A stretch of DNA of 64,000 nt from Trypanosoma brucei (taxonomy: Eukaryota): assembly GCA_000002445.1 (NCBI GenBank), contig CM000208.1, forward strand, positions 576,001 to 640,000. Direction: 5' to 3'. Numbering within the stretch: position 1 is the stretch's first letter; every line of letters begins with the position of its first letter. Shown here in pieces: positions 1 to 64,000 of the stretch. Under the pieces are notes generated by a model, which had not been told where the DNA came from, made no database searches, and saw nothing but the letters and a program-made list of their open reading frames with translations. The translations under genes were made by a program, and so were the position numbers.

Positions 1-891
1 GAAGTGAGGGGTCCAACGATACCAAAAGGTACCCGCGGCCCCTGCCACATTAGATTTCGGTACAACATGCGACCTTTGCGGTTTCTGCCGCATCGGGAGC
101 GTAAGGGTCAGGTGGGTGCGGTTGTATTCGAATGTACTGCGGCTGAAACAAGCAGTAGCACGGACTGCGCAGCGGCAACTGAGACTCAAGCTTACGATGC
201 CAACTGTGGCGAAGGTGGTAACAAGGGCGGCGGTACTGGTGTTAAGGCGCCGAAAGTCATCACGGTACCATGTGATTTGGTAATCACTTCGCTAGGGTAT
301 TATGGAGATAGCATTCCTGGTGTTGAGTTCGATCATGCTCGAGGAGTTATATCGCACGTTGGCGGTCGAGTAAAGGGGCAACCACGACTGTACTGCGCCG
401 GCTGGGCGAAGAACGGACCAAAGGGGATCATTGCTCACGCACTCATGGACGCGCAAGTAACTGCTGCAACTGTTCTTGAAGACCTTGACAATAGTGCTCT
501 TCCAACGGGAGGTAGTGACGGTGCTTTCTGCGGAAAGTACGGTTTGGTGGACTACTTTGTTGAGAAGCGAATGGAACCTGTGTCGGTGGCTGGTCTTGAG
601 CGTATAATGCATGTGGAGTTGGAGCGTGGCGTGGATATGGGAAAGAGACTGGAGAAGATTGACGACGTTCGGGCGATGCTTGACGTGGCTCTCGGCGGAG
701 CCGTTGGGAAGAAGGCAAACAATGCGATACGAGGTATTATGAATGAGCGGCCAGATGCGTTGTTGTACCTTAACGAACTCCTGGACGACACAACGGACTT
801 GGCGCCTCTTGCGCGGCAACTGGCTCGCGACTTGCCACCTGTCATGGCGGAACAACATCCACCAGGGAGGCTCCATCCATCACAGCTGTGA
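1..891 (+). CDS. Partial CDS, 5' end outside the window: C-terminal part of a NADPH:adrenodoxin/ferredoxin oxidoreductase (FDXR/ARH1-like) protein
   Basis: The frame is open from the window edge. The translation (CDLVITSLGYYGDSIPGVEFDHARGVISHVGGRVKGQPRLYCAGWAKNGPKGIIAHALMDAQ...LPTGG) resembles, from memory, the C-terminal NADP-binding region of mitochondrial adrenodoxin reductases (LVLSSIGYKS...GRV..VPGLYCSGWVKRGPTGVI). The 'M' at position 4 in the track is a GTG codon, not a real start. Confidence 0.65.
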   Translation, partial: EVRGPTIPKGTRGPCHIRFRYNMRPLRFLPHRERKGQVGAVVFECTAAETSSSTDCAAATETQAYDANCGEGGNKGGGTGVKAPKVITVPCDLVITSLGYYGDSIPGVEFDHARGVISHVGGRVKGQPRLYCAGWAKNGPKGIIAHALMDAQVTAATVLEDLDNSALPTGGSDGAFCGKYGLVDYFVEKRMEPVSVAGLERIMHVELERGVDMGKRLEKIDDVRAMLDVALGGAVGKKANNAIRGIMNERPDALLYLNELLDDTTDLAPLARQLARDLPPVMAEQHPPGRLHPSQL

Positions 892-1451
892 TTGTTGGAG
901 CGGATAAACTTCTTCCATACGGACCGGCTTTTGGTCACATTATGGGTTGTGGGTGGTGCTTATTTCTGGTGCAATTGTGAACCAACGCAAAACATGCGAT
1001 CGATTTGTTCTTTGAGTGGGAGTTTACCGTAACGTAGTTGTGCAGTGGGCACATTATTGGTCAGCACCCGTAGGTTTATTTTTTCTATCCTCCCAAACGA
1101 TGTTTCGGCTCTTCATCTGTTCCATTTTATTTTACCAATTTCAAATATGTTTGCTTCATTTTCTGCCTTTTTCTTCCGTTTCGGTAATCCTCACAAGATA
1201 AGCCTAAGCTAAGCATTTAAAGCAAACAAGAAACAAAGGAGGAGGGAAAATCTGGTAAGTAAAGTAAGGGAATAAATAAATTTGACTGTAAGGCAAGAAA
1301 AAAAAAGAGAGAAGGGGAAGAAGGGAGACGAATCATAGTGCTACTGACCTTGTTCGTTTCCAAGGTTACAAAAGCTAACTATAAGAGGAAAAGAATTACT
1401 ACACACTCGTTGAAATTAAAGAAGAGAAAGTAATTTTATAAGGTACTGAAG

Positions 1452-3218
1452 ATGTCCATTACACAAAGTGCACTCGGTCGCGAATGGGGTGTGGTGGCAT
1501 GTGGCTTTCTCGTTACGTACTACCGCGAGTTCACCAAGGAAGGGGAACCGCTAGCCCTCCTTGACATGTATGCCGACAACTCCCATGTGGTTTATGCGGA
1601 ATACAATGAAAATGTGGCACAAATCGTACGCGGCCGCCATGAGATCCTCCAACACCTTGAGAAGATGGACGCAGCGCTAGGGCGACGTAAGGTTGAGGTT
1701 CGCTTCGCCGACTTCAGCCCTATTGCGGGCGGCAGCGTGCTCATTGTAACTCAGGGTATTATGTACGTTCGTGGATCACGGAAAGTTTTCACTCAATCCT
1801 TCGTTCTCGCACCCACGCCAAATCGTAGCAATACATACCACATAGCAAGCGAATATTTTCGTGTGCTGCACGTGGAGATGGAACGCATTCCTGAAGGCAG
1901 TATCATAATGACACCTGTGCAGGTCGCTCAGCACCTTCTTGGCGAGCAAGAGAGGCGAAAGAGGGAAGAGGAAGCACGCGAGCATTTTCTGTTCCTTCAG
2001 AAGCAAAAAGAGGAGCAACAGCAACAGCAACAACAAATGCTACAGTGTGCGGATGCAGAGATGGTGAAACAACAGGAGAATGACCGCGCACTCGCTGCGG
2101 AAAATCAGAGTGAAGCGTGGGACAAGCACCCACGTGGACAGGACCGGCGGATGGGTAGGAAAGACTACAGAAACCGTGCACCTGCAGGGGCACGCAGTGA
2201 GGGTGTGGAAGAGAGGAAAGAGCGTGCCGAATGGGAGATGGGAAAACCCACCGAATCGAGGACAAATGAGGCTGAGGACGACACTGCAGGTGAGGGTAAC
2301 GAACGCAACCGATGGGAACAACCAAGGCGGAGTGAACCGCACAAACGTCCAGAGCGCGTTAAGAGGAATGAAGGGGGTCGGCGTGCAGAAGGCAATGATC
2401 AAAATGAGGTGGGACGCCCTGAACGAAAAGATCGCCGGGATGCGGAAAGAGAACCTCGGGATGGCGAAAGCCGCCGGGGTCATTGGGGCCGCAATGAAGA
2501 AAAGGTCGATAACGTGGATACCGCTGACAATACACGTGTAACCGAGGGAGACGCTGCCCGTTCCACAGGGGCTGCTGGAGCGGCTTCTGAAAGGACCCGC
2601 CGCAACACTTTCAACAACCGCCCGCGCGACCGATTTAGGAACCGTGAGCTGCAACAGGAACAACAACCCGCCGCCCCCGCCGATTCAGCGGCTGCCGTTC
2701 CTGCAACTTCCAGCGCTGCAGACAATAAAGGTGATGCCGGCAGGAACGATCATAAACCCCTCCCCCGCTCGGAAGCCAACAGAAGAGGTCCCGGAGGAAG
2801 CAAAGAGGCGAAGAACAACAAAAAAGAGGCGTGGGCCAGTGAGAAAAACGATGCCAACAATGGTGGCGCCGCTCCTGATGCTGCTGCGGCAGAGGAGAAC
2901 GTAACCCCCGCTGAACAACGGAAGAAGTTTCCACGGAGCAGGGCTGATAAAAAAATTGCCGGTGAAGGCACCAGACTGGAGCACAGGAAAGGTCCGACGG
3001 ACCATGTGCGGCTAATAGATGCACCAAAGGGCCAAAATGAACAAATTAGTGCTGCAATTAAGCGAATAACTGGTGAAGAACCAAAGAAAGTTGTTCCGTT
3101 TGGTCGCGGGAACGACATTGTGTGCCAATTAAGCACGGAATCAGCCGCCGAGGCTTTGTTGGAGAAACCGCCCGTGGTGAATGAGTGTGCACTCAGGGTG
3201 GCACGGTTCTATCCCTAG
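1452..3218 (+). CDS. NTF2-like domain protein with a long R/E/D/G-rich low-complexity region and a poly-Q tract (G3BP-like architecture, putative RNA-binding)
   Basis: ATG at 1452. The N-terminal ~130 aa match the NTF2 fold signature (FTQSFVLAP..YHIASEYFRV, compare G3BP FMQTFVLAP..FYVHNDIFRY). A Q7 run and an RD/RE-rich region follow. Antisense ORFs over the same span are low-complexity artefacts. Confidence 0.65.
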   Translation: MSITQSALGREWGVVACGFLVTYYREFTKEGEPLALLDMYADNSHVVYAEYNENVAQIVRGRHEILQHLEKMDAALGRRKVEVRFADFSPIAGGSVLIVTQGIMYVRGSRKVFTQSFVLAPTPNRSNTYHIASEYFRVLHVEMERIPEGSIIMTPVQVAQHLLGEQERRKREEEAREHFLFLQKQKEEQQQQQQQMLQCADAEMVKQQENDRALAAENQSEAWDKHPRGQDRRMGRKDYRNRAPAGARSEGVEERKERAEWEMGKPTESRTNEAEDDTAGEGNERNRWEQPRRSEPHKRPERVKRNEGGRRAEGNDQNEVGRPERKDRRDAEREPRDGESRRGHWGRNEEKVDNVDTADNTRVTEGDAARSTGAAGAASERTRRNTFNNRPRDRFRNRELQQEQQPAAPADSAAAVPATSSAADNKGDAGRNDHKPLPRSEANRRGPGGSKEAKNNKKEAWASEKNDANNGGAAPDAAAAEENVTPAEQRKKFPRSRADKKIAGEGTRLEHRKGPTDHVRLIDAPKGQNEQISAAIKRITGEEPKKVVPFGRGNDIVCQLSTESAAEALLEKPPVVNECALRVARFYP

Positions 3219-5198
3219 TTCTGAGAGGCACACACGTACATATTCGTGCCCACGTCTTAATCAAAGAACATAATGAAGCGAGAAAGGATAAAATAAATGG
3301 GCGATGTAACGGACAGCCGTACGCTCCGTACCACCAAGTGAAGGAAATGAGGCGGGCTAACAACTCCTCCGATTTTGCCTGATTTTCTCTTCCTCATTCT
3401 CGATGAAGATCAAATTCATTTTTTACTTTTGTGACCAGTAAACGTTTTTTTTGTTCTTACCTTTCCGGTTTTGAAATAAACTTGGCAGGAGCGGCCATAT
3501 CTTAGCAAGGTAGAGTGAGGAGGAGAGAAAGAAAATGATGAGTTCACTTGTTGGCTGTGATTCCCCCCACTTTCCCCTTCACTGTTACGTGCTTTAACAC
3601 ATATAATACCTTCTTCTATTTCTTTTTATTGTTACCCAACCCGTGTTTCTTCTTCACTCTGATCCACTAATAATTGAAGGAAGTTATAAACGTGATAAGT
3701 AAGTTTTTCATGCATTCTCATTGATGTTCAGCACATGGGTTGTTTGCTTACGGATAAACATACGCACATATACATTTTTTTTTTCCAAATCGTTTGGTTA
3801 CGTGATATTTGTTGTGGATAAGTGAAGGTGCTCCTTTCGTTATGTCACCAGTGGCGGCGGCCAGCACTCGCCTTCCCGTTGGTTGCGAGGAAGCGGGAAA
3901 ATGGAGATAAATATAAACGGAAAGGGAACAGTTGTCTTCCCATTGCTGTGGCGGCGAAAGGCGATACAAAGAAATAATAATAATAATGTTAAGTGTTAAT
4001 GGTGCAAAGTGAATGAGTTACCAGACCTTTTTTTGTATTGTGACGATGTTTTTTGTCCTCTCCGTGGTTCAAACATTTCAGGTATGTGCTTTTGAGCGAG
4101 GGATTATGTTTAATGAAGTCGGTACCGTAAACTTTTCTATGTGGTCTCATTGGCGGACCTTTCCGAACATTCTGCACTTCTAATTTTTCATATTGACTTC
4201 CTACTCCTACATGTATTATGTTTCAGTTGCACTTGTTTTTATTCATTACTTTCATTCTTTTCCATACTTCTTTATTTATATGTACCCTTCTTTCCTGTGA
4301 GGGCGACGTGTGTACGCCAGAGTTACACGAAGAAAGAAGGAAAGTCAACAACAAGAACAACAATAATTACACCCACCACCACAATACATATTTAATTATT
4401 TTGGCGTTAGTGAAGAGTACGCAGTGCTGAACGGCAGCAACCCAATCACCAGCAGCGCAACAGCATTTTTTTTGTACTTTATATTTTACATATTTTAATT
4501 ATATATTTACATTTATTTAAATCGCAATAGTGATTAAAATATCACATTATTATTATAGTTAGTTTCTAACCCAACGGGAAAGAAGTCGTGTAAAGAAAAG
4601 GTAATAACAAAATAAAAAGAAGGGAAGAGAAGGAGGAGAAAGCAAGGGAAAGCAAAGACTGCGTGAGAAGGGGGGGGAAGAAAAGGAGAAACTGAAGGGA
4701 TAACGTAGAAAACTGTGAGAAGAACAACAAAAACGAAATAAAACTGGACATCTGAAATACAATCAAGTTTGTGTGTTATCCATATTCCTGTATCGGATTT
4801 TGGAAAGAGGGAAAGCAAAATCAGCAAATAATACGAAGTGGGAGGCAAAAGAGGTGAAGGAAAAGTCCTTTTTTTTAAAAAAAAGGGGGTGCAAAATAAC
4901 CAGACCTGAGGGTAGAAGAAGAAGAAAAAAAAAGCGGTAGGTAATTTACGGTGCAAATCATACATAATTCTTTGTTGGGGTTTAGTACACTTTGCAAAGC
5001 AAAGCAAAGCAAAGCAACACCAACAAAGAAGAACCAAAGGGGACCACAAACACGCACGAGTGACGAGAAGAGAAGAGAAGGAAGGGGGATAATCCTAACA
5101 GGTTGGTGGTTGATAACGTGTTCAAACACCCTCAACTAAAAAAATAAAATAAAGTAATAGAACAGAAAAACGGAAGAGAAGAGAGGATTAACGAATCG

Positions 5199-6098
5199 AT
5201 GTCGATAGATGTGGTTCCTGCTACCGAAACCGCTGCAGCTGCAACCACTACCGCTACTTACATGGACAACATTATTTCTGTTCGAAAGGCCAACGCAAAG
5301 AAACTCGCTGGTGGTTATACTCAAACGAAACGAATAGCAGAAATTTGTTACTTCTCCTTAGCGGTTTGCCTTTGGATGAGAAACGTTGCAATTGTGGTAC
5401 TCTATTTACTGCACAGTAGCGAATCGTCTTCCAATCAGTTATTATGGAGCCCACTGATGATTCTGTCGGCTATGGTATTGTCTGACTTCATTAGCGGCGT
5501 GGCCCACTGGAGTTTTGATACGTGGGGAACCCCGGAGACATTTCTGTTCGGTAACTTTATACGCTCCTTCCGGGAGCATCACGTTAACCAAATGGCCATG
5601 ACCAAACACGATTTTATTGAGACGAATGCCGACACAACTTTACCCCTGATCCCTGTGTTACTGATCCAATTATACTTCCTAGGTTGCAATTCCAAGAATA
5701 ATTCAACATTCCGATACAACATCGACAATGACAACGCTGGTTTCCATGTATTTTTCCTTACTTTCGCACTTTTCATTGGTATGACTAATGAGCTTCACAA
5801 ATGGGCTCACCTGCCGGCGCCGCATCCCTTCGCTCGCCTGCTCATGTCGTGTAGAATTGTTCTCACACGTAAAAGTCACCGCAGGCATCATCGTGGGAGT
5901 TATGACCGCAGTTATTGCATTACAACTGGGTGGTTGAATGCCCCGCTTGACCGAGTTGACTTTTGGCGGAAGGCCGAGGCAGTTGTAACGGCATTGACGG
6001 GTGCGGTTCCACGGGCAAATGATAGGGAGTTGTTAGGCGTACGACATAAAGAAGAAACGGACGGGGAGGGTTGCAATGAGGAATTTGGAGGGTTGTGA
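5199..6098 (+). CDS. TMEM189/PEDS1 (CarF, 'Kua' lipid desaturase domain)-like membrane protein, candidate plasmanylethanolamine desaturase
   Basis: ATG at 5199. It is a multi-pass hydrophobic protein with histidine motifs (REHHVNQ, HKWAHL, HRRHHRGSYDRSYCITTGWLN) that I recognise from memory as characteristic of the TMEM189/CarF family; I did not run a search. Confidence 0.55.
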   Translation: MSIDVVPATETAAAATTTATYMDNIISVRKANAKKLAGGYTQTKRIAEICYFSLAVCLWMRNVAIVVLYLLHSSESSSNQLLWSPLMILSAMVLSDFISGVAHWSFDTWGTPETFLFGNFIRSFREHHVNQMAMTKHDFIETNADTTLPLIPVLLIQLYFLGCNSKNNSTFRYNIDNDNAGFHVFFLTFALFIGMTNELHKWAHLPAPHPFARLLMSCRIVLTRKSHRRHHRGSYDRSYCITTGWLNAPLDRVDFWRKAEAVVTALTGAVPRANDRELLGVRHKEETDGEGCNEEFGGL

Positions 6099-7858
6099 AA
6101 TAGTTGAAATTTGTGGGAAGAAAAAAGAGAAAAACTACAGCGACTGCTATTATTCGTAAAGCAGGATCGCTTTTGTCTTTGCGTATGCGCTTGTATTCGC
6201 AAGGAGAGTTGTGTGATAAGACTGATATGGGAGGACAAGAAAAGAGAAGGGAAGGGAAGGTGCTCATGTTGATACTCGGTTGGATAAAAAGTTTGCAAGG
6301 TAGCATTTTATTTTTATTTATATTTTTAATTTTACTTTTGTTGTGACTACCACTATCATTATTATTATTATTATCATTATTGTTGTTACTGGTAATGGAA
6401 GCAACACAGGTGACAAGAGAGTAAGCACATGATTTGTTGGGACGTTCACCACCTGTTTTGCGATGAAGGGAACGCTACTATGGTTTTTGTTGCATGAGTA
6501 GAAGGTTGTTTCTCAAAAGTAGAAGTAGAAACGAAAAAACAAAAAGATGCACGCAAAGCAAACAAACATGAATATATATATATATATATATATATTTGCG
6601 TGGACACGTGGTTATGCTCCTTCAGTTTCTACCCTTTACATACACACAAGAAGGGATTTAGTAAATGAATAAAAGCGATACGCACAGCATCCCCATGAGA
6701 CAATACTGGAGGGGCTGTTAAGTCATGTACGTGGGAATGCCACTCACTTTAATAGGGGCCTCCTGTTTTGCGTCGAGGCAGTACCCTTTTCATTTGTTGT
6801 TCGTTCTTTTAAAAGTTTTTTTTTCTCTCAGTTACGTCTTCACCCACACTCTTCCCAACTTTATCTTTGTGCATGTTTATGTTTCCCTTTCTTCCATGAT
6901 ATTCTTAGTCACAAATTTACTGACAAATAACCGTACGTTAACTAAGCGTCACAACGTGTCCCGACCGTGCGCACATTTTTGTTTTTTCCATCTTTTTTTC
7001 ATTTTCATTTTGACAACTTTTTTTTTCCGTTAAAGAAAGAGGGTGGAGCCGCATGATCGAGGGACATGAGAAAGGAAAAGAAGGGGAGTAGATAAGAAAG
7101 AAAGAAAGAAACGGAGAGGGGAAAGGGGAAAAGATAAGAGGGGGGCAAAAAAATATAGCAACCAACAGGATCATTATGCATTTCTTTTTTTCTTTTTCCC
7201 CCATTCGCCGTTACCTTTGCGTGGGGCCAACGAAGAGATGATGTGGGGGAAAGTAATACATTTACACACGTATACATGTCAAACAAACGAGTGAAGCATA
7301 TATATGTGTACATTTTTTTTTGTAAAGAGGAGGGAAGATGGGAGTGGCAACATTCATTGAAAAAATATCATGTACATTCCTGCAAGTGTCGGTAGCTTTA
7401 TGTTCTTCGTATTTCCCCTTGTGTGTGTTGGTGTGTTCATTCATTGGTTCTTCTACGTTAGATTAATTCATTTAAATTTTTTTGTGTTTTTTGTTTTGTT
7501 TGTCAACGTTCCTAATCCTTCTATCGTCCCATGTATGGGAAAATAAATATACGCACGGGTATACCACATGTATTTTCTTTGTTCTAGTGGTCTTTGGGCA
7601 TTACGTAATTTATCGTGATCCATTTATTACCGTTCTCTGCTCGTAAAGAGGTTTACTGTCGCGGCAATTGTCGTCTGTTGTTTCTATTACTGTTATTTTT
7701 GGTAATCTCCCTTTTCTTCTTTATTTTCTCGCTCACACCAACGCAGCAACAGAGAGTTACAAACCCTTACATCTTGCACATAGAGTGGCACACACAAGTT
7801 GAAAAAGGAGAAAAAAACGAGCTGAGGAAAACAAAGGTGAAGCGACACTCGGCGTCGT

Positions 7859-10213
7859 ATGAGTTCACGGGAGCCAACAGCAGCGAATGTGGAGGCGACT
7901 GAAGTGTGTGTGGTTGTGAGCCACGCCGCAAGGAAATTTCAGATTACACTACCGGCTGCCACGGCAACTGTGGGTGACATAAAAAATAGAATAGAGCAAA
8001 GCACTGGAGTGCCAGTGGAAAGGCAACGACTTTTGTTTGGTGCGCATACCCTTAAACAATACCGAAATGGGGATATTGAAAATGTGAGACTTATTGATAT
8101 CGTTGTGAAACCTAGTGGTCGTGCCAATGAAAAAGGGATCAAAGCACCCGCCGGCACCAACGACAATCCAAAGGAGGGAAGGGATGACAACAGCAGTAGC
8201 GGCAATGGGACAGTAACTTTAACGTCGGGCTCCGTTATTACGCTGCCGGTGATGTTGCTAGGAACCGCAGCATCAGCCCCTCATGTTGATGAAGAGGTGA
8301 CAGCTCAACTCCACCGGTTGGTTACAACTACGTTAGAGCATGACAGTCGATGGTTCCGATGCAGTTACGGCAAAGGATATGCGCGGCAAACCGCTTTTGT
8401 CTGTCGCACGTGTGTGGACAGTGGAGCTGCAGATCCCTCTCACGCCATTTGCTACGCCTGTGCAGAGGTGTGTCACACCGGTCATGACGTTGAGGAATGG
8501 GGCGTACGTTACTTCATGCGTTGTGACTGCTGTACCCCTGTTTGCTGGAGAGACATAAAGGTGAATGGAAGTAAGGAGGAGTGGGATAAAAAAGCTGTAA
8601 ACGACCACAGTAGCGAAGGTAATAGGGGCCAAGGGGATGAGAACTCAAAAATGTCCCGGGGGGTGTTGCCCCTGATACGGAAAGCCGAAGAGACGCGTCA
8701 GCTGAAGAGGTGCTGTTTTATATTAGACAGCGAGACAAGTGAACCTCCTGTGTCGAGAGAGGCTGTTCCACTAAACGGCAGAAACATTTACCCACGGTCG
8801 TCATATGCATGGTGTTTCTGCTGTTGTGAGGATGACTACCCACCGGATGGGACGAATGAGAGTGCAGGAGTTGTCTGTATGCTTTGTGCCACATGTTTCT
8901 GGAGTGCCCACATCACGCGTCTGCACACGGGCATGCTCAACCGCCTTCCCTGCCACGGGAATTTGGTGGAGGGTGATGTGGTGGCTTTCTACTGCGAAAC
9001 GTGTAAAGGTGTTGTTTGTGGACCCTGTCGCCTTCGCTGCCACGCCGACCACGAAGTGCAAAAGGACGTAGTGGTCGCGCCATACGAACAACACGGAAAG
9101 GGAGCTGTCGCAAATTCACGAGACCACACATTTAAATGTGAGTGTGGCTGTTTTTCCAGTGATAAAAGTGCTGGTGATGACGGGCTTAATGATAGAAATG
9201 CCTCACTGTTGCCACCAAATACAGCAGTGGACATTATGAACAGCGACTCACTCATTGGATTCATATGTGCATACTGCATGCAGGAACATCCATGGCTTGC
9301 GGACAGGGATTATCGTTACTGCTACGGCGGGAAATTGCCGGACCCCGTGCCAAAGGAACAACATAAACCAATAGTTTCGTGTAACTTTCCTCCTGACGCT
9401 GAGTGCCCCGACGACAGGTACCCTTTTCATGGTATGCTTTTCTCCGTTGATGCATTCACAGAGAAGATGACTTGCAAATGCGCACCGTGTCGTCAAGCAT
9501 ATGAGCGGTTTGCTCCTCGTACAACCACCACCGCCCAAGACGAGATGGCGGTGGAGCTCCATGAAGCTTGCGACCACTGCGGTCGGAACATACGTGACGA
9601 AAACGCATTTATGTGCCAAACTTGCGAGTTATGTTGTGGAAAGGCGTTCTTTGTTTGCCGCCGCTGCAACTCACTTCGGCTTGGTTTGAACCTGCCTACC
9701 CCGAGCAGTACAAACGATGAGTCGGTGCACGGGAATACGCAGGAGGGTAACACTGTCTCATCTACCGAACAAGAGGATGAACCCGCATCGTGGGACCATC
9801 CTTCAGATCACGTATTTCTTGAGGACACATGCGAGAACCTCTTTAACCTTTGCGGAATGTGTGTCGCACATCACCTTGGGCCGCAAGCGGAGGATCTTTC
9901 ATCTATGGACGCAGAATCCATAGCTGGTACTGTCATGACGGTGTTGCAACGTACGTTTGGTGAGGCCCCTCTCACATTCGATCCCAAGGACATTGCTCAA
10001 CACCACCAGTTGTTGCAGCAACAGAAAAAGAAACCAAATGCCAGCGCAAACACCCAGTCTTCATCCAATGAACGTACAGGACGGCGTGTATCACCAGCAT
10101 CGATAGCGAAGGGATGTAAACGTCCACGTATTGAAGAAAGTGAGGATGATAGCGACGTTCGCAACGGTGTGAGTAGCGGCAGTGGTGCGCATGACGGCGA
10201 CGATCAAATTTAG
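7859..10213 (+). CDS. Protein with an N-terminal ubiquitin-like domain and several UBR-box-type Cys/His zinc fingers, ending in a basic NLS-like tail
   Basis: ATG at 7859. Residues ~15-85 are Ubl-like (KFQITLPAATATVGDIKNRIEQSTGVPVERQRLLFGAHTLK). The first UBR-like box is RCSYGKGYARQTAFVCRTCV...HAICYACAEVCHTGHDV...FMRCDCC. Two more C/H-rich boxes follow (CHGNLVEGDVVAFYCETCKGVVCGPCRLRCHADHEV...FKCECGC; CDHCGRN...FMCQTCELCCGKAFFVCRRC). The C-terminus has KGCKRPRIEE. Confidence 0.7.
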   Translation: MSSREPTAANVEATEVCVVVSHAARKFQITLPAATATVGDIKNRIEQSTGVPVERQRLLFGAHTLKQYRNGDIENVRLIDIVVKPSGRANEKGIKAPAGTNDNPKEGRDDNSSSGNGTVTLTSGSVITLPVMLLGTAASAPHVDEEVTAQLHRLVTTTLEHDSRWFRCSYGKGYARQTAFVCRTCVDSGAADPSHAICYACAEVCHTGHDVEEWGVRYFMRCDCCTPVCWRDIKVNGSKEEWDKKAVNDHSSEGNRGQGDENSKMSRGVLPLIRKAEETRQLKRCCFILDSETSEPPVSREAVPLNGRNIYPRSSYAWCFCCCEDDYPPDGTNESAGVVCMLCATCFWSAHITRLHTGMLNRLPCHGNLVEGDVVAFYCETCKGVVCGPCRLRCHADHEVQKDVVVAPYEQHGKGAVANSRDHTFKCECGCFSSDKSAGDDGLNDRNASLLPPNTAVDIMNSDSLIGFICAYCMQEHPWLADRDYRYCYGGKLPDPVPKEQHKPIVSCNFPPDAECPDDRYPFHGMLFSVDAFTEKMTCKCAPCRQAYERFAPRTTTTAQDEMAVELHEACDHCGRNIRDENAFMCQTCELCCGKAFFVCRRCNSLRLGLNLPTPSSTNDESVHGNTQEGNTVSSTEQEDEPASWDHPSDHVFLEDTCENLFNLCGMCVAHHLGPQAEDLSSMDAESIAGTVMTVLQRTFGEAPLTFDPKDIAQHHQLLQQQKKKPNASANTQSSSNERTGRRVSPASIAKGCKRPRIEESEDDSDVRNGVSSGSGAHDGDDQI

Positions 10214-10980
10214 CGCTGCGCGTGGGTATGCTTTTCAGGTGATGAGCCATTAATTTCTTTTTTCGTATCTGGATTCTATCGGATGCTCAAACTCCTCTTC
10301 TAACGAAGGGAGCGGCCGAAAGTTGATGGGTAGTGGAAAACATTATTATATTAAGATGTTATCATCTTCAGTTTCTAACTCTCTACCCCTTTTAAGCATC
10401 GACATTACGGTGGGATCGTGTGTGTGTATGTGGTGTCGTTCGTTGTTCGGCAGATTCTCCCCCAGCTTATGCTGCCAAATAAAACTGCCCAATTACCCAC
10501 CGTTGCTCCCCCTTCCCCCTTCCCTGTAGCTTTGTCTGTATCTGTGACTGTAAGGGACCTGCCAACATTTGTTGTTTCCTTAATCTCTTCCTCTCCCTCT
10601 TTTTATCTGTTTGTCCTTTATGTTCAACACTGAGACTCACCAGGCGAGTTTCACCGAAGTCGGCTAAACATCGTTAACAATCGCAACCGTCTGCGCGTAG
10701 ACGCATAGGTGGACGGAAGAGTAGTACACTAAGGAGAAAATAGGGGGAGTTAGGCGCAGAAAAGGTGTTGAGCATTACAAAACTTTTCTTTCCTTAAGAT
10801 TCCCCTCAAATTTCTTTGATCTGAGGAACCAGTGCATTGAATCACTCATTTTGTAAGGAGAGAAAAAAAGAAAAAGAAAACCCGGACAAATACGGAGGTA
10901 AGTGCAAAGATCGTCACAAGAACCTTCGTAAAGCAGAAAGGGGGAGCGTGCCGGGACAGAAATTAACCAAGTGGGAACAA

Positions 10981-32535: not shown

Positions 32536-35286
32536 ATGACTACAGAGGTCAGTAATGACGGTATGGACATAGTGAACCACATGGATATCAAAGTTCATGG
32601 TATCCAGAATGTACCACCCAGTTGGTGGTCGGATGGTAAACACCCGACATACCCGGAGCATCCGTTCCGATATGAAGTGAGCTTCACTATTGATGGAAAT
32701 CAAACTTTCACCCTCGCTAACGGGCGGTTGCTGCAGTACCTCCCACAATACCGAGATTACATCGAAAATGCCGCATTGCCTCCACTGTCTTCAACGGCAA
32801 AGGACGTGCTGCGGCAAATGCATGAGGTTCCGGAGGCACCCACTAAAGGTAAGTCAATTTCCACGACGAAAACAACCGGGAACTCACAGGCAGTGGAGGA
32901 TGATGCGCAACCGGAGGCGCGGATTATTTGGATTACGCCACCAACCTCTGAGCGTGCGCCCACACCAAGTGAGGAACTGTTGGGAAAGCGACGGAAGAAA
33001 ACTGCGGGGAATAGTGTGGGAGAGGACTTAACCCCAGTTGCCGTCCCCGAAGACGACGACACACCACCTTGTATGATTCGTATGCCACTAGATGAGCGTC
33101 ATATCATGGCGTTAGAGGGCATGATGTTGTCAGGGAGGCCGCTAGAATTGAAATTTACCCGTGTACTAAGACCTGGGTTGCCAACTGAGTGGGAAGATAA
33201 ACAAGAATGGTATTTCCGTGCTATCATACCTGTCGATTTGGCACCGCTTTCCGATCCTGGATCACGTGAATTGTCGGCAGATATTCAACTCCAACCCGTA
33301 AAGGCAGCCGTTCGCACGGAGGAGGTTAAAAAAACGTCCAAACGGTCAAAGAATATGGCGCAGGGACTTCGCCACGAAGAAATCGACACAGAAGGGGAAC
33401 ACCCGTACGTAACCTGCAAAACATCTGCAGTTGTTTCAATAGAACTTGAGAAAACGCTTGTACAGTTGCCAAAAGATCGTATCCGTCCCGCTGTGCTCCC
33501 GACCAACCTTATTCCAAAGCGTCCGCCACCAAGGAAGGAATTCCGAGACAGCACACGGCAGTTCTCAGATATGGTAGCTTCCATTGCAGAGAGAATGATG
33601 CACGACTGCGCTGCACTTCAGGATGCAGACAGCGAGCGCAAAGAGGAGGAAATTTTGGAAGTATTTGAGAACTCTGGGAGACTTGAGTCGTATAAGGAGC
33701 AGCTACTTCCCCTAGTGGTGAACGTAGTTCGCGAAAAATTCCTCTCTGACAAGGACGCATCACCCGATGTAATTAGTCGACTTACAAATGAGTTATACGT
33801 CCACCTTCTCAACAGCATACACTGCACACTACACAACATGGTGGAGGGAATGAGCACCCCAGAACAGGAAAATGCCAATCGGGTTGCCACAGCGAAACCG
33901 TCGACCGCATCGCCACAGGGACCTGATGATGGCATTGACTACGTGTGGTTAGAGCGGGCTGAAGAGGCGGAAACAATACGGGACTACGCACGCGCAACAC
34001 GCTGCCACCAGGCACGCATCGCCAGCTGTGCCTGCGCGGAAAGCTTTCCGGACGTGTGGTATGATGCGGCATCTTACTTTGTGCGGATTGGGGAAACAAC
34101 GCGGGCAGAGCAGTGTTTTCGAGAAGCCATTTCTCATGATCCGACGCATGCGCCCTCGCTTATGGCATATGGTGCTCTCCTTCTTACTTTTGACCGCTTT
34201 GATGAGGCAACCGTGTATTTGCAAGCTGCGGTGGATGCAAAGCCGAGCAGTCTTTCATGGGGACTTATCTCCCTCCTTTGTGATATGCATGTTTTGAATC
34301 TAGAACGGGGGCCCCGGTATGAGTCACAGCGGGCTCACTGGGAACATGAAGGGACTATTGCTATGAGGGAAGCATTAAGTTTCAGCACCGATGTGGATCA
34401 CACCTCTGTCAGCAAAGAGGTTGCAGATTACTTACTGAAGCTTCAGCACCCTGGCCTCGCTAATATTTCTCTAACCAGATGCTCTCGTGGTGGACATACG
34501 GAGGTCCTATACGCACGTTTGTTTGCATTGGGCGAGCAGTATAATGAGGCGTTGGAAACACTGAAAAATGGGGAAGGGTTAGAACCATACATCGAGGAGG
34601 TTACCATACTTCGTGGTGACTGCTACGCGGCGCTCGGCCGAAGTGACGAAGCAATCAGGGAATACAAGAGCGTATTGTGCGCTAAGGACAAGGAGCCGCG
34701 GCGCCGCTTTGGCCCGAGTTATATTCATCTTGGGAATCTGTTGATTACCGCAGGGTGTTACAATGATGCGTTGGGTGCTTTTACCATTGGAATTCAGGCA
34801 TGGCCATGCAGTCTCACTTGGTTGGGTGCCGGCATTGCGTACTACCGATTGAATAAAATAGATGCGGCTGAGGAATGCTTGAGTGAATCAAACACCCTAA
34901 ACAACACCAACCCGCGGACATGGGCGTACCTCTCACTTGTGTGTCTTCGAAAGGAACGTGTGGAACTCAAAACTGTGTTACGACAGGCCATTATGCAAGG
35001 ACTCGCCGACCCCGGGTTATTAACCGAACTTGGCCGCGATCTTGTCCGTGCGTGTATGGGAGAACTCGGTGAAAGTTGTCTGCGGAAGGCACTCGCTGTT
35101 GAGCGGGAGTGCGGTCGGGAGGACAGCGCAGTTTGCTGCACGGCCATGTATTATTTAGCGGGTGCAGTAGAGGGTAATAACGCGGAGGAGGCATGGATGT
35201 TATACACGGCTGTGGCGAACAAAACTATGGATGAGGTGCTGCGGGCAAAAGCGGAGGAGCAACTTGCCGCCCTTGGAAAGTCGTGA
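32536..35286 (+). CDS. Large TPR-repeat protein (hypothetical)
   Basis: The track ORF starts at 32113, but its first 141 codons translate a pyrimidine-rich leader. The first ATG after the poly-Y tract and AG is 32536 (MTTEVSNDG...). The C-terminal third has TPR-like repeats (GDCYAALGRSDEAIREYKSVL; IAYYRLNKIDAAEECL). Confidence 0.6.
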   Translation: MTTEVSNDGMDIVNHMDIKVHGIQNVPPSWWSDGKHPTYPEHPFRYEVSFTIDGNQTFTLANGRLLQYLPQYRDYIENAALPPLSSTAKDVLRQMHEVPEAPTKGKSISTTKTTGNSQAVEDDAQPEARIIWITPPTSERAPTPSEELLGKRRKKTAGNSVGEDLTPVAVPEDDDTPPCMIRMPLDERHIMALEGMMLSGRPLELKFTRVLRPGLPTEWEDKQEWYFRAIIPVDLAPLSDPGSRELSADIQLQPVKAAVRTEEVKKTSKRSKNMAQGLRHEEIDTEGEHPYVTCKTSAVVSIELEKTLVQLPKDRIRPAVLPTNLIPKRPPPRKEFRDSTRQFSDMVASIAERMMHDCAALQDADSERKEEEILEVFENSGRLESYKEQLLPLVVNVVREKFLSDKDASPDVISRLTNELYVHLLNSIHCTLHNMVEGMSTPEQENANRVATAKPSTASPQGPDDGIDYVWLERAEEAETIRDYARATRCHQARIASCACAESFPDVWYDAASYFVRIGETTRAEQCFREAISHDPTHAPSLMAYGALLLTFDRFDEATVYLQAAVDAKPSSLSWGLISLLCDMHVLNLERGPRYESQRAHWEHEGTIAMREALSFSTDVDHTSVSKEVADYLLKLQHPGLANISLTRCSRGGHTEVLYARLFALGEQYNEALETLKNGEGLEPYIEEVTILRGDCYAALGRSDEAIREYKSVLCAKDKEPRRRFGPSYIHLGNLLITAGCYNDALGAFTIGIQAWPCSLTWLGAGIAYYRLNKIDAAEECLSESNTLNNTNPRTWAYLSLVCLRKERVELKTVLRQAIMQGLADPGLLTELGRDLVRACMGELGESCLRKALAVERECGREDSAVCCTAMYYLAGAVEGNNAEEAWMLYTAVANKTMDEVLRAKAEEQLAALGKS

Positions 35287-36699
35287 GGGGTTAAGAAGTG
35301 CTGTTGCGCTCTGCTCAATTACATTTTCTCATATGAGCGGTATTAGTTAATAATCAAACTCACACTGTCCATCGGGTTACCAGCGCGACCCCAGGGGGTT
35401 TCCCCCTCTCTTCAGTTCGCACTTCTCTCTCAAAGTATATTTCCCTTTACTGAATTAGCGCATGTAAAGAAGAAGAAAAAAAGGTTGGAAAAACAAAAAA
35501 AAAGAAAAAAAAGAAAAGAAAAAAAAACAGTCGGAAAAGGGAGAGAGAATGTGTGTGCATGCATGAGTTATAGAGCAGAGAAGATGGGTGGTGATGTCTT
35601 TGTTATGTGCAGTAATATGGCAGGGTCAATTTGATGTTGAATGAGGCATGACTACCTGAGGTTAACTCGAAAGGGCGCGTTTCTCGCGGTCATATGTTTA
35701 TTTCATTTGCCCTGTCCCGGCACTTGTGTGGATAAAATGTGATTGCCTCATATTAGTATACATCCTCCTACCTTATGTCCAAAAAATAAAACTGCTGTCT
35801 CCTGCAAAAATAATAATAATTATTATTATTACGCACCTATTTTTTTTTCTCTCCTCGCTTGTCTTTTGTTATTGTTTTTTTTTTTAAAGACGTATTCAAG
35901 TCCCAACATGAAAAAATTCCCCAATAGACACAAATGCTTTGTGTGCAATTCATTTGAACCATGAATGCGTGCACTTGTACACAAAACGTTAACTCCATAA
36001 TGTTAAAAAGAAAGGGCGAGTATGGGAGGGAGGAAGGCAAGAGGAGGAGAAAAGTATAAATGTGGAAACACATCGCGAAACTTTTTTTTTTCCTTTTTGT
36101 CTTCCTCCTGTACTGCAACGTTCCGTCGACGCAAAAAGTATTGCAAAAGATGTCAGTTTTTATTCTCTTGTGGTTTTACCGCTTCTATTTGTGTACCGAT
36201 GCGCCTTTAGGTTTGCTGTCAAACCGTCTATAATAATAATTATTATTATTCTCATCGTTTAAACGTTATCAATATGATTTATTGATTTACGGTTTCTAAA
36301 GGGCATGCGGGCTTTTGAAAACAGCGGTGTGCCGCTCCTGTTTTTGTCCCCCAAAACCCAATGAATTATTTCCATGCATTTACCATCGTTTAATTATGGG
36401 GTGCACATCCACGCTGTAGAAATTGGTGGTATATCATTCATACAATTTAGTTTATGTTCTTATTTAAATGACTATCCTGTGTGTGTGTGTGTGTGACGAT
36501 AATAATAAAAATGATGTTGTTGTTGTGGCTGCTTTTGCATATCTACTTTCTTATTTTATATTATATTATAATTATTATCATTATTGATTTCTTCAACCCC
36601 CACTTCTTGTACTTCATGGAATATATAGACCCCCGGCAACTGCATAGCAGTGCCTTTAAATATATAAAGAAATAAAAGAGGGACGGAACCATATTACCA

Positions 36700-36757
36700 A
36701 TATATATATATATCCACATCCACATATATACATAAAACATATATATATATATATATC
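36700..36757. repeat. (TA)n microsatellite, interrupted
   Basis: TATATATATATATCCACATCCACATATATACATAAAACATATATATATATATATAT is read directly from the window. Confidence 0.8.
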
Positions 36758-36826
36758 TGTTTCTTTCATAGTGTTAAGTGCAACTGCGGCGAGAAGACGA
36801 AAAAGCGTAGGGTTGAAGGAAGGGGA

Positions 36827-37966
36827 ATGACTGATGTCTCGCTTCGACCCTTAACAACTCATAAATCGCATCGTCACTCGCACAATACGGGAGTGCTGGA
36901 GTGTCAAACTATTTTGCAAGGGAGATTCAGATTGAATGGTCTGCTGGGAAAAGGAGGATTTGGAGAGGTATACGCCGGTGTGACGGTTTCCACGGGTGAA
37001 GAAGTGGCAGTGAAGATTGCACCAAATAGAAAACGTCATGTTTTGGCTCATGAAGCGGATGTCATGCGTTCCATACAAAGTGCTGTTGGTAATGCAGATC
37101 CGCCAGGTATACCCACACTGAAATTCTTTGGTCATGATGGTGATAACACTATTCTCGTCATGAGTGTTCACGGGCCGTCATTGGAGAAGCTCCGCTCTGA
37201 GATGGGAAGGCTTTCCCTCAAAACAGTAGTTATGCTTGGTATGGAAATGATTGACAGAATACAGTTCTTTCACTCCACTGGATTTATACACCGCGATATT
37301 AAACCAGGAAACTTCCTCATGGGCGTTGGAAAGCACGCGCATGAAGTGTATTTGATTGATTTTGGTCTCAGTACCCGTCACAGTCATTCCGGTGCTTGGC
37401 ATCGTGGAAGACCGACTGCAAGCAAGTTTGTTGGCACATCATGGTTTGCATCCCTTCGCACTCATCAGGGTTACGCACAGAGCCGCCGAGATGATTTGGA
37501 GCAGTTGGTTTATTCACTAATTTATCTCCACCGCGGAAAATTGCCTTGGACGGAGTTACGGCACACTGACCGAACTGAAAGGACACGGGCTATTGCAGCG
37601 GCGAAAGAAAATCTCTCTACCGCACAAATATGTGTGTGTTGCCCCCCTCAGTTTGAAGTGCTTCTCACATATGTACAGAAGCTTAAGTTTGATGAAATAC
37701 CGCGATATGAAATGTGTAGGAATATCATTTGGTCTATTCTCCATCCATCATCTGCAGGTCCGAAACCGAGTTTAACGTATGAATGGCTCACACCAGAGCG
37801 GGAATGCGAGACACCAAAGTGCGTGTTTCCGGCTCTGAGGGGATCAGAAACGAAACATGGAACTAAAAACGATGAAGTGGCAAGAAACGATAGTGAAGCA
37901 AAGAAAAGTTTGAGGAGACGAATGCCCACAGCGAGTTCTACATCTCATACCGCCGGAAAGGGATGA
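36827..37966 (+). CDS. Casein kinase 1-family Ser/Thr protein kinase
   Basis: LLGKGGFGEVY..VAVKI (Gly-loop and VAIK lysine). HSTGFIHRDIKPGNFLMG (catalytic loop, CK1-type). LIDFGLS (DFG). SIN-like motif region after the kinase domain. Confidence 0.85.
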   Translation: MTDVSLRPLTTHKSHRHSHNTGVLECQTILQGRFRLNGLLGKGGFGEVYAGVTVSTGEEVAVKIAPNRKRHVLAHEADVMRSIQSAVGNADPPGIPTLKFFGHDGDNTILVMSVHGPSLEKLRSEMGRLSLKTVVMLGMEMIDRIQFFHSTGFIHRDIKPGNFLMGVGKHAHEVYLIDFGLSTRHSHSGAWHRGRPTASKFVGTSWFASLRTHQGYAQSRRDDLEQLVYSLIYLHRGKLPWTELRHTDRTERTRAIAAAKENLSTAQICVCCPPQFEVLLTYVQKLKFDEIPRYEMCRNIIWSILHPSSAGPKPSLTYEWLTPERECETPKCVFPALRGSETKHGTKNDEVARNDSEAKKSLRRRMPTASSTSHTAGKG

Positions 37967-40549
37967 TGTTGGCTAATCATAATCATCATAATAATAATGA
38001 TGAGGAAGTATTGGGGCGCCACAAGTATTTTTTTTCCCCCCTTCTTTTTCCCCTTTCCCCTTTCCCCTTTCTTTCTTCTTCTTATTCGTCTTCTTCTTCT
38101 TGTAAAATGCGGCATGTAAGGGCAACCTCTCCACCACACATAGGCTGGAAGTTGTGTGAGACCGTGCGGCCTCCTTTTCCACCGTCTGTCTTTTGTTGCT
38201 TCTGTTTTGTTTTTTTTTGATGATGATGATGATGGTGTTGTTGTTGTTGTTGCCTCTCTTTCTTTTTTTTTTCTTCCCCTCCTCTTACCGCCTTTCCAAC
38301 ACTCATTTCACTTTCAATTTTTTTTTTCCTGTCTCTCCCTCTGTTTCTTTTCCCCACGAACGACAATTTTTTATTACCTGTTTTGTTAATCAGTTTGTGT
38401 AATGTGTGTACTCGTGTGATGGGGAAAGATGTGGTGATGCAAGACACGCAATGTATGCTACGGTTCTTTTTTTTTTATTATTTTCCAGATCATTGTTCTC
38501 AAACAACCAAATAAAAACAATTATATATATGTATAATATATATATAAAGAAAAAAAGAAAGTAAATAAGTTACACGGAGAAAGAAAAAAAAAGGAGGAAG
38601 GGAGGAGTACTCAGTTTACTTCCCGATTTTGCTCTCGAGTTTTATTTCCTTGTCTTTGCATTTTGTATACTTTTTTTTTACTTACTGTTGACACTCCCTT
38701 GTGGAGTGTTGATTTGTAAGGGAAAAAGACAAGGGGAGGAGGAGAAGAGGGAAAAATTAATTTTTTTTAAAAAAAAGAAAAAAAAAGCACCCTCATGTGT
38801 GTTGTCCTTTTTTTTTCTTTAATTCCCATGCTACTATTCCATACCCTCGTTATTATTATTATTATTATTAACAAAAGCGTAAAAGGTACCCAAGCGTAAG
38901 CGCAGTGCAACCATTTCTTTTTTTTCTTTTTTGTTCTAAATGTTTATGTCTCGCTCAACCACCCCATGTCCAGTGCACCTCATGAAGGAAGGGGTATTTA
39001 ATGAAAGAGAAAAAAAAAAAGTAAAGTGAAAAAAAAAGGAGAAAAGATAAAAAAAAAAAAAAAGGGAGGGAGGGAGAAAACAGGGCAAGAGAGAAAATGT
39101 GGAGTAGTTTTGTTTTTTTTTTTAAAAAAAAACAAGGAACGAAGAAGTGAAGGGGAAAAAGGAGAGAGAGAGAAATGTGAATATTTATGCTCCCGGTCTC
39201 TCTTTTCTTTTTTTTCTTTTTTTTTCTCCCGTCCTTTTTCCCTCCCTCCCTTTCTTGCCGCTTGTGGGGATTTTATGAGTTTATTTTGATTATTTTCTCC
39301 ATCCGCGTTTTCCTCATATGTTCTTAGGTGCTATGGGTTCTGATGTCATTCCTTCTTATTTTCCATACCACTTTCTCTTCTTATCATGTTGTTAATCTCA
39401 TGAGATATTTATATATTTATATATTTATGCCGATGAAGAACCGTTCGCCTTTTGTTGTTGTTGTTGTCGTTGGTGTCGTTTCAGATGTAACACCCTTCCC
39501 TATTGTCTTGCTTCCTCCGCTGTGAGGTCGCGTTTTTGTACACTTGTGGTTGTCTGTTTGTTTTTTGTTTTTTCTTTTTGTCGTTGTTGGGATTTTTTTT
39601 TTCTGTTACCACGGTTCCCATTAAAAAAATAAATATATATATATACTATACGATGTTACCACTTCGCTGATAATTTCTTCATATTCATTCGCGCATGTGG
39701 AAATCATATGGGTTATGTGTGAAGATCGGAACGACTTTTGTAACCGGTCCCTGCGTCTTATCTCAATTGTCTACTCTTGTCCCCTTTTTTAAAAATAAAC
39801 CTTCCAACCTCTACTTTCTGTATCACTGTTATAATTCTTGAATAAGCAAAGAAAATACAAACGACAAGCGAATGCGCAGTGAAATAGTTTTTCTTTTTAA
39901 ATCAAATAGAAAAGCAAGGGACTAAACTGTGTGGACCCGGCTGAGCACTGCGTAGGTGATTCTCTTTTATCGTACAACACAGGAGCAACCTTTTAAGAAG
40001 AAAGGACCGCCAGGTGCAGTTTGTAGAACTTCCATTCGCACAGGAGGGGAAAAAAGGAAGTGGATTATATTAGACTAAACCACGCGGGTCCCCCAGACAA
40101 AAGGGGAAAAGTAAGCCAAAATTCATCCGCTCGATATTTGAACGTCCCCCCCCCCCCAAATGATGGTGAACTTCCATCGATTTATGGTTGAAAAAGATAT
40201 TGCGTGAAGCAACACATCCCTCCACCACCAACACACAACTCCAGTAGGGAACGTTTGGTTGGATTGTGTAGGCATAAACGGCCTTTTGCCCGTACCGCCT
40301 TGAATTTTGTAATGCGGGTGTGCCTATGCTGAAGTGTTGTGCGGACCCATCTAAAAGGATGGCTGTCAAAAGAGTTGGATCCCCATCCATTTTCCATCGT
40401 TCGCACCCAGAGGCCAGTTGCACTATTTCCAATATGTGACAAAGGCGGTCTCTTCCCTATTTTTCCTGTTTCCTCTCCCCTTCTTCATTATTTGGTATTG
40501 ATGACGAGCGTGCCGTCGGTCCCACTCAAGACTGTAACCGTAAAAAACG

Positions 40550-40621
40550 AAATCAGTGTTAGTTCAAACCATACTTTCAGGTGAAATGGGTTTCTCCGCA
40601 TCTCCGTTTCATTGGATGGTG
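40550..40621. repeat. Left copy of a ~72-bp inverted repeat (partner at 42320..42391), immediately 5' of the retroposon signature
   Basis: AAATCAGTGTTAGTTCAAACCATACTTTCAGGTGAAATGGGTTTCTCCGCATCTCCGTTTCATTGGATGGTG matches the reverse complement of 42320-42391 with ~4 mismatches. Confidence 0.7.
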
Positions 40622-40632
40622 ACTAGTCTACA

Positions 40633-40710
40633 CCCTGGCGATGCCGGCCACCTCAACGTGGTGCCCAGGGTCCAGTGCCCCGTATCATCGGGGGAAGCCA
40701 AGAGCCAGCA
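40633..40710 (+). promoter_or_regulatory. Pr77-type retroposon 5' signature (internal promoter, reported HDV-like self-cleaving ribozyme)
   Basis: 77-79-nt block starting CCCTGGCG and ending AAGAGCCAGCA. From memory it matches the conserved first ~77 nt shared by ingi, RIME, L1Tc, NARTc, DIRE and SIDER. Confidence 0.65.
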
Positions 40711-40828
40711 GAGTTCCTTTCATGGGGAACACTTCTGTGCTCCGGCTACGGCATCATACAGCACAGGGATCAACAGCGTCTTGCTGGGACACCGTTTTTC
40801 ATTTGTCGGTCCTTGGGCACGTGCCAGC

Positions 40829-40897
40829 GTTGCCATCAGCAGTATCATCCGCACTAAGATGCTGCTGTCCGGTGATGTGGAAGAGAATCCCGGCCCG
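40829..40897 (+). other. Virus-like 2A ribosome-skipping peptide (..IIRTKMLLSGDVEENPGP) in frame with the retroposon ORF1
   Basis: The codons GAT GTG GAA GAG AAT CCC GGC CCG at 40874-40897 encode the canonical D(V/I)ExNPGP 2A motif. It lies 12 codons upstream of the ORF1 'MQW' position, the same arrangement described for L1Tc and ingi. Confidence 0.75.
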
Positions 40898-40909
40898 TCG
40901 TTGCGCCGG

Positions 40910-41080
40910 ATGCAGTGAAACTGCGCCGGGCTATCTCAAGGAAAGAGATTAGCACTCCACAAAACCCTTGTTGATAAGCGGATCGCCTTTTGTCTGTTGA
41001 GCGAGACAAGGATGACGCCTGGAGAGGCGGCTTGCTTTAGCGTTGCTGGTTACCTGGCTAGTCTACACTTTGCGTCCAAA
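40910..41080 (+). pseudogene. Retroposon ORF1 (APE-endonuclease N-terminus) pseudogene with a TGA stop at the third codon
   Basis: ATG CAG TGA AAC TGC GCC GGG CTA translates to M Q stop N C A G L. The intact ingi ORF reads MQWNCAGL. Translation stays ingi-like for ~55 codons and then breaks down. Confidence 0.6.
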
Positions 41081-41999
41081 TGGGTAGCGAGGAGAAACGA
41101 ATAATACGGCGACGAAGCGAGGCCCAGGGAAGGACCACTTCAATGCGGAAACGGATTCGGGAATCCCCTCGGACCAAATGGTTTTGCGGTGGGGAGGCGC
41201 CCCGCGGAATTCCCAGACATCGGGGGGAGTGCGTTATGGTATTCTGTTTTCCTCTCCTTTAGGTCCGCGTCCCGACGGCGAGTCATAATACAGAGGTGTC
41301 CAAGCGTGTTTTTTTTTCCTTTTAAGGAACCACTTGGGGACCGAAAATGGAGGTCGGTGGGGGCAAGAAACAAAGAAGTTGGGGGAGCGAATGGAAATTG
41401 CCATGAAGAAAGGAGAGGTGGAGGCGGTTGCCCACCAGACTCCTTCCGCTACCGCTTGGGTGCAAAACACAAAGTGTTCCTCGCATGCCGAAACACCGCG
41501 GCCTCGGGAGCGCGGAGTCGACGTCGCGTAAGGAATTTGAGAAAACGCTCCGGAAAGTTCAGGCGAAGGGAAGCCGTTGCGCCTCTGGTTGCCCAAACGC
41601 TTCGGTTTCAGAGCTGGCCACGGGGCCCGGTTTGGGCTCTTCAACGAACAAATTGTGAATCCGCCGCTCTAACGAGTGGAATCTGACCGCGGGTGGAATG
41701 ATGGAAAAGGGCACCGAGGCTTATATTTGCAGAATCCGGTGGCTTTTTAGCCCAAAACACACCTCAGGACGATGGGCAGGGTAATCGCTTGACGCCCCAG
41801 CTGGATGACGGTGGATTCGCCACCACTGCAACGATGGGAAGCGGGAACAAGGATGGGAAAGGTGTCAAGTAAATAAGGGATGAAAAAGCAAGCACAAACC
41901 TCCCATCGTGTAGGCGGCGTTCACGCGATGGGTGTGGAGACCTCGAGGAGATTTACAAACAGAGGCAACCACGGAACTGAACCAACTGAATGAAGCCAT

Positions 42000-42036
42000 C
42001 CCCCCCCCCATTGTGTGTGTGTGTGGGGGGGGGGGG
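42000..42036. repeat. C10-ATT-(GT)7-G12 palindromic homopolymer/dinucleotide tract (potential hairpin or slippage-prone site)
   Basis: The sequence CCCCCCCCCCATTGTGTGTGTGTGTGGGGGGGGGGGG is read directly from the window. Confidence 0.8.
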
Positions 42037-42319
42037 AAGGATGCAGAAAATAACGCGCGTGAAACAACCTTGCGGTGACGGAGAGTGCGCTAACATAAAA
42101 AAGAGGGGAAGGTGGTCTCAACAAGTTAAAAATAATGTAGGGAATACTGAGGCCATGTGCCTGTTTGTGGCACGCTGAAGGTGGCGAGGGAAATACATGG
42201 ACAGGTAAATTGGAGAGGGCAAATGCGGAAAAGTGAAGTGAGATGAAGTGAAGCCTCCGCCAGCATTCTTCGGTATGGCAGATACCAACAAATCAGCGGC
42301 TGCATTGGACGGGAAATGC

Positions 42320-42391
42320 CACCATCCAATGAAACGGAGATGCGGGGAAACCCATTTCCCCTAAAAGTATGGTTTGAACTAACAGTGATTT
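42320..42391. repeat. Right copy of the ~72-bp inverted repeat
   Basis: The reverse complement of CACCATCCAATGAAACGGAGATGCGGGGAAACCCATTTCCCCTAAAAGTATGGTTTGAACTAACAGTGATTT aligns to 40550-40621. Confidence 0.7.
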
Positions 42392-43945
42392 AGACGGCGC
42401 CCCCTTTCCGATCCCTGTTGAGACCTCATACCGCGGTTGGTGATGAGAGGATTCCTGACATTATATTTGTAGGCGGTCGCGGACGTTCCCCTTCTCACAG
42501 CCATGCCACGTCCCACTGTTTTTTTTTCACCTTATCCTCCACTGTGGGTGTTCGTTGTTTTTTTCTTTTTTCCCTTACTCTCCATTTTTTTTTTTTAAAG
42601 TTCCAATTATCCCTCTTTCTGGTACCGAAACCACGATATTCATTGTGCGCCTTAACCGAGAAACGGCTGCGCCACAGATGGAATCCATAGAAGTGGATGA
42701 AGCGGTTCAGCAGCATTTGCTAAACTGCGTGTCTTACGTGATGGAGTGCGCACAAACATCAAGAAACGCCAAAATCCTATCGAGGGGGGGGAAAGTGGGG
42801 GAAAAGGTGGAACACATTGTGGTACGAACTTCTCCAGAAGAACTGTAAGACAAAATGTCAAGAGAAACAAGGCGAAGCCAGTCGCGATGGCAGCAACCAC
42901 CATCTTCAAGAGCAAAAAAAAATTTTGTAAAGGGGGTATAAAAAGAAGCAAATGGACAATCCGTAACTTGAAAAACAGAAGTGTAACTATATAACTTTCA
43001 CCGGTGCCTCCAGTTTTTTTTTTCTTGTTTCTCGTGCATCCCTTCCTGACACACATGCACATTTTGATGTGCACGTTAGTTGCATTGCTGTGTAACACGA
43101 CCGCAGTAAAACAAAGTTCTGGCACCCACAAATGAAAATTGGGTAAAAACAGCAAGAACTTATATTCAAAAATGCCCACAGGCGTACTTATAGTCATTAC
43201 CTCAGACTTAATATAAGCGAATGCATCAATAAAGGTATACTGCCTTTCCCCCGACCTACGAGAGGCATTTCAGGTTTTCATACCCTTTACCAATAGCATT
43301 GAATGCTTTTTAATAATAATAAAATAATTCTCCACAGAAGCAAAAGGGGGGTTTATGTCACTTCGAACATCCTAATGCTTTCTCGCGGTCCTATAATTCA
43401 TACCCATAGCTTAGCTTAAGGAACCTCTACGAGAGAGGTGCGTCACTTTCAGCACGTTAATGCAGGCGGTTCGAATGTATAAATGAGACGTTGCCTTGCT
43501 AGTTATTGTTCCATGGGAGGATTATCTCCACTCATAACCCCTCGCCCCCCAAAAAACAACACACAAAGACACTGAGATTCACCACATTTGACAACATTCC
43601 CCCTAAAGGGTTTAAAATGTTGAATCCCTCTCGCTTCTGCACGCAGGTCCCGTGCTTGTAAGTACCGTGACCCCTAGCAACAGCTCCCGTGCCCTGCTTC
43701 GTGCAGATTAAGGTTTGCACAGTCGCTGCTGGCGGAGTTGTATCATCCCCCATTATGTACATTTATCTACGCATTACCGAGCACCTTCGCAATACATCCG
43801 GAGTTTTGGAAACTCGGTCACATAAAGTCAGCACGGACCCTCCCAGTCCCTACGCACTTCCCCTGTGGATCTTTTTGCTCTCCAGTGCCTTTGCGTTTTC
43901 TGCTCTTTCCAGACGGAGGCGCGGATCCAGCTGAGGTGGCACCAT

Positions 43946-45721
43946 TCACATTTGACGAGGGTTCACGGCCGCGTTGTCGTCAGTGGGGAGTTTCGGAAGT
44001 GGGGTCAATCTAAGCTTGTAATCCTCGTCATCGAAACAAACTTCTTCCCGCGTGGGGCAGATGATGCTGCCTTTCCAGAGGTGACGACCGAGGGGCTGCA
44101 CTGTAGCACCGGGTTTACACGTCTGCCAGCTGTGGTCTAGCAAAAAGCGAATCTGTAGCTCTTTGCCAGTGCAGTTCGTACGGACACAAACGTCACCAAT
44201 ATCTTTATTGGAAAACTTCAAATTGACACCCTTCACACATCGCGAGCCCTTTCCAACCTCACTGCCACGCAAAAACTTCGACTGACCATTGACGCAGTTA
44301 CCGCTGTTGTACTGAACCACCATCGGGCAATGGTCCATGAAACGGGACTTGCCACCAACCCGTGAATTTCTGAAGTAGCGGAACTCGGCGGGAAGTTCAG
44401 TTCGATGTGTACCTAGGGAACACTGGCCGAGTCCGAGACGGTCATGGGTACAAGTGAACAGACGGCTCTTCCATAAATGATCGCAGAACGTGTCGGGGTG
44501 CTTTGACTTTCCTTCCTGCAAGCATTTCTCCTGTAGAAAACTACATCCACGATTTAGGCCCCAACGCGTCTTCTCTGCGCGACTGAAATTGACGCGGTAG
44601 TGTCCCATACTTGCGAACACCCCTAACGACATCACAGTTAAATAATTCAAGTTCCCATAAGGGGCCATCACGTCCTCGACGGCATTGCGTTGCTCCAAGT
44701 GTGTTGCGAAAACGCCGGGGCCTCCTTCATTCTCCATTTCGATACCCGGAGCCGTCGAGCAATTGAAGTGCTTCCGCGCGACACGCTTCGCAACCTCAGA
44801 ATCGACCAACCACGAGGTTTTAAGTCCGCGAATGCCTCCTTTCTGTTTCATAATTCCCCTTCTTATGAGGATATCTGCTTGGAAGCCGAGAGCGTGTCCT
44901 AATTCGTGTGCGATAACTCGCACAAAGAAGTCAGTTTCGGCAACGTACTTGGGGGATATGTTGACAACGCCAGAAACCGGGCGGCCGTCAGTGAGCATTG
45001 CGCACACGGAAGCCCACGCCATATTCCCTATCGTTGGCCGAGCCGCCACGTATATACTAACATCACCTTCAAAACCATTGGTGTAGTGACCCTTGGGCAC
45101 CTTGAATAAGCTGCAGTATCCAGCGTATGAGGATGGTAAAACAATCCTCCGGTGATATCTCCTTACCAACAGGCGATCCGTGTGTAATTTGATTGCCTTT
45201 GGAATAGCGACCTGCACGATGACGCGCTTCTTGCGAACTGTGAGAACATCCCCCGCTGTACAAACAGTCGTCTTCCCACTGACGAGTATGCTACGGACAT
45301 CACCTGCCATCGTGCAGAAGCGGCTGGGGTCATTCAAGTCTTGCGTGTAAGCTCTGATGCGAATTGGTTTCCACCTGCTGTCAATCTCCCCTTGCCCGTA
45401 ATCATCAACGTTATTGGTGTATTTAGGTTTCTTATCTACGGATGCAGTTCTTGCACTAATCAAATCACCGCCAGTGGTACCCTTCGCTTCTGATTCAGGG
45501 GGCATAGTACCTACTATCGGCACATCATCTGGATTAATCGCAGAATGATGACTTCCGCACCAACCACGGGGCGTATCGCCGGTGCCTTCCTCTCCCCATT
45601 GTTCCTCTGGTGCTTCCAAATGTGTCGCTGATGCTTCCACGTGCACGTGTGCTCGCAAGTGGTGCGAGACGAAAGCGGCAAATATGCACCAAAAGATAGC
45701 GGTTCCTAACAGTTGGGTCAT
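43946..45721 (-). CDS. GP63/leishmanolysin (major surface protease, M8 zinc metalloprotease), apparently without a GPI-anchor signal
   Basis: Minus-strand 591-aa ORF. N-terminal hydrophobic signal-like segment (LLGTAIFWCIFAAFVSH). HEXXH zinc motif VIAHELGHALGF with M8-type surrounding sequence and many conserved Cys. The C-terminus (...TDDNAAVNPRQM) is hydrophilic. Coordinates follow the ORF track. Confidence 0.9.
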   Translation of the reverse strand: MTQLLGTAIFWCIFAAFVSHHLRAHVHVEASATHLEAPEEQWGEEGTGDTPRGWCGSHHSAINPDDVPIVGTMPPESEAKGTTGGDLISARTASVDKKPKYTNNVDDYGQGEIDSRWKPIRIRAYTQDLNDPSRFCTMAGDVRSILVSGKTTVCTAGDVLTVRKKRVIVQVAIPKAIKLHTDRLLVRRYHRRIVLPSSYAGYCSLFKVPKGHYTNGFEGDVSIYVAARPTIGNMAWASVCAMLTDGRPVSGVVNISPKYVAETDFFVRVIAHELGHALGFQADILIRRGIMKQKGGIRGLKTSWLVDSEVAKRVARKHFNCSTAPGIEMENEGGPGVFATHLEQRNAVEDVMAPYGNLNYLTVMSLGVFASMGHYRVNFSRAEKTRWGLNRGCSFLQEKCLQEGKSKHPDTFCDHLWKSRLFTCTHDRLGLGQCSLGTHRTELPAEFRYFRNSRVGGKSRFMDHCPMVVQYNSGNCVNGQSKFLRGSEVGKGSRCVKGVNLKFSNKDIGDVCVRTNCTGKELQIRFLLDHSWQTCKPGATVQPLGRHLWKGSIICPTREEVCFDDEDYKLRLTPLPKLPTDDNAAVNPRQM

Positions 45722-48103
45722 CTCTCGCCCTTTGCGACTTTAAAAACAACCTCTCTTTCCTTGTTTTTCAGTCTCAAAAGCAGCTGGACGGCGCTGCGTT
45801 GATGTACGCACGTATGGATAGTGGCAGATATTTTCTCTGTATTCACCTAACGTGCGATATAACCCTTCACCACTAGACCTACTACTCCCTCTACCTCACT
45901 TAACCAAATTCAGCACGTCGAAAAGTGGCGTCGGACTAATTTCTTCTTCTATGTGAAAACGCAAAAACAGAAAACAACGGAATCTGGGGTCATTGTTCAC
46001 TACCCCCGTGCGGAACAAAAGCCCACCAAATGACTTGTAAATGGAGGGGGAAATACCACATAAGCAACCCCTAGAAAAAAAAATACTTAGTGGCATAATG
46101 ACAAAAGTTTTTTTAAAAAAAAAAACAGCTAGCCGAAAGTATAACAGTTTTGCAACCTCTCGCTTTTGCCTTATCTTGCTGTTCACATTCCCACTAACTG
46201 CTGCGGAAAACGAATGCGTATATGTCAAAAAACAATGACCAGCAGTGGCAATGCAAAGCGAGACCCCCAGAGGTCTGTGAGTGCGCATGGTTTGCATTCT
46301 AACGGTACCGCCTGTTGGTAATTAAGCAGCAAAATAACACTAGCTTCTGGGGTACGCATGCCCGCACCTGCGATAACAACCGAATAATTGTGGTGACGCC
46401 TCTCATAGAAACCTGAACTAATGATGTACAACCCACAGTATCACTTTGTAACTTCTATCCACATGCACGACGACTTGAAAGAAGATGGGATAGGAGAGGT
46501 TGCTCATTTCTGGGCTACACAGAGGTGTAATGCATGTCATGTGAATGAAATGCTAAGCGAAGTAACGTCACTGTAACGTCGCTGTATGCGCGGCACTTCC
46601 TCGCTCTGACGCCAATGCGCCTCCACATCGTCACACCACACAAACGCGTGGCATTTGCTAAAATGTTTTCATCTTTATCAACCATAGATCAGCGGCATAT
46701 CCGAAGAATGTGCTAAACCGGCAGGTGCATCAAAGTAAACCGCTCTAGACGATCACAGAAATAAGTTGAGAACTGAACGTCACATGCTATAAACAAAAAA
46801 TATATTACATCTGACTCAATTAATGCAAAGAAGAAAGCGGGAGCAAGACGGAAAAAGAAATTAAAAGGATGAGCCGACAAATGTAAAGTGGGCCTCTGGT
46901 TTTCACACACACCAAGACAACAGCGCAGAATCACGGCAGCAGCCTATACGGCAGACAGCCTACATGCCGTCCATTATGTTTTTTTCGACGCAGCCTACAC
47001 CAAATAGACATAAACGAACTCATGCTTGCGGGAGCTCGACAAAAAGCTTTTAATGAGGAAACCAAAAGGGGGAGGGATCGGCACCAGCGCCGAGACATCG
47101 TTCAGGGCACATGCACAAGAAACTAGCCAAATATAAGAGTGTGGGGAGGCCCAAATAAATTGGATTAGGGCATAAGAAAAAAACCAACAACAACACACAT
47201 GTATACACATAAATGCAGAGTACTACTCGCCCCTATATAATCAAAAACAATCAGTGTTATACCTTACGGTGTATGCACATACCTCATGACGGCCTAGTGA
47301 AAGAGAAAGGGCACGTATCGGGTAGGAAACATGACAGCCACAGCTTTCCATTCGCTGGTTGAGTGGCTTTATTTCCCCCTTCGTTAGCAGAAATAAAAAC
47401 ATATGTGTGGTCGGACACAGCCAAAGTAATGAAGAGGAACCCTGAAAACATTTTCCTGAAACAAAAGTCGCATTAAGCAAAGAAGCAACTAAGCAAACAA
47501 AAGTGGCAAGTTGGTGTGAAATTGCCCCTCACATGCACCCCGCAGCCGCTGCCGTTGCGCATGGCTGCGTAGTATTCCTTTGTTGCGGAACAGGGGGGAA
47601 GTTGTGAATTCAAGGGAGGAAGTCCAACAAATAACACTGTTGGTGGGTGAGCATAGGCATCCTTGCCCACTCACAAGAACTAAAGAATAATAATAGTGAT
47701 AATAGTAGTAGTAACGATGATAAAAAATAAATGAGGGGGGACAAACAGTGGGTGAGATAAATAATGTGTGAGGCAAATAGGTTAAGAGAAAAACATGATT
47801 CAAAGCTGTTGATTGAGAACAAATAAGATTCAACGAACAGTCGTCGCTACAATAGTCAGGGGTCTCCCCCACCAAAGATGGAAAATGGTACATTAAGGAA
47901 GTAGACATCAAGCGGAATAAGCACAAACAGGACATACATGAACATACGTAGAAATTTGTATGCGTACATAGGCTCGTGTGCGTGGGCAGCGGTGGGTAAT
48001 GAGCTCGCTTGTTCTTGGATTTGGTAACCGTCTACGGACTCTACGTTTTTTTTTTACTTCCACCCTCGCCGGTAGCTGGGTCTCCGTGCCCCTCAGGCGT
48101 GGT

Positions 48104-51100
48104 TTAAGAGGAAGAACCGCGTGGCTGGGTAATGACAATCAGCGAGGCGCTCGTTAGCGTACTGAACGTATGATCAGCGCCACTCGACGCGCAGTAATCC
48201 ACAACGTGCCCAACCTTCACTGCGATGCGCCGTATGACCTCCTGGTAGTAGCTGTCATCCCAAATGGCAGGTGGCTTGCGCGGCAACACCACACGCCAGC
48301 GCTCACAGAAGGGTAAAAGCGCCTTTTGCCGCTGAGCACGCGCGAAAGTACCGAGTAAAGCGTTCAAGGAGGTCACTATAACTTGGGAAGACTCACTCAA
48401 CTCCGCACGTGAAGAACTGTGATCACTGGTAGAGAGTACCGAGCCGTCTGTACCGTCATTCAGCACGTCAACATCCCTGTCGAGACGAAGTGCTGCGAAC
48501 TGTCGACCAGCTACTGTATTCAGCTGGTACATCTCAACTGGCTCCGGTACGCCACGCAGTGGTAAGGCACCGAGGGCGGTTACGTCAAATTGCTCACGTT
48601 CCATGCCGCTCATCGCAAGATAAGTGGCCCGAGTCAGAAGCACCTGCCCACCGTTGGTGACACTCTCTGTCCGCGCAGCCATGTTAGTTGTGCGCCCATA
48701 GTAGTCATAACCCTTCGTCACTTCATCGTGTCGGATATCGCATAACCCCGTGTGGATTCCAACACGTACACGCAGCCCGTTCCACATTTGGCTGTACGCC
48801 TCATCGGCGAGGTGAGCAGTTGGTGGAACATAATCATTTTCCACCTCAGCTCTCTGTTCCTCAAACTGCCGGTAGGATTGGTCAAACAGTGTGGTTCTCC
48901 AGTTGTGAAGGAGGAATGATCGCTGCAAGTTGCACGCAAGTTGTACAGCCGCAAGAGGGCTCCTACACGCGATCATAAACGAGTCCCCGATGGTCTTCAC
49001 CTCGTAGCAGCGGTACTGCACAATAAGGGAGCGGATCAAACGATGATGCGTGGCTACGGCGTCGGGCATTTGCTCAGGGTGTGCTGCCCACTGCGCCGTG
49101 CTGCCCTCAATATCCGTGAAAACAATGGTAACGGGGGCTGTTAGTTCTTTCGGGGCGTTGTCATTGTCGCGCCCGCTCCGAGTTGCGAAGTACAACGGCA
49201 CCGCAATAAAGAGCAGCACAAAAAAAAGGAGAACAGACCCAGCAATAGCACCTGCTAGTTGCGCCGCTGTAAGGCCATTTGCGTTGGGGTCCACGTAAAA
49301 CATTTGTGGCGTAACCGGATCTTGCAACACTGGCACACTTGAATTCATCACACGCGCCATGGACCACACGGATATGTTCGTAGCACCAAAATTCGAGATG
49401 CAATTGGCCGCCGCGGCAAAACCTGAAATCAGGCAACTTTCTCTGTCGTAGGTGCCATACCGCATGTCGTCAACAGTGATTGAGGCTTCCTCAAAGAAGA
49501 GGTCGACCAACAGTTGGGAGGTCACCTTTTCCATTCGACGGATATTTCGCTGCATAAGCCGCTCAGTGGCAAAACCTAGTAGGGCCAAAGGGGTTCGGTG
49601 AGGCGGTTTCACAACTTTGTGGAACTTTCGAACTGTTTTCGATTTTGAATCGGTGTCGCCCCAGTGGGGAAGGTTGGTTGCGAAAAGAACACGCTCCGCA
49701 CCCGCGCTACCGTTGAAAACCCCAACGAATTCGTCGTACATCAGCATTACCTCGGAAAACTGGACGAAAATACGCACATCTTGATGAGTACGGAGGTACT
49801 CTTTGACTATCGGAATATTACCGCTGCCAATACCAAGAAGAAACACATCGCCTTTTGCTGGGAGGTATTTCTCCAGCTCGCCCACGTCCCTAAATATTTT
49901 ACTGGAGGAGAGATTTGCGCGAAATGTCACTAGCGTCCTCGTCAATACCTCCGCTATCTCAGCACCTTCTCGACTATAGACAGCCAAATGAACCGGTCCT
50001 TGGCGGTTCTTGGACAAATAGCTCACAAGCACGTACAGTTGTTGTTCCAATGTTGGCGATAGGTGGATTACATTACTTCTGAACTTGTTCAAACGAGGAT
50101 CCATGACAATGGGATCGATGAAGGTTAAATTTTTCACGGTTAACATTTCCTCGACCACAACCCCAAACACCGCTGTGATGATACTGTTTTTTCGCAGCTC
50201 AACAAGATCATTCATGGATTGTTCTGTGGTGCTGCCAACCTGAAGCATAATAAGTCTGTTGAGTTCGCCGACATTCAAAAGTGAGGCTGTGGAAGATATG
50301 CCATGATAAAACTCCAGCGCGGCCCTGAGCATCGTGAGGTTGTCGGCCATCCTCATGATGACTCCACTAAGCGGAGGGTGCAGTTGGATGGCATTAGAAT
50401 AACAGTGGTCTCGGCTCGTTGAGAAAATCCCTGGAAGGACATGTTGGAAGTGATAACCTTTAACAACTTCTTTCATAAACACCTTTTTGCCACCGCGGTT
50501 GCAGTCGCAGACGGCACCCTGAGCGGCGGCACCTGTGGCACATTCACCACCGAAGTCTCCAATTACAAGATCATCGATCACGTAACGGCGTTGGTCGTAC
50601 AATGAGTTTATGAACGAAATACGGTCGCCCAATTTTGTGTTGCTCCTAAGAGCACGCATAAGTACCTCACCCGCAATCCATCCGTACACCATTAGTTCCC
50701 CATCTACATCGTTGGTGAGGAAGTGATTCGAGTCGCTGAGACCTGACCATTCCGGATGCCGCGTTAAGTAATCCCTTGCCTCATTCTGGAAGCGTCTGAT
50801 TGCTCCGAAGTAAGTTGTCTTGGCAAGCGGATTTGTGCCAGTTTGGATCAAACGATGAGGTACAAACGATACATTGCTCGCTTCCAGGGCCTGCCTCCAT
50901 ACAGCAACGAGTGACTTCTGAAGCAAAGAGGGCGCAAGCAGAACAGTAGTCGCGGTCCGTTGGTCGGACACTAACCTCCCGACAATTTGTTTGGTATAGT
51001 CGTTTATCCGAGTGAACATAATGGCGGCCTGTGGAAGATTCTGGGCAAACTTTTCCCACTCTGCTTCGAACGCCTCACCGGAGGCAGTTTCTTCAACATC

Positions 51101-51712
51101 ATTTGGCACAGTGAACAGACAACAAAGCTCGTACCCTAGTTGGGACATTAACTCTGTTGCTCGAGAATGCGCTGATGGCGCCCCCGCCAGGCTTTCAGTG
51201 TACATAAAACCCAACCGCAGCACGCGCATGTGATTAACAGCATAGCGGATAAGGGCTACCAGCTCAGCGCTTGGTTCAGGTCGCAAGAAGTATAAGTTCG
51301 GCAAAAACTTGCGGGATTCTGTCAACTCTGTTAGCGGAGCGAAGGCTACAAGGTTGTGCTCTTTCAACACCTTGTAAGATTTCCTTATGTTTCCCTCCCC
51401 CATCGGACCGAACACAACCAGCAAACTTTCACTGTCGTCTGCGTTTTTCACATAATTCTCCAAGTATTCTGCTGCGGAGACGTTATATGAAGGAGGCCTA
51501 ATAACCGTGACGTCAATCCCTGGCACTACAGTCCAATTTTGCGCGGCCAAGGAAGCGTTAAACCCCACATTCAAAGAATTTATGATGTCAACAGTGGCGC
51601 CTGCGGAATTAAACATAAGGGACAAAACTTTCACAGTCATCCTCACCTCATGCCCCCCTTGCGCCAGTGAACAGGGGACGCACAACGACAGGAGTATCCA
51701 CAGGTGCAACAT
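48104..51712 (-). CDS. Receptor-type adenylate cyclase (GRESAG4/ESAG4-like): large extracellular ligand-binding-like domain, single TM helix, C-terminal class III cyclase catalytic domain
   Basis: 1242-aa minus-strand ORF (track 48104..51832). Signal-like MLHLWILLSLCVPCSLAQG begins at the second in-frame ATG (codon top at 51712). TM AIAGSVLLFFVLLFIAVPLYF. Catalytic domain VTIVFTDIEGSTAQWA...KTIGDSFMIA...GVRVGIHTG...GRTTNMAARTES. The upstream ATG at 51832 adds 40 non-signal residues. Confidence 0.9.
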   Translation of the reverse strand: MLHLWILLSLCVPCSLAQGGHEVRMTVKVLSLMFNSAGATVDIINSLNVGFNASLAAQNWTVVPGIDVTVIRPPSYNVSAAEYLENYVKNADDSESLLVVFGPMGEGNIRKSYKVLKEHNLVAFAPLTELTESRKFLPNLYFLRPEPSAELVALIRYAVNHMRVLRLGFMYTESLAGAPSAHSRATELMSQLGYELCCLFTVPNDVEETASGEAFEAEWEKFAQNLPQAAIMFTRINDYTKQIVGRLVSDQRTATTVLLAPSLLQKSLVAVWRQALEASNVSFVPHRLIQTGTNPLAKTTYFGAIRRFQNEARDYLTRHPEWSGLSDSNHFLTNDVDGELMVYGWIAGEVLMRALRSNTKLGDRISFINSLYDQRRYVIDDLVIGDFGGECATGAAAQGAVCDCNRGGKKVFMKEVVKGYHFQHVLPGIFSTSRDHCYSNAIQLHPPLSGVIMRMADNLTMLRAALEFYHGISSTASLLNVGELNRLIMLQVGSTTEQSMNDLVELRKNSIITAVFGVVVEEMLTVKNLTFIDPIVMDPRLNKFRSNVIHLSPTLEQQLYVLVSYLSKNRQGPVHLAVYSREGAEIAEVLTRTLVTFRANLSSSKIFRDVGELEKYLPAKGDVFLLGIGSGNIPIVKEYLRTHQDVRIFVQFSEVMLMYDEFVGVFNGSAGAERVLFATNLPHWGDTDSKSKTVRKFHKVVKPPHRTPLALLGFATERLMQRNIRRMEKVTSQLLVDLFFEEASITVDDMRYGTYDRESCLISGFAAAANCISNFGATNISVWSMARVMNSSVPVLQDPVTPQMFYVDPNANGLTAAQLAGAIAGSVLLFFVLLFIAVPLYFATRSGRDNDNAPKELTAPVTIVFTDIEGSTAQWAAHPEQMPDAVATHHRLIRSLIVQYRCYEVKTIGDSFMIACRSPLAAVQLACNLQRSFLLHNWRTTLFDQSYRQFEEQRAEVENDYVPPTAHLADEAYSQMWNGLRVRVGIHTGLCDIRHDEVTKGYDYYGRTTNMAARTESVTNGGQVLLTRATYLAMSGMEREQFDVTALGALPLRGVPEPVEMYQLNTVAGRQFAALRLDRDVDVLNDGTDGSVLSTSDHSSSRAELSESSQVIVTSLNALLGTFARAQRQKALLPFCERWRVVLPRKPPAIWDDSYYQEVIRRIAVKVGHVVDYCASSGADHTFSTLTSASLIVITQPRGSSS

Positions 51713-53973
51713 TACTCCCGGGAAAATACGTAAGTGGCCGACAGAACCAGTCCCAACGCTTCCCTCGGTTCCTGGACGAGTGGAGAAACGACGACGCTGC
51801 TGTGCCCTGCGTCCCACTGTCGATTCGTGCATGGTGACGGTCGTAATTTGGGGGGAAATACGTTAACAATCCTTCTAGTCAAATAATTAAGATGGAAAGT
51901 ACAATGTACAAATGGGGTTGCGTTGTCAATAACAAAAGACATGAGTAAAACTCAAGGAATCCATCACTTTACAGGAAAACGATGTCAGACACCGCGCGCA
52001 CATAACCTTAAAATAATAAAAACAATGCAAGTCGAGAGTGGAAAATTGTTCATCACCTCCAAATCACCACTAGCTCTACCTCTGAACCGCCTGTGAAACA
52101 TATGTGTGTAGCACGCACTATGAGTTCACACAAACAAAACTTTATCGTCGCTGTATCGCACGAGACGCAAACACAAAATACCAAATACTGTCTGCTTCTA
52201 TGCCTCAAGTTCAACGGTAACCAAATAGAGGCCCATCAGCAACATACACCGGCACTGTGGGAAGGGCAATAACCCTTTTCCACGACTGCAAAAAGAAAAA
52301 AAATTGCAACAAACGAACCCTTTAATACAACAGATAGCGGAAACAAGTTCTCTGTTCCGCTTCAAGTTCCAACGCCAAACACCACCTTTCGCCCAAACTT
52401 TAGATGTAATTAACCCCTTAGGACCCGCTTGCACAAAACCGTAAACTTCGATGTGCAAAACACCTAGAGTTTCCCCCGAACACCGAGCAAGGAACTTGAC
52501 TTAACATACACGACAACTACAACTCAGTTCCCGTAGGAGGAACACAGTGTCATTAAAGGAATTAAATTGTAGGGATGTTCACACAAACACCAAACTGACC
52601 AACTCCCCCAAAAAGCACCAACAGTTAGGAAAAGTTCTTGATCCGTTTCAGAGACGCGTAAACACCGAACCAAGCATCAGCTTCTATATTCCCAACAACC
52701 AAACCCAACCCACAAGGCCCCCTGCCTTGCCTCCAGGAATAGCACAATGCGTCCACCACTTCTCATCGAACATATCACCTTCAGCGACTGTTGGCCCTTA
52801 AAGCAAAAAAAAAAAAAATCGCCGCGAAACGGGAGATAGGAAGAAAGACCAGACACGCAACACATGTCCAACCCAAAGTTCATTGGCGATCCGTTGGCTT
52901 GCTGGCACGACACCGCGAGAGCCGTTAAAAAACAGGAAGATGCCCATCATTGCAGCAGCGAGAACTTTGCCCACCCTGCTAAAGCCCATAACCGGGTCCT
53001 CTTCCTCTAACAGCACACCCATTCGATCTTCGATATGCCGTTGCACAATTTTGCAAAAAAGAGGAATGACATTGAGCCTCCATGATCAAAATGACATTTC
53101 AAAGATAAAACATTCCCTTTTAACCCTTATTAAGAGACGAACATGGAAACAAAGAAACAGATCAGTGTTTGAAACTTAACACAAATGGAACAAGTGTATA
53201 CTACCTTAACGATAGCCACGAAACGCTTCACCTCAGCTTCGTAAGCCCACAATAACAAAAAAATGAAAACGGAAAATAACACGAAACGTGTTCAAATTAT
53301 GATTCACCTTTCTCTTATTAAATTTCCCCCACAGTAGAAAACCTTTTAATTTAAGACGCATTTTCCACTTGCGACACCCAGTTTCCTTGCACAATAACCC
53401 ACCATTACTCCACAAAAAAAAAAAAAAGAAAAAAAGTAAGCGGTTGCGCCCACATCTTCCAGTATTTGGGGAACATAGAAGGTGGACGCTCACCGCGTCA
53501 GTTAAAGGGGAACACGAGATCAAAACTTCCTGTAGATCCTTGGAAAGCATCTGTCAAAATATGACTTCACGCACTTTCCTCTTCAGGATGCACCTTTTTT
53601 CCGCTCTTTTCCTAGGAATAGAAATTCCCATTTCCCCTTAAGAAGAAGCCCTAGTGTCGAAACATGTAAGTATAACACAAGCTGTTCTTCTCAAGCAAAG
53701 AAAAAAAAAATTCACATCTCATTCTAAGAAGTAAAAAACAACAACAACAACAACAACAACAAGTGCAAATGTAAATAAATGTGTAAGCACACACTCATGC
53801 GTGTGTTCATGCATAAGTATGCACACCCTCGGCTATCGTGTTCTGCTATATTATCCTTTTTAAAAAAACGCACCTGCTCTCCGTCGGCTCAATACGAGTT
53901 GTAACAGAATAAAAAGAATGGAAATTTCACTCAAGAAGGGTCACATGCACATCTTCATTCCAGGCCAAGAGGA

Positions 53974-64000: not shown

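What the first reader, a model, noticed from the sequence alone, without database searches (positions are those of the whole stretch)
5199..6098. Candidate plasmanylethanolamine desaturase (TMEM189/PEDS1/CarF-like) gene
The histidine-box pattern and the ITTGWLN-containing C-terminal segment look like the TMEM189/CarF lipid-desaturase family. Members of that family were recently shown to introduce the vinyl-ether bond of plasmalogens. Trypanosomatids are rich in ether lipids and plasmalogens, so this gene would be the obvious candidate for that step.
Basis: partly seen in the sequence, partly recalled or inferred. Interest (0 to 1): 0.5.

Follow-up and report, generated by a model that had tools for sequence, protein, structure and literature searches.

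The report
Trypanosoma brucei plasmalogen desaturase gene (PEDS1)

Summary
Window 5199..6098 (+) is a real 299-aa ORF. It is identical to T. brucei XP_822479.1, which GenBank still names "ubiquitin-conjugating enzyme variant Kua homologue". It matches Pfam PF10520 (Lipid_desat) end to end (E = 1.2e-60).

It keeps every residue shown by mutagenesis to matter in mouse/human PEDS1 and M. xanthus CarF:
- the eight universal histidines;
- the ninth, PEDS1-specific histidine (Tb H137), which is Arg in all six plant FAD4 proteins I fetched;
- Asp107 and Phe124.

A profile of non-kinetoplastid PEDS1 scores it 258 bits; a FAD4 profile scores 74. A neighbour-joining tree puts it in the PEDS1 group. A confident AlphaFold2 model (pLDDT 89) shows four long helices with all nine histidines on one side.

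The gene sits in the same NTF2 – desaturase – ubiquitin-like – Vps35 order as its T. cruzi counterpart. A T. cruzi PEDS1 homologue restored plasmalogen synthesis in ΔcarF M. xanthus (PNAS 2026).

T. brucei makes alk-enyl-acyl PE and has the upstream ether-lipid enzymes. XP_822479 was already listed as T. brucei PEDS1 in a 2024 paper.

Verdict: observation confirmed, interpretation supported, already known. I found no T. brucei-specific experiment.

The parts
5199..6098 (+). Complete coding sequence of the T. brucei PEDS1 orthologue (299 aa plus stop codon)
   Evidence: ORF list. Identical to XP_822479.1. Pfam PF10520 E = 1.2e-60.
5472..6017 (+). PF10520 Lipid_desat domain (aa 92-273)
   Evidence: profile positions 1-174 of 175 are matched.
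5340..5414 (+). Predicted transmembrane helix 1 (about aa 48-72)
   Evidence: Hydropathy peak 1.96. AlphaFold2 helix 42-72.
5436..5504 (+). Predicted transmembrane helix 2 (about aa 80-102)
   Evidence: Hydropathy peak 1.65. AlphaFold2 helix 78-109.
5505..5519 (+). First histidine motif, H103-W-S-F-D107 (mouse PEDS1 H96 and D100)
   Evidence: The essential role of H96 and D100 is from PMC8960569.
5568..5582 (+). F124-R-E-H127-H128 (mouse F118, H121, H122)
   Evidence: Literature.
5604..5627 (+). K-H137-D-F-I-E-T-N, containing the ninth, PEDS1-specific histidine (mouse H131, CarF H113)
   Evidence: His in all 16 PEDS1-like sequences, Arg in all 6 FAD4 proteins, Gly in an Acidimicrobiia homologue. 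Literature.
5634..5693 (+). Predicted transmembrane helix 3 (about aa 146-165)
   Evidence: Hydropathy 1.47. AlphaFold2 helix 150-162.
5739..5795 (+). Predicted transmembrane helix 4 (about aa 181-199)
   Evidence: AlphaFold2 helix 180-204. It falls below the 19-residue hydropathy threshold used.
5796..5810 (+). H200-K-W-A-H204 (mouse H187, H191)
5877..5891 (+). H227-R-R-H230-H231 (mouse H215, H218, H219)
5919..5939 (+).
   Evidence: I241, T242, G244, W245, L246 and N247 are invariant in alignment A1. In the wider alignment A2, which includes FAD4, only G244 and N247 stay invariant and I241, T242 and W245 are at least 90% conserved.
1452..3218 (+). Upstream neighbour, an NTF2-domain protein. 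It is a conserved gene-order marker, not part of the enzyme.
   Evidence: Pfam. The same neighbour is present in T. cruzi and T. vivax.
7859..10213 (+). Downstream neighbour, a protein with a weak ubiquitin-like domain (gene-order marker)
   Evidence: Pfam. T. cruzi locus.
10837..13782 (+). Vps35 retromer subunit gene (gene-order marker)
   Evidence: Pfam E = 5.8e-213. T. cruzi and T. vivax loci.

Best explanation
The ORF encodes the Trypanosoma brucei orthologue of plasmanylethanolamine desaturase (PEDS1/TMEM189/CarF, EC 1.14.19.77). It is an integral membrane protein with four transmembrane helices. Nine histidines, helped by Asp107 and Phe124, lie on one (by analogy cytosolic) face and hold a di-iron centre. 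With O2 and electrons, in mammals delivered through cytochrome b5, it removes two hydrogens from C1'-C2' of the sn-1 alkyl chain of 1-O-alkyl-2-acyl-glycerophosphoethanolamine. This forms the vinyl-ether bond of plasmenylethanolamine. It would act after the glycosomal enzymes TbDAT and TbADS and the ethanolamine phosphotransferase TbEPT, which make ether-type PE. Shown here: family membership, conservation of all residues found essential by mutagenesis, PEDS1 rather than FAD4 affinity, predicted fold and topology, and positional orthology to the T. cruzi gene. Taken from published work on relatives, or inferred: the chemistry, the metal, the electron donor, the ER location and the in vivo substrate in T. 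brucei.
Confidence: 0.92

Rival explanations
1. It is a FAD4-type desaturase, the other characterised branch of PF10520. FAD4 makes a Δ3-trans double bond in the sn-2 palmitate of phosphatidylglycerol rather than a vinyl ether.
For: It belongs to the same Pfam family, and the eight universal histidines are shared. A FAD4 profile still scores 74 bits.
Against: The diagnostic position is His137 here, not the Arg seen in all six FAD4 proteins (rule). Domain identity is 29-32% to FAD4 against 42-46% to metazoan PEDS1, and the tree separates the two groups. The PEDS1 profile beats the FAD4 profile 258 to 74 bits. FAD4 is a chloroplast enzyme and has been found only in plastid-bearing lineages; that trypanosomes lack a plastid is established knowledge.
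Confidence: 0.02
2. It is what GenBank calls it: a 'ubiquitin-conjugating enzyme variant Kua homologue', meaning a protein of the ubiquitin system or a localisation domain for one.
For: Names given by the sources.
Against: Pfam finds only PF10520 and no UBC/UEV domain. The name comes from a rare human Kua-UEV1 read-through transcript and from the former Pfam title 'Kua-UEV1_localn'.
Confidence: 0.01
3. It is a PEDS1-clade protein whose activity in T. brucei differs from the canonical one. Examples would be acting on ether PC, PS or PI as well as PE, or being redundant or inactive in some life-cycle stages.
For: No direct T. brucei data were found. T. brucei has large ether PC pools as well as ether PE pools. 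T. congolense keeps an intact copy although its ether lipids are very low, so retention of the gene does not track ether-lipid abundance in a simple way.
Against: All catalytic residues are conserved. The tested T. cruzi and L. major homologues make a PE plasmalogen in M. xanthus. Plasmalogen species in T. brucei were resolved in the PE class.
Confidence: 0.05

Closest known systems
Trypanosoma cruzi and Leishmania major PEDS1 (validated in PNAS 2026, PMC13012113)
   Same: It is 62% identical to T. cruzi P0005 and 55% to a Leishmania orthologue. All 11 key residues are the same. The T. cruzi locus has the same gene order, NTF2 – desaturase – ubiquitin-like – Vps35.
   Different: The T. brucei protein has about 11 extra N-terminal residues (Ala/Thr-rich) and an acidic C-terminal tail of about 20 residues. 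Both have low model confidence. It has not been tested itself.
Mammalian PEDS1/TMEM189 (EC 1.14.19.77)
   Same: PF10520 domain, nine histidines plus Asp and Phe at equivalent positions, and the four-helix plan. Domain identity is 42-46% to metazoan PEDS1.
   Different: The N-terminus and the loop between helices 3 and 4 are divergent. The human sequence I aligned was recalled from memory and checked only by its agreement with published residue numbers, so the database-derived metazoan sequences P0077 and P0105 carry the weight.
Myxococcus xanthus CarF
   Same: The best NCBIfam match is the CarF equivalog model, with aa 27-275 aligned to model positions 8-238 of 269. The requirement for nine histidines and the four-helix topology are as described for CarF.
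   Different: The score is below the equivalog cut-off (165 against 500 bits).
Plant FAD4 (palmitoyl-[glycerolipid] 3-(E)-desaturase)
   Same: Same Pfam family and the same eight universal histidines.
   Different: Arg replaces the ninth His. Identity is 29-32%, and FAD4 forms a separate clade. Published work gives it a different substrate and a chloroplast location.
Membrane di-iron desaturases and hydroxylases with solved structures (Scs7p, SCD1)
   Different: Only 12-13% identity, a different arrangement of the histidine motifs, and no sequence-level match to any solved structure.

Membership tests
PEDS1/TMEM189/CarF plasmanylethanolamine desaturase | PF10520 (Lipid_desat) domain above the Pfam gathering score | tested here: met
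   205 bits against a cut-off of 26.4, E = 1.2e-60, profile positions 1-174 of 175.
PEDS1/TMEM189/CarF plasmanylethanolamine desaturase | Eight universally conserved, essential histidines (mouse H96, H121, H122, H187, H191, H215, H218, H219) | tested here: met
   Tb H103, H127, H128, H200, H204, H227, H230 and H231 align with them and are invariant in 66 sequences.
PEDS1/TMEM189/CarF plasmanylethanolamine desaturase | Ninth histidine specific to PEDS1 (mouse H131, CarF H113), which is Arg in plant FAD4 | tested here: met
   Tb H137. It is His in all PEDS1-like sequences, Arg in 6 of 6 FAD4 proteins and Gly in an Acidimicrobiia homologue.
PEDS1/TMEM189/CarF plasmanylethanolamine desaturase | Asp (mouse D100) and Phe (mouse F118) that support the metal-binding histidines | tested here: met
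   Tb D107 and F124.
PEDS1/TMEM189/CarF plasmanylethanolamine desaturase | Four transmembrane helices with all the key histidines on one side | tested here: met
   This is a prediction only. AlphaFold2 helices 42-72, 78-109, 150-162 and 180-204 at pLDDT 89, and hydropathy. With four spans, all nine histidines fall in the loop between helices 2 and 3, at helix ends, or in the C-terminal region, as found by experiment for CarF.
PEDS1/TMEM189/CarF plasmanylethanolamine desaturase | Groups with PEDS1 rather than FAD4 in a tree and by profile score | tested here: met
   Neighbour-joining tree. 258 bits for the PEDS1 profile against 74 bits for the FAD4 profile. Agrees with the published phylogeny of kinetoplastid PEDS1.
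PEDS1/TMEM189/CarF plasmanylethanolamine desaturase | Orthology to a member validated by experiment | tested here: met
   62% identity and conserved gene order with T. cruzi P0005. A T. cruzi homologue complemented ΔcarF. I could not check that the tested construct has the P0005 sequence.
PEDS1/TMEM189/CarF plasmanylethanolamine desaturase | Reaches the NCBIfam equivalog cut-off for CarF (NF045946) | tested here: not met
   165 bits against 500. This is NCBI's curated naming threshold, and NCBIfam is used to annotate bacterial and archaeal genomes. It is not a biochemical criterion.
PEDS1/TMEM189/CarF plasmanylethanolamine desaturase | The organism makes plasmalogens and has the upstream ether-lipid enzymes | not testable with these tools
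   Literature only. Alk-enyl-acyl PE has been resolved in T. brucei. TbDAT, TbADS and TbEPT are described.
PEDS1/TMEM189/CarF plasmanylethanolamine desaturase | Δ1' desaturase activity on plasmanylethanolamine | not testable with these tools
   Needs a knockout or heterologous expression followed by lipid analysis.
FAD4 (Δ3-trans palmitate desaturase of phosphatidylglycerol) | Arg at the position of the ninth His, and clustering with plant and algal FAD4 | tested here: not met
   His137. Separate clade with 29-32% identity. 74 bits on the FAD4 profile, where a left-out FAD4 scores 540.
Ubiquitin-conjugating enzyme variant (UEV/UBC), as named in GenBank | UBC/UEV catalytic-core fold domain | tested here: not met
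   No such Pfam hit even at E up to 1.
Membrane-bound di-iron fatty acid desaturase/hydroxylase fold (SCD1, Scs7p) | Structural similarity to solved members | tested here: inconclusive

The most novel reading that the evidence does not exclude
The T. brucei enzyme could have a role beyond textbook PE-plasmalogen synthesis. It might desaturate other ether phospholipid classes, or supply the vinyl-ether lipids enriched in flagellar, raft-like membranes. Because TbDAT is dispensable in procyclic forms, a clean PEDS1 knockout would separate for the first time what vinyl-ether lipids do in a trypanosome from what alkyl-ether lipids do. T. congolense and T. vivax keep intact copies in the same gene order, even though T. 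congolense has very low ether lipids, which hints that the gene is retained for a reason not explained by bulk ether-lipid content.
Probability: 0.07. Interest if true: 0.5.

Novelty: already known. Interest (0 to 1): 0.12.

Why it matters
Plasmalogens are major phospholipids of trypanosomatids, and the enzyme that makes their defining bond went unidentified in any organism until 2019-2020. Pinning the step to this gene gives T. brucei researchers a precise genetic handle for removing vinyl-ether lipids while leaving alkyl-ether lipids in place. That assignment has already been made in print, for this accession by sequence and for T. cruzi and L. major by experiment. What this analysis adds is small. 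It confirms the assignment independently. It shows that the public name ('Kua homologue') is a misnomer that should be replaced. It also shows that T. vivax does carry an orthologue in the same gene order, contrary to one published survey.

Tried and rejected
- **Solved structures.** A sequence search found no relative; only chance nucleophosmin hits with E above 0.1.
- **Genome-contig scan.** I ran it with the single protein instead of an alignment. That locus still served as an example of a homologue without the ninth His.
- **Structure prediction, first attempt.** I repeated it with database sequences only.
- **afdb50 fold library.** Not available, so I made no structural comparison with AlphaFold models of PEDS1 or FAD4.
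- **Supplementary tables of the PNAS 2026 paper.** Not held, so I could not check the accession of the tested T. cruzi construct or whether T. brucei is in its dataset.
- **Literature searches.** Searches for a T. brucei-specific study of this gene ('PEDS1' with 'brucei'; 'variant Kua' with 'Trypanosoma') found none.
- **PMC3259767 (Signorell 2008).** Not held.
- **Second copy.** I looked for a paralogue in the window and found none.
- **tRNA scan.** It found no tRNA genes in the window.
- **Rejected readings.** FAD4, a UEV/ubiquitin function and a chance ORF are rejected for the reasons given under the rival explanations.

Full report
**1. The observation**

The ORF finder lists an ATG-initiated ORF at exactly 5199..6098 on the + strand, 299 aa with the stop codon included.
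- H103-WSF-D107
- F124-RE-H127-H128
- K-H137-DFIETN
- H200-KWA-H204
- H227-RR-H230-H231
- ITTGWLN at aa 241-247 (nt 5919-5939)

The resemblance is not a chance pattern. Pfam PF10520 (Lipid_desat) scores 205 bits, E = 1.2e-60, against a gathering score of 26.4. Residues 92-273 cover profile positions 1-174 of 175. There is no second copy in the window.

**2. Identity of the sequence**

An exact-sequence look-up shows the protein is identical over its full length to XP_822479.1/EAN77651.1 of Trypanosoma brucei brucei TREU927 and to a T. equiperdum entry. The T. b. gambiense protein is in the same 90% cluster. The sources name it [quoted passage not shown].

Pfam finds no UBC/UEV domain in it. 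The name is a legacy of a rare human Kua-UEV1 read-through transcript and of the former Pfam title "Kua-UEV1_localn" (PMC9131029).

The closest named relatives are the single-copy proteins of T. congolense (65% identity), T. vivax (63%), T. cruzi (62%) and Leishmania (about 50-55%). Beyond those come Naegleria, amoebozoan and metazoan "plasmanylethanolamine desaturase" proteins at about 35-42%.

**3. PEDS1 or FAD4?**

PF10520 has two characterised branches:
- PEDS1/TMEM189/CarF, which makes the vinyl-ether bond of plasmalogens.
- Plant FAD4, which makes a Δ3-trans double bond in the sn-2 palmitate of chloroplast phosphatidylglycerol.

Published mutagenesis defines the residues that matter (PMC8960569; PMC9131029):
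- Eight histidines conserved in both branches are essential (mouse H96, H121, H122, H187, H191, H215, H218, H219).
- A ninth histidine (mouse H131, CarF H113) is conserved in PEDS1 but is usually Arg in plants, and is required or strongly required.
- D100 is essential, and the F118A mutant keeps 6% activity.

I fetched real FAD4 proteins from the database, including the three Arabidopsis paralogues. I aligned them with kinetoplastid, heterolobosean, amoebozoan and metazoan PEDS1-like proteins. The T. brucei protein has the expected residue at all 11 positions. At the diagnostic ninth position it has His137, as do all 16 PEDS1-like sequences. All six FAD4 proteins have Arg there, and an Acidimicrobiia homologue has Gly.

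Further comparisons agree:
- Domain identity is 42-46% to metazoan PEDS1 and 29-32% to FAD4. A neighbour-joining tree puts the protein beside T. congolense within a trypanosomatid branch of the PEDS1 group, with FAD4 as a separate clade.
- A profile built only from non-kinetoplastid PEDS1 scores the protein 258 bits, and a FAD4 profile scores it 74 bits. A left-out FAD4 control scores 540 on the FAD4 profile and 116 on the PEDS1 profile.
- This matches the published phylogeny, in which Discoba PEDS1 groups with Amorphea PEDS1 and myxobacterial CarF, apart from FAD4 (PMC13012113).

One caveat applies. The human sequence in alignment A1 and in the tree was recalled from memory. It agrees with the published human numbering at all 11 positions. 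I treat it only as a lead; the conclusions rest on the database-derived sequences.

**4. Fold and topology**

An AlphaFold2 model built on a 66-sequence alignment is confident: mean pLDDT 89 and pTM 0.84. Only the first few and last dozen residues are poorly modelled.

It has four long helices (42-72, 78-109, 150-162, 180-204) that coincide with the hydrophobic segments. With four spans, all nine histidines lie on one side: at the end of helix 2, in the loop between helices 2 and 3, at the end of helix 4 and in the C-terminal region. This is the arrangement shown by experiment for CarF.

**5. Genomic context and orthology**

The gene lies in a run of + strand genes, as expected for a trypanosomatid polycistronic unit:

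| Window position | Gene |
|---|---|
| 1452..3218 | NTF2-domain protein |
| 5199..6098 | the desaturase |
| 7859..10213 | protein with a weak ubiquitin-like domain |
| 10837..13782 | Vps35 |

The T. cruzi orthologue P0005 sits in the same order (NTF2 – Lipid_desat – ubiquitin-like – one extra gene – Vps35). So does the T. vivax orthologue. The T. brucei gene is thus the positional orthologue of the T. cruzi gene.

**6. What is already known**

- Heliyon 2024 (PMC11225845) lists T. brucei XP_822479, this very protein, among the PEDS1 sequences in its tree. It states that the eight histidines are conserved in excavate sequences.
- PNAS 2026 (PMC13012113) found PEDS1 in 10 of 15 kinetoplastid taxa. 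It showed that FLAG-tagged T. cruzi and L. major homologues restore the plasmalogen MxVEPE and the light response in M. xanthus ΔcarF. The T. cruzi protein worked about as well as CarF itself.
- T. brucei contains alk-enyl-acyl (plasmalogen) PE species resolved by LC-MS (PMC4582118).
- Its ether-lipid pathway is characterised: TbDAT and TbADS in glycosomes, and TbEPT for ether-type PE.

I found no study that tests the T. brucei protein directly.

**7. Mechanism**

Shown here:
- family membership;
- conservation of all residues found essential by mutagenesis;
- PEDS1 rather than FAD4 affinity;
- predicted four-helix topology;
- positional orthology.

Inferred from the characterised relatives:
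- The nine histidines, supported by D107 and F124, hold a di-iron centre on the cytosolic face.
- With O2 and electrons, supplied through cytochrome b5 in mammals, the centre desaturates C1'-C2' of the sn-1 alkyl chain of plasmanylethanolamine to give plasmenylethanolamine.
- The enzyme acts in the ER, after TbEPT.

I put the probability that this is a functional PEDS1 at about 0.92.

**8. Rival explanations**

| Rival | Probability | Why disfavoured |
|---|---|---|
| FAD4-type activity | about 0.02 | The ninth-His test, the profile scores, the tree and the lack of a plastid all contradict it. |
| Ubiquitin-system role, as the public name implies | about 0.01 | The domain content contradicts it. 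|
| PEDS1-clade protein with altered head-group range or stage-limited role | about 0.05 | Cannot be excluded without lipidomics of a mutant. |

**9. Verdict**

The finding is already known, so interest is low. The residual value is that the public annotation is wrong and no T. brucei experiment appears to exist.

**10. Seen in passing**

- T. vivax carries an intact PEDS1 in the same gene order. PNAS 2026 states that T. vivax lacks all four pathway enzymes.
- Phytomonas sp. EM1 also has an intact homologue; that paper reports PEDS1 lost in Phytomonas sp. Hart1.
- T. congolense retains an intact copy, although its ether phospholipids are reported as nearly absent.

Noticed in passing
L004 8001-8858 (T. 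vivax, GCA_021307395.1 contig SOPI01000304.1); protein P0003: T. vivax has a full-length PF10520 protein with all 11 key PEDS1 residues, in the same NTF2 – desaturase – ... – Vps35 gene order. PNAS 2026 (PMC13012113) states that T. vivax lacks all four plasmalogen-pathway enzymes. The absence is probably a gap in the proteome set that survey used.
   Followed up: partly
protein P0028 (Phytomonas sp. EM1): Phytomonas sp. EM1 encodes an intact PEDS1-like protein with all nine histidines plus Asp and Phe. The PNAS 2026 survey reports PEDS1 as lost in Phytomonas sp. Hart1. This could be a difference between strains or an annotation gap.
   Followed up: no
protein P0002 (T. congolense TCIL3000_10_1860): T. 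congolense keeps an apparently intact PEDS1 (74% domain identity, all key residues). A 2026 lipidomics paper (PMC13645232) reports that ether phospholipids are nearly absent in this species and that DAT transcripts are undetectable. An enzyme retained with little substrate is unexplained.
   Followed up: no
window 5199-6098: The public name of this protein (XP_822479.1 and its relatives), 'ubiquitin-conjugating enzyme variant Kua homologue', is a legacy misnomer. The protein has no UBC/UEV domain.
   Followed up: yes
L001 2791-3507 (Acidimicrobiia MAG, JBFWVD010000050.1): A bacterial PF10520 homologue (38% identity over aa 95-277) keeps the eight universal histidines plus Asp and Phe, but has Gly at the PEDS1-specific ninth-His position. 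It is therefore probably not a plasmanylethanolamine desaturase. Its function is unknown.
   Followed up: partly
window 37966-43946 and 55113-61275: The direction of the genes changes twice. Genes run on the + strand up to about 37966, on the - strand from 43946 to 55113, and on the + strand again from 61275. The - strand block holds a leishmanolysin/GP63-type peptidase, a receptor-type adenylate cyclase and a metacaspase. No tRNA genes were found anywhere in the window.
   Followed up: partly
window 15366-16889, 21069-22514, 22941-24086, 24385-25359: Four + strand ORFs of 324-507 aa in the same gene run have no Pfam match at E up to 0.001. I did not examine them further.
   Followed up: no
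window 3219-5198: The gap upstream of the gene is about 2 kb, which seems long to me. It contains pyrimidine-rich tracts (about 4160-4300), which could be candidate trans-splicing signals, followed by a long purine-rich stretch (about 4570-4900) and a short (GCAAA)n run near 4993-5015. I did not map the splice-acceptor site.
   Followed up: no

What the first reader, a model, noticed from the sequence alone, without database searches (positions are those of the whole stretch)
40550..42391. About 72-bp inverted repeats flank a 1.84-kb block carrying the retroposon fragment
40550-40621 is about 94% identical to the reverse complement of 42320-42391. The left copy ends 11 bp before the retroposon 5' end. 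Inverted, not direct, repeats are not target-site duplications. They could be a duplicated and inverted pre-insertion target such as RHS-type hotspot sequence. They could instead be a foldback rearrangement, or the ends of a non-autonomous element that captured the ingi 5' fragment. Such a structure would form a long hairpin if transcribed, making it a good dsRNA/siRNA precursor.
Basis: seen in the sequence. Interest (0 to 1): 0.55.

Follow-up and report, generated by a model that had tools for sequence, protein, structure and literature searches.

The report
Short inverted duplication in trypanosome strand-switch region
A real but apparently neutral 72-74 bp inverted duplication sits where two gene arrays converge on Trypanosoma brucei chromosome 10; a retroposon piece later inserted at its own target motif in one copy, and the locus was already known to make small interfering RNAs.

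Summary
40550-40621 and the reverse complement of 42320-42391 match at 68 of 72 bases. The ends are sharp and there are no other copies in the window.

The window is T. brucei TREU927 chromosome 10, about 576-640 kb. The repeat lies in the convergent strand-switch region between Tb927.10.2390 and Tb927.10.2410. This is CTU36 of Tschudi et al. 2012, a published DCL2-dependent siRNA locus.

T. b. gambiense has both arms, and T. equiperdum has the left arm (its contig ends before the right). The ancestral arms were 74 bp and differed at 2 positions. Since the subspecies split they have diverged no more slowly than their flanks.

The last 22 nt of each arm match the published Tbingi/TbRIME endonuclease target signature at 5 of 7 positions. 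The 422-bp ingi 5' piece sits at the predicted nick in the left arm and has its own 12-bp target-site duplication. It inserted by itself and was not captured.

A genome-wide table of ingi/RIME upstream flanks contains the arm sequence only at this element, so it is not an RHS-type hotspot. Nothing supports a transposon with terminal inverted repeats.

Both strands are predicted to form the 72-bp stem (-120 kcal/mol). Whether that stem adds to siRNA output is untested. The finding is ordinary to mildly interesting.

The parts
40550..40621 (+). Left arm of the inverted repeat. It is 72 nt in this genome and 74 nt (to 40623) in the ancestral state.
   Evidence: It is present in T. b. gambiense (L003 10050-10123) and T. 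equiperdum OVI (L001 13807-13878).
42320..42391 (-). Right arm of the inverted repeat (74 nt if counted from 42318).
   Evidence: It is present in T. b. gambiense (L003 11816-11887). It differs from the left arm at arm positions 7, 29, 33 and 46.
40599..40620 (+). Tbingi/TbRIME (ingi4) endonuclease target signature at the inner end of the left arm. The predicted first-strand nick lies between 40620 and 40621.
   Evidence: The signature 5'-AxxxxxxxTxxxGTxGGxTxxx^xTxTxxTxxxxx-3' comes from PMC3820030. The site scores 5/7 upstream and 2/3 in the TSD in the exact register. Only 0.26% of window positions score as well.
42321..42342 (-). The same target signature in the right arm, pointing inward and unoccupied.
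   Evidence: It scores 5/7 upstream and 1/3 in the would-be TSD. No Pr77/ingi 5' signature lies next to it.
40621..40632 (+). Left copy of the 12-bp target-site duplication (GACTAGTCTACA; ancestral GGCTAGTCTACA).
   Evidence: The 12-bp length is the one given for Tbingi/TbRIME in PMC3820030.
40633..41054 (+). ingi 5' fragment of 422 bp. Its 5' end is intact (Pr77 signature, 2A peptide SSIIRTKMLLSGDVEENPGP, start of the AP-endonuclease domain). It is 3'-truncated with no poly(A), and one extra T follows at 41055.
   Evidence: It is 93.7% identical to a full ingi in L004. Full-length ingi copies continue ...GCTGGCTACCAACATCACGG / ...FSVAGYQHHGIARNCK at the point where this copy breaks off. It is listed as NC_007283:616633-617054, element 1-420, 5' ok, 3' truncated.
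41056..41067 (+). Right copy of the 12-bp target-site duplication (GGCTAGTCTACA).
41068..42317 (.). 1.25-kb G+C-rich (about 55%) non-coding block between the arms. Its origin is unknown.
   Evidence: GC profile. No Pfam match for any ORF. The 193-aa ORF finds only its own orthologue in 1.84 billion representatives. No similarity to ingi by blastn or tblastx, and no Pr77 signature.
36827..37966 (+). Tb927.10.2390 (CK1-like kinase), the last clear gene of the plus-strand array. It is the left border of the convergent strand-switch region (CTU36).
   Evidence: The Tschudi et al. probe primers match exactly at 36830-36855 and 37410-37434. ORF map.
43946..45721 (-). Tb927.10.2410 (GP63/MSP metalloprotease), the last clear gene of the minus-strand array. 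It is the right border of CTU36.
   Evidence: The probe primers match exactly at 45695-45718 and 45114-45136. Peptidase_M8.

Best explanation
The two arms are a young, local, inverted duplication of a 72-74 bp non-coding segment. They lie in the silent middle of a convergent strand-switch region on T. brucei chromosome 10 (CTU36, between Tb927.10.2390 and Tb927.10.2410).

The duplication arose in the Trypanozoon lineage before T. b. brucei, T. b. gambiense and T. equiperdum separated, and it has drifted neutrally since. The most economical origin is a replication or repair event that copies a nearby stretch in inverted orientation. Examples are fold-back or snap-back templated synthesis during microhomology-mediated repair of a break. 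This origin is inferred, not shown.

The duplicated segment ends in a good match to the Tbingi/TbRIME endonuclease recognition signature. Later, and independently, the ingi machinery nicked the left copy at that site. It inserted a 422-bp, 5'-intact, 3'-truncated ingi piece and created its own 12-bp target-site duplication. The identical site in the right arm stayed empty.

The repeat has no demonstrated function. Read-through RNA of either strand that spans both arms should pair them into a 72-bp stem with a perfect run of up to 39 bp. That stem could be diced. The locus, however, already yields DCL2-dependent siRNAs of both polarities, as every convergent unit does, and it contains ingi sequence. 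Any contribution from the stem is probably minor.
For: Shown by tool results:
- The IR is real, sharply bounded, and the only non-low-complexity IR in 64 kb.
- About 89 kb of other T. brucei-group DNA holds only one IR of 45 nt or more within 6 kb, and that one is made of two ingi pieces.
- The locus is CTU36 by exact primer matches.
- The orthologous T. b. gambiense locus is collinear and has both arms, the ingi piece and both TSD copies. The T. equiperdum contig has the left arm, the TSD and the ingi start.
- Only two arm differences are fixed (positions 7 and 29). The others are lineage-specific.
- Divergence between window and gambiense is 4/148 (2.7%) in the arms against 1.0-1.7% in the flanking SSR. 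This shows no constraint and no concerted evolution.
- The target signature and 12-bp TSD fit in the exact register. Three other ingi/RIME 5' flanks score 5-6 of 7 on the same signature.
- Full-length ingi copies continue past the truncation point, so the right TSD copy is target sequence and not ingi.
- The arm sequence appears upstream of no other ingi/RIME in TREU927. It is absent from about 75 kb of non-orthologous T. brucei-group DNA (L004, L005, L007, L008), from JGI metagenomes and from bacterial/archaeal genomes.
- There is no tRNA and no Rfam family, and the arms alone fold no better than shuffles.
- The arm-arm duplex is -120 kcal/mol. The MFE of the 1.95-kb transcript keeps 69/72 of these pairs on either strand.

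From the literature:
- CTU36 gave 8,088 AGO1-bound reads (3842 top, 4246 bottom), falling to 1.8% of wild type in dcl2-/- (PMC3447711).
- Transcripts from this SSR accumulate when RBP33 is depleted (PMC4162612).
Against: - The genome-wide copy number of the 72-mer could not be measured directly, because no T. brucei genome is searchable by DNA here. The evidence for 'two copies only' is indirect.
- The duplication mechanism is inferred from the anatomy alone. No pre-duplication allele or outgroup was available, and which arm is the original is unknown.
- A 72-nt copy placed 1.25 kb away is, from my own knowledge, longer and more distant than typical templated insertions.
- The inner end of the homology lies only 3 nt beyond the predicted endonuclease nick. 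With 34 comparable signature matches in the SSR, simple neutral duplication followed by an unrelated insertion does not explain this coincidence.
- CTU36 is the sixth most productive of the 48 listed convergent units, so some local enhancer of dsRNA formation is not excluded.
Confidence: 0.6

Rival explanations
1. Functional hairpin trigger. Read-through transcripts crossing both arms fold into the 72-bp stem. Nuclear DCL2 dices the stem, and this seeds or boosts siRNA production and silencing at this strand-switch region.
For: The stem is predicted on both strands at -120 kcal/mol, and 69/72 pairs persist in the full-transcript MFE. CTU36 is a DCL2-dependent siRNA locus and ranks 6th of 48. 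[quoted passage not shown] The authors state that the source of dsRNA at convergent units is unresolved. Transcripts from this SSR exist.
Against: All 49 surveyed convergent units give siRNAs without any need for an IR. Top and bottom reads are nearly equal across a 15-kb interval, whereas a 72-bp stem could supply only a few siRNA registers. The arms evolve at least as fast as their flanks and show no compensatory changes. Part of the read count may be multi-mapping ingi siRNAs landing on the 422-bp ingi piece. No read-level data were available.
Confidence: 0.12
2. Terminal inverted repeats of a non-autonomous DNA transposon or foldback element. The 1.25-kb block between the arms is its body, and the ingi piece either inserted into it or was captured by it.
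For: The terminal position of the arms, their sharp outer ends, and a compositionally distinct G+C-rich interior.
Against: No direct repeat flanks the arms: the junctions read ...AAAAAACG|AAATCAG and CAGTGATTT|AGACGGCG. No further copy of the arms or the interior was found in any sequence examined. No transposase-like ORF is present. The ingi piece has its own TSD, so it was not captured. From my own knowledge, class II elements are not known in trypanosomatids.
Confidence: 0.04
3. Two copies of a recurrent ingi/RIME hotspot sequence (RHS-type or other) that happen to lie in opposite orientation.
For: The inner 22 nt of each arm match the ingi4 target signature, and one arm is occupied at exactly the predicted nick.
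Against: Of all ingi/RIME 5' flanks tabulated for TREU927, only this element carries the arm sequence. Three other sampled flanks are unrelated outside the signature positions. No frame of the arm has a P-loop or any RHS or Pfam match. Signature-level matches are common, with 34 in this SSR alone, so the motif does not require a hotspot family.
Confidence: 0.05
4. Two convergently oriented copies of an unannotated small RNA gene or protein-binding element. One example would be a termination or boundary element that both converging polymerases read in the same sense.
For: Each converging gene array meets its arm in the same orientation. The arm length is in the small-RNA range. The arms sit in the centre of a termination zone.
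Against: No tRNA and no Rfam hit even at E up to 10. The arms' folding energies are indistinguishable from shuffles, with z from -1.05 to +1.07. Substitution rate in the arms is not reduced. No other copy was found in the other loci examined.
Confidence: 0.04
5. Break-linked duplication. The inverted copy was made while repairing a break introduced by the ingi endonuclease at the signature, so the duplication and the retroposon activity are causally linked.
For: The homology ends 3 nt beyond the predicted first-strand nick. The insertion is abnormal (3'-truncated, no poly(A), one untemplated T), which suggests an aberrant event at this site.
Against: The perfect 12-bp TSD indicates an otherwise orderly insertion. 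The arms already differed at two positions in the common ancestor, and the relative age of the ingi piece cannot be ordered against them. No sequence-level footprint distinguishes this from coincidence, whose probability is roughly 1/17 to 1/34.
Confidence: 0.12

Closest known systems
Long inverted repeats IR1-IR7 of T. brucei (Tschudi et al. 2012, PMC3447711)
   Same: They are inverted duplications in core regions of megabase chromosomes. They can fold back as RNA and are associated with AGO1-bound siRNAs. In those repeats the spacer also yields small RNAs.
   Different: Those arms are 422 bp to 10 kb long and at least 99% identical. This one is 72-74 bp and 94% identical, far shorter than any in their list of seven, and it is not in that list. 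It also lies inside a convergent transcription unit, which gives siRNAs anyway.
Tbingi/TbRIME (ingi4 subclade) relative site-specific insertion
   Same: The conserved upstream signature, the 12-bp TSD and the intact Pr77 5' end fit at the expected register.
   Different: The inserted copy is 3'-truncated at element position 422 and has no poly(A). This is unlike RIME (5' and 3' ends of ingi joined) and unlike the usual 5'-truncated LINE copies. It suggests internal priming or an aberrant event.
RHS (retrotransposon hot spot) genes
   Same: The sequence carries a preferred ingi/RIME target, and a retroposon occupies it.
   Different: There is no RHS reading frame, no P-loop upstream of the site and no Pfam match. 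The arm sequence precedes no other ingi/RIME in the genome-wide table.
Fold-back / snap-back templated insertions made during microhomology-mediated end joining or replication template switching
   Same: A short stretch of nearby sequence is copied in inverted orientation with sharp ends. A possible 2-nt (GC) junction microhomology exists. From my own knowledge, T. brucei lacks classical NHEJ and repairs breaks by MMEJ or HR.
   Different: From my own knowledge, 72 nt copied across 1.25 kb is larger and more distant than typical templated insertions. No pre-event allele is available to verify the junctions.
MITE / foldback class II transposons
   Same: Terminal inverted repeats of tens of bp bracket a non-coding body of 1-2 kb.
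   Different: There is no TSD, no other copies and no related autonomous element.

Membership tests
Tbingi/TbRIME (ingi4) target-primed insertion | Conserved upstream signature AxxxxxxxTxxxGTxGGxTxxx immediately 5' of the TSD | tested here: met
   5 of 7 specified positions match in the exact register, and 2/3 within the TSD. Only 0.26% of window positions score this well. Three other copies score 5-6/7.
Tbingi/TbRIME (ingi4) target-primed insertion | 12-bp target-site duplication flanking the element | tested here: met
   G(A/G)CTAGTCTACA at 40621-40632 and GGCTAGTCTACA at 41056-41067. The ingi reference sequence shows the right copy is not ingi-derived.
Tbingi/TbRIME (ingi4) target-primed insertion | 3' end of the element with poly(A) next to the downstream TSD | tested here: not met
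   The element stops at ingi position 422 (GGTTACC + T) with no poly(A). It is therefore an atypical, 3'-truncated insertion.
RHS-type retroposon hot spot | Insertion site lies in an RHS reading frame, five codons downstream of an ATP/GTP-binding (P-loop) motif | tested here: not met
   None of the three forward frames of the arm contains GxxxxGK[ST]. No Pfam family matches at E up to 10. The feature definition is from PMC7563717.
RHS-type retroposon hot spot | The same flank recurs upstream of many ingi/RIME copies | tested here: not met
   In the TREU927 table of ingi/RIME/SLACS 5' flanks, three arm sub-sequences (12, 18 and 20 nt) occur only in the row or rows of this element. Their reverse complements occur 0 times.
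TIR DNA transposon / MITE / foldback element | Direct target-site duplication immediately outside the terminal inverted repeats | tested here: not met
   The outer junctions ...GTAAAAAACG|AAATCAG and CAGTGATTT|AGACGGCG share no direct repeat.
TIR DNA transposon / MITE / foldback element | Multiple dispersed copies sharing the termini | tested here: inconclusive
   No further copy was found in the 64-kb window, in about 75 kb of other T. brucei-group loci, or in the ingi-flank table. A whole-genome DNA search was not possible.
TIR DNA transposon / MITE / foldback element | Transposase gene in this copy or a related autonomous copy | tested here: not met
   No Pfam match for any ORF of 80 aa or more between or beside the arms. 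The 193-aa ORF has no relatives beyond its own orthologue.
siRNA-generating long inverted repeats of T. brucei (Tschudi IR class) | Arms of hundreds of bp or more, essentially identical (>=99%) | tested here: not met
   72-74 bp at 94% identity (97% in the inferred ancestor), against 422-10,011 bp at 99-100%.
siRNA-generating long inverted repeats of T. brucei (Tschudi IR class) | AGO1-bound small RNAs map to the arms | not testable with these tools
   Only the total for the whole 15-kb CTU36 interval is published (8,088 reads). No read-level data are available here.
Convergent transcription unit siRNA locus (CTU36) | Lies between the two converging gene arrays, delimited by Tb927.10.2390 and Tb927.10.2410 | tested here: met
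   All four published probe primers match the window exactly. The strand switch is visible in the ORF map and in GC skew.
Structured small RNA gene (tRNA, snoRNA, snRNA) | Match to a known family, or folding stability above background | tested here: not met
   ARAGORN finds none. Rfam finds none at gathering score, and only chance-level hits elsewhere at E up to 10. z-scores for the arms range from -1.05 to +1.07.

The most novel reading that the evidence does not exclude
The 72-bp stem formed by read-through RNA nucleates DCL2 processing at CTU36. This would help explain two questions Tschudi et al. left open: where the dsRNA at convergent units comes from, and why siRNA yield differs so much between units (CTU36 ranks 6th of 48). 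A related reading is that the inverted copy is a repair footprint of an ingi-endonuclease break, which would be a previously undescribed retroposon-associated rearrangement.
Probability: 0.12. Interest if true: 0.5.

Novelty: new member of a known kind. Interest (0 to 1): 0.25.

Why it matters
As it stands the finding matters little. It documents an unreported short inverted duplication inside a convergent strand-switch region that has already been studied experimentally (CTU36; the RBP33-repressed SSR). It also explains precisely why the ingi fragment sits where it does: a canonical endonuclease signature and a 12-bp TSD.

It would matter more if the stem proved to be a local source of dsRNA. 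The origin of dsRNA at trypanosome convergent units, and the uneven siRNA yield among them, are open questions. This locus has published small-RNA libraries, Northern probes and knock-out lines, so the idea could be tested quickly.

The 3'-truncated, poly(A)-less ingi copy with a perfect TSD is a small curiosity for the mechanism of ingi reverse-transcription priming.

Tried and rejected
1. A gapped search for extension of the repeat inward (with the ingi piece and one TSD removed) and outward gave scores no better than shuffles. A permissive self-alignment only produced a meaningless gapped chain.

2. Small RNA gene: ARAGORN, Rfam at gathering score and at E up to 10, and single-arm folding all found nothing.

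3. Exact look-ups of the ORFs 42652-43197(-) and 41189-41686(+) found no record.

4. I ran a homologue search with a 773-aa concatenation of junk ORFs from the block and both flanks. It returned nothing and failed its own positive control, because P0121 shares 24 residues with the query. 

5. Pfam on ten ORFs, and on arm translations in all open frames, gave nothing.

6. A search of 1.84 billion representative proteins with the 193-aa ORF found only its own orthologue, on a 977-bp Logan contig.

7. A second Pr77/ingi 5' signature next to the right arm or anywhere else in the SSR: none above shuffles.

8. ingi, DIRE-like or other similarity of the inner block by blastn (word size 7) and tblastx against a full ingi: none.

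9. Scans of metagenome and bacterial/archaeal genome collections for arm cores gave 0 hits, as expected.

10. An attempt to reach a more distant trypanosome's orthologous SSR through P0010 failed because the contig ends at the kinase gene.

11. Bringaud et al. 2002 (PMC118050) is not held, so the RHS hot-spot nucleotide sequence could not be compared directly.

Full report
**Observation**

The inverted repeat is real. The repeat finder gives arms 40550-40621 and 42320-42391, 72 nt, 94% complementary, 1698 nt apart. A direct comparison gives 68/72 identical. It is the only inverted pair of 40 nt or more in the 64-kb window that is not low-complexity sequence. Neither arm has any other match in the window by blastn-short or tblastx.

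The ends are sharp. Alignments of the outer flanks score no better than shuffled sequence, and neither do the inner flanks with the retroposon piece and one TSD copy removed.

**Where this is**

The genes are trypanosomatid, and the retroposon carries the ingi 2A peptide SSIIRTKMLLSGDVEENPGP. Plus-strand ORFs run up to 37966 and minus-strand ORFs run from about 42.6/43.9 kb to 55 kb. The repeat therefore lies in the middle of a convergent strand-switch region.

The four PCR primers that Tschudi et al. (2012, PMC3447711) used to probe Tb927.10.2390 and Tb927.10.2410 match the window exactly. They match at 36830-36855 and 37410-37434, and at 45695-45718 and 45114-45136. The region is therefore their convergent transcription unit CTU36 (Tb927_10_v5 610,000-625,000).

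A published table of ingi/RIME copies lists the retroposon piece as NC_007283:616633-617054. This places the window at about chr10:576,001-640,000 and the arms at about 616,550-616,621 and 618,320-618,391.

**What is already known about this locus**

CTU36 yielded 8,088 AGO1-bound small RNA reads in wild-type procyclics (3,842 top strand, 4,246 bottom strand). The count was 187% of wild type in dcl1-/- cells and 1.8% in dcl2-/- cells, and CTU36 ranks sixth of the 48 listed units. All 49 convergent units surveyed gave such reads. The authors state that the origin of the dsRNA is unresolved.

Their screen for inverted repeats reported seven, of 422 bp to 10 kb and 99-100% identity. This 72-bp repeat is not among them.

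Fernandez-Moya et al. (2014, PMC4162612) used the SSR between Tb927.10.2390 and Tb927.10.2400 as their example of SSR-derived transcripts that accumulate when RBP33 is depleted. The stretch that holds the repeat is therefore transcribed at a low level, silenced, and a documented siRNA source. Neither paper mentions the repeat.

**Evolution**

The orthologous locus of T. b. gambiense DAL972 (L003, chr10 FN554973.1:555,733-576,335) is collinear with window 36000-46000 at 97.8% identity. It contains both arms, the ingi piece and both TSD copies. A T. equiperdum OVI contig (L001) runs through the left arm and TSD and breaks 28 nt into the ingi sequence.

Comparing the five arm sequences gives the following:
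- Positions 7 (G/C) and 29 (C/T) are fixed left/right differences.
- Position 33 changed in the brucei/equiperdum left arm.
- Position 46 changed in the TREU927 left arm only.
- Position 39 changed in the gambiense right arm.
- With gambiense G at 40622, the repeat reads ...GGATGGTGGC in both arms. The ancestral repeat was therefore 74 bp with two differences.

Substitution divergence between the window and gambiense, by segment:

| Segment | Divergence |
|---|---|
| Two arms | 4/148 (2.7%) |
| Flanking SSR | 1.0-1.7% |
| Inner block | 1.5% |
| ingi piece | 2.6% |

The arms are therefore not under detectable constraint. No derived state is shared between the two arms of one genome, so there is no sign of gene conversion. 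The duplication predates the split of the subspecies by a comparable amount of time, though the counts are small.

**The retroposon piece and why it sits at the end of the left arm**

Positions 40633-41054 are 93.7% identical to the first 422 bp of a full-length ingi (L004). Full-length ingi copies continue ...GCTGGCTACCAACATCACGG (...FSVAGYQHHGIARNCK). This copy instead continues ...GCTGGTTACC-T-GGCTAGTCTACA. The following 12 nt (41056-41067, GGCTAGTCTACA) are therefore target sequence. They repeat 40621-40632 (GACTAGTCTACA here; the first G-to-A change is specific to this lineage).

Twelve bp is the TSD length of Tbingi/TbRIME. Bringaud et al. (2011, PMC3820030) give the conserved target signature of this subclade as 5'-AxxxxxxxTxxxGTxGGxTxxx^xTxTxxTxxxxx-3'. 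The left arm ends CATCTCCGTTTCATTGGATGGT^GG.... In the exact register fixed by the TSD, this matches 5 of the 7 upstream positions and 2 of the 3 TSD positions. Only 0.26% of positions in the window score as well. Three unrelated ingi/RIME 5' flanks from T. b. gambiense score 5-6 of 7.

The piece is therefore an independent, endonuclease-dependent insertion into a pre-existing sequence. It was not 'captured' by a larger element. It is atypical in being 3'-truncated without poly(A), which suggests internal priming or an aberrant event; this was not resolved.

The right arm carries the identical 22-nt signature pointing inward, with a poorer TSD region (1/3), and is empty. No Pr77 signature lies beside it.

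**Is the 72-mer a recurrent hotspot or a dispersed repeat?**

A whole-genome DNA search was not possible, because the T. b. brucei genome is not in any searchable collection. Three indirect tests were made.

1. The Data in Brief table of Khan et al. (2015, PMC4660242) gives 100 nt of 5' flank for the ingi/RIME/SLACS copies of TREU927. I searched it for three arm sub-sequences of 12, 18 and 20 nt. All three occur only in the two rows of this one element, which is listed once in chunk-relative and once in absolute coordinates. The reverse complements of the 18- and 20-mers occur nowhere.
2. About 75 kb of other T. b. gambiense and T. b. equiperdum sequence, with several ingi/RIME 5' ends, has no copy.
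3. No frame of the arm shows the P-loop that precedes the RHS hot spot by five codons (PMC7563717), and none shows a Pfam match.

The RHS-type hotspot reading is thus not supported. The more modest statement, that the arm contains an ingi target motif, is supported.

**Is it a transposon?**

The evidence is against it:
- The outer junctions (...GTAAAAAACG|AAATCAG and CAGTGATTT|AGACGGCG) share no direct repeat.
- The 1.25-kb interior is G+C-rich (about 55% against 31-38% in the AT-rich part of the SSR at 39.0-39.9 kb) but encodes nothing recognisable. It has no Pfam match, no relatives of its longest ORF other than its own orthologue, and no similarity to ingi.
- No other copies were found.

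**Is it an RNA gene?**

There is no tRNA and no Rfam family even at E up to 10. The weak hits at 41987-42048 come from a C10(TG)nG12 tract. The single arms fold no better than shuffles.

**Hairpin potential**

As RNA of either strand, the two arms pair with a predicted -120 kcal/mol. On the plus-strand RNA the longest uninterrupted run is 39 bp. In the minimum-free-energy fold of the whole 1.95-kb transcript, 69 of the 72 arm-arm pairs persist on both strands.

Whether one molecule spans both arms in vivo is unknown, and so is whether the stem adds anything to a locus that is already a DCL2-dependent siRNA source and contains ingi sequence. The published CTU36 read total may also include multi-mapping ingi siRNAs.

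**Most likely account**

- Shown: the repeat is a young, lineage-specific, sharply bounded inverted duplication that evolves neutrally. One copy was later hit by the ingi machinery at a canonical target site.
- Inferred: the duplication arose by a fold-back or snap-back type of templated synthesis, or by template switching during repair or replication. The shared GC at the inner junction is a possible 2-nt microhomology. From my own knowledge, T. brucei relies on microhomology-mediated joining and homologous recombination.

**One unexplained point**

The homology ends only 3 nt beyond the predicted endonuclease nick. There are 34 equally good signature matches in this SSR. The coincidence is therefore of the order of 1 in 17 to 1 in 34, unless the duplication was itself linked to an endonuclease-made break.

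**Verdict**

The feature is a new instance of known kinds of things: a short local inverted duplication, and a site-specific ingi insertion. It lies within a locus whose siRNA production is already published. Interest is low to moderate. The one reading that would raise it, a functional hairpin trigger for CTU36 siRNAs, can be tested directly with existing small-RNA libraries.

Noticed in passing
window 40633-41067: The ingi copy is 5'-intact but stops at element position 422. It has no poly(A), one untemplated T, and a perfect 12-bp TSD. That is the opposite of the usual 5' truncation of LINE copies. The last ingi bases (GGTTACCT) resemble the start of the TSD (GGCTAGTC), which hints at microhomology-guided internal priming.
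   Followed up: partly
window 40544-41101; L003 10001-10603: One reading frame is open from inside the left arm through the ingi 2A peptide into the AP-endonuclease start. It is broken here only by TGA at 40917-40919, which is TGG in T. b. gambiense. In gambiense a 200-aa ORF spanning the left arm plus the ingi piece is annotated 'hypothetical protein, unlikely' (P0121).
   Followed up: partly
window 42000-42037: C10-ATT(GT)n-G12 tract inside the block. The C and G runs are complementary and could form a small hairpin or G-rich structure. It accounts for the sub-threshold Rfam hits (Pab91, mir-1892), and a Logan contig (L006) ends there.
   Followed up: no
window 40633-41055 vs L003: The ingi piece differs between T. 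b. brucei and T. b. gambiense by 2.6% plus 3 indels, against 1.0-1.7% in the surrounding SSR. This could reflect ectopic conversion from other ingi copies or relaxed, CpG-rich sequence.
   Followed up: no
L008 9317-9992 and 14558-15233 (T. b. equiperdum chr8 CM010679.1): A 676-nt, 98% inverted repeat whose left arm ends exactly at the 5' end of a plus-oriented ingi. The right arm is the 3' part of that same ingi, so the left arm is an inverted ingi 3' fragment into which the newer ingi inserted. It resembles the finding superficially but is made of ingi sequence.
   Followed up: partly
window ~56000-61000: A second strand switch, this one divergent. Minus-strand ORFs end near 55.1 kb, plus-strand ORFs resume at 57.5/61.3 kb, and GC skew changes sign there.
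   Followed up: no
window 42652-43197 (-): A 181-aa hydrophobic, low-complexity ORF 260 nt outside the right arm. It is annotated in gambiense (180 aa) and is probably Tb927.10.2400. It has no Pfam match, and whether it is a real gene is doubtful. If it is not, the SSR extends to the GP63 gene.
   Followed up: no
L001 ~11210-11300 (T. equiperdum OVI): The contig has a run of N flanked by a duplicated ~70-nt pyrimidine-rich stretch, relative to window 38050-38120. This looks like a scaffolding artefact.
   Followed up: no
PMC4660242 supplementary file 1: Many elements appear twice, with coordinates that differ by multiples of 175,000 minus 70. These are chunk-relative and absolute positions, so raw row counts overstate the number of copies.
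   Followed up: partly

What the first reader, a model, noticed from the sequence alone, without database searches (positions are those of the whole stretch)
40633..40710. Pr77-type 5' signature (HDV-like ribozyme / internal promoter) of an ingi/L1Tc-family retroposon
The 77-79 nt starting CCCTGGCG and ending AAGAGCCAGCA are, from memory, near-identical to the conserved 5' end of ingi, RIME, L1Tc, NARTc, DIRE and SIDER elements. In L1Tc that 5' end functions as an internal Pol II promoter, and the transcribed RNA folds as a hepatitis-delta-virus-like self-cleaving ribozyme. It marks the exact 5' boundary of a retroposon insertion within the convergent strand-switch region.
Basis: partly seen in the sequence, partly recalled or inferred. 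Interest (0 to 1): 0.7.

Follow-up and report, generated by a model that had tools for sequence, protein, structure and literature searches.

The report
Pr77 head of a truncated ingi retroposon
The 78 bases are a genuine copy of the conserved "Pr77" 5' signature of the Trypanosoma brucei ingi/RIME retroposon family, sitting at the head of a dead 422-bp stump of an ingi element between two converging gene clusters; it is an ordinary, already-described kind of sequence.

Summary
Window 40633-40710 is a Pr77-type 5' hallmark and the only one in the window (nhmmer E=1.7e-21; 96.4 bits against a covariance model built without it). It is 97% identical to the T. brucei ingi/RIME consensus and 75% identical to the published L1Tc Pr77. 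It carries the CGTG downstream promoter element at +25 to +28. Homology to full-length ingi starts exactly at 40633.

The element is neither a whole ingi nor a RIME. It is only ingi positions 1-420 (40633-41054). It holds the 2A-peptide coding stretch and about 50 codons of the AP endonuclease with an in-frame TGA, and it has no poly(A). It is flanked by a 13-14 nt direct repeat. The same stump lies at the orthologous site in T. b. gambiense chromosome 10 and in T. equiperdum.

The RNA can be drawn in the HDV-like fold (P1, P2, P3, P4), which covariation across trypanosome copies supports. This copy has an extra C that bulges P1. It is evolving no more slowly than its flanks.

Promoter activity is shown only for L1Tc; a published test on ingi/RIME in T. 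brucei was negative. No detailed cleavage data for ingi were found.

Verdict: a known family and a decaying fossil copy. The only oddity is a repeat-flanked, poly(A)-less 3' truncation.

The parts
40620..40632 (+). Upstream copy of the flanking direct repeat (TGACTAGTCTACA), the presumed target-site duplication. The next base, C40633, also repeats, so the match runs 14 nt.
   Evidence: the repeat finder family D18. The gambiense ortholog reads TGGCTACTCTACAC here, so the ancestral upstream copy equals the downstream copy TGGCTAGTCTACAC.
40633..40710 (+). Pr77 hallmark (78 nt here; 77 nt in the consensus). As RNA it is a candidate HDV-like ribozyme whose expected cleavage site lies between 40632 and 40633.
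40657..40660 (+). CGTG downstream promoter element at +25 to +28 of Pr77.
   Evidence: Sequence check. The motif and its position are defined in PMC4748587.
40664..40664 (+). Extra C within the run GCC[C]AGGG, which is the 3' strand of helix P1. It is absent from the gambiense ortholog and from all other T. brucei-group copies examined.
   Evidence: In the model it forces a one-base bulge and costs about 3.8 kcal/mol.
40633..41054 (+). 3'-truncated ingi fragment covering ingi positions 1-420. It is 95-96% identical to full-length ingi.
   Evidence: No other ingi sequence occurs anywhere in the window at DNA or translated level.
40838..40897 (+). Coding remnant of the 2A-like peptide SSIIRTKMLLSGDVEENPGP.
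   Evidence: Translations and coordinates. 2A is described in trypanosome LINEs (PMC5814959).
40916..40918 (+). In-frame TGA (MQ*NCAGL) where the ortholog and intact ingi copies have TGG (Trp), at the start of the AP-endonuclease domain.
41055..41067 (+). Downstream copy of the direct repeat (TGGCTAGTCTACA, followed by C41068). It abuts the last ingi-homologous base with no poly(A).

Best explanation
This is the intact 5' head of a dead copy of the T. brucei LINE ingi.

Shown:
- The window comes from a T. brucei-group genome. Its locus is orthologous to T. b. gambiense chromosome 10.
- Bases 40633-41054 are ingi positions 1-420. They hold the Pr77 hallmark, the 5' leader, the 2A peptide coding stretch and the first ~50 codons of the AP endonuclease, now carrying a stop codon.
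- The fragment is bounded on both sides by a 13-14 nt direct repeat and lacks a poly(A) tail.
- The insertion predates the split of the T. brucei subspecies.
- It diverges at the same rate as its flanks.

Inferred:
- The insertion was made by the ingi machinery through target-primed reverse transcription (TPRT). Reverse transcription most likely started on an ingi RNA lacking its 3' part, or at an internal site. That would explain a full-length 5' end, a target-site duplication and no poly(A).
- The element lies in sense orientation 2.7 kb downstream of the last gene of the + strand polycistron. Read-through Pol II transcripts would therefore contain it as RNA.
- That RNA can adopt the HDV-like nested double pseudoknot: P1 1-7/31-37, P3 18-20/28-30, P4 45-49/56-60 and P2 8-16/71-79, in consensus numbering.
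- If still active, it would cleave itself immediately 5' of C40633. That is how the family defines its own 5' end.
- The extra C bulging P1 probably weakens this copy.
- Any promoter role is unlikely in T. brucei.
- The copy most probably has no function for the host.
For: Identity and boundaries:
- establish the family and the limits of homology.
- The protein kinase ORF is identical in T. equiperdum OVI, and that contig breaks inside the Pr77 at nt 28.
- The gambiense chr10 locus is collinear over 10 kb at 97.8% and carries the same stump.

Normal elements for comparison:
- Canonical RIMEs fetched here show 12-bp target-site duplications and poly(A).
- A 12-bp duplication is the rule for Tbingi/TbRIME (PMC3820030).
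- The repeat here is 13/14 identical, and perfect in the inferred ancestor.

Fold:
- All helices can be drawn for the L1Tc, L1Tco and TvSIDER1 Pr77 sequences, the element types for which cleavage was shown experimentally (PMC3185411, PMC4035085), for the ingi consensus and for this copy.
- 86.7% of cells pair, against 34-51% when partners are slid.
- 10 pairs show compensatory double changes, and 0 of 500 shuffles reach this.
- The T. grayi copy adds two more compensatory P1 pairs.

No extra constraint:
- Window versus gambiense differs at 2/78 positions in Pr77, 12/347 in the rest of the element and about 2-3% in the flanks.

Context:
- Retroposons are about 60-fold enriched in T. brucei strand-switch regions (PMC5814959).
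Against: - No experiment here or in the searchable literature shows self-cleavage of the T. brucei ingi Pr77. It is reported only as unpublished (PMC4035085), and none of the T. brucei SIDER signatures assayed there cleaved.
- The pseudoknot-free minimum-free-energy fold of the ingi and window sequences is a different, competing structure: 3-7 pairs with 72-76, at -29 kcal/mol. The same holds for the highly active L1Tco, so this does not decide the matter.
- P1.1 can be at most one base pair.
- I derived the helix model from the same sequences on which I counted covariation. The published figure could not be read.
- Rfam's HDV-like families do not match.
- A 3' truncation flanked by a target-site duplication is not what standard TPRT produces. 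No microhomology explains the 3' junction: ingi continues AACATC where the repeat starts TGGCTA.
Confidence: 0.85

Rival explanations
1. The host has co-opted the Pr77. One version has it acting as a self-cleaving site that cuts read-through Pol II transcripts at the end of the + strand polycistron and helps termination. The other has it acting as an internal promoter that fires into the convergent strand-switch region.
For: - It lies in sense orientation 2.7 kb downstream of the last + strand gene, inside a convergent strand-switch region.
- It is retained in three T. brucei-group genomes.
- The Pr77 stretch is the best-preserved part of the element, although the numbers are small.
- Regulatory roles for Pr77 at strand-switch regions have been proposed (PMC3383444, PMC4748587).
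Against: - Divergence in Pr77 (2/78) does not differ from the rest of the element or the flanks.
- The window lineage has acquired an insertion in P1.
- The subspecies compared are so close that shared presence says nothing about selection.
- Promoter assays with the ingi/RIME 5' end in T. brucei were negative (cited in PMC1874656).
Confidence: 0.08
2. The stump arose after insertion. A complete ingi or RIME, with poly(A) and a normal target-site duplication, inserted here. A later deletion removed everything from ingi position 421 through the poly(A) tail.
For: - Another 5' fragment, covering ingi 1-301, exists elsewhere without any flanking repeat. Post-insertional truncation therefore does occur (L006).
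- The sequence TGGCTAC just inside the break resembles TGGCTAG at the start of the repeat.
Against: - The right-hand end of the deletion would have to fall exactly at the poly(A)/duplication boundary, leaving no A residue.
- A deletion mediated by the TGGCTA microhomology would leave one copy of that motif. Two are present.
Confidence: 0.2
3. It is a RIME, SIDER or DIRE rather than an ingi fragment.
For: It is short and non-coding, and it carries the shared 5' signature.
Against: - RIME joins ingi 1-247 to ingi 5013-5260 and ends in poly(A), as seen in L005 and L007.
- Here homology is continuous through ingi 1-420, and the ingi 3' end is absent from the whole window.
- 95-96% identity to active-type ingi excludes the degenerate DIRE and SIDER classes.
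Confidence: 0.02

Closest known systems
Tbingi (T. brucei ingi LINE, ingi4 subclade), 5' end
   Same: - It is 95-96% identical over ingi positions 1-420.
- The Pr77 differs from the consensus by one insertion and one substitution.
- The 2A-like SSIIRTKMLLSGDVEENPGP and the start of the AP endonuclease are the same.
   Different: - It holds only 422 bp of about 5.26 kb, with no reverse transcriptase, no 3' end and no poly(A).
- The flanking repeat is 13-14 nt, not the canonical 12 nt.
- It has an in-frame stop codon.
L1TcRz / Pr77 of T. cruzi L1Tc and NARTc (PMC1874656, PMC3185411)
   Same: - Same position at +1 of the element.
- Same CGTG at +25 to +28.
- Same helix plan, with compensatory changes: A10-U76 in L1Tc versus U10-A77 in ingi, and the P4 stem.
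   Different: - It is 75% identical.
- Promoter and ribozyme activities were measured for L1Tc, not for ingi or this copy.
- This copy has a bulged C in P1.
TbRIME
   Same: It shares the first ~247 nt, including Pr77, and the same insertion machinery.
   Different: RIME carries the last ~250 nt of ingi and a poly(A) tail. This element instead continues into ingi 248-420 and has neither.
HDV-like self-cleaving ribozymes (HDV, CPEB3, R2, drz families)
   Same: The order of strands matches: P1, P2, P3, L3, P3', P1', P4, J4/2, P2'. Cleavage is expected just 5' of P1. The P3-L3 region (ACC-UCAACGU-GGU, followed directly by the P1 3' strand) resembles that of HDV. That resemblance rests on my own recall of the HDV sequence.
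   Different: - P1.1 is at most one A-U pair, not two G-C pairs.
- There is no match to any Rfam HDV-like model.
- The catalytic cytosine is not assigned. My candidate is the conserved C of GGAAGC.

Membership tests
[quoted passage not shown] | Sequence similarity to the ingi and L1Tc 5' ends. | tested here: met
   97.4% to the Tb ingi/RIME consensus and 75% to the L1Tc R77 oligo. HMM E=1.7e-21. 96.4 bits against the covariance model.
[quoted passage not shown] | Located at the very 5' end of the retroposon, directly after a target-site duplication. | tested here: met
   Homology to ingi starts at 40633, and a 13-nt direct repeat ends at 40632.
[quoted passage not shown] | CGTG downstream promoter element at +25 to +28 (PMC4748587). 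| tested here: met
   CGTG at 40657-40660.
[quoted passage not shown] | Pol II internal promoter activity. | not testable with these tools
   Shown for L1Tc in T. cruzi (PMC1874656). Reported negative for the ingi/RIME 5' end in T. brucei (Garcia-Salcedo 2003, cited in PMC1874656).
HDV-like ribozyme (L1TcRz type) | Helices P1 (7 bp), P2, P3 (3 bp) and P4 in the nested double-pseudoknot order. | tested here: met
   All can be drawn. In this copy P1 has 6 contiguous pairs plus C7-G31 across a bulged C, and the outermost P2 pair is lost. Covariation supports the helices across the family.
HDV-like ribozyme (L1TcRz type) | P1.1 pseudoknot and a catalytic cytosine in J4/2. | tested here: inconclusive
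   Only one possible A-U pair for P1.1, as published for L1TcRz (PMC3185411). A conserved C in GGAAGC is present, but its role is not established.
HDV-like ribozyme (L1TcRz type) | Match to curated HDV-like covariance models. | tested here: not met
   No Rfam hit at the gathering threshold or at E up to 10. No trypanosomatid Pr77-type or other HDV-like family came up in either search.
HDV-like ribozyme (L1TcRz type) | Mg-dependent self-cleavage 5' of nucleotide +1. | not testable with these tools
   Needs an in vitro co-transcriptional assay. It is unpublished even for consensus ingi (PMC4035085).
Tbingi (autonomous LINE) | About 5.2 kb with AP endonuclease, RT and RNase H coding capacity and a 3' poly(A). 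| tested here: not met
   Only ingi 1-420 is present in the window, and it carries a stop codon at 40916-40918.
TbRIME | ingi 5' ~250 nt fused to ingi 3' ~250 nt, plus poly(A) and a 12-bp target-site duplication. | tested here: not met
   There is no ingi 3' sequence and no poly(A), and homology is continuous to ingi 420.

The most novel reading that the evidence does not exclude
The stump records a non-canonical retrotransposition. The ingi machinery would have inserted an RNA lacking its 3' end and poly(A), for example an RNAi-sliced or prematurely ended transcript, or reverse transcription primed internally. The result has a complete ribozyme-defined 5' end and a 13-nt target-site duplication. 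If several such copies exist, ingi reverse transcription would not need the element's 3' end. A second, weaker reading is that the retained Pr77 ribozyme cuts read-through transcripts at this convergent strand-switch region.
Probability: 0.12. Interest if true: 0.4.

Novelty: already known. Interest (0 to 1): 0.15.

Why it matters
It matters little beyond annotation.

- It correctly flags a retroposon remnant. In T. b. gambiense the same stretch is annotated only as a 'hypothetical protein, unlikely'.
- It shows that a Pr77 copy can persist at a transcription-termination region.
- The repeat-flanked, poly(A)-less 3' truncation is a small puzzle for how ingi-clade elements start reverse transcription.
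- The copy offers a natural P1-bulge variant for anyone assaying the still unpublished ingi ribozyme.

Tried and rejected
1. Rfam on the whole window, and permissively on 40400-41300 and 42200-42500, gave nothing relevant.

2. By eye I suspected a second, degenerate Pr77 on the - strand near 42170 (CCCTCGCCACCTTCAGCGTGCC...). Neither nhmmer with filters off nor the covariance model (default filters) detects it. Rejected.

3. I tested whether 41069-42319 is further ingi or DIRE sequence. There is no DNA or translated similarity to full-length ingi.

4. I tested whether the 72-nt inverted-repeat arms are a tRNA or another structured RNA.
   - ARAGORN found nothing.
   - Rfam found nothing.
   - Folding z-scores lie between -0.7 and +0.4.

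5. I looked for microhomology to explain the 3' junction. Priming of TGGCTA on ingi 414-419 would predict a single TGGCTA, but two are present. Rejected as a simple explanation.

6. Exact-product look-ups of the neighbouring 181-aa ORF and of the ORF spanning the Pr77 found nothing on record. The extra C could therefore not be checked in further strains.

7. PMC2756862 (ingi subfamilies) is not held. The ingi4 insertion-site consensus could therefore not be compared.

8. A full-text search for the ingi-specific string GTATCATCGGGG found no paper. I took reference ingi/RIME sequences from genome loci instead.

Full report
**What is there.** It is unique in the window. A profile HMM built from 13 Pr77 copies of six trypanosome element types finds only this site (E=1.7e-21; the next hit has E about 1). 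A covariance model built from ten copies, excluding this one and its ortholog, scores it at 96.4 bits, against 109.3 bits for consensus copies. That model finds nothing else in the window. Rfam has no family that matches.

**Where the window comes from.**
- The protein-kinase ORF at 36827-37966 is identical to a gene of T. equiperdum OVI.
  - Its contig is 99% identical to the window downstream of that gene.
  - That contig stops inside the Pr77 at nucleotide 28, a typical assembly break in a repeat.
- Translating the element retrieved T. brucei-group 'hypothetical' and 'BES15S03c' proteins.
- One of these led to the orthologous locus on T. b. gambiense DAL972 chromosome 10 (FN554973.1).
  - That locus is collinear with window 36000-46000 at 97.8% identity.
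  - It carries the same element.
- Gene orientation there and in the window (+ up to 37966, - from 42652) confirms a convergent strand-switch region.

**Reference copies.** Using the protein hits I fetched the following:
- two full-length ingi (L002 and L003, about 5.26 kb);
- two RIMEs (L005 and L007);
- one other 5' fragment (L006).

The RIMEs show the textbook anatomy: ingi 1-247 joined to ingi 5013-5260, a poly(A) tail, and a 12-bp target-site duplication. This agrees with PMC3820030. Five of the six other T. brucei-group Pr77 copies share one 77-nt sequence through position 77.

The window copy differs from that sequence in two ways:
- an inserted C in GTGCC[C]AGGG, at 40664;
- an A-to-G change at 40677.

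The gambiense ortholog has neither change, so both arose in the window's lineage, or the extra C is a homopolymer miscall. Identity is 97.4% to the ingi/RIME consensus. It is 75% to the L1Tc Pr77, whose exact sequence is printed as oligo R77 in PMC1874656. It is 80.5% to L1Tco. For L1Tc the figure matches the published 76.6%.

**What the element is.** Homology to ingi starts at 40633 and stops at 41054, which is ingi position 420.

Inside the element are:
- the 2A-like peptide SSIIRTKMLLSGDVEENPGP, at 40838-40897;
- the first ~50 codons of the AP endonuclease, with TGG mutated to TGA at 40916-40918.

Nothing else in the 64 kb resembles ingi at DNA or protein level. It is therefore not a full ingi, and not a RIME, because it has no 3' half and no poly(A). 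It is far too well conserved to be a DIRE or SIDER.

The fragment is bracketed by TGACTAGTCTACA(C) at 40620-40633 and TGGCTAGTCTACA(C) at 41055-41068. In gambiense the upstream copy carries a different single mismatch, so the ancestral repeat was perfect. A 13-14 nt repeat abutting both ends is the mark of an endonuclease-made insertion. Target-primed reverse transcription (TPRT) normally yields 5'-truncated, poly(A)-tailed copies, not the reverse.

The most economical reading is that reverse transcription began on an RNA lacking its 3' part, or at an internal site. A later deletion ending exactly at the poly(A)/duplication boundary is possible but needs a coincidence. The nearby TGGCTAC/TGGCTAG similarity does not produce the observed junction. 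I could not settle this.

**The fold.** The published L1TcRz drawing could not be read, so I derived the helices by homology with HDV-like ribozymes. I then checked them on sequences of the element types for which cleavage was shown experimentally: L1Tc (PMC3185411), and L1Tco, NARTco and TvSIDER1 (PMC4035085). The last three sequences come from that paper's supplement.

In consensus numbering the helices are:
- P1: 1-7 with 31-37
- P3: 18-20 with 28-30
- L3: 21-27
- P4: 45-49 with 56-60
- P2, the pseudoknot: 8-16 with 71-79

All of them form in L1Tc, L1Tco, TvSIDER1, the ingi consensus and the window copy.

Covariation supports the model.
- On a 13-sequence alignment, 86.7% of cells pair, against 34-51% when partners are slid.
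- Ten pairs show changes on both sides.
- None of 500 shuffles reaches the observed values.
- Examples include three compensatory P1 pairs in TvSIDER1, A-U to G-C in P3, and A10-U76 (L1Tc) versus U10-A77 (ingi) in P2.
- A T. grayi copy found here adds two more compensatory P1 pairs.

Caveats on the fold:
- The model was derived from these same sequences.
- An alternative P3 register (16-18 with 27-29) also fits ingi and L1Tc.
- P1.1 is at most one base pair, as the authors also state.
- The pseudoknot-free minimum-free-energy fold of ingi is a competing structure. The same is true of L1Tco, which cleaves about 94% co-transcriptionally.

In the window copy the extra C must bulge out of P1 or shorten it to 6 bp. 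The nested part of the fold drops from -21.8 to -18.0 kcal/mol. The outermost P2 pair is also lost. Whether this abolishes cleavage cannot be computed.

**Function.**
- For L1Tc, promoter activity, cleavage at +1 and the essential CGTG element are experimental facts (PMC1874656, PMC3185411, PMC4748587). The CGTG is present here at 40657-40660.
- For ingi the record is thin.
  - Promoter assays in T. brucei were negative (Garcia-Salcedo 2003, cited in PMC1874656).
  - Ribozyme activity is mentioned only as unpublished (PMC4035085; no later paper).
  - The T. brucei SIDER signatures that were assayed did not cleave.
- This copy diverges from its gambiense ortholog at 2/78 positions in Pr77 and 12/347 in the rest of the element. 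The surrounding 10 kb diverges by about 2.2%. There is no sign of constraint.

I therefore regard it as a decaying fossil. Its RNA, made by read-through from the upstream polycistron, may still cut itself at 40632/40633. There is no evidence of host use. Retroposons are strongly enriched in T. brucei strand-switch regions (PMC5814959), so the location is expected.

**Verdict.** The observation and the interpretation are correct, and the kind of element is well known. The qualifications are the stump-like nature of the element, the P1 insertion, and the lack of functional data for ingi. The only unusual feature is a repeat-flanked, poly(A)-less 3' truncation.

Noticed in passing
window 40550-40621 and 42320-42391: A 72-nt inverted repeat, 94% complementary, with arms 1.7 kb apart that bracket the ingi stump and 1.25 kb of unique sequence. 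It is conserved in T. b. gambiense. Homology of arm A runs to GGTGGC, which is 4 nt into the target-site duplication. It is not a tRNA, has no Rfam match and shows no significant fold. It might form dsRNA in this convergent region.
   Followed up: partly
window 42000-42036: A C10 run, then a TG-dinucleotide tract of about seven repeats, then a G12 run (CCCCCCCCCCATTGTGTGTGTGTGTGGGGGGGGGGGG). This low-complexity palindrome-like tract lies in the middle of the strand-switch region.
   Followed up: no
L001 (T. equiperdum OVI CZPT02000602.1), 3' end: The contig ends at nucleotide 28 of the same Pr77 copy. This short-read assembly breaks at the retroposon, so the locus is incomplete there.
   Followed up: yes
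L004 7001-7603 (T. b. gambiense FN554973.1): The ingi stump is annotated as a 200-aa 'hypothetical protein, unlikely / T. brucei spp.-specific protein'. It is a retroposon remnant that reads through Pr77, 2A and the endonuclease start.
   Followed up: yes
L003 6304-6992 and 6993-12249: The full-length ingi on T. b. equiperdum chromosome 8 is abutted at its 5' end by an inverted 690-bp ingi 3' fragment (92% identity), giving a tail-to-head inverted pair.
   Followed up: no
L006 2993-3293: Another ingi 5' fragment, covering positions 1-301, lies on T. b. equiperdum chromosome 4. It has no flanking direct repeat, so 3'-truncated ingi heads are not unique to this locus.
   Followed up: partly
L009 1333-1364 and 1493-1570; L007 419-497: T. 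grayi carries a partial Pr77 (model positions 7-38) 130 nt upstream of a full one. A weak Pr77-like hit (24.7 bits) lies 2.6 kb upstream of a RIME in T. b. gambiense and may be a degenerate SIDER or DIRE head.
   Followed up: no
window 43946-45721 (-), 48104-51832 (-), about 55113-57505: The - strand cluster next to the element encodes a GP63-type peptidase M8 and a receptor-type adenylate cyclase, assigned through the Pfam families of the gambiense orthologs. ORF orientation switches back to + near 55-57 kb, which suggests a divergent strand-switch region.
   Followed up: no
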